Source: Heterodontus francisci
Lineage: Eukaryota
Direction of reading: 5' to 3'
Length of the DNA stretch: 64,000 bases
NCBI RefSeq assembly: GCF_036365525.1
Contig: NC_090371.1
Span: 36,253,387-36,317,386, forward strand
This document shows, piece after piece, positions 1 to 64,000 of the stretch (its first letter is position 1; each line of letters starts with the position of its first letter). The notes under the pieces were generated by a model. The model was not told the origin of the DNA, searched no databases, and was given only the letters and a program-made list of their open reading frames with translations. The position numbers and the translations under genes are program-made.

Positions 1-109
1 AACGTTAACTCTGTTTCTCTCTCCGCTGATGCTGCCAGACCTGCTGAGTATTTCCAGTACTTTCTGTTTTTATTTCGGATTTCCGGCATCCACAGTATGT
101 GGCTTTTAT

Positions 110-350
110 TTGAATGACATCAGTTTTATGGAGGGTAGAATGTGGAAGACTGGTCAGGAGAGCATTGGAATAGTCAAGTCTAGAGGTAACCAAGACATGG
201 ACGAAGGTTTCAGCAGCAGATGAGATGAGACAGGGGCAGAGTCAGGCAATGTTAGAGTTGGAAATAGATGGTCTTAGTGATGGCGTGGATATGCAGTCAG
301 AAGCTTATCTCGGGGTCCAATAAGACACCAAGGTTGCAAACAGTCTGGAA
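110..350 (-). mobile_element. L2-type LINE ORF2 fragment
   Basis: Minus-strand translation VTSRLDYSNALL is typical of the L2 C-terminal region. Confidence 0.6.
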
Positions 351-739
351 TAAATTCCCAATGTCACTGAGGTGGGAGTCGTTTTGAAAAGGATATCAAT
401 GGTTGATGAGCTTCATATTGCTTTGATGTGTTTCACTTATGAAAACAATTTTCCACGGGAAGAGATCCACTTAAGTGCTATACATGCTAAGTATATATTG
501 TTGTCTTAAACAATTATAAACAGGTGTCTCTTATATTACTCTGACAGTTGTTCTTCAATGGGCAATGCTTCTCAAGGGCAATTAGGGATGGGTAATAAAT
601 GCCAGCCTTGACAGTGATGACCACATCCCATGAAGGAATAAAAAAAGTTCCATTTTAAAACTCATCACATTTTTATTAATAATTCTGTCAAAATGGTACC
701 TTAAGCAATTGAAATAATTTATATAAATTAAGAAAACTG

Positions 740-1170
740 TGTACAAAGAGAACCACGAGATTATAACTATAAGGAAAGACTGAACAGGCTGGAGCTCTTT
801 TCCCTAGAAAGGAGAGGCTGAGGGGTAAGCTAATAGTATGAAGCTTAAAATTATGAAGGTGTTCGATAAGGTAGAAATAGAGACCATTGTTTCCACTTGT
901 GCAGAGACAAAAATAGGGACCATAAATATAAGATAGTCACTAATAAATTTCATAAGTACTGCAGGAGAAATGCCTTTACCCAGTGTGGTTAAAATATGGA
1001 CTTGTTGCCACATGGAGTGGTTGAGGTCAATAGCATAGATGCTTTTAAGGGGATGCTAGGTAAGTGCATAAGGGAGAAAGGAATAGAAGGATATGTCTGG
1101 TGTGAAACATAAATATTAGCATGGACCAGTTGGGGCCGAATGGCCTGCTTCTGCGCTGTAAATTCCATGT
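740..1170 (+). mobile_element. Degenerate CR1 3' fragment
   Basis: Resembles the CR1 ORF2 end (LFSLERRG..., tttacccagtgtggt) and the CR1 3' UTR hairpin gggccgaatggcct. Confidence 0.65.
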
Positions 1171-3519
1171 CAAATAAAATGCTCAATAGAGAACTGGGCG
1201 ATGTAACACTAACTCTGTGACAGACAGTGTACAATTAGGCCGTTGTCTGTATTTAACTAGAACCGACAGGAATGAAGATAATCAGAACACTTGATCAATT
1301 CTCTTTTTTTGGACGCGTTATGTGGTTGCATTTTGTTTCCTCTAACGTGTCTGCGAGAATATGTTGAAAATGCAATCTTGTAATACAACTGCTGATGTGT
1401 TCAATATTTATGAAGTAATATTGGGAAAATTGCATTACATCGCTGTTTTCTCTCGAGTGTTCCGGGATGGTGCCTAGAGCTCCCACCTGGTCTTATATCA
1501 AGGCCCCATTCATTTGTGTACACAGAATTGTGTTCTCCAGAAAATCTGGATGTTATCTGCAGCTTGATGTATTTTTTTAGACAGCAAGAGCTTACAATAA
1601 TTTCAAATTACTGAAGAACGGCAACTGAGCTGTTCTTGCTAACATGTTTGCCTTGCTAAGATTCAGTCTTCTTCACTTACTGAAGGACGTTCTCGGGTAA
1701 GAAAGAAAACTTCCTTATGAGCAGATAGACCAGTTTTCACTGGAATTTATTCACCAATTAAACCTACTGCAAGTAACGTGTGCGGTCGTATCTTTGCAGA
1801 ATAACTGTTTAATGAATTAATGAAAGGCTTAGTGTACATACGGAGTACTGTCATACTGGTATACAATGCCAAATATCCGCGCAGAATCGTATATTCTGTT
1901 TCAGTAAGCCACGTGAATATATCAGATATTTTAATTAAGTACCTTTTTAGTACTCAAGGTATAAAATGAACAGCCTTACACAAGACTTGAGATAAAGGGT
2001 TTTCTGTCCCAGTTGTTCACTGGTGGAATACATTCCTAGATGAAGCATGTAAGGCTGATCATTGACGTTGAACACATATCCTATTGAGAGGTTTATACAA
2101 GCACAGATAGGGGATATTCTGTGGAACAATAGTTTGGAGCTTAGTATATATGGTGGCGAGGATAGCGATTAGTCCAATGTAATTTAGAATGTCAGATTAG
2201 TAAAATATTCTGCAATTTTGTTGTTTTAAATCAATAGTTCAAAAAGCTTAGAATAAGAAGCAGTTAGGTCGATATACAATCTAATCTAATCTATCGTGGA
2301 CCCTACTCCACTCATAATTTCCTCCGTAGACGTCCTGCGACTTTTTAACCTAACCTCTAAAAGCAGCTTCCGAACTATTGATGCGTCCCCAATGTCCATT
2401 ATTCAACCCTAGCTGACCCCTTTCAGATGAACACACCTTGTTCTCAATGGAAGAGGGATCTTTGCACTCCTTGGAGTATTTGATTATACCTGGCTATACT
2501 GAAACAATCAAATACACGAACGCTGAATTGGGAATGAATGCATCCAGTTCAGTAGAACACCTTCAGGAAGTATATCTGCCACAGAAATTCATTTGACTCA
2601 ATACCTAATGATTCCTTTCCAATGCATTGAGTTATCCAATAGACTGACGACCTCACTGGACCTTCACCCTCTGTCTTACTAAAGGTTTCTTAGCTCTGAG
2701 TTCACAGTCTCTGTTTATGTCCTCAGAGTGCGAGTTGAACAAACTGCTAACAACCTGCTATGTTTGTATTATTCTTGCAGATCATTTGAAACATTTGAAA
2801 CATTTGGAACTTGCCCCCTCGGTGATGTTTCCACTAAAAGAACACAGTCCAGATTTCTGATTGCCCCCATCTCTATTTGCTATGAGTTTCTGAGCCCTAA
2901 ATACTTGCTCGTTCTTTGAATGGTCTCCAAGCACCTGACTTCTGTCAGAATAATGTAATATAAGCAGAACATGCTGGAAATGCTCAGCAGGTCAGGCAGC
3001 ATTTGGAGAGATGCTGAATATTTCCAGCACTTTCTGTTTCTATTTCAGATTTCCAGCATCCACAGTATTTTGCCTTTGTGTTAGAATAAAGTCTTCGGAT
3101 TTTCAACCAACTAACTCCCAGATACATTCTGGCGATTGATGAACGCAAGGATGCCTCTGAAGGACAGTTTATTATTTTTTATTTATGCCCGAAACTCGAA
3201 GAGACTGAAGGGCCTATGAAAGGAATGGCCATCGTGGGATCAATAACCTTTATCTCGTGTTCTGCAATGTTCCTTAACGCCAAATGCCTAACCCGTTGCA
3301 ACGTGGAATAAAAACAAGAAATGTTGGAAATACTCAGCAGGTCTGGCAGCATCTGTGGAGAGAGAAGCAGAGTTAACGTTTCAGGTCAGTGACCCTTCAT
3401 CAGGTTAACTCTGCTTCTCTCTTCACAGATGTTGCCAGATCTGCTGAGTATTTCCAGCATTTCTTGTTTTTATTTCAGAATTCCAGCATCTGCAGTATTT
3501 TGCTTTTGTTTTACTGTTG

Positions 3520-4812
3520 CAACAAAGAATAAAGAACAGTACAACACAGGAACAGGCCATTCGGCCCTCCAAGCCTGCAGATCTTGATGCCAGCCTAAAC
3601 TAAAACCTTCTGCACTTCCGGGAACATATCACTCGATTCCCATCCTATTCATGTATTTGTCAGGATGCTTCTTAAATGTCGCTATCGTACCTGCTTCCAC
3701 CACCTCCCCCGGCAGCAAGTTCCAGGCATTCACCACCCTCTGTGTAAAGAATTTGCCTCGCACGTCCCTTCTAAACTTTGCCCCTCTCACCTTAAACCTA
3801 TGTCCCCTAGTAACTGACTCTTCCACCCTGGGAAAAAGCTTCTGACTATCCACTCTGTCCATGCCACTCATAACTTTGTAAACCTCTATCATGTCTTTTT
3901 TTTTCCAAAATATACTTTATTCATAAAAATCTGTAAAAATTACATTCCCAAACAGTTTAAAACAGCATCAAGTCAAAAAATACAAACAGTGCAAAGGTGA
4001 TCAGTTTCCTTCTATACAGTCATGAGTTGCCTCACAACTCTTCCATTTCATTGTCGTGCCATATACATTTTTACATTTACAGCACACAAAATTTTCCCGA
4101 TACAGTTCGAGGGGTTTCCCCTGGATCCAGCCCCTCAATTCAGCTTGGTGGGGGGACCTTACATTGTGGACTTTCCCCATTGAGCCTTTGCTGCGGCTGC
4201 CCCAGGCTTTAGTGCGTCCCTCAGCACGTAGTCCTGGACCTTGGAATGTCTGCAACATTCGGTCGTGGACAACTCTTTGCGCTGGAAGACCAGCAAGTTT
4301 CGGGCAGACCAAAGGATGTCTTTCACCGAATTGATAGTCCTCCAGCAGAAGTTGATGTTTGTCTTGGTGTGCGTCCCTGGGAACAGCCCGTAGAGCACAG
4401 ACTCCTGTCTAACAGAGCTGCTTGGGATGAACCTCGACAAAAACCACTGCATCTCTTTCCACACCTGCTTTGCAAAGACACATTCCAGGAGGAGGTGGGC
4501 AACCGTCTCTTCCCCACCACAGCCACCGCGGGGGCATTGTGCGGAGGGGGCGTGCAGGAAGGATCTGACGGGGAGGGCCCTTCTCACCACCAGCCAAGCT
4601 ACATCTTGGTGCTTGTTTGAAAGTTCTGGTGATGAGGCATTCCGCCAAATGACTTTGGCGATCTGCTCGGGGAACCATCTGATAGGCATGTCGCCCCTCC
4701 ACCTCCGTCGTTCCAGTGAAAACAATCCGAGTTTATCCAACCTCTCCTCATAGCTAATGCCCTCCAGCCCAGGCAACATCCTGGTAAACCTCTTCTGTAC
4801 CCTCTCCACTGC
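3520..4812 (-). mobile_element. CR1 3' fragment, split by a Tx1/L1 insertion
   Basis: ERVQKRFTRMLPG...LERRRWRGDM (4812-4687) continues as MIEVYKVMSGMDRVDSQKLFPR (3892-3629), followed by a CR1 tail. Confidence 0.85.
3896..4686 (-). mobile_element. 5'-truncated Tx1/L1-clade LINE (C-terminal CCHC zinc-finger region)
   Basis: CPRGGCGGEETVAHLLLEC motif, AATAAA and poly(A) on the minus strand, flanked by CATGTC direct repeats (3890-3895 and 4687-4692). Confidence 0.8.
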
Positions 4813-4929
4813 CAAGATGTTGCCTGGAACTGTTAAATGTAGAAGACTAACATTTTGCACCATTGATCAGATTCTTGTTCTAGGAGTACCTTTGGAGCAT
4901 ATAGCCTGTTCTCCAGATTTTAGCTTGTC

Positions 4930-5089
4930 AAATATATTTGCATATAATGGGTGTGTGAATGACGTGCCCCTGAGCTGGCTGCTGAGTGGCGCCGAGTGTC
5001 AGGGAGCCCTCTAGTTACTCGAGGTTTCTCCTTATAGCAGAACCTCCTCCCCTCGTCTTCAGTAAACAGCAGCTTTTCACCTGGGCAAA
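4930..5089 (+). promoter_or_regulatory. Putative CD8B proximal promoter / 5' UTR
   Basis: Unique sequence just upstream of the ATG with octamer ATTTGCAT (4936-4943), CRE-like TGACGT (4960-4965) and TTATAG (5032-5037). Confidence 0.45.
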
Positions 5090-5135
5090 ATGAAACTTCT
5101 TGAATATATTTGTATTCTGAGCTGTTGGATAAAAA
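5090..5135 (+). CDS. CD8B: CD8 beta-like gene, coding exon 1 (signal peptide MKLLEYICILSCWIK)
   Basis: ATG at 5090, 15 codons plus 1 nt, donor A|GTAAGT at 5136. Phase 1 matches the IgV exon, giving MKLLEYICILSCWIK-TVQA/QQVLLQTP, a plausible signal peptide. Confidence 0.8.
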
Positions 5136-5536
5136 GTAAGTGCCTTTCGAACTGAAAGTTCCTTTGTCTGAAAATATTTAATTTAAGTTGCTGTGATATG
5201 ACTTTTTGAGCGAGTTTTGAGCAAGAGGTTGTTGAACTGGCTAAGTGACATCCCGATTGTAGAATCGTAAAATCATACAGCACTGGAGGAGGCCATTCGG
5301 CCTATCGTACCTGTGCCTGCTCTTTGAAAGAACTACTCGACTAGTCGCATTCACCTGCTCTCTCCCCCAGCCCTAAAATGTTTCCTTTTCAAGTGTACAT
5401 GTAATTCCATTTTGAAAGTTACTGATGAATCTGTATTCGCTTATCCGGTAGACGGAAAGACAGAAAGAGGATAAGGAATGTTAAAATGAGCTGATTTTGA
5501 GGCTGAAAAAAAACATATGTACATTTTTCTGTTCAG

Positions 5537-5887
5537 CTGTCCAAGCCCAGCAGGTCTTACTGCAGACTCCAAGGAGAATATTGGCGACCAAAGGCGAGAA
5601 GACAGAAATCTTCTGTAATTTGAAAGGATCCTCCTCACTCGATCAGGTATTCTGGTACAAACTCGATGAAAACTCCAACGCGCATTTTGTGATGTCGGCC
5701 AGTGTCCTGAATAAACAGACCCAAGGAGAAGGAATAAATGAACGGTTCATTTTGAATAGAGATGCCTTCCGACTGTCGTTCAGTTTAACGATTATGGATT
5801 TGAGCCTCTCCGACAATGGTACCTATCACTGCCTAATGTTGTCCTCTCAAACCATGCTGCTGGGAGAAGGAAGTGTGGTCACTGTAG
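5537..5887 (+). CDS. CD8B: CD8 beta-like gene, exon 2 (Ig V domain with J-like G strand)
   Basis: Acceptor ttctgttcag|, donor G|GTAAGG, 351 nt, phase 1-1. V-set motifs IFCNL, VFWY, SDNGTYHC, LGEGSVVTV. LQTP, RDAFR and CLMLSSQTMLLGEG resemble CD8 beta (LQQTP, RDASRF, CMIVGSPELTFGKG). Confidence 0.85.
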
Positions 5888-6596
5888 GTAAGGAGATCTC
5901 GAATTTGGATACTGTAAACAGTAACATTTCAAAAAAAATCTTTAAAAAGTAAAATCAGAAAATTCTAGAAACACTCAGCGGCTCAGGCAGTGGAGAGAAA
6001 TAGAGTTAATATTTTAGGCTGATAGCCTTTCATCAGGACCTGCAAAAAATATAGTGGCACATTCATTATAAAGGCCTTCAGAAATCAGTACGGTTGTGAT
6101 TTCAGATATTCCTGTTTCGTAAACGTTTGCTCTGCGCAATTGCCATTTTCAAAGTTATTAATTTAACTGTAGGAACTCCGCTGTATATTCCGATTATACC
6201 GGTTTTCCCTAAGGTTTTGTGATTGAGTTTTAGGATGGGTGCTCTTGGTTCATATTGTTCTACTTGCTGGATGATTGATTTTTAGAGAAGTTATTATCAT
6301 GACTCGTCATCATTCTCAAGTCTAACAAAGTCGGAATTGGAACAAAAACAAGAAATGCTGGATTCACTCAGCAGGTCTGGCAGCATCTGTGGAAAGAGAA
6401 GCAGAGTTAACGTTTCGGGTCAGTGACCCTTCTTCGGAATTGGATTTGTCGTAATTTGATAACGTTAGATCTGATATAGATAACCCCCCAGGGTCCCTGC
6501 GTTGCTGGTTACGAGTTGTTCGCTTTTATTTGACACAAGGCGCTTGGATATAACACACACTAGAACATAATGCTCACAAAACGCTGTTCCTTTCAG

Positions 6597-6704
6597 TTCC
6601 AGAGAGACTGAAAACGACTTCGCCGCCTCCGACTACAAAAGGCCGCAAAATCTATCGTTGCAAGTACCCGATTACGCGTGGCAAAAAGAAAGCGAATAAT
6701 AATG
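6597..6704 (+). CDS. CD8B: CD8 beta-like gene, exon 3 (hinge VPERLKTTSPPPTTKGRKIYRCKYPITRGKKKANNN)
   Basis: Acceptor cctttcag|, donor G|GTAAGA, 108 nt, phase 1-1. Short Thr/Pro-rich basic stalk with one Cys, like the CD8 beta hinge. Confidence 0.85.
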
Positions 6705-6960
6705 GTAAGACTGATGCTAGACTGCAGTGTCTGAGAGATAGACTGGGACTTTCTCCCCATTCAATATATCTGGGAGATAAACAGCGTTGGTTTTCATTTA
6801 ATTTCTTACAGATCCATGGGTTAGAAAAACTGTCCACATTGAGAACCTGGCTTTGAATATCCCGATTCTTCATTAACACCTTACTCTTAACTCTTAACGT
6901 GACAGATGTGTTTTTCTGAAGGTCTTTAATCTGAATCTGCCTCTACATTTATCTTATATC

Positions 6961-7060
6961 AAGTTCTGAGGAAAGGTCACAGACCTGAAACGTTAACTTC
7001 GTTTCTCTTCACAGATGCTGCCAGACCTGCTGAGTATTTCCAGCACTTTTTGTTTTTATT
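6961..7060 (+). ncRNA. Penelope-associated minimal hammerhead ribozyme motif in a short Penelope terminal repeat (CD8B intron 3, sense)
   Basis: AGTT-CTGAGGA-a-aggtc aca gacct-GAAACGTT-AACT. The same repeat caps the Penelope GIY-YIG fragment at 63590-63690. Related copies at ~1-110, 2960-3080, 3307-3510, 5945-6040, 6341-6440, 8345-8450, 15480-15640, 36010-36110, 47160-47290, 54000-54135. Confidence 0.6.
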
Positions 7061-8929
7061 TTTTAAAGGTTATTTTCGTTGTTGGAAACAATCTTTGTGT
7101 AGTTCACAGAAATCAGCACAAGTCTGGCAGCAGATGTTTATTAAAAATGTGTTGGGAGTTATTCAGATTATATAAAAATTCTCATGCAAACTGATGGGGT
7201 GCTGGGATCGTTTTATGTTGGTAACTTTGATGTGGAGTTGAATGAATCCTGAATCATTACATAGGAAAGGTTTTGATTTCAGCTGAACACGAACATGATC
7301 TGAGGTTATCTATCAGAGGCCATGGGAGGGTGTCTTAATATTGAACTACTTTTGTTGGAAATCGTTTCACCATATTTCCTGAAGTTCTCATTCATGCAAA
7401 GGATTTGCTTTTTTCTGGCCTCGTGTGAATGGTGCCATCATTAGCGGCCATGCCTTCAGCAGGCCGGGACTTAAGCTCTGAAATTCCTTCCCTAAACCTC
7501 TCTACATCACACTTTCTTCCTTTCAGGCACTCAGTAAAATATACTTCTATGACCAAGTCTTTGGCCATCTGCTCTAATATCTGCTTATGTGGCTCGGTGT
7601 CAAATTTTGTTTGATAATACTCCAGTGAAACGCCTTTGGAGTTTTAGTGCGTTCTCAAGGCGCTATATAAATGCACGTTGTTGTTATTTGTTCTCCTGTT
7701 TGGACTGGACAGCAGAGAGGTAAATGTAGACAATTTCTAACAAGCAAATACATTGGTTTTAAAATACAGTTGTGTGGGTATCTCCGAACTTTAATGAATT
7801 CGGTGATTGGTGGTGGATTTGTGAGGAAGTTGATGTCTGGTGAATGTCGAGGATCTTGTCTCCTTCATTGAGATAACTGGACGGAGAGGTTTTGCTCAGT
7901 TGAATGATGCTGCTGATGACTTGTTCCCAGGAAACCCTCCTGGTGTGCATTGGAAACCTGCATGTCTGCCTTTTAATTTACAAGTGAGCTTACAGGGCAG
8001 AAGGAGGCCATTCTGCCCATCGTGTCTGTGTTGTTCTTTGCTAAAGTAATACAAAACTATCTCACTGATCCTCATAACCTTATTTCTTCCTTTACTTTAA
8101 TGTTTAAGGGATTACCACCACCCCCACCCCCCCCCCCCCCTTTAAAAGGTGCTGTGGACCCTCACTCAACGCTTATAGTCATGCTGGGCAGCTGCAGAAA
8201 TTCCCCACATTCTGTCCAATTTTGCCCTGAATCTCATTTATTTTAAAATGTATCGTTATAAAACGAATAATTAATCGTTGCATTTCAAAGTTAATTGTAA
8301 TGGATGCATTGGCAGAATGAACAAAGACAATGATCCAACCTGAACTAAAACAGAAAATGCGGGAAATACTCCACAGCTCAGGCAGCATCTGCAAGGGTAG
8401 ACGGGTAAGATTAGCATTTGAAGAACTCTGACCCTTGGTCGGAACCCAGTCTGAGCTTGTTTTCACTTGGTTGGAATAAAAACACCACGGTTGTGAATTC
8501 CTCAATCCACGTGTACTAACACGGCATCTGGAGATTTAGTGTACACTACTCACCGTGCGAATTATTCAAATTAGGGACATACCATTTCTTTAGATTCAAG
8601 ATTTCCACTGAAATTTAACAAGGTTTTTATTTTTTAAAAGAATTTATAAGTGAATCTGTCGCCGAAAATAGCCAACAAGTAATCGTTGACAAAAAAAAAG
8701 TCCAGGGGAGGAATAAATCTACATTGTCACCTAGGTCGCTATGGGTGCAGACGGAATAAAGCAGAAATGCGTAGCAGGTTAGTCAGTGAGTGAAAACTCT
8801 TTCACCAGTCTGGGTGTTACTAAGATTTCTGCGTTTATTTCAAATTTTGATTAATAGGATCATAGAAATCATTTATTGTAATAACAGTAAAGTTTCTTGC
8901 TGTATCCACAAAGCAAGAGCGCTCCAACC

Positions 8930-9355
8930 AAGAGCAGCAGCATTGGCTCAATGATAATACTCTGGCCTCCGAGGCAGAATTGTTACTCCAGTGCAGTACT
9001 GAAGGAGTGCTGCACTGTTGGAGTAGCTGTCTTTTGGATGAGACGTTAAACCAAGGTCCCCCCATCACTACCAGCCACCACCGCCCCACGCACCCACCCC
9101 CCAACATGTTCACATTAAATATCCCAAGGCACTTTCAGAAGAAGAGCAGAGGAATACTCCCCCACGTCCATGCCTAAAACGGGTGATCTGATCATTTATT
9201 TCATTGGTGTGTTTGTGGGATCTTGCTGTGCATATATTAGCTGCGACTTGCAACATTACATCAGTGACTATGCTTTGAAAGTACTTAATTGCCTGTAAAA
9301 TACTTTGGTGGTGGGGGGTGCTGAGGTGGTAAAGGCGCTATGTAATAACTACAAG
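8930..9355 (+). mobile_element. Deu-domain SINE (SacSINE1-like)
   Basis: ttggatgagacgttaaaccaaggtcc core and an L2-like tail (aaaggcgctat). Similar copies at 12260-12960 (-), 45680-46460 (+), 47335-47545 (-). Confidence 0.7.
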
Positions 9356-10009
9356 CAATTTCTTATATTCTCTTTAACGCGTTTGCTTCTTCTTCCTTGT
9401 CAGTCAACAGGACCATATATTACAACATCATCTGTTAACAGATAAAGAAACAAATACTTGAGAATCAAGGGACGTGGGCTTGATCTGAGAAGAGGGAAGT
9501 GTAGGATCATGTTTTCATTTAACTACTTGAGTTAGAACTTTGTGTTGCCCAGAAAGGCCACAGAGAAGATAGTGTGGGGAAGCATGGAGAATTGCGGATA
9601 TATTTGAGGGAGTCATTGCTAGGTAGCCGGAGTTTTCTTCGTGCTGTCCTTTTCTATGTTCCTAAAGGTAGATATAACACAAATATCCAGCATCATTTTT
9701 AAAATCTTAACTTAAAGCTGTCCATATTGATAACAAAATCTTTAAGAAATTACAGTTCAAAGGTACTCTGTTTTAAAATGATATGGTCCAGGGGTGATAA
9801 AATTACAGCTATGATTAAGTTTAACAAGGACTTCCCCCAAAAGAGAAGGTGGATGTAAAATGTAACAGCGGGGGGCCACAGCCTGCTTTATATTTATGTG
9901 ACCTCGTTAGTTTTAATATCTGAAAGCAGTAGTGTAAGAGATGGCACGATCACTGCATTTGATCACATAATGCTGACCTGTTGTAGAATTCAGCAACATG
10001 CAGGATTCG

Positions 10010-11200
10010 AGAAAGACCACTTTGATTTTGGATTTTAGCAAGGCTTTTGACAAGGACCCACATGGCAGACTGGTTAAAAAAAGTAAAAGCCCATAGGATC
10101 CAGGGAAATGCAGCAAGGTGGATACAAAATTGGTTCTGTGGCAGGAAACAGAGGGTAATTGTTGACAGGTGTTTCTGTGACTGGAGGGCTGTTTCCAGTG
10201 GCATTCCGCAGGGCTCGGTACTGGGTCCCCTGCTTTTTGTGGTATGTATTAACAATTTGGACGTAAATGTAGGAGGCATGATCAAGAAGTTTGCAGGCGA
10301 CACAAAGATAGCGAGGAGGATAGCTGTAGACTGCAGGAAGATATCAATGGACTGGTCAGATGGGTAGAAAAGTGGCAAATGGACTTCAGTCCGGAGAAGT
10401 GTGAGGTGATGCATTTGGGGAGGACAAACAAGACAAAGGAATACATGATTAATGGGAGAATACCGAGAGGTGTAGAGGAAGTGAGAGACCTTGGAGTGAA
10501 TGTCCACAGATCCCTGAAGGTAGCAGGACAGGTCGATAGGTGGTTAAGAAGGCATATGGAATCCTTTCCTTTATTAGCCGAGGTATAGAATATAAGAGCA
10601 GGGAGGTTATGCTGGAACTGTGTAACTCATTGGCTAGGACACAACTTGAGTACTGTGTGCATTTCTGGTCACCTCATTACAGAAAGGATGTAATTGCACA
10701 AGAGAGGGTATAGAGGAGATTGTTGAGGATGTTGCCAGGACTGAAAAAATGCAGCTACCAGGAAAGATTGAGTAGGCTGGCTTTGTCCTCCTTGGAACAG
10801 AGAAGGCTGGGGGGAGATTTGATTGAAATGTACAAAAGTTTGGGGGGCTTTGATAGAGTGGAGGTGAAGGGTCTATTCACCTTATCAGAGAGGTCAGTGA
10901 CGAGGGGGCATAGATTTAAAGTAATTGGTAGAAAAATTAGAGGGGAGATGAGGAAAAATATTTTCACCCAGAGGGTGGTGGGGGTCAGGAACTCACTGCC
11001 TGAAAGGGTAGTTGAGGCAGAAACCCTCAACTCATTCAAAAGGAGTCTGGATATGCACCTCGAGTGCTGTAATCTGCAGGGCTACGGACCAAATGCTGGA
11101 AGGTGGGATTAGAATGGGTGGATTGTTTTTCGGCCGGCACAGACACGATGGGCCAAGTGGCCTCTTTCTGTGCCCTAAACTTTCTATGATCGGATGATCT
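10010..11200 (+). mobile_element. Degenerate 5'-truncated CR1 in CD8B intron 3
   Basis: RT motifs DFSKAFDK, GIPQGSVLGP, KFAGDTK with frameshifts, followed by a CR1 3' UTR. Confidence 0.9.
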
Positions 11201-11453
11201 AGCCCTCACCCCTGACGATTAGCTGAACATCTCACTGGCAATTTGTACCTATAGACAACAATTTGCTCACTGGGAGTTCCAAGTCCTGTTATCCAAAAGC
11301 CATGGGATCACTTCTGTTTCATGGGGGACAATTGTTCCATGTCGTTTTGCCCAGTAACATGGAATGCCTTGTATTGTCATAGGTGAAATATGCCCATTGT
11401 TTTGTCTTGCATTGGGTAAGGATTACTGATTTGCAATTGTGTTGTTTTTCCAG

Positions 11454-11552
11454 GGTATGTCTGTAACTGGACTATTTGGGGATCATTGACAGGCTGCAAC
11501 CTCCTTTTATTGATCTCTATCGTTTTTATCGTCATCCATTTTAGGAATAAGA
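11454..11552 (+). CDS. CD8B: CD8 beta-like gene, exon 4 (transmembrane GYVCNWTIWGSLTGCNLLLLISIVFIVIHFRNK)
   Basis: Acceptor tgtttttccag|, donor A|GTAAGT, 99 nt, phase 1-1. Membrane-proximal Cys, then a hydrophobic helix and basic residues. Confidence 0.85.
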
Positions 11553-11649
11553 GTAAGTCCGGATATTAATCTCTCATGTGTTGATATATTTCATGAGTCG
11601 TCACAGTATTTATTTGTTCATGAGCTCCCTGTTTCTCTTCCCTTTCTAG

Positions 11650-11690
11650 AGTCCCGGAGGCGATGTCCCCACCAGTTTCGGAAAAAGTAA
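11650..11690 (+). CDS. CD8B: CD8 beta-like gene, exon 5 (cytoplasmic tail KSRRRCPHQFRKK*)
   Basis: Acceptor ccctttctag|, in frame with exon 4. RRRCPH is the CxH motif of fish CD8 tails. TAA at 11688-11690. The 3' end is ambiguous (see findings). Confidence 0.8.
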
Positions 11691-14600
11691 AGGTAAATTT
11701 TATATGGCTTTAAGGGAGGTTGGCATTGAGGGGTAACAATGGTTCTTCTGAACAAATACGGAATCGACGTTGTATCACTTCAATGGTATATGCTAACAGA
11801 ACTCTACCCTTTTCCCTAAGGACAGGTGGGGAGAGTCTCCTCCACTATTGCCCCTAACTCTCCGAGTTAGATTTAATTCCGTTGAGTCTCGGGTTGCTGA
11901 TATTAATGAGCACTAACTGGCAGAGAAACGCCCACACATTGATGTTTTAAATCCAAATAGCGATATAAATTAGTGAGAACAGTGAAAGCATCTGACCATC
12001 TCCTATAGTACTTTGAAATAATCGGAGCCACCTTTTTTAGTTCACGGATAATAAGCCAAGGGCAGTAACTTAAACATTTGTTCAGAAAGACGAAGGTAAA
12101 CCGAGTTCATGCGTTCAATAGGACAGGATCCTGTCAACGACATCATTAGTATTGAGAAACAAGTTGATACTCGGTCAAACTACATTGTGCCCGTGTTAAA
12201 GTTTGTCTAGGTCCCATCTTAACTTTCGAACTGTCCTATTAAAAACCTATTACAACCAATTAATTAAGTGTAGTCACTGTTGTAATGTAAGAAACAGCCA
12301 ATTTGCCACAAACACCAATGTGACAATGACCAGATAATCTGGTTGAGGATAAATATTCAGCCAGGATACTGGGGACATACTTTGAGCCTCAAAGTTGTGG
12401 GACTGAAGCTTCACTCTAAGTCTTGAGCCCATTATCTATACTGCACTTCAGTCCTGAGAGAGCTCTCCATTACTTTTTGGATCTGATGTTCAACCATGTT
12501 TAAGTGGATCTCATGGCACAAATTTTTAAGAGGAACAGGGATTTTTTCCTTCGCCCAACACCAAAAAGAAGGAATTGCATTTATATAGAACCTTTCATGA
12601 CCTCAGGACGGCCCAAAATGCTTTGCAGTCAATGTAGTACTTTTGAAGTGTAGTCACTGTAGTAATGTAGGAAATGAGACTGCCAATTTGCACACAGCAA
12701 GCTCCCACAAACAGCAATGTGACAATGACCAGTTAATGTCTTTTTCGCGATGTCAGTTAAGGGATAAATATTGGCCAGAACCAGCAAAAATAAATGTGGG
12801 AATACATTCAATTTAGTTCTGTTTGCGAAATCTTGCTGTGAACAAAATGCCTGCCATAGCTGTCTACAAATAATGGTGACTAAGTTTCAAAAGTAATTTA
12901 TTAGATAGTATGTGCTTTGACACATCCTGAGTATGTGGCATGGTTGCTATATAAACGTTAAGTGTTTCGCCTTTTGTTTTTCTCTTTCTCAGCTTGCTTT
13001 CTTTGCTCCTTGCTGTCTCACGTCTGCCCTGCAGCTAACCTGATATTACTAATACACTGTATGTAGCTTGACACACTGAACGTTAGAACCCAGTTAGAAC
13101 TGCATCAAGACAGTTAATTACATTCATCATCAATGTATAACAAGGCATCTTTGGTTCTTATAATGCCTGGTCTATGGCCAGATGGTGGATGTGAGATTAA
13201 TTGAGATTTACAAGACTGACATTGATTGACTTTTATTAGGTAAGGATCTCATGGGATAAGAAGCAGAAGCAGGTAAATGACGTTGAGGTACAGATCAGCC
13301 ATGATCTAATTAAATGGCAGAACAGGTTCAAGGGTCTGAATGACTTACTCCTCTTATGTTCCCATAGAAATACAGTGTGAACAGGATGGCAACCATTCAA
13401 ACATAAACAATGTGGGATATAAAATTCTAAAGATATCTTCAAGAGTATACTTGCTTTACCTTTGCGAATAGGGCTAAACATTTCAGAATCTTTCCTCATG
13501 AGTTTAAGTGAGTTTGATGGAGTCCAAGATTCAACAAATTGTGCATGATCATTAGGAACAATGTTTGCTCAGCTAAATGGCTGTTTTTCATTCCTTATTT
13601 ATTTATTCATTTATTTACTTACAGCAGGAGATAATAGCTAGGTTGTGAGGAACAGTTATTGTACTCCTTAGATTATTATTCTTATTAACTATTGCCTTCT
13701 GTCATAAAAGTCTGGAACTCATCCAGCTGTAGGTTTCTCCATTCCTGCAATCTATAGGGTTTAAAACCCAAGCCCACTTCTGTCCAAGTCTTTCACTCTG
13801 CACTATGGGCCTTGGCCCTCTGTACGAATCAAATCATAGCAGACACACTTTTGTGGTGGAGTTTTCTATAATTAAGAGAATCCTAAGCTTTGTTGTTATC
13901 ACAGGAAACTTTATTAAATACAATAAATGCTGCACTAGTGCTGCAGTCTATGTAAAAAAAACAACAACCTTTTGTTTATTTTTACAAATTAGGTTAACAT
14001 TACCTGAGCTCGATATATGTTCTAATATTTGCAAAAGTTTATCAAAGTATTTTACAATAAAATAAAATACAAATCCATTGATGCCCTTTACAATATTAAC
14101 CCCTTGAAAATACAGTTATGCTTTCAAATGCTTTATTAAATTAAATGTAGCCTTTCATACCGATTAAACCATCATATTAATTCGTTAACTCAACAGCCGT
14201 GGTTTCTGGAAAGGCTTGAGTAAAGCACTTTGCACTAGTCGTGAAACAATGCCTTCTGTCTGCCCGAGTATTTCTCGATATTCATTATATTGATGATTCA
14301 TTGCCAAAGCTTATCATCTTATGAGCAGTGAAACCCACCCATACAAGAGGTGCCTTTCTAATGGGAGGGACAGTGGTATTCAAGAGTTTCTTGAAATCAC
14401 TCAAATCACCTTCTGATTTTATTTTTAAAGGGCATGAAGGAAGAATAAGGAAGTGTAATTATAATGATATGTCAACCTGCACATGAGGAGCACTATCTAT
14501 ATATATAATACATGTATGTATTTATATATATAAATATAAAATATATGTTATTGATGTTCTTGTTATAATAATCTTCTTTCTTCTTTGGCCTCCTTATCTC

Positions 14601-17567
14601 GAGAGACAATAGGTAAGCGCCTGGAGGTGGTCAGTGGTCAGTTATAATAATAATTGATAGTTAATAGTGGCTGTTTCAGGAGCTAGTGCCAGCATTAACA
14701 CACTGACTTTCATGACCTCTTCCTACTCAGAAATTTCTGTGATTCTATTGTGCCCTGGATATATTTCCACCCGCTGTGGACGCTGTAAAACCTGAGATCA
14801 GTTTGTCGAAATATCTAAGACCAATACCTGATTATAGATTCTTCCAATTTTCTGGGGCTACTGAAAGAGGTTTTCAATTAATGTATTAATCATAGTAAGA
14901 TGTAGCTAGCATGATAAGTCCAAGGGTAAAAAGGACACTTAAGTGACAAATGTAATTAAAATGGTTTAGATTTGATTGTTATATTTGTTCAACTACAATT
15001 AAATTCCCTACAGTTTAGAAGGTTGCAGAGTGATCTAATTGAGTTCTTTACATAGGGATCCATAGAATCATAGAATGGTTACGACACAGAGGAGGCCATT
15101 CAGCCCATTGTGCCCATGCCAGCTCTCTGTAAGAGCTAGCTAGTCATTTCCTCTGATGGGATAATCCAGAACAAAAATGTGTAATCTTAAAATTAAAGAT
15201 AAGCAATTTAGGAGCAAAAATCAGGAAACACCTTTTCATACAAAGGTTATGAAAATCTGGAATTCACTCCATCAAAGAGCTGGAAATGCTGGGTCTGTTG
15301 AAATTTTCAAGACAATGATCAAAGTACTTTTGTAAGGTCAGTGTGTCAAGGGATATGGAGCAAAGGCGAGTAAATAGAGTTGAGGTACAGATCAACCATA
15401 ATCTAATTGAATGGCAGACAGGCTCAAGAGGCTGAATGGCCTATTCCTGTTCCCGTATTCCTAAAATTACTAAAGAAATTAAAATAAAAGCAAAATACTG
15501 CAGATGCTGGAAATCTGAAATAAAAACAGAAAGTGCTGGAAATACTCAGCAGGTCAGGAAGCATCTGTGGAGAGAAAAGCAGAGTTAACGTTTCAGGTTT
15601 GTGACCTTTCATCAGAACCGTAATGTTAACTCTGCTTCTAATGTTTTAGGTTCCATTTTCTCACATAACAGTCACTGTAATTCAAAAGTGTGATTAATTG
15701 TATAGATCACGTTGAAATGTCCTGAAGTAATAATGTGCTCTTTAAACATAAATATATTTTTCCATCTTGGAGGTGGTAGCCACTTTGAAAAGTCTGGCAT
15801 CTGATGAGCTGATATCTGGCTTGAAAGGCCAAATATTGCTTATTGCAAAAATGATTACTTCATTGACATGTTGAAATCAACTTTGACACAATTTTCCACC
15901 TTAGATACATGAGTGGTCTCACTCGATGGGTTATTTCAACCCTGGGGCATGCATCTTGTTCAGAATAGCTCATCCATGGCACAGTAGGAGCTCAATTTAA
16001 ACAGACTGTCCCTAGTGGCTAAGGACGACACTGAGGTTTAAACAATAACAGCCACGACCTCTCTATAGTCACCTAACATATTTACTCGAGTTAGTGTTAT
16101 GTAATGTTTTACACAGGCAGTAATACATTATGGTGATTTTTTTTGGTTGACTGCTCATTTTTACAAATAGTCTCATGTTAATATAAATCAGACTTTTTGG
16201 TGAACTGTCAAACTTTGGCTTTACAATTACTATCCTTAATTCAGTAAAATATCTATTTAGGATTGAGCACAGAAACGTCCGAATAATTATATTCAGCAAG
16301 TGTTGAATAATTGAATGCAGCATTTTAATTAGATATTCACCTGGTTTCTTGAGGCAACAGAAGATTTATTAAACGTTGCCCTCTTGTGCCTGTTTTCCAA
16401 ATTCACTCCTATTTCCACATTAAACTCTATGCAAAGTGCATTGGGTTTTTAAGGTTAGCATATCGGCATATTTTTTGGTGATGAGTAATGTTACTTTTTG
16501 ATCATGATAAATTCTAAATAATTTTTGTTTGTCTTTTTCATTCATTTTTCCACATCCATTTTCAGTTATAGTTGGTCCCATTTTCTCGAAATGACTTGCT
16601 ATCTTGATATGAAATTGACAGAAAACATTCTGAAGGGTGTTGTGTAGTTTCCAGCATTGTTTTACAATATTTTGATCACTCGCTTTAATGAAGGAGCCAA
16701 TCAATGTGCCAACATTCCCCAGAAAGCGAGTTTAGAAACAGGGAAACCCTGCTAAAGAGCTTAGAAAATTTTACTGGATCAAAATTTTGTTAAATGTTTT
16801 ATTACTCTTCTTCCTGCGTAAACCTTAAACTACCCTTTTACTGGAGTATTGAATGTAATTCTTCACTTAGTATGTCAATTGAATGAAATGCTACCACGCT
16901 TCATAGTAAAGGAATCATTTATGTAAAGAACTTTTCCCAAAGAACCCATTGAGGGCATGAAAGCAGAACTAGCTAATGTGAACCGGCAAATTAGGGTAAG
17001 TGATAGGTCAATAGGCAGACATTTAATAGGATATTTCAGAATACACAGAATAGATACATTTCCACGAGAAAGAAAAATTCCAAGGGTGGGACCATCTGTG
17101 GTTAACTAAAACAGTTAAAGACAGTATCAAACTTAAAGAAAAATCCTATATTTGCGCTAAGATGGGAGGCAGGTCAGAAGATTGGACAGATTATAAAAAA
17201 ACAGCAAAGAATGACTATTGATTGATAAGGAAGGTAAAATTAGAGTACGAGAGAAAGCTAGCTAGAAATATAAAGACAGATAGTATGAGTTTCTATAGAT
17301 ATTTTTAAAAAGAAAAGAGGTAACAAAGTGAGCATTGGTTCTATAGAAAATGAGTCTGGGGAATTAATAATAGATAATAAGAAGATGGCAGATGAATTGA
17401 ACAGATATTTTGCATCTGTCTTCACTATTGAGGATACAAGTAACATCCCATTAGTAGCTGTAAGTCAGGAAATGGAAGGGAGGGAGGAATTCAAGAAAAT
17501 TACAATCACCAGGGAAGTGGTACTGAACAAATTGTTGGAGTTGCGGGCTGACAAGTCCCCGGGTCCT

Positions 17568-20500
17568 TTTTTTTTTATTCATTCATGGGATGTGGGCGTC
17601 ACTGGCTATGCCAGCATTTATTGCTCATCCCTAATTGCCCTTGAGAAGGTGGTGGTGAGCTGCCTTCTTGAACTGCTGCAGTCCATGTGAGGTAGGTACA
17701 CCCACAGTGCTGTTAGGAAGGGAGTTCCAGGATTTTGACCCAACGACAGTGAAGGAACGGCGATATAGTTCCAAGTCAGGATGGTGTGTGACTTGGACGG
17801 GAACTTGCAGGTGGTGATGTTCCCATGCATCTGCTGCTCTTGTCCTTCGAGGTGGTAGAGGTCGCGGGTTTGGAAGGTGCTGTCGAAGGAGCCTTGGTAC
17901 ATTGCTGCAGTGCATCTTGTAGATGGTACACACTGCTGCCACTGTGCGTCGGTGGTGGAGGGAGTGAATGTTTGTAGATGGGGTGCCAATCAAGCGAGAT
18001 GCTTTGTTCTGGATGGTATCGAGCATCTTGAATGTTGTTGAAGCTGCACCCATCCAGGCAAGTGGAGAGTATTCCATCACACTCCTGACTTGTGCCTTGT
18101 CGATGGTGGACAGGCTTTGGGGAGTCAGGAGGTGAGTTACTTGCCACAGGATTCCTAGCCTCTGACCTGCTCTTGTAGCCACGGTATTTATATGACTACT
18201 CCAGTTCAGTTTCTGGTCAATGGTAGCCCCTAGGATGTTGATAGTGGGGGATTCAGCGATGGTAATGCCATTGAAAGTCAAGGGGAGATGATTAGATTCT
18301 CTCTTGTTGGAGGTGGTCATTGCCTGGCACTTGTGCGGCACAAATGTTACTTGCCACCTATCAGCCCAAGCCTGGATATTCTCTAGGTCTTGCTGCATTT
18401 CTACATGGACTGCTTCAGTATTTGAGGAGTAGCGAATGGTGCTGAACATTGTGCAATCATCAGCGAACATCCCCACTTCTGACATTATGATTGAAGGAAG
18501 GTCATTGATGAAGCAGCTGAAGATGGTTGGGCCTAGGACACTACCCTGAGGAACTCCTGCAGTGATGTCCTGGAGCTCAGATGATTGACCTCCAACAACT
18601 ACAGTCATCTTCCTTTGCGCTAGGTATGACTCCAACCAACAGAGAGTTTTCCCCCTGATTCCCATTGACCTCAGTTTTGCTGGGGCCCCTTGGTGCCATA
18701 CTTGGTCAAATGCTGCCTGGATGTCTAGTGCAGTCACTCTCACCTCACCTCTTGAGTTCAGTTCTTTTGTCCATGTTTGAACCAAGACTGTAATGAGGTC
18801 AGGAGCTGAGTGGCCCTGGCGGAACCCAAACTGAGCATCACTGAGCAGGTTATTGTTAAGCAAGTGCCGCTTGATAGCACTGTCGATGACACCTTCCATC
18901 ACTTTACTGATGATTGAGAGTAGACTGATGGGGCGGTAATTGGCCGTGTTGGACTTGTCCTGCTTTTTGTATACAGGACATACCTGGGCAATTTCCACAT
19001 TGCAGGGTAGATGCCAGTGTTGTCGCTGTACTGGAACAGCTTGGCTAGGGGCGCAGCAAGTTCTGGAGCACAGGTCTTCAGTACTATTGCTAGAATATTG
19101 TCAGGACCCATAGCCTTTGCAGTATCCAGTGCCTTCAGTCGTTTCTTGATATCACGTGGAGTGAATCGAATTGGCTGAAGTCCAGCATCTGTGATGCTGG
19201 GGACTTCAGAAGGGGGCTGAGATGAATCATCAACTCGGCACTTCTGGCTGAAGATTGTTGCAAATGCTTCTGCCTTATCTTTCGCACTAATTTTCTGGGC
19301 TCCCCCATCATTGAGGATGGGGATATTTGTGGAGCCACCTCCTCCAGTTAGTTGTTTAATTGTCCACCACCATTCACGACTGGATGTGGCAGGACTGCAG
19401 AGCTTAGATCTGATCCGTTGGTTATGGGATCGCTTAGCTCTGTCGATTGCATGCTGCTTATGCAGTTTGGCACACAGATAGTCCTGGGTTGTACCTTCAC
19501 TGGGTTGACACCTCATTTTGAGGTATGCCTGGTGCTGCTCCTGGCATGCCCTCCTGCATTCTTCACTGAACCAGGGTTGGTCTCCTGGCTTGATGGTAAT
19601 GGTCGAGTGGGGAATATGCCAGGCCATGAGGTTACAGATTGTGGTTGAGTACAATTCTGCTGCTGCTGATGGCCCACAGCGCCTCATGGATGCCCAATTT
19701 TGCATTGCTAGATCTGTTCGTAATCTATCCCATTTAGCACAGTGATAGTGCCACACAACACGATGGACGGTATCCTCAATGTGAAGGCGGGACTTCGTTT
19801 CCACAAGGACTATGCGGTGGTCACTCCTACCAATACAGTCATGGACAGAAGCATCTGCGGCAGGCAGATTGGTGAGGACAAGGTCAAGTATGTTTTTCCC
19901 TCGTGTTGGTTCCCCCACCACCTGCCGCAGACCCAGTCTAGCAGCTACGTCCTTTATTACTTGGCCAGCTCGGTCAGTAGCGGTGCTACTGAGATACTCT
20001 TGGTGATGGACATTGAAGTCCCTCACCCAGAGTACATTTTGTGCCCTTGCCACCCTCAGTGCATCCTCCAAGTGGTGTTCAACATGGAGGAGTACTGACT
20101 CATCAGCTGAGGGAGGGCGGTAGGTGGTAATCAGTAGGAGGTTACCTTGCCCATGTTTGACCTGATGCCATGAGACTTCATGGGGTCCGGAGTCGATGTT
20201 GAGGACTCCCAGGGCAACTCCCTCCCTCCTGTAGACCACTGTCCCGCCACCTTTACTGGGTCTGTCCTGCCGGTGGGACAGAACATACCCAGGGATAGTG
20301 ATTGCAGTGTCTGGGACATTGTCTGTCAGGTACGATTCCGTGAGTATGACTATGTCAGGCTGTTGCTTGACTAGTCTGTGGGACAGCTCTCCCAACTTTG
20401 GCACAAGCCTCCAGATGTTAGTGAGGAGGACTTTGCAGGGTCGACAGGGCTGGGTTTGCCGTTGTCGTTTCCAGTGCCTAGGTCGATGCCGGGTGGTCCA

Positions 20501-20851
20501 TCCAGTTTCATTCCTTTTCATTGACTTCATAGAGGTTATGTACAACTGAGTGGCTTGCTAGGCCATTTCAGAGGGCATGTAAGAGTTAACCACATTGCTG
20601 TGGGTCTGGAGTCACATGTAGGCCAGACCAGGTAAGGACAGCAGATTTCCTTCCCTGAAGGACATTAGTGAACTAGATGGGTTTTTACAACAATGGTTTC
20701 ATGGCCATCATTAGACTAGCTTTTAATTCCAGATTTATTAATTAAATTCAAATTCCACCTTCTGCTGTGGTGGGATTCTGACCCCTGTCTCCAGATCAAT
20801 ACCTGGGTCTCTGGGTTACTGGTCCAGTGATAATACCACTACGCCACCGCC
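17568..20851 (-). mobile_element. Full-length single-ORF APE-RT LINE (CR1/L2 group, Zenon-like) with a tRNA-derived 5' head
   Basis: APE (TNIWRL, ILTES, DFNVH, SDH) and RT (ALDIQAAFDQVWH, GVPQGSVLGP, FADD) in 20545-17631 with one 1-bp frameshift near 18993. Short 3' UTR, (TGAA)n plus poly(A), TCCT on both flanks. A box at 20836-20846, B-box-like at 20773-20783. Confidence 0.9.
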
Positions 20852-21372
20852 TCCTGATGGACTTCATCCTCGGGTGTTAAAAGAAGTGGCTAGTGAGATA
20901 GTTGATGCATTAGTTTTAATTTTCCAAAATTCTCTAGATTCGGGGAAGGTTCCATTAGATTGGAAAATAGCAAGTGTTACTCCTTTATTCAAAAAGGGAG
21001 GGAGACAGAAAGCAGGAAACTACAGGCCAGTTAGCTTAACATCTGTCTTAGGGAAAATGTTAGAAGCTATTATCAAAGATGTTAAAGCAGGGCATTTAGA
21101 AAAATGCAAGGTAATCAGGCAGAGTCAACATGGTTTTGCGAAAGAGAAATCATGTTTAACCAATTTATTGGAGATCTTTGAGGGAGTTACATGTGCTGTG
21201 GATAAAGGGGATGTCTTGTACTTAGGTTTCCAAAAGGCATTTGATAAGGTGCCACATCAAAGGTTATTGCAGAAAATAAAAGCTCAGGGTGTATGTGGTA
21301 ACATATTGGCATGGATAGAAGATTGGCAGCTAACAGGAAACAGAGAGTAGGCATATAAACGGGTCATTTTTT

Positions 21373-21724
21373 TAGATTAGATTAGAGATACAGCACTGAA
21401 ACAGGCCCTTCGGCCCACCGAGTCTGTGCCGAACATCAACCACCCATTTAGACTAATCCTACACTAATCCCATATTCCCACCAAACATCCCCACCTGTCC
21501 CTATATTTCCCTACCACCTACCTATACTAGTGACAATTTATAATGGCCAATTTACCTATCAACCTGCAAGTCTTTTGGCTTGTGGGAGGAAACCGGAGCA
21601 CCCGGAGAAAACCCACGCAGACACAGGGAGAACTTGCAAACTCCACACAGGCAGTACCCGGAATCGAACCCGGGTCCCTGGAGCTGTGAGGCTGCAGCGC
21701 TAACCACTGCGCCACTGTGCCGCC
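21373..21724 (-). mobile_element. HE1-type V-SINE
   Basis: tRNA head ggcggcacagtggc, V-domain gtgggtttt...ccggtttcctcccac, CR1-like tail gggccgaagggcctgtttcagtgctgtatctc. Other copies at 32365-32690 (-), 39320-39672 (+), 43320-43610 (-), 44915-45271 (-). Confidence 0.85.
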
Positions 21725-22042
21725 AAGATGTAACGAGTGGTGTGTCACAGGGACCTGTGCTGGAGCCTCAACTTTTTGCAATTTATGTAAATGACTTAGA
21801 TGAAGGGACCGAAGGTATGGTTGCTAAATTTGCTGATGACACAAAGATAGGTAAGAAAGTAACTTATGAAGAGGACATAAGGGGGCTACAAAGGGATATA
21901 GGTAGGTTAATTGAGTGGACAAAGACCTGGCAAATGGAGTAGAACATAGAACATAGAACATACAGCACAGAACAGGCCCTTCGGCCCACAATGTTGTGCC
22001 GATCCTTTGTCCTCTGTCAAGGACAATTTAATCTATACCCCA

Positions 22043-24937
22043 TCATTCTCCTTTATCCATATACCTATCCAAAAGCCTTTTGAAAGTCCCTAAAGTTTCT
22101 GACTCAACAACTTCCCCGGGCAAGGCATTCCATGCCTCGACCACTCTCTGGGTAAAGAACCTTCCCCTGACATCCCCCTTATATCTCCCACCCTTCACCT
22201 TAAATTTATGACCCCTTGTAACGCTTTGCTCCACCCGGGGAAAAAGTTTCTGACTGTCTACCCTATCTATTCCCCTGATCATCTTATAAACCTCTATCAT
22301 GTCACCCCTCATCCTTCTCCTTTCTAATGAGAAGAGGCCTAGAATGTTCAGCCTTTCCTCGTAAGACTTATTCTCCATTCCAGGCAACATCCTGGTAAAT
22401 CTCCTCTGCACCCTCTCCAAGGCTTCCACATCCTTCCTAAAATGAGGCGACCAGAACTGCACACAGTACTCCAAATGAGGCCTTACCAAGGTCCTGTACA
22501 GCTGCATCATCACCTCACGGCTCTTAAATTCAATCCCTCTGCTAATGAACGCTAACACCCCATATGCCTTCTTCACAGCCCTATCCACTTGAGTTGCAAC
22601 TTTCAATGATCTATGCACATAGACCCCAAGGTCTCTCTGCTCCTCCACATGCCCAAGAACCCTACCGTTAACCCAGTATTTTGCATTCATGTTTGTCCTT
22701 CCAAAATGGACGACCTCACACTTTTCAGGGTTAAACTCCATCTGCCACTTTTCAGCCCAGCACTGCAACCTATCCAAGTCCCTTTGCAGACGACAATAGC
22801 CCTCCTCGGTATCCACAACTCCACCAACCTTTGTATCATCTGCAAATTTACTGACCCACCCTTCGACTTCCTCATCCAAGTCGTTAATAAAAATCACAAA
22901 CAGGAGAGGACCCAGAACTGATCCCTGCGGCACGCCACTGGTAACTGGGCTCCAGGCTGAGTATTTACCATCTAAGACCACTCTCTGCCTTCTATCAGTT
23001 AGCCAATTCTTAATCCAACTGGCCACATTCCCCACTATCCCATGCCTCCTGACTTTCTCCATAAGTCTACCATGGGGGACCTTATCAAATGCCTTACTAA
23101 AATCCATGTACACCACATCCACTGGTTTACCCTCATCCACTTGCTTGGTCACCTGCTCAAAGAATTCAATCAGGCTTGTGAGGCAAGACCTACCCCTCAC
23201 AAAACCGTGCTGACTGTCCCGAATCAAGCAGTGTCTTTCCAGATGCTCAGAAATCCTATCCCTCAGCACCTTTTCCATCAACTTGCCTACCACCGAAGTA
23301 AGACTAACTGGCCTGTAATTCCCAGGGTTGTTCCTATTCCCTTTCTTGAACAGGGGCACAACATTTGCCACCCTCCAATCACCTGGTACCACCCCCGTCA
23401 GCAGAGAAGATGAAAAGATCATTGCCAGCGGCTCTGCAATTTCATCCCTTGCTTCCCATAACATCCTTGGATATACCCCGTCAGGCCCGGGAGACTTGTC
23501 TATCTTCAAGTTATTCAAAAACCCCAACACGTCTTCCCTCCTAACGAGCACTTCCTCGAGCTTACCAGTCTGTTTCACACCGTCCTCTTCAGTAATACAC
23601 CCCTTCTCATTCGTAAATACCGAAGAGAAGTACTCATTCAAAACCTCACTTATCTCTTCCGGCTCAACACACAGTCTCCCGCTATTGTCCTTGACCGGAC
23701 CTACGGTCCCCCTAGTCATCCTCATATTTCTGACATACGCGTAAAAGGCCTTGGGGTTTTCTTTTATCCTACCCGCCAAGCATTTTTCATGCCCTCTCTT
23801 AGCTCTCCTAATCCCTTTCTTCAGATCCTTCCTGGCCATCTTGTATCCCTCCAGAGCTATGCCTGTGCCCTTTTTCCTCAACTTTATATACGCATCCTTC
23901 TTCTTCCTAACAAGACTCTCAACCTCTCTTGTCAACCACGGTTCCCTCACATGACCATCCCTTCCCTGTCTGACAGGGACATGCTTATCAATGGCCCCTA
24001 CTATCTGCTCCTTGAAAAAGTTCCACATTTCGACCGTGCCCTTCCCTGCCAGCATATGCTCCCAACTTATGCTCCTCAGTTCCTGCCTGACAGCATCATA
24101 TCTACCCTTCCCCCAATTGTAAACCTTGCCCTGTTGCACATACCTATCCCTCTCCATTACCACAGTGAATGCTACAGAATTGTGATCACTATCTCCAAAG
24201 TGCTCGCCCACCAACAGCTCTATCACTTGCCCTGGTTCATTACCTAGTACCAAATCCAATATTGCCTCCCCTCTGGTCGGGCAGTCTACATACTGCGTCA
24301 GAAAAGCTTCCTGGACATACTGCACAAACACTACCCCATCCAAACTATTCGATCTAAAGAGTTTCCAATCAATATTTGGGAAGTTGAAATCCCCCATAAT
24401 TACTACCCTGTGACTTCTGCTCCTTTCCAAAATCTGTTTCCCAATCTGCTCTTCCACCTCCCTGCTGCTATTGGGGGGCCTATAGAAAACTCCCATCAAG
24501 GTGACTGCTCCTTTCCTGTTCCTGACCTCAACCCACAGTGCCTCAGTCGGCAGATCCTCCTCGAAAATTCTTTCAGCAGTTGTTACACTATTTCTAACTA
24601 ACAATGCCACCCCCCCACCTCTTTTACCACCATTCCTAATCTTATGAAAACATCTATAACCAGGTACCTCCAAAAACCATTCCTCCCCCTCACCTATCCA
24701 CGTTTCAGTGATGGCCACAACATCGTAGTCCCAAGTGCCCATCCACGCCTTCAATTCACTCACCTTATTCCTGATGCTTCTTGCGTTGAAGTATACGCAC
24801 TTTAACCCTTCTCCGTGCCCATCTGTCCTCTGTGACAGTGCTACCTTCCCCAATACCTCACTACACTCTTTGTCTTTCTGAGTGGACCCACTGGTCCCTG
24901 GATTACAAGTCCGGTTCCCATCCCCCTCCCAAACTAG
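22043..24937 (-). CDS. CR1 ORF2 (APE endonuclease plus reverse transcriptase), open from the ORF1 stop, no N-terminal AUG
   Basis: YFNARS, ITETW, GDFN, SDHN, YMDFSKAFDK, GVPQGSVLGP, KFADD. No stops over 964 codons. Confidence 0.9.
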   Translation of the reverse strand, partial: LVWEGDGNRTCNPGTSGSTQKDKECSEVLGKVALSQRTDGHGEGLKCVYFNARSIRNKVSELKAWMGTWDYDVVAITETWIGEGEEWFLEVPGYRCFHKIRNGGKRGGGVALLVRNSVTTAERIFEEDLPTEALWVEVRNRKGAVTLMGVFYRPPNSSREVEEQIGKQILERSRSHRVVIMGDFNFPNIDWKLFRSNSLDGVVFVQYVQEAFLTQYVDCPTRGEAILDLVLGNEPGQVIELLVGEHFGDSDHNSVAFTVVMERDRYVQQGKVYNWGKGRYDAVRQELRSISWEHMLAGKGTVEMWNFFKEQIVGAIDKHVPVRQGRDGHVREPWLTREVESLVRKKKDAYIKLRKKGTGIALEGYKMARKDLKKGIRRAKRGHEKCLAGRIKENPKAFYAYVRNMRMTRGTVGPVKDNSGRLCVEPEEISEVLNEYFSSVFTNEKGCITEEDGVKQTGKLEEVLVRREDVLGFLNNLKIDKSPGPDGVYPRMLWEARDEIAEPLAMIFSSSLLTGVVPGDWRVANVVPLFKKGNRNNPGNYRPVSLTSVVGKLMEKVLRDRISEHLERHCLIRDSQHGFVRGRSCLTSLIEFFEQVTKQVDEGKPVDVVYMDFSKAFDKVPHGRLMEKVRRHGIVGNVASWIKNWLTDRRQRVVLDGKYSAWSPVTSGVPQGSVLGPLLFVIFINDLDEEVEGWVSKFADDTKVGGVVDTEEGYCRLQRDLDRLQCWAEKWQMEFNPEKCEVVHFGRTNMNAKYWVNGRVLGHVEEQRDLGVYVHRSLKVATQVDRAVKKAYGVLAFISRGIEFKSREVMMQLYRTLVRPHLEYCVQFWSPHFRKDVEALERVQRRFTRMLPGMENKSYEERLNILGLFSLERRRMRGDMIEVYKMIRGIDRVDSQKLFPRVEQSVTRGHKFKVKGGRYKGDVRGRFFTQRVVEAWNALPGEVVESETLGTFKRLLDRYMDKGE

Positions 24938-25854
24938 TTTAAACCCTCCCGAACAGTACTAGCAAACCTCCCTCCCAGGATATTGGTGCCCCTCTGGTTC
25001 AGATGCAGCCCGTCCTGTTTGAACAGGTCCCATCTTCCCCAGAATGCAGTCCAATTATCCAAGAACTGGAAGCCCTCCCTCCTACACCATTCCTGCAGCC
25101 ACGTGTTCAGCTGTGCTCTCTCCCTATTCCTAGCCTCACTATCACGTGGCGCCGGCAACAAACCAGAGATAACAACTCTGTCCGTCCGAGCTTTCAGCTT
25201 CCAGCCTAACTCCCTAAACTCACTTCTAACATCTGTGCCACCCTTCCTTCCTACGTCGTTGGTGCCAATGTGCACCACGACCTCTGGCTGCTCCCCCTCC
25301 CCTTTAAGGATCCTGAAGACGCGATCACAAACATCACGGACCCTGGCACCAGGGAGGCAACAAACCATCCGTGCGTCTCGCCTGCGCCCACAGAACCGCC
25401 TGTCCGTACTCCTCACCATCGAGTCCCTGATGACTAGTGCTCTCCCATTCTCCCTCCTTCCCTTCTGAGCCACAGTGCAGGACCCCGTGCCAGAGGCCCG
25501 GTCACTGCAGCCTGCCCCCGATAGGCCGTCCCCCCCAACAGTATCTAAAACTGTATACTTGTTGTTGAGGGGAACGACCACAGGAGATCCCTGCACTGAC
25601 CTCTTCCCACCTCTAACTGTTACCCAGCTGCCTTTGATTTGTGGAGTAACGACCTCCGTGTAGCTTCTATCTATCAACCCCTCAGCTTCCCGAATGATCC
25701 TCAGTTCATCCAGCTCCAGCTCCAATTCCCTAACACGGTCTGATAGGAGCTGGAGACGGATGCACTTCCAGCAGGTGAAGTCGGCAGGGTCACCGGAGGT
25801 TCCCCTCACCTCGAACATACTGCAGGAGGAGCAATACACTACACTGGCTGCCAT
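24934..25854 (-). CDS. CR1 ORF1 (Cys zinc finger, coiled coil, SGNH esterase-like domain), 306 aa
   Basis: CSSC...CWKC, VRELELELDEL, (R)DSM, HIGTND, DGLHLN. The GDS glycine is Arg in this copy. Confidence 0.9.
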   Translation of the reverse strand: MAASVVYCSSCSMFEVRGTSGDPADFTCWKCIRLQLLSDRVRELELELDELRIIREAEGLIDRSYTEVVTPQIKGSWVTVRGGKRSVQGSPVVVPLNNKYTVLDTVGGDGLSGAGCSDRASGTGSCTVAQKGRRENGRALVIRDSMVRSTDRRFCGRRRDARMVCCLPGARVRDVCDRVFRILKGEGEQPEVVVHIGTNDVGRKGGTDVRSEFRELGWKLKARTDRVVISGLLPAPRDSEARNRERAQLNTWLQEWCRREGFQFLDNWTAFWGRWDLFKQDGLHLNQRGTNILGGRFASTVREGLN

Positions 25855-26031
25855 TTCTTTTATTCAATTACCCCTTAGTTAAGTACAACTATAGATATTA
25901 ACAAAAACAGTAAATAGCTTACCTGCTCAGTCCTTTTTGGTTAGAGGAGGAGGGTAAAAAGGGTCTTATTATTAGGTTAGAGTAGGAGGATGGGTGGGAG
26001 ACACTACACGTGTAGTGGCTCGGGTTTACTC

Positions 26032-26451
26032 AGCTCCGCACCTTTAAGGAAAATACCTACCCAGGAGTCCTCGCTGCCGACCAGCTTCCGGTTCCTCCGG
26101 CGCCAAAAGAAACTCAAAGACAAGGAAAACAGTAAGTAAAACAGTAAGTACTTACTTTCAAAACACAGCTCCTGATGCCTTCACTCACCCACCGAAGAGT
26201 CGCTACCTTCTCCTGCTGCTCCGCCGGGAAATGAGGCCGAGTCCACGGAGCTCCGCACCTTTAAGGAAAATACCTACCCAGGAGTCCTCGCTGCCGACCA
26301 GCTTCCGGTTCCTCCGGCGCCAAAAGAAACTCAAAGACAAGGAAAACAGTAAGTAAAACAGTAAGTACTTACTTTCAAAACACAGCTCCTGATGCCTTCA
26401 CTCACCCACCGAAGAGTCGCTACCTTCTCCTGCTGCTCCGCCGGGAAATGA
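26032..26451. repeat. Tandem duplication with a 217-bp period in the CR1 5' UTR
   Basis: agctccgcacctttaagg...ccgggaaatga at 26032-26234 and again at 26249-26451, identical by eye. Confidence 0.9.
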
Positions 26452-26666
26452 TGTATAATGTGGAAAATTGTGAAACTGTCCACTTTGGCAGGAAGAATAA
26501 AAAAGAAGCATATTATCTAAATGGTGAGAGATTGCATAGCTCTGAGATGCAGAGGGATCTGGGTGCCCTAGTGCATGAATTGTGAAAGGTTAGTATGTAG
26601 GTACAGCACGTAATTAGGAAAGCTAATAGAATGTTATCGTTTATAGCGAGGGGAATTGAATACAAA

Positions 26667-29600
26667 GAACAAAGAACAAAGAAAATTACAGAACAGGAAC
26701 AGGCCCTTCGGCCCTCCAAGCCTGCGCCGATCCAGATCCTCTATCTAAACCTGTCGCCTATTTTCTAAGGGTCTGTATCTCTTTGCTTCCTGCCCATTCA
26801 TGTATCTGTCTAGATACATCTTAAAAGACGCTATCGTGCCCGCGTCTACCACCTCCGCTGGCAACGCGTTCCAGGCACCCACCACCCTCTGCGTAAAGAA
26901 CTTTCCATGCATATCCCCCCTAAACTTTTCCCCTCTCACTTTGAACTCGTGACCCCTAGTAATTGAATCCCCCACTCTGGGAAAAAGCCTCTTGCTATCC
27001 ACCCTGTCTATACCTCTCATGATTTTGTACACCTCAATCAGGTCCCCCCTCAACCTCCGTCTTTCTAATGAAAATAATCCTAATCTACTCAACCTCTCTT
27101 CATAGCTAGCGCCCTCCATACCAGGCAACATCCTGGTGAACCTCCTCTGCACCCTCTCCAAAGCATCTACATCCTTTTGGTAATGTGGCGACCAGAACTG
27201 CACGCAGTATTCCAAATGTGGCCGAACCAAAGTCTGATACAACTGTAACATGACCTGCCAACCCTTGTACTCAATACCCCGTCCGATGAAGGAAAGCATG
27301 GCGTATGCCTTCTTGACCACTCTATTGACCTGTGGCAACCTTCAGGGAACAATGGACCTGAACACCCAAATCTCTCTGTACATCAATTTTCCCCAGCACT
27401 TTTCCATTTACTGTATAGTTCACTCTTGAATTGGATCTTCCAAAATACATCACCTCGCATTTGCCCTGATTGAACTCCAGCTGCCATTTCTCTGCCCAAC
27501 TCTCCAATCTATCTATATTCTTCTGTATTCTCTGACAGTCCCCTTCACTATCTGCTACTCCACCAATCTTAGTGTCGTCTGCAAACTTGCTAATCAGACC
27601 ACCTATACTTTCCTCCAAATCATTTATGTATATCACAAACAACAGTGGTCCCAGCACAGATCCCTGTGGAACACCACTGGTCACACTTCTCCATTTTGAG
27701 AAACTCCCTTCCACTGCTACTCTCTGTCTCCTGTTGCCCAGCCAGTTCTTTATCCATCTAGCTAGTACACCCTGGATCCCATGCAACTTCACTTTCTCCA
27801 TCAGCCTACCATGGGGAACCTTATCAAACGCCTTACTGAAGTCCATGTATATGACATCTACAGCCTTCCCTCATCAATCAACTTTGTCACTTCCTCAAAG
27901 AATTCTATTAAGTTGGTAAGACATGACCTTCCCTGCACAAAACCATGTTGCCTATCACTGATAAGCCCATTTTCTTCCAAATGGGAATAGATCCTATCCC
28001 TCAGTATCTTCTCCAGCAGCTTCCCTACCACTGACGTCAGGCTCACAGGTCTATAATTACCTGGATTATCCCTGCTACCCTTCTTAAACAAGAGGACAAC
28101 ATTAGCAATTCTCCAGTCCTCCGGGACCTCACCCGTGTTTAAGGATGCTGCAAAGATATCTGTTAAGGCCCCAGCTATTTCCTCTCTCGCTTCCCTCAGT
28201 AATAAATAGATCCCATCCGGACCTGGGGACTTGTCCACCTTAATGCCTTTTGGAATACCCAACACTTCCTCCCTCCTTATGCCGACTTGACCTGGAGTGA
28301 GCAAACATCTATCCCTAACCTCAACATCCGTCATGTCCCTCTCCTCGGTGAATACCGATGCAAAGTACTCGTTTAGAATCTCACCCATTTTCTCTGACTC
28401 CACACATAATTTTCCTCCTTTGTCCTTGAGTGGGCCAATCCTTTCTCAAGTTACCCTCTTGCTCCTTATATATGAATAAAAGGCTTTGAGATTTTCCTTA
28501 ACCCTGTTTGCTAAAGATATTTCATGACCCCTTTTAGCCCTCTTAATTCCTCGTTTCAGATTGGTCCTACATTCCCGATATTCTTCCAAAGCTTCGTCTT
28601 TCTTCAGCCTCCTAGACCTTATGTATGCTTCCTTTTTCCTCTTAGCTAGTTTCACAATTTCACCTGTCATCCATGGTTCCCTAATCTTGCCATTTCTATC
28701 CCTCATTTTCACAGGAACATGTCTCTCCTGCACGCTAATCAACCTCTCTTTAAAAGCCTCCCACATATCAAATGTGGATTTATCTTCAAACAGCTGCTCC
28801 CAATCTACATTCCCCAGCTCCTGCCGAATTTTGGTATAGTTGGCCTTCCCCCAATTTAGCACTCTTCCTTTCGGACCACTCTCGTCTTTGTCCATGAGTA
28901 TTCTAAAACTTACGGAATTGTGATCACTATTCCCAAAGTAGTCCCCTACTGAAACTTCAACCACCTGGCCGGGCTCATTCCCCAACACCAGGTCCAGTAT
29001 GGCCCCTTCCCGAGTTGGACTATTTACATACTGCTCTAGAAAACCCTCCTGGATGCTCCTTACAAATTCTGCTCCATCTAGACCTCTAACACTAAGTGAA
29101 TCCCAGTCAATGTTGGGAAAATTAAAATCTCCTATCACCACCACCCTGTTGCTCCTACATCTTTCCATAATCTGTTTACATATTTGTACCTCTATTTCAC
29201 ACTCGCTGTTGGGAGGCCTGTAGTACAGCCCCAACATTGTTACCGCACCCTTCCTATTTCTGAGTTCTGCCCATATTGCCTCACTGCTCGAGTCCTCCAT
29301 AGTGCCCTCCTTCAGCACAGCTGTGATATCCTCTTTGACCAGTAATGCAACTCCTCCACCCCTTTTACCTCCCTCTCTATCCCGCCTGAAGCATCGATAT
29401 CCTGGGATATTTAGTTGCCAATTGTGCCCTTCACTCAACCAAGTCTCAGTAATAGCAATAACATCATACTCCCAGGTACTAATCCAAGCCCTAAGTTTAT
29501 CTGCCTTACCTACTGCACTTCTTGCATTAAAACAAATGCACCTCAGACCACCAGTCCCTTTGCGTCCATCATCTGCTCCCTGCCTACTTTTCCCCTTAGT

Positions 29601-29978
29601 CACACTGACTTCATTATCTAGTTCCTCACAGGCTTTCGTTACTACCTCCTTACTGTCCACTGACCTCCTCATTTGGTTCCCATCTCCCTGCCACATTAGT
29701 TTAAACCCTCCCCAACAGCGTTAGCAAAAGCATCCCCAAGGAAATTGGTTCCAGTCCGGCCCAGGTGTAGACCGTCCAATTTGTAATAGTCCCACCTCCC
29801 CCAGAACCGGTCCCAATGTCCCAAAAATCTGAGCCCCTCCCTCCTGCACCATCTCTCAAGCCACGCATTCAGCCTGACTATTCTTTCATTTCTACTCTGA
29901 CTATCCCGTGGCACTGGTAGCAATCCTGAGATTACTACCTCTGAGGTCCTACTTTTTAACTTGGCTCCTAACTCCCAT
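26667..29978 (-). mobile_element. CR1, 5'-truncated within ORF1, with frameshifted ORF2
   Basis: ORF1 end (DGLHLG...GEGLN*), then APE and RT spread over four ORFs, (TTCTTTG)n tail. Confidence 0.9.
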
Positions 29979-30599
29979 AAGTAAGGAGGTTATTCTTCAG
30001 CTATACAGGTCATTGATGAGACCACAGCTGGAGTACTGTGTACAGTATTGGTCTCCTTATTTAAGGAAGGATGTAAATGCTTTGGAGGCCGTACAGAGAA
30101 GGTTTACTGGACTAATACCTGGAATGGGCGGGCTGTCTTATGAGGAAAGATTGGACAGGCTAGGCTTGTATCTGCTGGAATTTAGAAGAGTAAGAGGTGA
30201 CTTGATTGAAACATATAAGATCCTGAGAGGTCTTGACAGGATGGATGTGGAAAGGATGTTTCTCCTTGTGGGAGAATCTAGAACTAGGGGTCACTGTTTA
30301 AAAATAAGGGATCGCCCATTTAAGACAGAGATGAGGAGAAATTTTTTCTCTCTGACGGTCGTGAGTCTTTGGAATTCTCTTCCTCAAAAGGTGGTGGAAG
30401 CAGAATCTTTGAATATTTTTAAGGCAGAGGTGGATAGATTCTTGATAAGCAAGGGGGTGGAAGGTTATCGGGGGGTAGGTGGAAATGTGGAGTAATCAGT
30501 TCAGCCCTGAACGTATTGAATGGCGGAGCTTGCTCGAAGGGCCGAGTGGCCTACTCCTGCTCCTAATTGGTATGTTTGTATATTTGTATGTTGATTTCA

Positions 30600-31370
30600 C
30601 TATCACATGCATGAATATTTGAAACAATAAAATATTCTATGAAATGAAAAATATTTTGACTAATACAGGAACTGGAAAACATTACTTTTGAGAATTCCTC
30701 TCCGTAAAAAAGTAAGTGCTATCGAGATATAATTACTCAGACTGAAACCAATCAGGTTACAATTACAAACCACATGTACTACTCATTGAATTCTCTGTTT
30801 CCAAACTCTCTCGGTTTGGATATTGGAAATGACATTTTCTCATTACTGCGAAGAAGATTACCAAGACTGCATTTCTGGTTTGTAAAGGCAGATAAATGAC
30901 GCAGTAAAGGATAGTGTTTAACTATGTTCTCAGGGTATTCCAAATCACTTTGCAATCAACAAATTACTTTTGACATGGTCAGTGGGTCAGATTGGTACTA
31001 CCTAGGTCAACTCTAATACCTACAGTACAGGCAAGGCATCAACATAATAATATCATAGCCTGATATTTTTCAAATTAACAGAATCCGGAAAAAGAATTGT
31101 ATTATGCATTCTCTTCAGGACCATAAACAACAACGAACCAGCCTAGTGACCAAGATACTAGACTGACATTTGTGTGTCCTTATTCTCAAGCTTGGGGATG
31201 GTGTAGGACAGGTGTTAGCTCTGAAACTGTCAATAGCTCAAGGGAAATTCCAGATTTCCTGGAAATTTTTCTCAACATTTCAGCTCATGCACTGTGATGT
31301 TGAAACATATACCCTAACATTACAGTAATAGACCTACTCATTGAAATTAAACACTTCCTAAAATTAGCTT
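30600..31370. promoter_or_regulatory. Candidate T-cell enhancer in a unique-sequence island
   Basis: RUNX AACCACA 30768, E-box CAGGTG 31209, NF-kB GGGAAATTCC 31242-31251, STAT5 TTCCTGGAA 31256-31264, ETS CACTTCCT ~31351. Confidence 0.35.
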
Positions 31371-31394
31371 TCGGACTTCATTTATATACAGATA

Positions 31395-32355
31395 TTGTCC
31401 AATTCTCTTTTGAAAGCCTTGATTGAATCTGCCTCCACCACACTCTCAGGCAATGCATTCCAGATCCTTACCACTCGCTGTGTAAAAAAGATTTTCCCCT
31501 CATGTCACTATTGCTTCTTTTGCCAATCACTTTAAATCAGTGTCCCCTGATTCTCAACCCTTCCGCCAATGGGAACTGTTTCTATCTACTCTGTTTCGAC
31601 CCCTCATTATTTTGAACACCTCTATCAAATCTCCTCTCCATCCTCCCTTCTCTAAGGAGAACAGCCCCAGCTTCTCCCAATTATCCATGTAACTGAAGTT
31701 CCTCATCCCTGGAACCATTGTTGCAAATCTTTCCTGCACCCTCGCTAATATCTTCACATATTTCCTAAAGTGTGGTGCCCTGAATTGGACACAATACTCC
31801 AGTTGAGGCCGAACCAGTGTTTTATAAATGTTCACCATAAGTTCCTTGTTTTTGTACTCTATGCCCCTATCAATAAAGTCCAGGAACCCATATGCTTTAT
31901 TTAGCGATTTTACAACCTGCCCTGCCACCTCCAATAATTCATGCACATGTACCCGCAGGTCTCTCTGCTCCTGCACCAACTTTAGAATTGTATCTTTTAT
32001 TTTATATTGCCTCTCCTCATTCTTCCTACCAAAATGAATCATGTCAGACCTCTCTGCATTAAATTTCATCTGCCACATGTCTGCCCACTCACCAACCTGT
32101 CTATGCCCTGCTGAAGTCTATCACTATCCCCCTCACAGTTCACAATACTTTCAAGTTTGTGTCGTCCGCAAATTTTGACGTTGTGCCCTGTACACCCAAG
32201 TCTAGGTCATTAATATGGATCAAGAAAAGCAGTGATCCTAACACTTACCCCTGGGAAAACCCCACAGGATACCTCCAGTCCAAAACACAACCTTTCACCA
32301 CTACTCTCCAATTCCTGTCACTCAACCAACTTCGTATCCATGCTGTCACTGTCCT
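31395..32355 (-). mobile_element. Degenerate CR1 3' fragment
   Basis: WQMKFNAE, YKTLVRPQLEYCVQF. Similar fragments at 41625-42490 (-) and 42785-43130 (+). Confidence 0.85.
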
Positions 32356-32922
32356 ATTTATTTATTGATACAGCACTGAAACAGGCCCTTCGGCCCACCG
32401 AGTCTGTGCTGACCATCAACCACTCATTTATACTAATCCCGTATTCCTACCACATCCCCACCTTCCCTATGTTCTCCTACCACCTACCTATACTAGGGGC
32501 AATTTATAATGGCCAATGTACCTATCAACCTGCAAGTCTTTGGCTGTGGGAGGAAACCGGAGCACCCGGCAAAAACCCACACGGTCACAGGAAGAACTTG
32601 CAAACTCTGCACAGGCAGTACCCAGAATTGAATCTGGGTTGCTGGAGTTGTGAGGCTGCAGTGCTAACCACTGCAACACTGTGCCACCCTGTCTGTAATC
32701 TCTTCCATACTCAAAGCCCTCAGATTGTGCTCCAATAATTCTGGCCTCTTAAGCATCCTTGATTTTATTTGCTCCACCATTGGTGACTGTGCCTTCAGTT
32801 GCCAAGTCCCTAAGCTCTGAAATTCCCTCCCTATACCTCTCTGCTTCTCTACCTCTCTTTCATCCTTTAAGATGCTTCTCAAAACCTACCACTTTGTCCA
32901 AGCTTATGGTCATCTGCCCTAA

Positions 32923-35845
32923 CAGCGGTAGCAGTGAGAGTGCGAGCCAGGGGGCAGCTGGGAAGGTAAGTTTCACTATAAAATACTTACCTCCTGATTC
33001 GGCGGACACGGACACGGGGACTGCTGGGGAAGTGAACTTATATATTCGGGCAGTGGCTAAACCCGAAACACTACACCTGTAGTGTCTCCCACCCATCCTC
33101 CTCCTCTAACCAAAAAAAAAGGACTGTTGTGTGGAGGGTTTGGTAAGGGAAGGTTTCCCTTTATTTTTACTTAATCTCTGTGTCAATTTAGAGCCGAGGG
33201 GATGGAAGCTAGGGCAGTTGCATGCTCCTCTTGCAGGATGTGGGAGGTAAGGGTCACCACTGGTGTCCCTGCTGTGAGAAGTGCACCCAACTCCAGCTCC
33301 TCACAGACCGCGTTAGGGAACTGGAGCTGGCTGAACTTCGGATCATTCAGGCGGCTGAGGGGGTGATAGAGAGCAGTTATAGAGAGGTAGTGACACCTAA
33401 GTTACAGGATAGAGGTAGCTGGGTGACCGTCAGGGGAGGGAAAGGGAATAGGCGCACAGTGCAGGGATCCCCTGTGGCCATTCCCCTCAATAATAAGTAT
33501 ACTGTTTTGGATACGGTTGGGGGGGACGACCTACCAGGGGAAAGCTACAGCGGCCAGGTCTCTGGCACTGAGCCTGGCTCTGTGGCTCAGAAGGGAAGGG
33601 GGGAGAATAGGAGAGCGATAGTGATAGGAGATTCAATGGTTAGAGGAACAGACAGGAGATTCTGTGGTCGCGAACGAGACTCCCGGATGGTATGTTGCCT
33701 CCCGGGTACCAGGGTCAGGGATGTCTCGGATCGAGTCTACAGGATTCTTAAGGGGGAGGGGGAGCAGCCAGAAGTCGTGGTACACATCGGTACCAATGAC
33801 ATAGCTAGGAAAAGGGATGAGGACCTGAAAAGCGAATATAGGGAGTTAGGTTGAAGCTAAAAGGCAGGACGAGCAGGATAGTAATCTCAGGATTGATACC
33901 GGTGCCACGTGCTAGTGAGGCTAGAAACAGAGAGCGAGTGCAGCTGAACACGTGGCTACAGAGCTGGTGTAGGAGGGAGGGCTTCAGATATGTGGATCAT
34001 TGGGATACCTTCTGGGGAAGGTGGGACCTGTACAAGAAGGACGGGTTGCATCTGAACTGGAGGGGCACCAATATCCTGGGCGGGAGGTTTGCGAGAGCTC
34101 TTCAGGAGGGTTTAAACTAGTTTGGCAGGGGGATGGGAACCAGACCTACGGAACAGTGGATGGGGTAGCTGTTGAACAGGCAGATACAGAGTGCAGAGAG
34201 TCTGTGAGGAAGGTTAGACAGTTGACAGGGCAAAGTTGCAGCCAGTATGATGGGTTGAAGTGTGTCTATTTTAATGCAAGAAGTGTCAGGAATAAGGGCG
34301 ATGAACTTAGAGCATGGATCAGTACTTGGAGCTACGATGTTGTGGCCATTACGGAGACGTGGATATCACAGGGGCAGGAATGGATGTTGGATGTTCCGGA
34401 GTTTAGATGTTTCAAAAGGAATAGGGAGGGAGGTAAAAGAGGTGGGGGAGTGGCATTGCTAATCAGGGATAGTATCACAGCTGCAGAAAGGGAGGTCGTC
34501 GAGGAGGGTTTGTCTACTGAGTCATTATGGGTGGAAGTCAGATACAGGAAAGGAGCAGTCACTTTATTGGGAGTTTTCTATAGACCCCCCAATAGCAACA
34601 GAGACACGGAGGAACAAATTGGGAGGCAGATTTTGGAAAGGTGCAGAAGTAACAGGGTTGTTGTCATGGGTGACTTCAACTTCCCTAATATTGATTGGAA
34701 CCTCCTTAGTGCAAATAGTTTGGATGGAGCAGTTTTTGTCAGGTGTGTCCAGCATTGTTTCCTGACTCAATATGTAGATAGGCCGACTAGAGGGGAGGCT
34801 ATATTGGATTTGGTGCTTGGCAACGAACCAGGCCAGGTGACAGATCTCTCGGTGGGAGAGCATTTCGGTGATAGTGATCACAACTCCCTGACCTTTACAA
34901 TAGTCATGGACAGGGATAGGAGCAGACGGGATGGGAAAATATTTAATTGGGGGAGGGGGAATTACAATGCTATTAGGCAGGAACTGGGGAGCATAAACTG
35001 GGAACAGATGTTCTCAGGGAAATGCATGACAGAAATGTGGAGGTTGTTTAGGGAGCACTTGCTGCGACTGCTGGATAGGTTTGTCCCGATGAGGCAAGGA
35101 AGGGATGGTAGGAACCTTGGATGACAAGAGATGTGGAACAGCTAGTCAAGAGGAAGAAGGAAGCTTACTTAAGGTTGAGGAAGCAAGGATCAGACAGGGC
35201 TCTAGAGGGTTACAAGGTAGCCAGGAAGGAACTGAAGAATGAACTTAGGAGAGCTAGAAGGGGACATGAAAAAGTCTTGGCGAGTAGGATTAAGGAAAAT
35301 CCCAAGGCATTATTCACTTATGTGAGGAACAAGAGGATAGCCAGAGTGAGGGTAGGGCCGTTCAGGGATAGTGGAGGGAACTTGTGCCTGGAGTCGGAGG
35401 AGGTAGGGGAGGTCCTAAATGAATACTTTGCTTCAGTATTCACTAGTGAGAGGGACCTGGTCGTTTGTGAGGACAGCGTGAAACAGGCTGATATGCTCGA
35501 ACAGGATAGATAGAGTGGATAGCCAGAGACTTTTTCCCAGGGTGGAAAGGGCTATCACCAGGGGGCATAATTTTAAGGTGATTGGAGGAAGGTTTCGGGG
35601 AGATGTCAGAGGTAGGTTCTTTACACAGAGAGTGGTGGGTGCGTGGAATGCACTGCCAGCGGTGGTAGTAGAAGCAGATACATTAGGGACATTTAAGCGA
35701 CTCTTGGATAGGTACATGGATGATAGTAGTATGAAGGGTATGTAGGTAGTTTGATCCTGGAGTCGGTTAAAGGTTCGGCACAACATCGTGGTTCGAAGGG
35801 TCTGTACTGTGCTGTACTGTGCTGTACTGTTCTATGTTCTATGTT
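32923..35845 (+). mobile_element. Internally deleted CR1 (5' UTR, ORF1, APE, no RT, intact 3' end) inserted in an L2 3' fragment
   Basis: Disrupted ORF1 ~33200-34120, APE ~34120-35110. Jumps near 35505 from QADMLEQ to DRVDSQRLFP. (GTTCTAT)n tail. L2 sequence at 32690-32922 resumes after ctaa at ~35846. Confidence 0.85.
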
Positions 35846-37339
35846 CTAATATCTTCTTGTATGGCTTGGTGTCAAATTTTGCTCTCTAAGGATCATGTGA
35901 AGCAGCAGCAACAGCAGCTGTGGATCAGTTCTCCAACTGTTCAAAGTTAGAGCCTGCATTAAAATCAATGCACTAATCGACAATCTTGTGTCACATTAAA
36001 CTAAAAAGGGAAAAATGTAAACTCCGGAAATCTGAAATAAAAATAGGAAATGCACAGCAGATCCACTGGCATCCGTGAAGATAATAGACATGCTCTGAGG
36101 GTTCAGATCTTCGATCAGTCTTGAACTTTGTGCACTTTCAGACTGTTTTGGTGTGTGAGGGAGAATTTAGATCTTTAACTATTTAGCTCGTTTCAAATAA
36201 CTTCCATGTAGGTGAAGAAATAATGATGTTTTAATATTATGTTAGTGCTTTTCCTTGCTGTCATTCTGGTTTTTGTGTCATTGTTAAGTATGGTTTACTA
36301 TTCTATATTTTTGTTTACATTTATTCCAGGTAATTAACAAATAAAATGCATCACCGGATCAACATGCGGGGAGAGGACTGGAATGTTATCTTGAACTTTT
36401 TTGTACTTTTGAAAGTTGCAGTCAGAACTTTATATCATTGAACTCAGCCTTATCTACGTTTTGCCCTGCTATATCATTGCCGCTCTTTTTCTTTTGGTTT
36501 TGGAAACTAGGATGAAACTTGCACTTAGAGTGTACATATCCATGAGCCATTCTTAGCATAATTAAAGGTGTTCAGGACTTCAACCTTTGCTTCTCCCAGG
36601 AAATTATGTGGCTGCAGGGGTGAGTGGGAGGTTTGGGGTGGGGTGGGGGGGGGAGGGGTTGCTACAAAGAGGTGTTTAACCATGATGGTTTGGCTATCAT
36701 GATGTGTGGGGCAGGCTTGATGGGCCAACTGGACTTTTCCTGCCATACATTTTATATGGTCAAAATACACTTCAGGTAAATACTACAATGATGGATGTAA
36801 AACATTGCCTCCCTGCAATGTCTCCCTTGTGTTTACCATTTAGTAATATTGGCGTAGCTTATTCTATTGTTTGCTGTTTGTATCACACAGGAAGTGTGAA
36901 ATGTATACTTTGTGGCTGAGCCAGCAATAATTTTGTGTGTTTTACAATAATGATAATTAAAAAGAAAAAACTATTTCCTGTATGTTATTAAAAAAAAAAA
37001 TCATTTCCAGTTAGATGTCTGGTTAAAAAGCTGACCTCTGGGAATTGTAGGGTAAAATATTGACCTCGTCATTACTTTGAGTAGCTGTAACGTTTTACAA
37101 AACCTCACTACATACATTGAATATAATCCAACATTAGAATTGAAATTGGTGCAGAACAGCCGATGCACTCAAACTGCATGCCCATGACACAACTTTGGCC
37201 CCCAAATTGGTGCCCATGGTGAATTAAAATAAAATAGGTGTTGCATATTAATGGGTGTCTTTCCTAATGGGGCATCTATATCAGTGTTTCTGAAGCATCC
37301 TGCACTTCTTAAAGGGCACTTTGACTGCAGGGAACTATA

Positions 37340-38450
37340 ACTGAAAATTGTGGACAATGGCAGGGACAACAAACAGTGCATTGCGCTCCTCCATTTTTCT
37401 GAGGTATTGGTGGAGGAGGTCAGTAAGAGGAGGGACATCTATCTACCAGGAGGCAGGAAGATATCAAGGCAAGCTGCCCGGCATGTGTGGACAGAGGTGG
37501 CAAAGTGTATCACTGCCAGAAGCATCAGGATATGACTGCAAGATATGGAAAAACTCACTAACCTCACCAGGATAACTAAGGTAATTTTCCTTTTTCTTAT
37601 TCATTCATGGGATGTGAGTGGTGCTGGCAAGGCCAGGATTTATTGCCCATCCCTAATTGCCCTTGAGAAGGTGGTAGTGAGCAGCCTTCTCGAACCACTG
37701 CAATCCATCTGGTGCGGGTACACCTACAGTGCTGTTACAGAGGGAAATCCAGGATTTTGACCCCATGACAGTGAAGGAATGGCGATATAGTTCCAAGTCA
37801 GGATTCTGTGTGGCCTGGAGGGGAACTTGCGGATGGTGTAGTTCCCATGCATCAGCTGCCCTTGTCCTCCAAGGTGATAGAGGTCACAGGTTTGGAAGGT
37901 GCTGTCGAAGGAGCCTTGGTGAGTTGCTGCAATATAGATGGTACATGTTGCTGCCACTGTGCATCAGTGGTGAAGGGAGTGAATGTTTAAGGTGGTAAAT
38001 GGGGTGCTGATCAAGAAGGCAGCTTTGTCTTCTTTCTCTAATTATCTACTGAGCTTTGCACTACCTGTTGCCTAGCAGTCCCACTCTTCCCTCCCTCAAT
38101 TTCCAGCACACTCCTCCAATCACTACCGCACATTTCACTCTACCTCTTTCATCTCCTATTGCACCTGCTACTCTCCTCATTATTATGTTCTTCAGCTCAT
38201 ACACCTCTGTCGTCTTTCACACACCAGAGACACTATTCTACTCTGACATGAAGAGCGTCAAAACTTCTTGCTGCTCTAACGCAGGCACACTATTATTTCT
38301 TGCAGGAAAGGTGTACACAATAACAGGGAGCAGTCAGCCACAGGAGAAGGGCCAGGCTTCATCCATGTGCTGTCCTCACTTGAAGAGCAGGTTGTGGACA
38401 TGGACAGGGGACATCAGGGACATGTCATCTGGTGAGGCAGGAGGACATGT
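37340..38450 (+). pseudogene. Degenerate Myb/SANT-like gene of a PIF/Harbinger-type transposon
   Basis: FSEVLVEEVSKRRD...WTEVAKCI resembles Harbinger Myb-like proteins. Donor at 37581, acceptor near 38306. Stops present, and interrupted by a LINE 3' fragment (37590-38030). Confidence 0.5.
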
Positions 38451-39204
38451 CCTACAGGAATTTTAACCATCTTCCCCTCATTCCAATCTTTTAAATCTCA
38501 CTTTGCACATGATCCATGACAGATTGTAGAAGCAATCCTGATGGCAATAAATGCTAACGTTTCTCTCTTCATTCTATTTCACACCAGCATGGACTCGATG
38601 GGCTGAATGGCCTCCTTGTGCGCCGTAATGACTCTAAGCTTAATACAACCCTAAGACGATAACAGCACTGCAGAAGGGGATGCATCGCTCAACCTTACCC
38701 TTGCAGACATCAGTTCAGAAACTGGAACTGCGTAAAGTTCAGAGAGACCATCTACACATGGAGATGAACACAGCAAGAGTTTGCAGGGGCAAGGGCAGTG
38801 GCAAGGCTGACCGACGAAGTAGCTCACCCGAGGGAGAGCCTGCTGCAGAGGACCCACCATAAATAAGACCTGCACAGAACTTCTAAGTGCAGTGGTCTGC
38901 ATGCCAACGAGCTTGAGCACAGTGTTGAAGAGCATGGAGGACTCTAGCTCCAACTGTCTGCTGTCTTTGTTCACAGTATCGGCTCTTGCAATTGAATAGA
39001 GCGAGTGATCAGCTCTATGAGCATTGTAGGAGGACCCAAATGATACAACCTCTGGTGAGAATTCTGACTGCTGTCAAGTGCCTCCTAGGCACTATTCTTG
39101 GACAAAGCATCAGCGAGGCACATTCTGTCATCTCTTGGTGTGACAGCACACCATCTACTCACCAGTCACTCAGCAAGTGTCCATATTGGTTTAGTCAGTC
39201 AGCT

Positions 39205-39932
39205 TTTTTAAAATTCTTCCATGGGACATGGGCATTGGTGGCAGGCCAGCATTGTTATCCATCCCTAATTGCCCTTAAACTGATGCTAGGCCATTTCTGA
39301 GGGCAGTTAACAGTTTGCACAGGGCGGCACAGTGGCGCAGTGGTTAGCACTGCAGCCTCACAGCTCCAGCGACCCAGGTTCGGTTCTGGGTACTGCCTGT
39401 GCGGAGTTTGTAAATTCTCCCTGTGTCTGCGTGGGTTTCCGCCAGGTGCTCCGGTTTCCTCCCACAGCCAAAGACTTGTAGGTTGATAGGTAAATTGGTC
39501 ATTGTAAATTGCCCCTAGTGTAGGTAGGTGGTAGCAGAATTGGGGGAAGGTGGGGATGTGGTAGGGAATATGGGATTAATGTAGGATTAGTATAAATGGG
39601 TGGTTGATGGTCAGCACAGACTCGGTGGGCCGAAGGGCCTGTTTCAGTGCTGTATCTCTCTATGACTCTAAGAGTCCATGTGGGTCTGGAGTGCCAGACC
39701 AGGTAAGGACAGCAAATTTCCTTCAACTAAAGGGAACCAGATGGGTTTTTCCTGATAACCAATGATAGTTTCATGGCACCATTACTAAAACTAGCTTTCA
39801 ATTCCAGATTTTTATTAATTAAATTAACATTCCACCAGCTGCCATGGTGGGAATTGAACCGTGCCCTGGGGCATTAGCCTGAGCCTCTGGATTACTAGTG
39901 CAGTGACATTACCACCACGCCATCATCTCCCA
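39205..39932 (-). mobile_element. tRNA-Thr-headed SINE sharing head, middle and tail with the single-ORF LINE (HE1 copy nested at 39320-39672)
   Basis: A box at 39912-39922, B box GGTTCAATTCC at 39850-39860. The middle domain joins directly to the tail aagggcaattagggatgg. Confidence 0.8.
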
Positions 39933-39953
39933 CTGCTTGTCGACTGTTCCCGC

Positions 39954-40350
39954 TAAAGGCCTGCTACCCGACCCGAACCCGACGGGACCCGACGATATGT
40001 GTTGGATTCAGGTCGGGTCGGACCCATCTTCCGGGTCCTGTTTTAGGGCTCGGGTCGGGTTGGGCCAAGTGCGGGTCGGGCCAGACACACAGGGTAAGTG
40101 CTCTGCTGATAAGTATTGAAATTAAAAAACCTACCTGAGCTGGGAGTCTAGGACGAAACTGAATCTGCACAGTGAGCGAGTAACGTCACAATGACGTCAT
40201 CACACATGCGCTGCAGCTTCGTGGAGGTTCCCAGTTGGAAGGTTAAGTAAAAGGATGGTCAGGTCGGGCTCGAGCTGGGTCGGGCTCGGGTCCACTGTGG
40301 TTCGGTCGGTTTCGGGCCAGGTTCTTTTTCCCGACCTGAGCAGGCCTTTA
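39954..40350. mobile_element. hAT-type MITE
   Basis: TIRs TAAAGGCCTGCT / AGCAGGCCTTTA, 8-bp TSD GTTCCCGC / GTTCCTGC, subterminal (ACCCG)n and (CGGGT)n repeats. Confidence 0.85.
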
Positions 40351-43300
40351 GTTCCTGCCATGGTTTGCTGGATGGGTTAAGGAAGTGACATTTCACTGCG
40401 CCAGAAGGCAAGACCCAACAGTCTGTAGCCGGATCCTCAGCAGCCAGAGCTCCTTGAAGTCATCCACCTAGGACAGGGATTAGCAACCTTAATACAAGAT
40501 AAGCCATTTTTGCAATATAGTTAAAAACACAATATCTTAAGAACTGAAATGCTATTATTCAAATGCCAATAATAATAATAAAAAGGACAAAAACACATTT
40601 CAACAACATTGAAAGGTTTTTGCGAAAAAAGTTGTTAATTGAATGATATTCACAAATACAAATTTAATAAGAGTTTGAAAAGACGAAACAAGCCATTTAA
40701 TTACCATCAAAATGGGTTCAATCGATCAAGATTGGGAGCGGCACATGAGTCTTTAATGAGCCACAGGCAGCTCCAGAGCTGTAGGTTGCAGAACCCTGAC
40801 CTCGGACATCTCAAGTGCCTAGGGCAGAAGTTCAGCAGCCTCCCAAGCTGGAAACAGTAGGGAACCACCTTGTAGGAGCTCTAGAATAGGTAACTGAGCA
40901 CTCTAGACAGGGACTAGGGGTTTGCATCAGGATGATTTGTAGAAATGCAGTAGTCATGGAACAATTTGTCCATTTGTGGAGGCATTTGAAGTAGTGAGGT
41001 AAAATGTTGATTTTGGTATAGCTATTGGTCTTTATAATCTTAGTGACAAAGTTTACATTTTGAGGCCATTGATATGATTGGTGTGAGAACTGGGTCAGGT
41101 AAAAAGAGGGATTTTTGCCGCATAAATGTTTACAGCCTCAGTGGCATTTCCCTGCCAGACTCTGGGCTCCAGTTTAAGCTCCCACAGGTGGTTTAAACAT
41201 GATGCCCTGTTCCTGAATACCCACATGCTATAATGCCTCCTGCCCCCTTGCCTCCTTCACCCTCTTCTTGCAGCCTGTACAGGTCTTTGCTGCCTTCCTT
41301 GCTGTTGCTCCTTCTCCTGATTTGGGAGCCTCAAGGGTAGGCCCTGCCACATTCCCATGTTCAACAATTGAGAACAAGCAAATCCTGTGAAGCAGATCCT
41401 GCCCTCCACAAACACACTGTGCAAAAGAATCCTGCAGACAAACACCTGCCAAATCTGCCAAAAGCGCCCTTGAAGCTTAGAGTGACTAACCAGAAAATTA
41501 CCTTAATGGAGGTGAGGAGATTATTAACTCCGCTGGTGAAAGCAGCTTGTCGACTGTTCCCGCCATGGTTTGCTGGGTGGGTTAAAGAAGTGACGTTTCA
41601 GGCATGCGTGGACACCACAGCATCATAGAATGGTTACAGCACTGAAGGAGGCCGTTCAGCCTGTCCTATCCATGTCGGGTCTCTGCAAAAACAAATCAGT
41701 TCGTCCCACTCCCCAGCCCTTTCCCAGTAGCCCTGCAAATTTTTTTCTCTTCAGGTGCTTATCCAATTCCCTTTTACAAGCCTCCATCACACTCTCAGGC
41801 ACTGCATTCCAAATCCTAAACACTCGCTCCATAAAAAAGATTTTCTCATGTCATCATTGGTTCTTTTGATATTCGCTCTATGTCGGTGTCCTCTGGTTCT
41901 CGACCCTTCCTCCAATTGGAATAGTTTCTCCCTATCTACTCATGATGTTGAACACCTCTATCAAATCTCCTCTTAACCTTCTCTTCTCTAAGGGGAACAG
42001 CCTCAGCTTCTCCAATCTCTTCACATAACTGAAGTCCCTCACCCTCGGAACCATTCTCGTAAAGCTTTCCTGCACCCTCTCAAAAGCCTTCACAGCCTTC
42101 CTAAAGTGTGGTGCCCAGAATTGGATAGAATACTCCAGTTGAGGCTGAACCAGTGTTCTATAAAAGTTCACATAACTTCCTTACTTTTGTACTTCATGCC
42201 TCTATTTATAAAACCCAAGATACTGTATGGCATTTTAACCAATTTCTCAATGTGCCCTGCTGCCTTCAATGATTTGTGCACATATACCCCCAGGTCTGCC
42301 TGTTCCTGCACCCCCTTTAGAATTGTACCTTTTATTTTATATTGCCTCTTCTCATTCTTCCTACCAAAATGTACCGTTTTACACTTCTCTGCATTAAATT
42401 GTATCAGCCACGTGTTCACCCATTCCACCAGTCTGTCTATGTCCTCCTGAACTCTATCACTATCCTCCTCACAGTTCACAATACTTCCAATTTCTTAAAA
42501 AGGTCCTAATCCAACTGGAGGACTCTTATTAACATAGTTAAATGGTGCCCGCATTTGTTTTAGGGATACCTATCAAGTGCCCAAACGAATCTGGTGTCAG
42601 GTGCCGATTCAGCTTGGAATATTGTACTGCAGAATTCAATTTCATGATGCCCATTTTGGATCTGGAAAATGTACAAAATGCATAGCAACAATAAATTGCC
42701 TTTATATAGTGCCTTTAATTCAGCAAAACATCCCAAGGCACTTCACAGGAGCGTTTCCACCTCACCATCATGAGATCTCAGGCATATGGGCATGAGGGGT
42801 CTGGATGGGTAGATAGAGGGAAACTGATCCCACTCGTGAAAGGATCAAGAATGAGAGGGTACAGATTTATTTGGTAAGAGAAGCAAAAGTGACATGAGGA
42901 AAAACGTTTTCATGCAGCGAGTGGTTAAGGTCTGCCTGAGAGTGTGGTGGAGTCAGGTTCAACTGAAGCATTCAAAAGGGAATTAACTGTTATATGAGAA
43001 GGAAAAATGTTCAGGGTTACGGGGAGAAGGCGGGGGAATGGAACTGAGTAAATTGCTCTTTCAGAGAGCCGGTGTGGACACGTTGGGCCAAATGGCCTCC
43101 TTCTGCAGTGTAACAATTCTGTGATTCTGTGATATGAGGCCTCAGCTTAAGACCTCTTGGAAAATATAGCACTTCTAATAATACAGTTTAATACTGCACT
43201 AATTTCTTGGTTCTGATTATGTACTCAAACCCTAGAATGTGGCTTGAACATTGATCAAATGTCTCGAGGAAAATTGATACCATTAAACCCAACTGACACC

Positions 43301-44439
43301 TAGGTGGAATTTTAGGGAGGATTTAGATTAGATTAGATTAGTGATACAGCACTGAAACAGGCCCTTCAGCCCACCGAGTCTGTGCCGAACATCAACCACC
43401 CATTTATACTAATCCTACACTAATCCCATATTCCCAACAAACATCCCCACCCTGTCCCTATATTTCCCTACCACCTGCCTATACTGGTGACAATTTATAA
43501 TGGCCAATTTACCTATCAACCTGCAAGTCTTTTGGCTTGTGGGAGGAAACCGGAGCACCCGGAGAAAACCCACGCAGACACAGGGAGAACTTGCAAACTC
43601 CACACAGGAAGTATTTGGGGGGGTCAAGGGGGTATTGATTGGGTGGGCTGCTGATCCCATAAGGGAGGTTGGGGGCCTGAATGGGGGGGACGTCAATGTC
43701 CTCGTGGTGGTGTAATTGCAGGCCTGGGAGGAAGGGAAGGGCAATTGGAAGCCTCTGAAATGGTGTGGAGGGGAGGAAATTGCAATCCTGGTTTTGGGGG
43801 AAGAATGGGAGGCTTATGGAGGGAGTCGGAAGCTTTGGACAGGGGTGATGGAAGGCCTCTGGTAGGATCAGAGGCCTCAGGGAAGGTCGCTCGCGGGGTG
43901 CCCAATCATGGCAACTCCACAGGCAGGCACCTAGATCCAGGAGGCAAGTGTGAAGGCTCCTGGATCCACCAAGCCCCCAGCTGTGTTACTCAATGCTCGG
44001 GAAACCCGACCAAAAGCTGTTAAAGTCAAAAACCTGAATGACAATGAAGTTCACCGCCTCAACATCATGTTTAGACATCCACACTTCTTCTGGCCACAGT
44101 AAAAGGCAGAAATGGGTGGGTTGGAGGTGGTTTTGGGTTGGAGAAATAGATTTCTCATACTTCAACCCTTCACCTGACTCAAACCTGCCAATGAATTGTG
44201 TGAGGAATACCTTCTTTAGAAGGTTGTCACAGTGTTGATGTCATTTGACATGGGTGATCTTTAATCATTCAATAAGTTTTCAACTCTATACTTTGTCCTG
44301 AATATGTCCATTTAGAAAAAGAATTGAAATCTTAAGCCTGTTTTTATCTTATGACACTTTGTACTGATGTTACCGAGGGCAAACGAATGACAGAGGCTAA
44401 CCACCTACTACCGCTCACAGATTGAAATCAATACCTGTG

Positions 44440-44915
44440 TACTTGAGGTCATCCAAAACTCTGCTGCCTGTGTCTTAACCCATCACCCCTGTGCTTGCTG
44501 ACCTACATTGGCTGCTGGTCAAGCAACATCTAGATTTTAAAATTCTCATCCTTCTTTTCAAATCCCGCCATGGCCTCACCCCTCCCTATCTCTCTCATCT
44601 CCTCCAGCCCCACAACCCTCCAAGATATCAGCACTCCTCTAATTCTGGCCTCTTGAGCATCCCCAATTTTAATCGCTCCACCATTGGTAGCAGTCCCTTC
44701 GGTTGCCTAGGTTGGAAGCGCTGGAATTCCCTCTCTACACCTCTCTCCCTCTACCTCACATTCCTCCTTTAAGACACTCCTTAAAACCTACCTCTTTGAC
44801 CAAGCTTTTCTGCCCTAATATCTCCTTATGTAGTTCCGTGTCATATTTTGTTTCATAATGCTCCTGTAAAGTGCCTTGGGATGTTTTATTATGTTAAAGG
44901 TACTATATAAATAGA
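44440..44915 (+). mobile_element. L2 LINE 3' fragment
   Basis: ITPVLADLHWL...FKILILLFK...PPYLS...WNSL followed by an L2 tail. Also at 7420-7690. Confidence 0.8.
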
Positions 44916-47545
44916 AGTTTAGTTTACTTTAGTTTAGTTTAGAAGTACAGCACTGAAACAGGCCCTTCGGCCCACCGAGTCTGTGCCGACCATCAACCAC
45001 CCATTTATACTAATCCCATATTCCTACCACATCCCCCCCCTGTCCCTATATTTCCCTACCACCTACCTATACTAGGGGCAATTTATAATGGCCAATTTAC
45101 CTATCAACCTGCAAGTCTTTTGGCTTGTGGGAGGAAACCAGAGCACCCGGAGAAAACCCACGCAGACACAGGGAGAACTTGCAAACTCCACACAGGCAGT
45201 ACCCAGAATTGAACCCGGGTCGCTGGAGCTGTGAAGCTGCGGTGCTAACCACTGCACCACTGTGCCGCCCTGTGCCTTGTTGTTGTTATTTAATATTTGG
45301 GCATTGGCTATTGGTAGTAATGTATTCGCCTAATGCAGTGTGTGCTGAGGAAGTAATTATTGAATTGTTGAGATATGAAAAAATATGTTGGGTGTTTCTT
45401 TTGCACAGAGTAGCAGGTGGCACAGAATCAGCTCCCTGTTGCAGACTGCAGAACACACCTGCTGCCTTGTCTGTGACTGTGGATTTAATGTGGTGAACAC
45501 TATGTAGGGCAAGATTGGAAGACTGCAGTCACTGGTTAGGCTTGCATGTTCTTAGAAATTCAGTCTTGCAATGATATGTAATTGCAACCATTGAAAACAT
45601 CTTATATTAACTGCAAATGGTTAAATAAACTGCAATATTTATGGACTGGTTCAAAAATGCAAAACTTTGTTATTTTATCTGTTTTCGTCATGGTGATCAC
45701 ACTCTCACTTCTGAGTCAAAAGGGTATGGCTTCAAGAACCATTCAAGAGAATTGAGTGCATAACCTAGGCTGATGTTTCAGTGAAGTGCTGAGTGTTGCA
45801 TTGCTGGAGGTGCCATTTTTTGGATGAGATGTTAAACCAAGGCCTTGTCTGTCCTCTCAGGTGGATATAACAGACCCTATGGCACTATTTAATGAGGAGT
45901 GGGGGAGTTCTCCTCAGCGTCCTGGCCAATATTTATCCCTCAACCAACATCATCACTTGAACAGTTCATCTGGTAATTATCATATTATTATTTGCGGGGG
46001 CTCACTGTGTACAAATTGACTGCCACTTTTCCCTACATTACAATAGTGGCTACACTTCAACAAGCACTTAATTGGCCACTCACCAAGGCTCCTTAGACAG
46101 CACCTTCAAGTCACGCGACCTTTACCACTTAGAAGGACAAGGGCAGCAGACGCATGGGAACACCATCACCTGCAAGTTCCCCTCCAAGTCACACACCTTC
46201 CTGACTTTGAACTATATCGCCGTTCCTTCGCTGTCACTGGGTCAATATCGTGGAACTCCCTTCCTAACAGAACTGTGGGTGTAACTACACCACATGGACT
46301 GCAGCGGTTCAAGAAGGCAGCTCACCACCATCTGCTCAAGGGCAATTAGGGATGGGCAGTAAATGCCAGCCTTGTCAGTCAAGCCCACATCCATTTAAAA
46401 ACTCTCATTGGGACAGCTTGAGTTCCTCAAAGGTGCTATAGAAATGCAAGTTCTTTCTTTCAAATGAAACTCCCAAAAATTAATGAATTGAGCAAGAAGG
46501 ACCTATTCTGACTTTGCTGTGTCTAACGACAGCAATGACCATCATTTAAAATCAGAAGCAGGAACAGAGTGAGAGGACACGGATCCGACCTGTATTGTCA
46601 GCTTTATCTCTATAAAGAACTGGGTGGAACTAACATGCCCTTTAACAAATCCGAAAGACCAAACCGTAAAGACACTTGTAATTTTGCATCCGGTCTATAT
46701 GAAAGGGCCTGTGATAAATCATCAATATTTCCTTAACCAGTTTTCGGTTTGCATCATCATTTGTGATATTTTGGGGTTTCCATTGCACAAACTTGGTCAG
46801 AACAATACCAGAGACGCCTCCCATTGAGCAATGCTGTGTTCATGGCCAGACACAAGGTAAGCCCCAACAGATCAGCTTGTACAAGATGTGGGTGTTAACA
46901 GGTTAGGCACAAAAGGCTACAGAAAGGTTTCAAATCGCATTGTCAATAACATGAGGAATAAACATTTCTTGGTCCTTTATTGTAATCTATCAATTTATAA
47001 CCTATAATGTTGTATTCTTGGCCATTCTCCTGTTTAAATAAATACCAGGTTATAAGTACACAATTTCAGTCAACTAGAGACCCAGATACACACAATATGC
47101 ACCTGTTAACTCTTTGTGTCTTTCCAGCCTGGCGGAAATGTTGACCTATATTTCATTCTTGAGTTCTGATGAAGAGATTAGACTCCTAACCCTTAAGCTC
47201 TTTTTTCGCTTAACAGATCCTGACTCACCCGTTGTATATGTCCAGCAATTTCTGTTTTTATTTCAGATTTCCAGTATTTACATCTCATTTGGCTTGTTCA
47301 ATCAAATAAAGTAACTCAGCTGTTAAAAAAAGGCATGCATTTATATAGCTCCTTTCACAACTACAGGACATCCCAAAGGGCTTTACATCCAGTGAATTAC
47401 TTTTGAAGTGTAGTCACTGTTGTAATGCAGGAACACAGCAGCCAATTTGCACACAGCAAGATCCCACAAACAGCAATGTGATAATGAACAGATAATCTGT
47501 TTTTGTGCTGTTGCTTGAGGGTTAAATATTGGCCTGGACATCCAG

Positions 47546-49932
47546 AAAGGTGGGAGACGCAATACTGTATATTTTGCTTCTCGTTCGTTAACTGGAATTG
47601 AACAGAGATACGCAATAATAGAAAAGGAAGCTTTGGCAGCAACTTAGACATGTAAAAAAATTTCAGATTATGTCCGAGATCTTCATTTCAAAATCAAAAC
47701 AGATCATAAACTGTTGGTTATTCTATTAAACTCAAAGGAGCTTGTGAAATTACCTCCAAGAGTACAGAGGTTTCGTTTAAGATTGATGAGATTTGACACA
47801 AAAACTGAATACATTCCAGGGAAACAGCAGATCACAGCAGACGCTTTATCACATCTTCCAACGGCAGGACCACAAAAATGAGAAGTTTTGCTTCTCGAAG
47901 ACATAAAAGTTTTTTTTTTATTCGTTCACGTGATGTGGGCATCGCTGTCTAGGCTGGTATTTATTGCCCATCCCTAATTGCCCTTGAGAAGGTGGTGGTG
48001 ACCCACCTTCTTGAATCGCTGCAGTCTTTGTGGGGTAGGTACACCAACAGTGCTGTTAGGAAGGGAGTTCCAGGATTTTGACCCAGTGACAGTGAAGGAA
48101 TGGTGATATAATTCCAAGTCAGGATGGTGTATGACTTGGAGGGGAACTTGCAGATGGTGGTGTTCCCATGCATCTGCTGCCCTTGTCCTTCTAAGTGGTA
48201 GAGGTCGTGGGTTTGGAAGATGCTGTCTAAGGAGCCTTGGTGCACTGCTGCAGTGCTTTGATGATGACAGCAACTTTACCAGTTACAGCTCAAAAACTGA
48301 GTAAGATCAGGAATGTGGAGAAAACAGACGAATTGTTTGCAAAAATCAGAGAATATTGCTTGAATGGTTAGAGTATATGCCATATTACCCTGTTTGAAGA
48401 CAATATTATGAACATAAACGTCATGTAAGCATTGTTGATGATTACTGATCTACAATGAGCGATTAGTTATCCCTAGAGTATTGAGATTAGATATCTAGGT
48501 GAGATTGCACAAAGGACATTTGGAAATTATGAAGTGTAGAGCCAGGTGACATATTCAGTATGGTAGCCTGGTATATCGAAGGAAATTGAAGAGATGATAT
48601 CGAGATGTATCACGTGTGCTATCAATCGACAGGAGATGAAAGAACCACTCATGTCTTCTTTTTCTTGCCAAAGGTCTGCCATGCTCATATTGAATAGCGG
48701 AGCAGGCTCAATGGGCCATATAGTCTATTCCTGCTCCTATTTCTTGTATTCTTGTGTTTCCGTCCAGACTATGGGAGTGTCTAGGGATGGATCTTTTTGA
48801 ACATAAGAGTAACATGTTCCTAATAGTTGTCGATAATTGTTCAAGGTGGATTGAAGTTAAACAACTACAAGGTCAAAGTGCAGAAGCTGTAATCACAGCC
48901 TTGAGAGAAATATATGCTGCACATGGAATTCCAGATATTGTGATATGTGACAATGGGCCACAATTTGCAAATGAATGTTTCAGAGAGTTTACAGAAATAT
49001 GCAGATTTATCCATATGACTAGCTCACTAAGGTACCCTCAGGCTGATGGTGAAGCAGGGAGAGGTGTACGGACTGTGATTGCATTGTTAAAAAGGAATGA
49101 AGATCTTCAACGAGCACTTTTAAGTTATCAATCAACACCATTTCAGAACGATTTAGCCCCATGTGAATTGTTAATGGAAAGAAGGTTGAAGACCCAGCTT
49201 CCTACACTCCTGAGTACCTTCAAGCCACAAGTAAGTGCAGAAAACTTGGAGAGAGAGGATAGAGAGTGGTCACATCAATCAGAAAAATATGATAGACATC
49301 ACAGAGCAAGAAACATGTCAGACATCTAACCTAGGGAATCAGTTTGGGTTAGAGACCAAAATCGATAAGGAGAAGTGATAGACAAATCACCACGTCCATG
49401 ATCATACATTGTCCAAACTGACCAAGGAATGATAGGAAATAGGTCATTGGTGATGATACCAAAAAAGCAGCAAATACAAGAGGACCAATCATCTCAAGAG
49501 TTTGCTGAATCAATGATGCTGCAATCAGCCATCAACCCAGAGCACAACCTGAATGAATAACTTGAGTCATCCAATAGTTCGACTCAAGCACTGCAAAGTC
49601 AGAAGGAGGAACTAGAAGACTCAAAACCTCAAACCCCTTTTAAAGAAAGAAGAACGCGTTATGGCAGACTTGTGAAAACGCCACAGTGATTATCGATCTG
49701 AAAAGAAAAGTCGGCGACCTGGGGGGAGATGTAGTACAATGTAATATAGAGTTGTTACTGGGCAGAATATATAAATAGACTGTGAGGATTATGATGTAAA
49801 GTAATCTATACAACCTCGCAGAGAGTTGTAGTGGAAGCCTTCGATGCAAGACATGTGTAAATAAACTCCTGTTACTATAACCCTCAGACTCATATATATA
49901 TTCTGTACTAAGTTACCAGAATATGGTACTAA
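47546..49932 (+). mobile_element. Degenerate Gypsy LTR retrotransposon (RNase H, integrase, PPT, 3' LTR)
   Basis: YFASRSLT...RYAIIEKEALA, integrase DLF...DNGPQF...YPQADGEAGR, PPT GGGGGGAGA at 49721-49729, LTR from TGTAGTAC at 49730. LINE 3' fragment inserted at 47910-48256. Confidence 0.85.
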
Positions 49933-50310
49933 GAACTGTGGTTCTAGGAGCAGGGTGGGATAAGGACAACTAATTATATCCAGGCTAGCTGATCTGTATG
50001 ACCTATTTGGGTGTTGTAAATTCTGCATATTTCTGCGGGAAATTGAAATGCTGATAGTCAACCGATTAGAGTGGGTACTTCCTGCTGCAGTGCGGACGAT
50101 AGCTGATCTGATAACCCGTAATGCTTTATCATCGCATTGATCTGCCTTTTCATGCAAATATTTACAAGGTTATGGAGATTAACTGCTCTCCACACAGGGA
50201 CAAGAATGTACTCATTTTAGTTCCATCTGTGCCTTGAATCAACCTCCAAGGTTCTTTATATTACATTGTATTTTAAATCTAGGCATTAGTTTGATTGTTG
50301 GATGTTGGGG

Positions 50311-51679
50311 TACAGTGGCATGGTGGTTATGTTACTGGACTAGTAATCCAAAAGCCCGGACTAATGATTTAGAGACATGAGTTCAAATCCCATCATGACA
50401 GTTGGGGAATTTAAATTCAGTTAATTAAATAAAATCTGAAATTAAAAGAACATTACCAGCAATGGTAAACATGAAACTACCAGATTGTTGTAAAAACAAA
50501 TCTGGTTCACGAATGTCCTTCAGGGAAGGAAATCTGCCATCATTACCCAGTCTGGACTACATATGACTCCAGACCCACAGCAATGTGGTTGACTCTTAAC
50601 TTCCCTCTGAAATGGCCTAGCAAGCTACTCAGTTGTAACATAACCATGACAAAAAGCAATAAGATGGAAACCAGACTGACTACCTGACATCGTCCGAGGC
50701 ACCGGACTTAATAAAGACACACCCAGCCCAGTCAACCCTTCAACATCCTCCTCACTAACATCTGGGGACTTTTGCCAAAATTGGGAGAGCTGTCCTACAG
50801 ACTAGTCAAGTAACAGACTGACATAGTCATACTCACAGAATCATATATTTCAGCCAACATCTCAGACTCTCTCATCATCATCCCTGGGTATGCCCTGTTC
50901 CACTGACAGATCAGACACACCAGAAGTGGTGGCACTGGCTATCCTGAACATTGACTTCAGACCCCATGAAGTCTCATACCATCAGGTCAAACATGGGCAA
51001 GGAAATCTCCTGCTGGTTATCACCTACGGCCCTCCTTCAGCTGATGAATCAGTACTCCTCCATGTTGAACACCACTTGGAAAAAACTCTGAGGATAGCAA
51101 GGGCACAGCAATTACTCTGGGTGGGAGATGTCAATATCCATTACCAGGAGGGACTCGAAGCACCACTACTGACCAAGCTGGCTGAGTCGTGAAGAACATA
51201 GCTGATGGACTAGTTTGCAGTCGGTAGTGAGAGTGCCAACACGAGCAAAAAACCTACTTGTTTTTGCGCTCACCAGTATGCCTGTCACAGATGCATCTGC
51301 CCATGACAGTATTGATAGGAGTGACCACCACACAGTCCTTGTGGAAATGAAGGCTCATCCTCACACTGAGGACACTACCACTGTCCTAAATGGGATAGAT
51401 TCAGAACAGATCTGGCAGCTCAAAACTGGGCATCAATGAAGCACTGTCGACCACCAGCAGCATTAGATTAGTTTCCAATCATAAGCTGTATCCTCATGGC
51501 CTGACATACCCCTCACTCTACCATTACCATCAAGCTAGGCGACCAAACCTGCTTCAATGAGAAGTCTAGAAGAGCATGCCAGGAGCAGCACCATGCATAC
51601 CCAAACATCAGTTGTCACCTTGGTGAAGCGACAACACAGGACTACTTGTCTGCTAGACATCAGAAAAAGCATGTGATAG
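50311..51679 (+). mobile_element. Second (degenerate, 5' half) copy of the tRNA-headed single-ORF LINE
   Basis: A box TGGCATGGTGG 50316-50326, anticodon arm CTGGA-CTAGTAA-TCCA, B box AGTTCAAATCC 50380-50390, same middle domain, then LLTNIWGLLPKLGEL. Confidence 0.85.
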
Positions 51680-52520
51680 TGTTATGACCAAGGCAGGAGG
51701 AGTGCACTGTCTTTTCTAGTTCCAATTCTCCACAGGTCACAATATATATTTAAATGTTTACCCAATTACCAACACAGTTAATTAAATACTCTTTATCCCA
51801 GAATAAAATACAACAACCAGGTTTCTTTAATAAACAACAAAATTATCAGTTGATTATAAAATAAGACTTATCCAGTAACAAAGCAAATCATTAACACAGA
51901 GATTGAAATACACCCCCCATCCCCCCCACACACACACACTCATAATGAAAAAAATAAAGAAATTCTACAAAATAAAATAAAAAAGAATACTTTGGTGAAA
52001 TACTTGCTAATTCTTGAAGAAGAAAAAAGATATGGAAAGATGTCAGTTGTCGCTATTGGTCTAGGTATACAGAAACAGGTCACTGGGATCTTTTCAGAAG
52101 CAGTTCATCTGGAGATGTCAAGAAATAGTCTGGTCGGCTTTCCAGGAGAAATGTGGTATCAGGGGTTTCAGTGATCACACTTTGGATTCACAGGGTTTTT
52201 ACAAAGAGGTAGAGAAAGAGGAGCTGACACTCTGGATTTCTCTGGGTCTCTTAGACAGGTGAAGGAAAGATGAACTGGGGGTTTCTTTTCAGCACGCTAC
52301 AAAGCCAATGGCTTTTCAACACTGTCCACACCCCAACTGAACCAAAACAATATCTTAGAAACAAAATTAATTCCTGACCCTCATAAATCTTGACTTGTAC
52401 TTCTCTGTAAACATCTTCCCAAAGTCACCAAGGTTTCTGTTATTTATTTACCTTAAGGCATGTGATATCCAGTAAAGGTTGTTTTCGAATACAACATCTC
52501 AAGTGTCCTTTCAGTGAACC
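51680..52520. mobile_element. Possible solo LTR
   Basis: Starts TGTTATGA, non-coding, abruptly interrupts the LINE. 3' end unclear. Confidence 0.35.
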
Positions 52521-54505
52521 CACTCATTCCAGGTTTCAATCTAGTAAATCTCCTCTGAACCGCCTCCAACGCATTTACATCCTTTCTAAATAAGGAGACC
52601 AAAACTGCACACAGTATTTGAGATGTGGTCTCACCAATGCCCTGTATAACTGAAGCATAACATCATTACTTTTATTTTCAATTCCTTTCGTAATAAAGGA
52701 TAGCATTCCATTAGCCTTCTTTATGACTTGCTGTACCTGCATACTAACTTTTTGTGACTCATGCACTAGAACACCTAGATCCCTCTGCACCTCAGAATTC
52801 TGCAGTTGTTCTCCGTTTAAGTAATACTCTGCTTTTTTATTCTTCCTGCCAAAGTGAACAACTTCACATTTTCCCACATTATACTCCATCTGCCAAATTT
52901 TTGCCCCTCACTCAACCTATCTATATCGGTCTGCAACCTCCTTACGTCCTCTTCACAATATACTTTCCTACCTATCTTTGTGTCATCTGCAAATTTAGCT
53001 ACCAAGCCACCGTTCCTCTCATCTAAGTCATTGATATAAATTGTAAAAAGTTGAGGCCCCAGCACAGACCCCTGCGGGACTCCACTTGTCAGATCCTGCC
53101 AATCAGAAATGGACACATTTATGCATACTCTCTGCTTTCTGCCAGTCTGCCAATATTCTATCAATGCTAATATAGTACCCACTGCACCATGAGTTCCTCC
53201 TTTGCACAATAACCTTTTATGTGGCACCTTGTCAAATGCCTTCTGGAAATCCAAGTACCGAACATCAACGAGCTCCCCTTTATCCATAGCGTATGTTACT
53301 CAGATGTTAATAGAAAAGCTATATACGATTTAAATGGAGAGAGATTGCAGAACTCAGTAGTACAGTGGGATGTGGGTGGCCTGGTACATGAATCACAAAA
53401 GGTTAGTATGCAGGTACAGCAAATGATTTGGAAGGCGAATGGAATGATGCCGTTTATTGCAAGGGGAATCGAGTGTAAAAGTAGGGAAGTTTTACTACAG
53501 CTGTATGAAAATTATCTATGAAAATTAGTTATACAATTAAGCATGTATTTTTATTTATTTATTATTTTTTCACCTTGCATAAAGAAGAATTTATTAAGTC
53601 AGAGTCAAGACTCCCCTCATTCTACTAAACTCCAGTGAAAATAAGTCCAGTCTGTCCAACCTTTTCTCCTGACTTAATAAATTCTTCTTTATGCAAGGTG
53701 CAAAAATAACAAATAAATAAAAATACATGCTTAATTGTACAACTAATTTTCATGGATAAGTTTCATTTTCGAGACAGGACCTTGGTGAGACCACATCTGG
53801 AGTACTGTGTACAATTTTGGAATCCTTATTTGAAAAAGGATATCTTGCATCAGAAGCAGTTCAGAAAAGGTTCACTCGACTAATTCCGAGGATGAAGGGC
53901 TTCACTTATGAGGAAAGGTTGAACAGATTGGGCTATACCCATTGGAGTTTAGAAGAATGAGAGGTGATTTTATTGAAACATATAAGATCATGAGGGGTAA
54001 AATAAAAGCAAAATACTGCAGATGCTGGAAATCTGAAACAAAACAAAATGTGCTGGAAATACTCAGCAGGTCTGGCAGCATCTGTGGAGAGAGAAGCAAA
54101 GTTAATGTTTCAGGTCTGTGAACTTTAATCAGAACATGATCATGTTCATAAGGGGACTTGATAGAGTGGATACCCAGAGGAAGTTTCCTCTTGTGGGAGA
54201 GACTAGAACTAGGGGACACAGTTTAAGAATAAGAGGTCTCCCATTTAAAATGGAGATGAGGAGAATTTTTTTTGTCTCAAAGAAACTTTAGTCTGTGGAA
54301 TTCTCTTCCCCAGAGAGCAGTGGAGACTGGGTCATTGAATTTATTCAAGGTTGAGTTAGATTTTTGATAGGGAGTCAAGGGTTATGAGGATCAGACAGGA
54401 AAGTGGAGTTGAGATCACAACCAGATCAGCCATGATCTTATCGAATGGCACAGCAGGCTCGAAGGGCAGAATGGCCTACTCCTGCTCCTAAGTCCTATAT
54501 TCCTA
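52520..54505. mobile_element. Two degenerate CR1 RT fragments in divergent orientation (52520-53290 minus; 53310-54505 plus)
   Basis: Both encode LNGE.LQNS.VQ.D.G.LVHESQKVSMQVQQ on opposite strands. Confidence 0.8.
53505..53766. repeat. AT-rich inverted repeat (~97-bp arms, 66-bp spacer)
   Basis: 53505-53602 is the reverse complement of 53669-53766 with few mismatches. Confidence 0.85.
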
Positions 54506-55489
54506 AAGGACATTAGTGAACCAGATGGGTTTTTACAACAAGCGGCAATAGATTCATGGCACCATTATGGAGACTTGCTTTCAATTCCAGATTTCTATTA
54601 ATTAATTTAATTTAAATTCCACCAGCTGCCATGTCCCCAGGGCATTACCCTGAGTTGGTGGATTACTAGTTCAGTAACATTACCACTACACCACCTTCTC
54701 CCCTATGACATGGTGGAATACTCCCCACTTGCCTGGATGAGTGCAGCTCCAATAATACACAAGAAGCCGACAGCATCCTGGACAACACAGCCTACTTTAT
54801 TGGCACTCCATGCACCACATTAAACATTCACTCCCTTCACTACACAGTAGCAGCAGTGTGTACCATCTATAAGATGCACTGCAGCAACTCATCAAGGCTT
54901 CTTCGACAACACCTCCCAGAACCTCTCGTGGCTGGAACAAAGGCAGCAGGTGTATGGGAACACCACTATGTCCAAGTTTCCCTCCAAGTCTTAGACCATC
55001 TGATTTGGAAATATATCACCGTTCCTTCATCATTGCAGGGTCAAAATCGTGGAACTCTCTATTTAACAGCACTGTAAGTGTACTTTCACTACACAAACTG
55101 CAGCAGTTCAAGAAGGCAGATCACCACCACGTCCTCAAGGGCAATTAAGGATGGACAAGAAATGCTTGCCCACATCCCATGAACAAATAAAAAGTTTCAT
55201 ATTTTGCAGCCAGGTTATAATTATCACTTCACTCATAGGAGAGACTGTCACTTTTCAATCTTAATATCATCCCAAGGGAAGGCAACATCAATGTGTACCC
55301 AATATTACAAACGCTGCAGGTGTCATTAAAGCTGGGCTAACCTAACCCCCAAAGGTGAGTATTAATGCCTGAACCTATTTAATGGAATAATCTGTAATCA
55401 TTACCTAAACAATGTGGACAATGCAATCACAGTTTCAATCTAATTAGATCATCATATTGCTTGAGCTACCGATTAGGTTTTTTCAGTAT

Positions 55490-58400
55490 GGCCTTCTACT
55501 AAAATAAGGAAAAAAGCTAAACGGAAAACCCGGCATCAACCTAGGCACTGGAAACGATAACAGCAAACGCAGCCTTGTCGACCCTGCAAAGTCCACATTA
55601 CTAACATCTGGCACTTGGCCAAAACTGGGAGAGCTGTGCCATAGACTAGTCAATATCAGCCTAATAGTCATATTCACAGAAACATACATTACATTCAATG
55701 TCCCAGACACCACCATCACCATCCTTGGGTATGTCTTGTCCCACCAGCAGGACAGACCCGCCAGAGGTGGCAGCACAGTGCTATACAGTCGGGAGGGAGT
55801 TGCCGTTGGAGTCCTCAACATTGACTCTGGACCCCATGAAGTCTCATGGCATTAAGTTAAACATGGGTAAGGAAACCTCCTGCTGATTACCACCTACTGC
55901 CCCCCCCCACCCCCACCTCCCAGCTGATGAATCAGTACTCCTCCATGTTGATCACCACTTGGAAGAAGCACTGAGGGTGGCAAGGGCACAGAATGTACTC
56001 TGCATGGGGGATTTTAATGTCCATCAGCAACAGTAGCTCGGTAGCGTCATTACTGATGGAGCGGGCTGAGTTTTGAAAGACATATCTGCCAAACTGGGCC
56101 TGCGGCAGTTGGTGAAGGAACCAACCAAGAAGGAAAAACCTACTAGACCTTGTCCTCACCAATCTACCTGTTGCAGATGCATCTGTCCATGACAGTATTT
56201 GTAGGAGTGACCACTGCACAATCCTTGTGAAAACAAAGTCCCATCTTCACTTTGAGGATACCCTCCATCGTGTTATGTGGCAGTACCATCATGCTAAATG
56301 GGATAGATTTTGAACAGATCTAGCAACTCAAATGTGGGCATCCATGAGGTGCTTGGGCCATCAACAGCAGCAGAATTGAATTTAAACATAATCTGTAAAC
56401 TCATGGCCCAACATATCCCTCACTCTGCCATTACCACCAATGAGGAGTGTAGGAGAGCATGCCAGGTGCAGCACCAGGCTTATCTAAAACTGAGCTGTCA
56501 ACCCAGTGAAGCAACAACACAGGACGACGTGCATGCCAAACAGCGGAAGCAGCTTGCAATAAACTGAGCTAAGCAATCTCACAACCAACAGATCAGATCA
56601 AAGCTCTGCAGTCCTGGCACATCCAGTTGTGAATGATGGTGGACAATTAAACAACTAACAGAAGGAGGAGGCTCCACAAATATCCCCATCCTTAATGATG
56701 GGGGAGCCCAGCACATCGGTGCAAAAGAAAAGACTGAAGCATTCGCAATCATCTTTAGCCAAAAGTGCTGAGTTGATTATCCATCTTGGCCTCCTCCTGA
56801 GACCCCCAGCATCACAGGTGTCAGTCTTCAGCCAATCCGATTCATTGCACATGATATCAAGAAATGGCTGAAGGTACTGGATACTGAAAAGGCTATGGGT
56901 CCTGACAACATCCTGGCTGTAGTACTGAAGACCTGTGCTCCAGAACTAGCCGTGCCCCTAGTGAAGCTGTTCCAGTACAGCTACAACACTGGCATCTACC
57001 TGGCAATGTGGAAAATTGCCCAGGTATGTCCTATCCACAAAAAACAGGACAAATCCAACCCGAACAATTACTGCCCCATCAGTCTTCTTTCAAGCATCGG
57101 CAAAGTGATGGAACGTGTCGTCGACAGTGCTATCAAGTGCCACTTAAACAGCAATAACCTGCGCACCGATCCTCAGTTTGCATTCTGACAGGGCCACTTG
57201 GCTCCTGACCTCATTACATCCTTTGTCTAAACAGGGACCAAAGAGCTGAACTCCAGTGGTGAGGTGAGAGTGATTAAAACTATAGAACCATAGAAAAAAA
57301 TGGCACAGAAGGAGGCCATTCAGCCCGTTGAGTCTGTGCTGACTGAAAAAGCTAGCTACCCAATCTAATTCCACCTTCCAGCACCTGGTCCATAGCCTTG
57401 CCGGATACAGCACTTCAGCTGCAGGTCCAGGCACCTTTTAAAAGAATTGAGGGTTTCTGCCTCCACCACCATTTTAGGCAGTGAATTCCAGACACCCTCT
57501 AGGTGAAAAAGCTTTTCCTCATGTCCCCTCTAATCCTTCTAGCCTTAAATCTGTGTCCCCTGGTAATTGACCTCTCCACTAGGGAAATAAGTCCTTCCTG
57601 TATACTCTATCCAGGCCCCTCATAATTTTGTACACCTCAATTAAGTCACCCCTCAGCCTCCTCTGTTCTAAGGAAAGCAACCCTAGCCTATCCAATCTTT
57701 CCTTATAGCTGCAACTTTCGAACCCTGGCAACAGTCTTGTAAAACTCCTCTGTACTCTCTCCAGAGCAATTATGTCCTTCCTGTAATGTGGAAACCAGAA
57801 CTGTACGCAATACTCCAACTGTGGCCTAACCAGCATTTTATACAGTTCCAGTATTACATCCCTGCTTTTGTATTCTACACCTCAGCCAATAAAGGAAAGC
57901 ATTCCATATGCCTTCTTCACCACTCTATCTATCTGTCCTGCCAGCTTCAGGGACCTGTGGACATACACTCCAAGGTCTCTCACTTCTTCTACCCTTCTCA
58001 ATATCCTCCCATTTATTGTGTATTCCCTCGCTTTATTTGCCCTCCCCAAATGCATTACCTCACACTTCTCTGGATTCCATTTGCCACCTTTCTGCCCACA
58101 CAACCAAACCATTGATATGTTTCTGGAGTCGATGGCTATCCTCTCCATTATTAACTACACAACCAATTTTTGTGTCATCAGCAAATTTCCCAATCATGAC
58201 TCCCATATTTAAGTCCAAATCATTAATATATATTACAAACAGCAAGTGACCCAACACTGAGCCCTGTGGAAGGCCACTGGAAACAGCTTTCCATTCACAA
58301 AAACATCCGTCAACTACAACCCTTTGTTTCCTGGCCTTGAGCCTTGAGCCAATTCTGGATCCAACCTGCCACCTTCCCCTATATCCCATCTGCCATGTGG

Positions 58401-60305
58401 GACCTTGTCAAATGTCTTACTAAAATCCATGTAGACCACATCCACTGCACTATCCTCATCAATCCTCCTTGTCACTTCCTCAAAAAACTCAATTAAGTTA
58501 GTCAGACATGACCTTCCGTTAACAAATCCATACTGACTATCCCTGATCAGTCCATGCCTTTCTAAGTGGTAGTTTATCCTGTCCCTCAGAATAGATTCTA
58601 CCAATTTACCCAACACCGAGGTCAACTGACCGGCCTATAATTATTTGGCCTATCCCACACACCCTTTTTAAAAAACGTTCGCAGACCTCCAGCCCTCTGG
58701 TACCACTCCTGTATCCAGTGAGGATTTGAACATGATCCTCAGCGCAACCATTATTTCATTCCTGGCTTCCTTTAACAACCTGGGTGCAATCCATCCGGCC
58801 CTGGCAATTTATCCACTTTCAAGGATGTCAGACTCTCTAGTACTTCTTCTCTCATTATGCTTATCGTATCTAATATTTCACATTCCTTCACTTTAACTAC
58901 AATGTCTATATCAACCCTCTCCGTTGTGAAGACAGAGACAAAAAGCTCATTCAGAACCCTGCCCACATCTTCTGCATCCACGCTTAAGTTCCCTTGTACA
59001 TCTCTGATAGGCTCTACCCTTTCCTTCGTTATCCTTTTGCTCGTAATGTACTAATAAAACATCATTGGGTTTTCCTTGATTTTACCTGTCAATTATTTTT
59101 CATGTCCTCTGTTTACTTTTCTAATTTCCTTTTCCCTGATTGCCCTGGATATCAAGGCAGCATTTGACTGTGTGTGGCATCAAGGGGTCCTAGCCAAATT
59201 GAAGTGAATGAGAATCAAGGGGAAAACTCTCCACTGATTGGAGTCATACCTAACACAAAGGAAGATGGTTGTGGTTGTTGGAAGGAAATCATTTCAGCCC
59301 CAGGACATCACTGCAGGAGTTCCTCAGGGTAGTGTCCTAGGCCCAACCATCTTCAACTGCTTCATCAATGACCTTGCCTCCATCCTCAGGTCAGAAGTGG
59401 GGATGCTCACTGATGATTGTGCAATATTCAGTACCATTCGCAACTCCTCAGATACTGAAGCAGTCTGTGTCCATATGCAGCAAGACCTGGACAACATTCA
59501 GGCATAGGCTGATAAGTGGTAAGTAACATTTGTGCCACACAAGTGCCAAGCAATGACCATCTTCAACAAGAAAGAATCTAATGATCTCCCCTTAACATTC
59601 AATGGTATTACCATCGCTGAATCCCCCACTATCAACATTCTGGGGGTTACCATTGACCAGAAACGGAACTGGACCAGTCACACAAATACTGTGGTTACAA
59701 GAGCAGGTTAGAGGCTAGGAATTCTGCGGCGAATAACTCACCTCCTGACTCCCCAAAGCCTGACACAAGTTAGTTATGTGATGGAATACTCTCCACTTGC
59801 CTGGATGACTGCGGCTCCAAAAACACTCAGGAAGTTCGACACCATCCAGGACAAAGCAGCCCGTTTGATCGTCACCCCATCCACCACCTTTAACATTCAC
59901 TCCCTCCACCACCGGTGCACAGTGACAGCAGTGCGTACCATCTACAAGATGCACTGCAGCAACTCACTAAGCTTCCTTCGGCAGCACCTTCCAAACCCAC
60001 AACCTCTACCATCTAGAAGGACAAGGGCAGCAGGTGTATGGGAACGCCCCCACCTGCAAGTTCCCCTCCAAGTCACACACCATCCTGACTTGGAAATATG
60101 TTGCCGTTCCTTCATTAGCGCCGGATCAAAATCCTGGAACTCTCTCCCAAACAGCACTGTGGGTGTACCTGCACCAGATGGACTGCATCGATTCCAGATA
60201 GCAGCAGCTAGCACCTACTCAAGGGCAATTAGAGATGGTCAACAAACACCGGCCTTGCCAGTGATGCCCACATACCATGAAAGAATAATGAATAAATAAA
60301 TAAAT
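55490..60305 (+). mobile_element. Third degenerate copy of the single-ORF LINE, split by an antisense CR1 (57276-59136)
   Basis: EVRVI|ALDIKAAFD reads through a TGATT duplication (57271-57275 and 59137-59141). The tail ends aataatgaataaataaa. Confidence 0.85.
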
Positions 60306-61289
60306 TGGTACTGGAATTAGTGCCTGTTGTCTATTGTAGAAGGAGTGTGAAGCTGTTGCTGGAAAGTATGGTTTAGACAGAGCTGTTAAATTAAGTTATA
60401 CTGCCACTTTCACCTTGATGTGAAATTGGTTCTGATGCATTTCCACACAAAAACAGCAGTATAACTGAGGACTCAAGTTGACATGACTCCCAAGCATACA
60501 GAGCATTGGGAAATTGCCACTAGGAAGCTATCTCATAGGGGCGAGCTGCTTCCTGGGGCTGAATGGGAGTCATTAACCATAGTATAACCACAGTCTTTCG
60601 GATGTGCTTCTCATTCCAGGTACAGGTCCCTGATAACATTATAACTGCAGACTATATGTATGGTATTATACCCATTCAGTAACTTATTCCATGCTTGTGT
60701 TTCTGCTCAAACAATTTTATGTCAGCTCATTTGATAAAAAAGGCATTGCCTATAAAGGGCTGAGGCTGAGATTTACTCTCAAGGACAATGTGTTATCCAT
60801 CCCTTGCAATATGAGCTGGATCATCACCTGTTTAATAATACCCTGCCTTGTAATTGAATACTAATTCAGTTCCAGTGTCCTCACCTCTGGGATCTAACAC
60901 TAGATTTTCTCCCTTTTCCAGTTGCTCTGTTTAAATTATTGCATGAATTTTCATGAAGATTTGCACTTTTTATGTCTTATATTTTAGTGCTTTGTCTCTC
61001 TTATAAAGTGCCGGAACTGGAACATTTTTCATTTTCGACCACAAATGTTGCATTAGGTTTTCTGAGGTTTCGATGCAAAGCTACAGCTCCTCCTGCTCTG
61101 GGATCAAACCTTATTTTCCCCAGAGCCCCAAAGTCATATATTCATTTTCCAATTTTCGAGGCCACTCCTTATAGTTTGGCTAAGTGACATTGCGAATTAG
61201 TGTCTGCATGTCCTAAATGTGCATGCTGTAAGATATTAACATTACCCACGGGTTGCTTTGAAATATAAGTAAAGGTGTGTGTAGCTTGC

Positions 61290-64000
61290 TTAACCTATAC
61301 AGTTAGCTTTAGCATAATCATGGAAAAGGACAAAGATAAAGTTCTAAATTGGGGCAAGGCAAATTTTACGAAACTGAGAGGCGATCTGGCGAAAGTGAAC
61401 TGGACACATCTATTGGAAGGAAAATCAGTGGAAAACCAGTGGGAGGCATTCAAAAGCAAGGTTCTACAGACACAGTGTGGGTATATCCCCATAAAGATAA
61501 AGGGCGGTACGGCCAAATCTAGAGCCCCCCAGTTATCTAGAGGCTTACAGGGCATGTTGATCACAAAAAACTTAATACTTTGGAAAGCCTAGAGGAGTAT
61601 AGAAAGTGCAGGGGTGAAGTAAAAAAGGAAATTAGAAAAGCAAAGAGAGGATATGAAAAATAATTGACAGGTAAAATCAAGGAAAACCGAAAGATGTTTT
61701 ATCAGTACATTAAATATTAGATACGATTAGCATAATGAGAGAGGAAGCACTAGAGGGTCTGACATCCTTGAAAGTGGATAAATCACCAGGGCCAGATGGA
61801 TTGCATCCCAGGTTGTTAAAGGAAGCCAGGGAGGAAATAGTGGATGCGCTGAAGATCATCTTCAAATCCTCACTGGATACGATGGGGTGCCAGAGGATTG
61901 GAGGTCTGCGAACGTTATACCATTGTTTAAAAAGGGTGCGTGTGATAGGCCAAATAGTTATTAGCCAGCCAGTCTGACCTCGGTGGTGAGTAAATTATTA
62001 AGAATCATTTCTGAGGGACAGGATAAACTGGATAGTCAGCATGGATTTGTTAAGGGAAGGTCATGTCTTACTAACTTAATTGATTTCTTTGAGGAAGTAA
62101 CAAGGAGGATTGATGAGGGTAGTGCAGTGGATGTGGTCAACATGGATTTTAGTAAGGCATTTGATCAGGTCCCACATGGCTGACTGGTCTGTAAATTGAA
62201 AGCCCATGGGATAGAGGGGAATGTGACAGGTTGGATCCAAAATTGGCTCAGTGACAGGAAGCAAAGGGTAGTAGTCAACAGATGTTTTTGTGAATGGAAA
62301 GCTGTTTCCAGTAGCATTCCACAGGGCTCAGTGTTGGGTCCCTTGCTGTTTGTAGTATATATTAATGATTTGGACTTAAATCTGGGAGGCATGATTGGGA
62401 AATTTGCTGATAACACAAAATTTGGTTGTGTAGTTGATAGTGGAGAGGATAGCTGTAGACTCCAGAATGATATCAATGGTTTGGTTGAGTGGGTGGAAAA
62501 GTGGCAAATGGAATTCAATCCGGAGAAGTGTGAGGTAATGCACTTGGGGAGGGCAAATAAAGCGAGGGAATACACAATAAACGGGACGATATTGAGAGGG
62601 GTAGAAGAAGTGAGAGACCTTGGAGTGCATGTCCGCAGGTCCTTGAAGGTGGCAGGGCATGTAGATAAAGTGGTGAAGAAAGCATATGGAATGCTTTCCT
62701 TTATTGGCTGAGGTATAGAATACAAAAGCAGGGATGTAATGCTGGAACTGTATAAAATGCTGGTTCGGCCACAGTTGGAGTATTGCGTACAGTTCTGGTT
62801 TCCACATTACAGGAAGGACATTTACATCCTGTCTCCTCACTATCCAAGGCCCAAAACACTCCTTTCAGGTGAAGCAGCGATTTACTTGTACTTCTTTCAA
62901 TTTAGTATTTGCTGCTCACAATGTGGTCTCCTCTACGTTGGGAAGACCAAACGCAGATTGGGTGACTGCTTTGTGGAACACCTCCGCTCAGTCCATAAGC
63001 ATGACCCCGAGCTTCCGGTTGCTGGTCATTTCAACACCCCTTCCCGCTCCCCGCCATCCCACCCCGCTCTCATGCCCACATCTCTGTCCTGGGATTGCTG
63101 CAGTGTTCCAACGAACATCCACGCAAGCTCAAGGAACAGCATCTCATTTATCGATTAGGCACACTACAGCCTGCTGGACTGAACATTGAATTCAATATTT
63201 CAGAGCATGACGGGCCCCCTCTTTTTATGTCTAGTTATTTTTTTTTTCCTTTTTCTTTTTTATTTGGTTATTTTATTTTAGTTTTTTTAGATTGGTGAGT
63301 TTGTTTCTACTGTGCCTCCCCACTGTATCTGTCTTTTGATTTTTTTTTAATGGTTGTGCTTGGAGTGCTTTGTGCTTTACAGTCAATTCACACCCTCTCT
63401 GTACTAACACTTTGTCTTTCAGCACACCATTAACATACCGTTTGCCTTTGTTCCATGACCTTCTGGTCAGTTATTCTCTGTGACATTGTCCTATCAACAC
63501 CTCTTTTGTTATCTCTTGCCTCACCACCAACACCCCCCCCCCCACCCCCACTTTACTTGCTTAAAACCTTTTACATTCATAATATTCGCCAGTTCTGATG
63601 AAAGGTCACTGACCTGAAATGTTAACTCTGCTTCTCTCTCCACAGATGCTGCCAGAGCTGCTGAGTATTTCCAGTATTTCTTGTTTTTATTACAGGAAGG
63701 ACATATTTGCTCTGGAGAGAGTGCCGAAGAGATTTACAAGAATGTTGCCAGAGTTTGAAAGTTGCAGCTATGAGGAAAGATTGGATAGGCTAGGGTTGTT
63801 TTACTTAGAACAAAGGAGGCTGAAGGGTGACTTAATTGAGATGTACAAAATTATGAGGGGCCTAGATAGAGTAGACAGGAAGGACCTATTTCTCCTAGCA
63901 GAGAGGTCAATTACCAGGGGGCACAGATTTAAGGCGATTGGTAGAAGGAATAGAGGGGACATGAGGAAAAACTCTTTCACCCAGAGGGTGAGGTGTGTCT
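61290..64000 (+). mobile_element. Degenerate CR1 ORF2, running off the window
   Basis: DKSPGPDGLHP, SIPQGSVLGP, KFADNTK. Same subfamily as 57276-59136. Confidence 0.9.
62822..63688 (+). mobile_element. 5'-truncated Penelope-like element (GIY-YIG C-terminus plus hammerhead-bearing terminal repeat)
   Basis: YVGKTKRRLGDCFVEHLRSV...PVAGHFN, EQHLIYRLGTLQPAGLNIEF, CTGATGA..GAAA near 63595. 16-bp TSD ATTACAGGAAGGACAT (62806-62821 and 63689-63704). Confidence 0.85.

Follow-up and report, generated by a model that had tools for sequence, protein, structure and literature searches.

We describe a 3.3-kb element in the 64,000-nucleotide stretch of Heterodontus francisci DNA analysed here (the window), which is best explained as a member of an abundant LINE family of sharks that carries a single ORF for an apurinic-type endonuclease (APE) and a reverse transcriptase (RT), and whose heritable 5' end consists of a tRNA-SINE head and body. 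The sense strand of the element is purged of T-runs, and transcription through the whole element by RNA polymerase III (hereafter Pol III) offers the best reading of its sequence, to which we give a probability of about 0.5. In the sense direction the element runs from a tRNA-derived head through a "middle" of ~220 nt and one APE+RT ORF to a short tail and A9, and its parts lie as follows.

17568 to 20851, minus strand: the element, 3284 nt, with TCCT on both sides; its target is a CR1-like RT gene
17564 to 17567, plus strand: target-site duplication copy 1, TCCT, from direct reading and the empty-site joints in paralogous contigs
20852 to 20855, plus strand: target-site duplication copy 2, TCCT, from direct reading
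17568 to 17576, minus strand: A9 tail (T9 on the plus strand) with AATAAA just before it, from direct reading
17577 to 17643, minus strand: 3' tail in common with the partner SINE, holding the last codons, the stop at 17631 to 17633 and the 3' UTR, from tail alignment and fold; SINE-form joints enter at 17643
17634 to 18992, minus strand: RT part of the ORF, in the second frame, with FADD, from RVT_1 (E=6.6e-36) and the translation
18985 to 18998, minus strand: the single frame break of this copy, where two ORFs overlap
18992 to 20530, minus strand: ORF part with the basic N-terminal stretch and the apurinic-type endonuclease (PF14529, PF03372)
20531 to 20754, minus strand: "middle" (5' UTR body), common with the deletion-derived SINE up to 20542-20544
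20755 to 20851, minus strand: tRNA-derived head with A box, anticodon-like arm, expanded variable region and B-box remnant, from motif reading and copy comparison

The element is a non-LTR retrotransposon (LINE) of the APE type, as both enzyme domains and the insertion hallmarks indicate: a TCCT target-site duplication, a 3' A-rich end and four 5'-truncated copies in the window. Its flanks join in one CR1-like RT reading frame, with ..SPGP on one side of the joint and DGLHPRVLKE.. on the other, and in public contigs uninterrupted paralogues of the target jump from 17567 to 20873/20883, giving the empty sites. The TCCT at 20852-20855 could alternatively be a 5' microhomology with the GGGAGA start of the family. 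The 3' ends of other family copies are A-runs of 5-10 or (AATA)n, and the coverage of public contigs over the element rises towards its 3' end. In the 3' tail 6-8 of 8 copies preserve an outer stem GGGATG/CATCCC, and the alignment of these 8 tails showed no covariation in it.

The ORF has 966 codons and is broken once in this copy. In Pfam a 548-aa piece matched Exo_endo_phos_2 (PF14529, E=2.3e-10) and Exo_endo_phos (PF03372), and a 455-aa piece matched RVT_1 (PF00078); the endonuclease motifs E, D-x-N and S-D-H are legible in the translation, and the Y/FxDD motif of the RT reads FADD. The sequence-only reading, made from the letters of this stretch before our analysis, had claimed an ORF of ~970 aa, which is not what this copy holds: with the frame break near 18985-18998 there is no single uninterrupted ORF of that length, and so the copy falls short of the intact coding capacity that autonomy demands. 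At position 18991, 28-64% of the contig depth differs by one letter in length. Homologous proteins occur in the sharks Heptranchias perlo, Heterodontus francisci and Pristiophorus japonicus. A place in the L2 clade is a tentative lead, suggested by the ..ATGAATGAATAAA end and by the tie made in the literature between shark tRNA-SINE tails and L2-2_CM.

Further copies of the family and related SINEs lie in the same window, and we refer to the element above as copy A and to two other ORF-bearing copies as B and C.

50311 to 51673, plus strand: copy B, older and decayed, with head, middle and ORF (sense 5-1402) and 2 private T4 runs
54711 to 55193, plus strand: tail piece (sense 2773-3280) that probably belongs to copy B as its 3' end, past nested insertions
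55506 to 57273, plus strand: copy C part 1 (sense 336-2118), head absent, 5'-truncated at about the ORF start, with 3 private T4 runs
59137 to 60288, plus strand: copy C part 2 (sense 2116-3277), following a foreign insertion at 57274-59136
37591 to 38028, minus strand: 5'-truncated copy (sense 2845-3283)
46082 to 46392, plus strand: 5'-truncated copy (sense 2954-3264)
47911 to 48256, minus strand: 5'-truncated copy (sense 2939-3284)
568 to 646, plus strand: tail fragment (sense 3204-3282)
39204 to 39932, minus strand: SINE with the same head and ~250 nt, the same tail, and ~400 nt of other sequence between them
54502 to 54705, minus strand: SINE head (sense 4-198) with a different body after it

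Comparison of the three ORF-bearing copies, all from the window, gave dN/dS of 0.48 (A-B) and 0.43 (A-C), values that show an active lineage, purifying selection having acted on the family as a whole. In public contigs the family is very abundant in several organisms, and a recurrent ORF-less form is found there with a joint from 17643 to 20542/20544, the loss corresponding almost exactly to the ORF. As read from these joints, the ORF-less form is shown to be the partner SINE and an internal-deletion derivative of the LINE; a single deletion accounts for its structure without any coincidence of breakpoints. Exact-pattern scans of viral contigs and metagenome contigs gave no match. Contigs of an RNA library span the whole element, an observation that is no proof of transcription.

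The tRNA-derived head that had been placed at the 5' end of the element, directly inside the TCCT flank, is recovered in our analysis by its A box, its anticodon-like arm and the boundaries of the unit. Copy A has an exact A box, TGGCGTAGTGG, which begins at sense +6, and the arm CTGGA-CCAGTAA-CCCAG is likewise found there; its B box, the third of the claimed promoter parts, is damaged and reads GGTCAGAATCC, while copy B and a SINE have good ones (GTTCAAATC, GTTCAATTC). Among the four heads in the window, an exact A box is present in copy A and in the head designated S2, a good B box in copy B and in S1, and the strict consensus at both boxes in none. Neither ARAGORN nor the Rfam tRNA model made a tRNA call on the head, the sole Rfam match being a chance-level lncRNA; a tRNA gene is thereby ruled out, and the head is a tRNA derivative of the SINE type. 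The 5' starts of LINE and SINE copies agree within ~4 nt, with the A box at about +10.

Copy B does have the same order of head, middle and ORF, as the sequence-only reading had noted for the copy at 50311: sense 5-1402 is matched by 50315-51673 at 75% identity. Copies A and B are 79.6% identical over head and middle and 78.4% over the ORF; copy B is ~22% diverged, with equal divergence in head and ORF. This equal divergence, together with the dN/dS values, shows that an active LINE lineage has passed the head on, and the copy comparison supports the head as a part that this APE+RT LINE family inherits. The head also belongs to the element in the simpler sense first proposed, since A and B share the same junctions and A was inserted as one unit; a chance neighbouring SINE is rejected as its source, given the insertion as a unit and the co-divergence of head and ORF.

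It had been noticed that the plus strand carries no AAAA between 17568 and 20851. Our count agrees, and the sense strand therefore has no T4 run, in the same 3284 nt that hold 14 A4+, 12 C4+ and 7 G4+ sense runs. Taken alone, the absence of T4 from one copy is only marginally significant: shuffling single nucleotides yields it with a probability of 0.005, codon shuffles with 0.05-0.06, and a shuffle that keeps dinucleotides with 0.13-0.15. Beyond T4 the depletion of T-runs is strong and specific to this family, and T adjacency is reduced at all levels tested. Five T3+ runs were observed against 13.6 expected under a synonymous shuffle (P<0.0005), under which A and G runs match expectation and C-runs are slightly raised, and the T3+ deficit persists given the dinucleotide content (P=0.02). 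A comparison with codon shuffles, proposed at the outset for T4, is therefore clear for T3+ runs and borderline for T4. The rho of TT is 0.68 (1.18 in a neighbouring intact LINE), codon junctions with T on both sides number 12 against 31.3 expected, Phe makes up 1.9% of the protein with a TTT:TTC ratio of 4:14, and TTR codons account for 10 of the 88 Leu (11%). Since the depletion reaches codon junctions, synonymous codons and Phe content, it looks like selection.

Six control ORFs from other LINEs of the window were all at expectation, by which a general LINE effect or an effect of strand composition is rejected. Sense-strand T4 runs are indeed common in neighbouring LINEs, as had been stated, with 18 in the intact 936-aa ORF2 of a control LINE. 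The few T4 runs of the older copies had been ascribed to neutral decay, and this is supported: the five in B and C are each private to one copy. Public contigs show ~46 sites at which the family carries C and copy A a sense T. The case thus rests on the depletion of T adjacency at several levels together with the controls, rather than on the zero T4 count by itself. Of the suggested selection against Pol III terminators, a family-specific purge of T-runs stands against shuffles and controls; Pol III as its cause does not follow from these counts. Pol III is stopped by T-runs, and T3 is a non-canonical terminator in vertebrates, so the depletion of TT and T3 could have a cause other than termination.

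In the mechanism that we favour, the A and B boxes would recruit TFIIIC and TFIIIB, and Pol III would start at the same first nucleotides as it does on the SINE, pass through all 3.3 kb of a sense strand without T-runs and stop at the first T4 of the flank, which at this locus lies 69 nt downstream. A body without T4, followed by a T4 in the flank, is the arrangement of a Pol III type-2 unit. With its L2-type tail the Pol III RNA would be recognised by the RT of the family and become the template for target-primed reverse transcription. The protein might be made from the same uncapped RNA, inefficiently and without scanning, or alternatively other copies might supply it in trans through Pol II read-through transcripts. 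Translation of uncapped RNA is poor, and we know of no natural Pol III transcript that is as long or that codes for protein. The polymerase and the route of translation are both inferred. The first ORF ATG stands at sense 322, and the "middle" contains 8 upstream ATGs as well as AATAAA/ATTAAA at sense 113 and 125. The upstream ATGs are a weaker point in favour of Pol III, and so is the tolerance of internal AATAAA/ATTAAA, which number 4 in the element against 1.2 expected, and 0 in three control LINEs against ~3.9 expected, a weakly significant contrast. Some SINE Pol III transcripts are polyadenylated (PMC8466645), a precedent for part of the mechanism. The literature searched holds no precedent for a tRNA-headed or Pol III-transcribed LINE, and the papers searched gave no match to the sequence motifs of body and tail. 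The purge of T-runs and the tRNA-like promoter on a coding retrotransposon suggest Pol III transcription and do not prove it. For the claim in its entirety, namely a natural coding autonomous retrotransposon fully transcribed by Pol III from a tRNA-type promoter, with a 3.3-kb body and an amino-acid choice shaped by terminator avoidance, and the direct parent of its own SINE, the odds seem to us to fall slightly short of even; the term "autonomous SINE" names a well-motivated hypothesis and not a result.

The main rival to Pol III read-through is a Pol II LINE whose 5' UTR derives from a SINE: head and middle would have been captured once and kept as a mobile Pol II promoter, as a TFIIIC-bound open-chromatin element, or as a UTR. 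We regard it as possible, if somewhat doubtful. All LINEs studied so far are taken as Pol II-transcribed (PMC5786205), and our element ends in AATAAA and an A-run as such a transcript might. The scarcity of TT and T3, not of T4 alone, also suits this explanation, which would trace the depletion to avoidance of U-rich binding proteins or of the U-rich elements that lie downstream in cryptic poly(A) sites, or to a bias of the RT lineage: given the internal AATAAA/ATTAAA, the loss of U-rich downstream elements could help a Pol II transcript, and the slightly raised C-runs could mean a T-to-C bias. However, the excess of TG (rho 1.53) means that GU-rich elements are not avoided, other LINEs of the same genome show no TT depletion, and the pattern in codon junctions, synonymous choice and Phe content has the look of selection. 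Cap-dependent scanning is hard to square with 8 upstream ATGs, and for the progeny to keep the head Pol II would need to start where Pol III starts on the SINE.

The same head, with the first 200-250 nt, is found on other SINE bodies in the window, and this counts in favour of two further explanations of the element. An old tRNA-SINE, possibly of the SacSINE1 / tRNA-Deu-L2 type, may have come before and given its first ~308 nt to an L2-like LINE, which would be SINE-like only in its UTR, with short Pol III products; SINEs of the SacSINE1 type, which combine a tRNA head with a Deu body and an L2-2_CM-like tail, are indeed old and widespread in cartilaginous fishes and coelacanth (PMC5499810). 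This order of events is unlikely in our judgement, because the deletion from 17643 to 20542/20544 takes almost exactly the ORF, so that one LINE deletion suffices, and the purge of T-runs across the ORF is left unexplained. Head-bearing copies might otherwise be by-products rather than the active form, made by a template switch of LINE cDNA onto SINE RNA in the manner of U6/L1 or owing to a SINE that merely lies beside a LINE, the absence of T4 then being due to chance and low T content. RT template switching and RNA ligation do make small-RNA/LINE chimeras (PMC5499810, PMC6789731), and the dinucleotide null leaves zero T4 at P=0.13-0.15. Template-switch chimeras have independent origins and variable junctions, but A and B, ~22% apart, share identical junctions and have diverged in step; copy A was inserted as a single unit, the dN/dS values show an active lineage, and T3+ runs and T-to-T codon junctions lie far under the nulls while those of the controls do not. 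We therefore consider by-products very improbable.

Pol III read-through, if true, would bear on a textbook division, in which LINEs code for protein and are left to Pol II, and SINEs are non-coding and left to Pol III. The division would fail for a LINE that encodes protein, has a SINE head and carries no Pol III terminators in its body; among natural Pol III units such a LINE would be the longest and the sole known one to encode protein. It would also offer a concrete, testable route of SINE birth, by gain of a head on a complete LINE and later loss of the ORF, and so explain the origin of the SINE "body". Even if the family is driven by Pol II, its specific purge of T adjacency, down to Phe content and Leu codon choice, needs an explanation.

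Pairs of a LINE and a tRNA-SINE with a common 3' tail are on record in sharks (PMC5499810, PMC3747384). Pairs of the L2/CR1 type (SacSINE1 / LmeSINE1 with L2-2_CM; HE1 with HER1) resemble the present one in combining an APE+RT LINE with a very abundant tRNA-headed SINE through that tail. In those pairs the tail alone is common, whereas here the 5' end of the LINE also has the SINE head and body, and the SINE is therefore the LINE minus its ORF. The SINEs of bipartite LINEs (Kojima 2018, PMC5786205) are alike in that the body equals the LINE 5' region and the tail the LINE 3' end, with an internal deletion between, but there the small-RNA head is gained after the deletion, whereas our full-length coding LINE is already headed; 5' regions were contributed there by the RTE and Vingi clades only, and LINEs were taken as Pol II units. 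The U6/L1 and other small-RNA/LINE chimeras share with our element a Pol III-type small-RNA sequence at the 5' side of a LINE. Chimeras of the U6/L1 type arise anew each time, with variable junctions, and are not known to propagate, whereas our element inherits a fixed junction and encodes its own enzymes. In the engineered Pol III-driven mRNAs of Gunnery and Mathews (1995), a Pol III transcript was reportedly translatable at low efficiency; those mRNAs were artificial, and nothing comparable has been shown for a natural mobile element. In layout the element is also like tRNA-SINEs as Pol III type-2 units, including the T+ SINEs with polyadenylated Pol III transcripts (PMC8466645): common to them are 5' A/B boxes, no internal T4, a termination site in the flank, and AATAAA with an A-run. 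SINEs are short and non-coding by definition, whereas the present element, with its 3284 nt and an APE+RT ORF of 966 codons, is not a SINE, though it may work like one.

Copy A, the element at 17568-20851 (-), was inserted as one retrotransposed unit, since it has TCCT on both sides, the CR1-like RT frame of the host becomes continuous when the flanks are joined (..SPGP/DGLHPRVLKE..), and the contigs contain joints 17567 -> 20873/20883 from uninterrupted paralogous CR1 copies. Read on the + strand, its A9 tail comes first, as T9, and the reverse complement of GGCGGTGGCGTAGTGG comes last. Its parts are listed here, with sense positions counted along its own coding direction.

17564-17567 and 20852-20855: TCCT flanking repeats, read in the sequence
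17568-20851 (-): copy A, retrotransposed element of 3284 nt, flanked by TCCT
sense, first ~97 nt: head, tRNA-derived
~224 nt after the head: middle, the 5' UTR body
ATG at sense 322: ORF of 966 codons in two frames, with one break near 18985-18998
17631-17633: stop codon, then a 54-nt 3' UTR and A9

The first ORF piece contains the endonuclease domains PF14529 and PF03372 and the second RVT_1 (Pfam, E=6.6e-36 for the latter); catalytic motifs including FADD are legible in the translation, and ORF1 is absent from copy A. The sequence-only reading had proposed a ~970-aa ORF, which is right in length, although one frame break interrupts it in this copy. Copy A is probably not a source copy, because it differs from the majority of contigs at ~165 places (~5%), its frame is broken once and its B box is damaged. 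L2 is a lead as to its LINE clade.

The head has the sequence of a SINE-type tRNA derivative, as had been claimed: its A box TGGCGTAGTGG fits the consensus at every position, it contains the arm CTGGA-CCAGTAA-CCCAG, for which an alignment of three heads predicts pairing, and a ~25 nt expansion lies between this anticodon-like arm and the T arm. The B box is good in copy B, an older decayed head-bearing copy at 50311-51673 (+), and in one SINE of the window. The head was not called as a tRNA by ARAGORN or by the Rfam tRNA model. A separate tRNA-like sequence at 21649-21721 (-), inside the host CR1-like element, scored 30 bits with the Rfam tRNA model, just over the gathering score, with the anticodon left undetermined by ARAGORN; it probably represents a further SINE head.

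Three ORF-bearing copies (A, B and C) were compared. When the element was searched against the window by BLAST, 50315-51673 of copy B matched sense 5-1402 at 75% identity, with head, middle and ORF ordered as in copy A. Identity between the two is 79.6% in head and middle and 78.4% in the ORF, so the head was not acquired separately, and the copies compared indicate that it belongs to the LINE itself rather than to a chance SINE neighbour, in agreement with the earlier claim. The dN/dS is 0.48 for A-B (332 codons) and 0.43 for A-C (928 codons), which places much of the divergence in lineages with a selected ORF, that is, in active head-carrying masters. The reading of copy A as a chance result, or as a chimera that does not propagate, is unlikely. 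A 5' truncation near the ORF start marks copy C (55506-57273 plus 59137-60288, +), and four more copies in the window are short 3' ends; 5'-truncated copies are the usual LINE pattern. Copy C starts at about sense 325-336, where the UTR meets the ORF, and is preceded by ~310 nt of unrelated sequence (55194-55520, +); this start could reflect ordinary truncation or a head-less family variant.

The + strand of 17568-20851 contains no AAAA, and the sense strand therefore has no T4, exactly as the lack of TTTT over 3.3 kb had been reported, while 14 A4+, 12 C4+ and 7 G4+ runs are found in the same sense strand. The absence of T4 is by itself modest evidence against the shuffle nulls, but T3+ runs and codon junctions with T on both sides are strongly depleted. 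The dinucleotide null is weak for copy A because TT itself is depleted.

Sense-strand T statistics of copy A against shuffles and other LINEs
T4, mononucleotide shuffle: 5.3 expected, P(0) = 0.005
T4, synonymous-codon or codon-order shuffle: 2.4-2.6 expected, P(0) = 0.05-0.06
T4, dinucleotide shuffle: 1.8 expected, P(0) = 0.13-0.15
T3+ runs, dinucleotide shuffle: 7 in copy A, 12.7 expected, P=0.02
T3+ runs in ORF, synonymous shuffle: 5 in copy A, 13.6 expected, P<0.0005
T/T codon junctions: 12 in copy A, 31.3 expected
rho(TT): copy A 0.68, intact neighbouring LINE 1.18
rho(AA): copy A 0.96, intact neighbouring LINE 0.97
Phe share: 1.9% in copy A, 2.9-4.4% in controls
TTT:TTC: 4:14 in copy A; 26:15, 11:1 and 8:7 in controls
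TTR among Leu codons: 10/88 in copy A, a quarter to half in controls

In the synonymous shuffle of the copy A ORF, A and G runs were at expectation and C runs slightly raised. Six ORFs of other LINEs in the window, put through the same tests, matched expectation in every one; in the 936-aa ORF2 (22043-24853), for example, we counted 40 T3+ runs (41 expected), 18 T4 (14) and 43 T/T junctions (41). T3+ density is 2-6 per kb in pieces >1 kb of the copy A family (0-10.5 per kb in short tail pieces) and 13-22 per kb in ORF2 and RT pieces from other LINEs, whose T content is similar. The T-run depletion is real, strand-specific and family-specific, and as it is seen at the codon-pair, synonymous and amino-acid levels, it looks like the result of selection rather than of composition. 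Copies B and C together contain five T4 runs, each of which occurs at its site in one copy alone; post-insertion decay, which the first reading had supposed, predicts this. Other elements in the window are as follows.

22043-25854 (-): apparently intact two-ORF LINE, which served as the control, with ORF1 of 306 aa (GDSL lipase/esterase) and ORF2 of 936 aa (APE + RT); 18 sense T4 runs, zero AATAAA/ATTAAA
33222-33854 (+): 210-aa ORF with no Pfam match, directly 5' of an APE ORF at 34000-35124 (+); possibly ORF1 from a different LINE
4159-4863 (-): 234-aa ORF with a zf-RVT domain, a piece of a further RT-bearing element
39204-39932 (-): SINE with the LINE head and first 200-250 nt, a different body, and the same tail as the LINE
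54502-54705 (-): SINE with the LINE head and first 200-250 nt and a different body

A T-run is the signal that stops Pol III. The 5' starts of LINE copies A and B and of two SINEs agree within ~4 nt (GGGAGA..GGTGGCG), and their A boxes lie close to +10, so the copied RNA appears to begin where SINE RNA begins. With a type-2 promoter at the exact 5' end, a 5' terminus shared with the SINE and a terminator-free body, the simplest reading, to which we give a probability of about 0.5, is that Pol III would start at the head and transcribe the entire element, terminating at the first T4 of the flank, 69 nt downstream at the copy A locus. Weak pause sites would accumulate over 3.3 kb, which may be why T3 and TT are depleted too. 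The abundance of the SINE makes it evident that the RT works in trans on RNAs that bear the tail, and the Pol III transcript would then need only to serve as template; its translation might yield protein, if inefficiently, or other copies might supply the protein through Pol II read-through transcripts. Parts of this scheme have precedents: polyadenylation is reported for the Pol III transcripts of some SINEs (PMC8466645). For the 'autonomous SINE' put forward in the sequence-only reading, the inherited head and the lack of T4 are confirmed and the interpretation is partly supported, with the read-through itself at the even odds stated.

Less probable, though a serious competitor, is a Pol II LINE that captured a SINE 5' UTR and avoids U-runs for another reason. 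Eight ATGs lie upstream of the copy A ORF, a poor fit to cap-dependent scanning and a lesser point for Pol III, as are the small size and single ORF. Internal AATAAA/ATTAAA hexamers number 4 in copy A (1.2 expected) and 0 in three control LINEs (~3.9 expected), a weak contrast that fits transcription by Pol III.

The family is widespread in the sequencing runs: 49-78% of the 31-letter words of copy A occur in the runs of five or more coded organisms, and of the contigs mapped to 17400-21000 in four runs, 525,074 came from a single DNA run, with coverage rising toward the 3' end of the element. At ~46 of the ~165 differing places a sense T of copy A stands against a C in the family, and the family is thus, if anything, T-poorer than copy A. 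One library recorded as RNA gave contigs along the whole element; all runs consisted of assembled contigs, which by themselves do not show transcription. Scans of viral and metagenome contig collections for element patterns gave no match. Runs X17-X20, recorded as metatranscriptomes (including coral and viral metagenome labels), hold 6-32% of the copy A words; host-derived repeats are present in such data sets.

A joint 17643 -> 20542/20544 recurs in all four runs, skipping ~2,900 nt, almost exactly the ORF, and connecting head and middle to the final 76 nt. This deletion form is, by its structure, the partner SINE, i.e. the LINE minus its ORF, and one deletion inside the LINE would explain it with no coincidence of breakpoints. 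Less probably, the SINE came before the LINE, as the head plus the first 200-250 nt is also found on the other SINE bodies at 39204-39932 and 54502-54705, which suggests that modules were exchanged among SINE families around one head.

Kojima 2018 described SINE bodies derived from LINE 5' regions, in the RTE and Vingi clades only, with deletion first and the head added afterwards, and treated LINEs as Pol II units and SINEs as unable to encode protein (PMC5786205). No LINE with a tRNA head or Pol III transcription is described in the literature searched, though a consensus of this structure may already be deposited in Repbase or Dfam. There is a substantial chance that the family of copy A is categorically new, depending on its polymerase. 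In the known shark tRNA-SINE/LINE pairs, SacSINE1 with L2-2_CM and HE1 with HER1, the partners share the tail alone (PMC5499810, PMC3747384), whereas the LINE of copy A also has the head and middle of its SINE.

Follow-up and report, generated by a model that had tools for sequence, protein, structure and literature searches.

How bicistronic LINE messenger RNAs give rise to their second protein is treated in the literature as an open question (PMC3894237), and it is raised again by three CR1 copies in a stretch of 64,000 nucleotides of the Heterodontus francisci genome (the window). A sequence-only reading of the window had proposed that CR1 ORF2 is made by programmed -1 frameshifting at the end of ORF1, an interpretation that is supported here by conservation of the heptamer U_UUA_AAC at synonymous positions. 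Programmed -1 frameshifting, with a predicted ORF1-ORF2 fusion of ~1,270 aa, is considered probable: a conserved heptamer, followed by a stop codon and, at a fixed distance, by a G-run, makes it likely that the copying enzyme is produced by a slip of one base.

CR1 copies of the window and their ORF1/ORF2 junctions

Judged by its anatomy and by the homology of its ORF1 to turtle and bird proteins, the element is a CR1-group LINE with an esterase ORF1. The ORF1 of copy 1 has an N-terminal Cys motif and an SGNH/GDSL esterase (PF13472, E 1.5e-13), and homologues are present in named vertebrates; ORF2 has an APE endonuclease (PF03372) followed by a reverse transcriptase (PF00078), with matches to L1 EN and ExoIII as well. 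The element ends in short tandem repeats of the TGTTCTA type, ~100 nt past the ORF2 stop, with no poly(A) or LTR. It resembles the canonical vertebrate CR1 (esterase ORF1, APE-RT ORF2 and tandem-repeat tail) described in PMC13343379, according to which CR1 is the dominant retrotransposon group in most vertebrates and CR1 lineages without ORF1 exist. The features of the three copies are as follows:

24934..25854, minus strand: ORF1 of copy 1, 306 aa, ending in ...G-L-N-stop
24937..24943, minus strand: putative slippery heptamer U_UUA_AAC of copy 1
24934..24936, minus strand: ORF1 stop codon TAG of copy 1, directly 3' of the heptamer
24922..24926, minus strand: G-run of copy 1, beginning 10 nt beyond the heptamer on its 3' side and 7 nt past the stop
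22043..24943, minus strand: ORF2 frame (-1) of copy 1, 966 codons, with linker, APE endonuclease and reverse transcriptase
21940..22042, minus strand: 3' UTR of copy 1, ending in short tandem repeats of the TGTTCTA type (coordinates approximate)
29699..29705, minus strand: putative slippery heptamer of copy 2
29694..29698, minus strand: overlapping stop-start TAATG of copy 2, its AUG being in frame with ORF2; the subfamily numbers 5,811 copies
29684..29688, minus strand: G-run position of copy 2, reading GGGAG, in which one G is substituted
34111..34117, plus strand: putative slippery heptamer of copy 3
34128..34132, plus strand: G-run of copy 3, 10 nt 3' of the heptamer

As first described, ORF1 of all three copies ends in GAG GGT TTA AAC and a stop codon (TAG, TAA and TAG), the heptamer lies in X_XXY_YYZ phase and ORF2 is in the -1 frame, which reads F-K-L-... 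from the heptamer in each copy. Of the 19 TTTAAAC sequences on the two strands of the window, only three are directly followed by a stop codon, these being the three CR1 junctions. Both ORFs are open in copy 1 only: copy 2 has a 5'-truncated ORF1 and an ORF2 broken at 28446, and copy 3 has a broken ORF1 and an ORF2 frame that ends at 35124. The size proposed for the fusion, 306 + 964 = 1,270 aa, agrees with the intact copy 1. Similarity among the three copies is 67-82% upstream, 50-56% in the linker (47 codons in copy 1) and 63-77% in the APE domain.

Conservation of the heptamer within the genome

Copies were collected genome-wide by a pattern anchored in the upstream ORF1 tail, the heptamer itself being excluded from the anchor, and this pattern matched 36,399 copies versus 30 for the control. 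The exact heptamer is present in 31,185 of the 36,399 anchored copies (85.7%). Its first T is altered in 491 copies and the third base of its Leu codon in 539; among the matches listed (100 of each), both classes of variant are spread over subfamilies and take in every substitution, with the non-synonymous Phe codons roughly as frequent as TTG, which is the pattern expected of decay. Five TTTGAAC copies on C3, a candidate for an active subfamily without the heptamer, were rejected: having ~10 kb of sequence and identical stops in common, they are a segmental duplication of one dead copy.

Codon usage at the junction was compared in 24 groups drawn from 96 copies. The codon preceding Leu specifies G, S, A, V or D, yet its third base is T in every group; Leu is TTA in 23 of the 24 and Asn is AAC in all of them. 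Invariant residues of the catalytic loop use two to six codons across the same groups, and TTA accounts for 10 of the 101 Leu codons of copy 1. By parsimony on a tree of 39 representatives, the third positions of ORF1-tail codons 1-23 underwent 5-14 changes versus 0-1 in the heptamer; with 47 representatives, each heptamer base requires 0-2 changes and the preceding amino acid, that of codon 24, changes 13 times. At the large majority of junctions the heptamer runs straight into the stop codon, and what is retained across lineages is a stop as such, in the form of TAA, TAG or TGA. Synonymous variation within the heptamer, which the sequence-only reading had named as evidence against frameshifting if common among CR1 elements, was looked for: the heptamer is near-invariant across subfamilies and distant hosts, and the synonymous sites that neighbour it vary freely.

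Conservation in other hosts

ORF1 homologues with a DGxH motif end in L-N in 75 of 88 cases, the named sources being rays, sharks, Paramormyrops, Hyla, Xenopus and turtles, and the P0110 cluster of homologues includes a hoatzin protein. More distant homologues, mostly of one lineage and with Apostichopus P0180 among them, end in L-N in 97 of 111 cases. The ORF1 tail ranges in length from 22 to 32 aa despite the L-N end. Twelve distant ORF1 proteins (three of the set of 88 and nine of the set of 111) end in S-N rather than L-N, so the canonical heptamer is impossible in them; DNA of this lineage was not found among viral contigs, and the matches among genome contigs were to L-N lineages. Metagenome junctions of distant relatives have the exact heptamer in 21 of 25 cases, the others being GTTAAAC, TTTAAAT and two decayed sequences, and TTTAAAC-TAG-7 nt-GGGGGG is present at nine of ten further distant loci, which represent two lineages. 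A search for longer proteins as candidates for a naturally fused product gave two matches, one being a ray gene model in which ORF1 runs into F-K-L; this is a frame-shifted copy and no evidence of fusion.

The G-run and RNA structure 3' of the heptamer

The G-rich motif TGGNAGGGRGATGGGAACC, proposed earlier as a possible stimulator, stood in part: its G-run is conserved beyond this genome at a fixed spacing of 10 nt, and the rest of the motif is not. In 25,065 of the 31,185 exact-heptamer copies, GGGG stands at precisely this spacing. Position +10 is G in 46 and position +11 in all 47 of the representatives, while the amino acid of this codon changes 12 times; a G4 run is present in 39 of 44, versus 10.6% of background windows, and in some lineages the run is a single G6. 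Four GG tracts are found within ~30 nt in 31 of 47 representatives and four GGG tracts in none of the 47, and a G4Hunter-type score of at least 1.2 is reached in 22 of 47, versus 2.8% of background.

No conserved hairpin was detected 3' of the heptamer (mean z +0.22, with 2 of 44 below -2), and no conserved pseudoknot (score 19.0 versus 18.8 in shuffles). The window copies fold no better than shuffles (z 0.98, 0.74 and -0.85), nor does the downstream sequence of the subfamily that has UAAUG at the junction (z +0.74 to +1.2). On these fold and pseudoknot scores, a local stimulator of the classical kind, with a hairpin or pseudoknot 5-9 nt downstream, was rejected. Long-range pairing of the G-run was also rejected as a general mechanism because no partner is common to the subfamilies: a C-rich 5' UTR motif able to pair with the G-run over 11-14 bp is present in four subfamilies, but in at least five further ones the 5' regions examined showed no such motif, nor do the subfamilies have a downstream C-run in common. 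The G-run is a candidate for an unstructured stimulator.

ORF2 frame, linker and start codons

APE motif I was located in 99 copies; it falls in the -1 frame in 79 of these, 71 having stop-free linkers, and the endonuclease fold begins at approximately codon 48 (ExoIII match 48-190; L1 EN 59-189). The sequence-only reading held that initiation at AUG would truncate the endonuclease, and this is borne out for copies 1 and 3 and fails for copy 2. The first in-frame AUG of copy 1 is codon 68 (24742), past the APE motif as had been stated (motif-I Asn is codon 53); that of copy 3 is codon 92 (34384), correctly placed past ITETW (its Glu is codon 82); in copy 2 an AUG at codon 4 overlaps the stop. 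In six groups from the same genome, the first in-frame AUG is past motif I (codons 68-153) or absent, and in group G3 it is past motif I in five of eight open copies. No near-cognate start position is common to the copies compared. Absence of AUG is not diagnostic, since translation of L1 ORF2 involves neither an AUG requirement nor a frameshift (PMC11485995).

UAAUG is present in 5,811 of the 31,185 exact-heptamer copies (18.6%), apparently a single subfamily to which copy 2, at 29.7 kb, belongs, and is lacking in 81%; this subfamily retains the heptamer and the G-run. Among open metagenome junctions, seven of ten have an AUG before motif I, four of them two bases past the stop, and early AUGs are seen in many of the bird-like relatives. 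No position close to the junction varies more than codon 4, whose amino acid changes 21 times on the tree and which reads GUG or AUU in several other groups; an AUG at codon 5 is present in 6 of 47 representatives.

Comparison with known systems

The Dictyostelium elements TRE5-A and TRE3-A are two-ORF APE-RT LINEs in which a -1 frameshift is stated to be required for translation of ORF2 (PMC5911963); they differ from CR1 in clade, in type of ORF1 and in having an amoeba as host. The heptamer and phase of the CR1 junction are identical to those of IBV and other coronaviruses. These coronavirus sites and the G_UUA_AAC site of equine arteritis virus use a 3' pseudoknot, whereas CR1 has none that is conserved and has a 0-frame stop directly after the heptamer. 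L110 carries the G_UU(A) form that is named as a natural variant in PMC5009743, where U_UUA_AAC is counted among the most shift-prone heptamers.

At the nsp2 -2/-1 frameshift site of PRRSV (nsp1beta and PCBP), an unstructured, low-complexity sequence, CCCANCUCC, located 11 nt 3', is a protein-bound linear stimulator (PMC5009743), and the CR1 G-run, which starts at the 11th base, is at a fixed distance like the PRRSV motif. The PRRSV motif is C-rich whereas that of CR1 is G-rich, the shift sites differ, and a binding factor for the CR1 G-run is hypothetical. The same 2016 review states that natural use of a G-quadruplex as a frameshift stimulator was not known, and the portion of it covered here does not mention CR1.

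SART1, with its UAAUG coupling, and L1 also have bicistronic LINE mRNAs, and one CR1 subfamily has the same UAAUG overlap. In contrast to both, the CR1 subfamilies are mostly without a junction AUG, have no conserved downstream structure and all keep the slippery heptamer, for which the mechanisms of SART1 and L1 do not call. No report of CR1 frameshifting was found in the full-text literature, a scope that excludes older subscription papers and Repbase/Dfam annotations, and none of the papers listed by one full-text search contains UUUAAAC; a CR1 survey of 2026 (PMC13343379), in the portion covered, contains no mention of frameshift, slippery, overlap or start codon.

Proposed mechanism and alternatives

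Under programmed -1 frameshifting, ribosomes would pause through the combined effect of the G-run and of an adjacent stop that is decoded slowly, and in a minority of them tRNA-Leu and tRNA-Asn would re-pair from UUA AAC to UUU AAA. Slipped ribosomes would continue with CUA or CUG into the linker and APE-RT; unslipped ribosomes would stop and release ORF1p, giving a high ratio of ORF1p to ORF2p as in Gag/Gag-Pol. The G-run, 7 nt 3' of a stop codon in the A site, would be at the mRNA entry channel, as a linear and probably protein-bound element rather than a pseudoknot. The variable linker (35-95 codons) would separate esterase from endonuclease, and the predicted tryptic junction peptide of the fusion is EGLNLVWEGDGNR. 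A broader proposal is tentative, with the balance slightly against it: that esterase CR1 elements, from echinoderm-type lineages up to birds, have in common a single ancient recoding cassette made of U_UUA_AAC, a stop, 7 nt and the G-run, which would yield a Gag-Pol-like fusion by structure-free, G-run-stimulated -1 frameshifting. This would probably be protein-driven, and the protein at the ribosome entry channel may be ORF1p itself or a host G-run binder.

Termination and reinitiation at or next to the ORF1 stop would instead give a separate ORF2 protein, begun at AUG where present and at any codon elsewhere, with the heptamer and G-run holding or positioning the ribosome after termination. 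Early AUG codons in one large subfamily and in many bird-like lineages keep this a real rival, albeit an unlikely one. The UAAUG of 5,811 copies is also used by SART1 (PMC3708506, PMC3894237), the GUG or AUU at codon 4 and the AUG at codon 5 are in its favour, as is AUG-independent translation of L1 ORF2, and a stop-start overlap accounts by itself for the -1 frame. However, reinitiation does not explain why the X_XXY_YYZ heptamer is invariant and in phase, and the UAAUG subfamily still keeps it along with the G-run; codon 4 is highly variable, most exact-heptamer copies lack UAAUG, and SART1 requires a downstream structure, of which none is conserved in these CR1s. The heptamer would be needed, and no fusion made, if ORF1p were freed while the ribosome stayed on the mRNA, the P-site tRNA-Asn re-paired from AAC to AAA and elongation resumed, producing a separate Met-less ORF2p. 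This course of events, for which we know of no natural precedent, is very unlikely. It fits the stop that adjoins the heptamer at most junctions and is kept while its identity changes, and the terminal Asn kept in S-N lineages, where only the last tRNA would re-pair; moreover, ORF2p functions without ORF1 in some CR1 lineages (PMC13343379) and so needs no fusion. But the full tandem heptamer, not A_AAC alone, is conserved in nearly all lineages, and simple -1 frameshifting, a known mechanism, covers the same data.

Should the heptamer and G-run be an RNA or DNA signal apart from frame change (packaging, ORF1p binding, internal promoter, splice site or internal entry site), ORF2 would come from another RNA or from internal initiation, which is also very unlikely, by a shade the more so. 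G-runs bind many RNA-binding proteins, several 5' UTRs have GGTAAG donor-like motifs, and TAG is a possible acceptor in some subfamilies. Such a signal does not need codon phase with both ORFs, however; half of the groups from this genome have TAA and hence no AG acceptor, and in many lineages even a shorter RNA would have no AUG ahead of motif I. No splice joint was found at the junction in contigs of four runs, a weak argument as three of these are only guessed to be RNA; one contig runs unbroken across 24300-25303. Protein constraint alone on the C-terminal Leu-Asn of ORF1p, combined with shared ancestry, would explain conservation of L-N at the protein level, but the synonymous positions of the heptamer are fixed like the non-synonymous ones (0-2 changes versus 5-14 at neighbouring third positions), and this fixation spans elements whose ORF1 proteins are ~30% identical. 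Codon usage and tree counts largely refute this explanation, which is extremely unlikely.

Significance

If the frameshift is conserved, the question of how bicistronic LINEs make ORF2 becomes directly testable with a 30-nt cassette. If frameshifting is true, the functional CR1 enzyme would be an esterase-linker-APE-RT fusion, the AUG-less ORF2 starts, which annotation truncates, would be explained, and the design of CR1 retrotransposition assays would be guided by it. The G-run, if it proves to be a stimulator, would be a natural stimulator of the unstructured or G-quadruplex type. The broader proposal of an ancient cassette, if true, would bring a natural frameshift stimulator of a new class, and with it a feedback control of the retrotransposon that dominates in non-mammalian vertebrates.

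Junctions in the window

A deeply conserved signal of the recoding type is present at the ORF1/ORF2 junction of CR1. The source genome (6.0 Gb in 2,306 contigs) contributes three CR1 copies to the window, and in all of them, as the sequence-only reading described, ORF1 closes with GAG GGT TTA AAC and a stop codon while ORF2 lies in the -1 frame:

24943-24934, minus strand: CR1 copy 1 ORF1/ORF2 junction, GAG GGT TTA AAC stop
29705-29696, minus strand: CR1 copy 2 ORF1/ORF2 junction, GAG GGT TTA AAC stop
34111-34120, plus strand: CR1 copy 3 ORF1/ORF2 junction, GAG GGT TTA AAC stop

The -1 frame reads F-K-L-x-W-x-G-D-G-N at each junction and runs into the APE endonuclease. Only at these junctions, 3 of the 19 occurrences of TTTAAAC in the window, does a stop directly follow. 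Copy 1 is intact, with an ORF1 of 306 aa bearing an SGNH esterase and an open -1 frame of 966 codons bearing APE and RT, which together give a predicted fusion of 1,270 aa, the length proposed earlier (~1270 aa). The anatomy is that of canonical esterase-ORF1 CR1, the assignment being by anatomy and without an RT tree, and the closest named ORF1 homologues originate from sharks and rays.

Other features of the window are:

5485-5952, plus strand: immunoglobulin V-set open frame (PF07686, E 1.4e-14)
17631-20557, minus strand: a different APE-RT LINE, split across two overlapping frames
48724-49329, plus strand: 201-aa open frame

The V-set frame probably represents one exon of an immune-receptor gene of the host, lying among repeats, and the 201-aa frame resembles what we take to be a remnant of an LTR-retrotransposon integrase core. 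Identical CR1 junction variants occur as two pairs 92.3 kb apart (G000:C1:36283080/36375388 and 36320776/36413086), one member being copy 2, which suggests a tandem segmental duplication of ~92 kb that includes the window. Elsewhere in the genome, at least five copies of a segment of at least 10 kb, ~98-99% identical within 3 Mb (G000:C3:182.87-185.79 Mb, L188-L192), are a recent segmental duplication.

Selection on the heptamer

A pattern built on the esterase-domain end, with the heptamer left unspecified, anchored 36,399 copies genome-wide, against 30 for the reversed control pattern. Exact T TTA AAC is present in 31,185 of them; the synonymous first T is altered in 491 and the Leu third base in 539 (Phe codons counted in), and the remaining 4,184 fall outside these three classes. 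Among the first 100 variants listed per class, subfamilies and substitution types are scattered, as expected of post-insertion decay. Five similar variants were considered as a subfamily of their own and rejected, being segmental duplicates of one dead copy.

For closer comparison, 109 loci were fetched (50 via the downstream motif, 59 via the upstream anchor; six near-identical tandem duplicates were skipped), which with the window give 97 junctions in 16 clusters whose ORF1 tails are 42-85% alike; 93 of the 97 carry the exact heptamer. After one register-shifted copy was dropped, 96 copies formed 24 groups, some being truncated members of the same subfamily. Immediately ahead of Leu, the codon ends in T in 24/24 groups although five amino acids are encoded; Leu is TTA in 23/24 and Asn is AAC in 24/24. 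The stop that follows varies between groups (TAA, TAG, TGA), and shortly before the heptamer the invariant D-G-L-H-L and G residues are each encoded by two to six different codons. On a tree of 39 representatives the heptamer bases change 0-1 times, versus 5-14 times for third codon positions over the 23 codons ahead of it; with 47 representatives (L115 and L137 excluded as too short) the heptamer bases change 0-2 times. The comparison with synonymous alternatives that had been proposed as a check thus finds the heptamer near-fixed among variable synonymous neighbours.

Conservation in other hosts

A DGxH motif is present in 88 of the 120 ORF1 homologues listed, and these end in L-N (75), S-N (3), I-N (1) or otherwise (9). 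Among the hosts named are sharks, rays, a mormyrid fish, frogs and turtles, with a hoatzin protein in one of the clusters. Another 117 proteins came from a profile search, 91 of them from one lineage with a 32-residue tail; 111 have DGxH, the C-terminus being L-N in 97 and S-N in 9, and a sea-cucumber protein ends in C-L-N. L-N stays adjacent to the stop despite varying tail length. S-N closes ORF1 in a distant, partly sea-cucumber-linked lineage (P0108, P0112, P0120, P0172-P0181).

An ORF1 alignment search of metagenomes found 54 loci, 25 of which extend to the ORF1 end: 21 with TTTAAAC, one each with GTTAAAC and TTTAAAT, and two decayed. These sites were placed by the nearest heptamer-like word, which ORF1 translation confirms for most, the exceptions being L117, L138, L139 and L154, with broken frames. 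Ten further loci, representing two lineages, were fetched once the pattern was fixed; nine read TTTAAAC, TAG, 7 nt, GGGGGG, and the tenth has no recognisable tail. They are probably host DNA within metagenome-assembled genomes. CR1 sequence in bacteria-labelled records, namely an ORF1 with 90% identity that is labelled a Pseudomonas hydrolase (P0001) and the ten loci in bacterial MAGs (L193-L202), is most likely contaminating animal-host DNA.

Start codons and the reading frame of ORF2

APE motif I was located in 99 of 121 copies, in the -1 frame in 79, and in the +1 (13) or 0 (7) frame as expected from indels. The linker ahead of APE, about 35 to 95 codons, lacks stops in 71 of the 79, and in these 71 the remaining two frames are interrupted in 69 and 71. 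The endonuclease fold starts at around codon 48, and the glutamate of ITETW is aligned to E43 of the L1 endonuclease, a catalytic residue. For six groups from this genome, the ORF2 frame has its first AUG after motif I, at codons 68-153, or has none (group G3 is counted on five of eight open copies). The earlier claim that AUG initiation would truncate the endonuclease fails for copy 2, where the stop and an in-frame AUG overlap (TAATG), a feature that had been overlooked; the UAAUG subfamily numbers 5,811 copies. One further group has an AUG at codon 10, and in 7 of 10 open metagenome junctions an AUG occurs somewhere ahead of motif I. These early AUGs count against a simple frameshift picture.

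Sequence 3' of the heptamer

Conserved local RNA structure was not found at the junction (mean z +0.22, 44 representatives; window copies 0.98, 0.74 and -0.85), pseudoknot scores there equal those of shuffles, and no long-range pairing partner common to the subfamilies was found. The G-rich motif noticed earlier is conserved at a fixed place as a G-run, the rest of it being lineage-specific. Its 5' edge lies 10 nt past the heptamer, with G in 46/47 and 47/47 representatives at the first two positions and 42/47 at each of the next two; each of the seven bases ahead of it changes 7-14 times, and the codon carrying its first G undergoes 12 amino-acid changes on the tree. Four G occupy the site in 39/44 representatives versus 10.6% of background windows, and in 25,065 of the 31,185 exact-heptamer copies. 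A two-tier quadruplex is possible in 31/47 and a three-tier one in 0/47. The G-run may stimulate frameshifting; its spacing matches that of a protein-bound linear stimulator described 11 nt 3' of the PRRSV shift site in extracts of PMC5009743.

A C-rich 5' UTR motif (window about 25985-26010, minus strand, and 33075-33110, plus strand; also L003, L010, L035 and L057) could base-pair with the G-run at the junction over 11-14 bp; four CR1 subfamilies that otherwise diverge have this motif in common, and it was not observed in others. Several GGTAAG splice-donor-like words also occur in CR1 5' UTRs.

Mechanism of ORF2 expression

Programmed -1 frameshifting on U_UUA_AAC yielding a minority ORF1-ORF2 fusion is the best-supported reading and probably the correct one. 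Tandem re-pairing on the heptamer would shift the ribosome to the -1 frame, with the adjacent stop and the G-run perhaps promoting the shift, and the fusion would be a minority of the product. Termination-reinitiation accounts for ORF2 lying in the -1 frame and for the early AUGs, leaves the invariant in-phase heptamer unexplained, and is unlikely to produce ORF2. Release followed by a one-base slip, which would require the heptamer and make free ORF2p, fits the lineage whose ORF1 ends in S-N; it has, to our knowledge, no precedent, and we give it little credence. That the junction holds a non-translational signal is very improbable: such a signal does not explain the codon phase of the heptamer, and contigs from four runs, weak evidence against it, show no joint there. 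Protein constraint alone is contradicted by the synonymous-site conservation and is scarcely credible.

No report of frameshifting in CR1 was found in the literature searched, a scope that excludes the 1997 chicken/turtle CR1 papers and repeat-database notes; by term look-up, 'frameshift' and 'slippery' are absent from two recent CR1 surveys (PMC13343379, PMC11303007). Among other LINEs, UAAUG coupling is described for SART1 (PMC3708506; PMC3894237) and AUG-independent ORF2 translation for L1 (PMC11485995). If -1 frameshifting operates as proposed, the CR1 site acts like viral U_UUA_AAC sites; a conserved pseudoknot of the classical kind was not found there, and it is therefore a variant outside the structural class of those sites. 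According to a review (PMC5911963), Dictyostelium TRE5-A and TRE3-A use a -1 frameshift, which gives the mechanism a precedent among LINEs.
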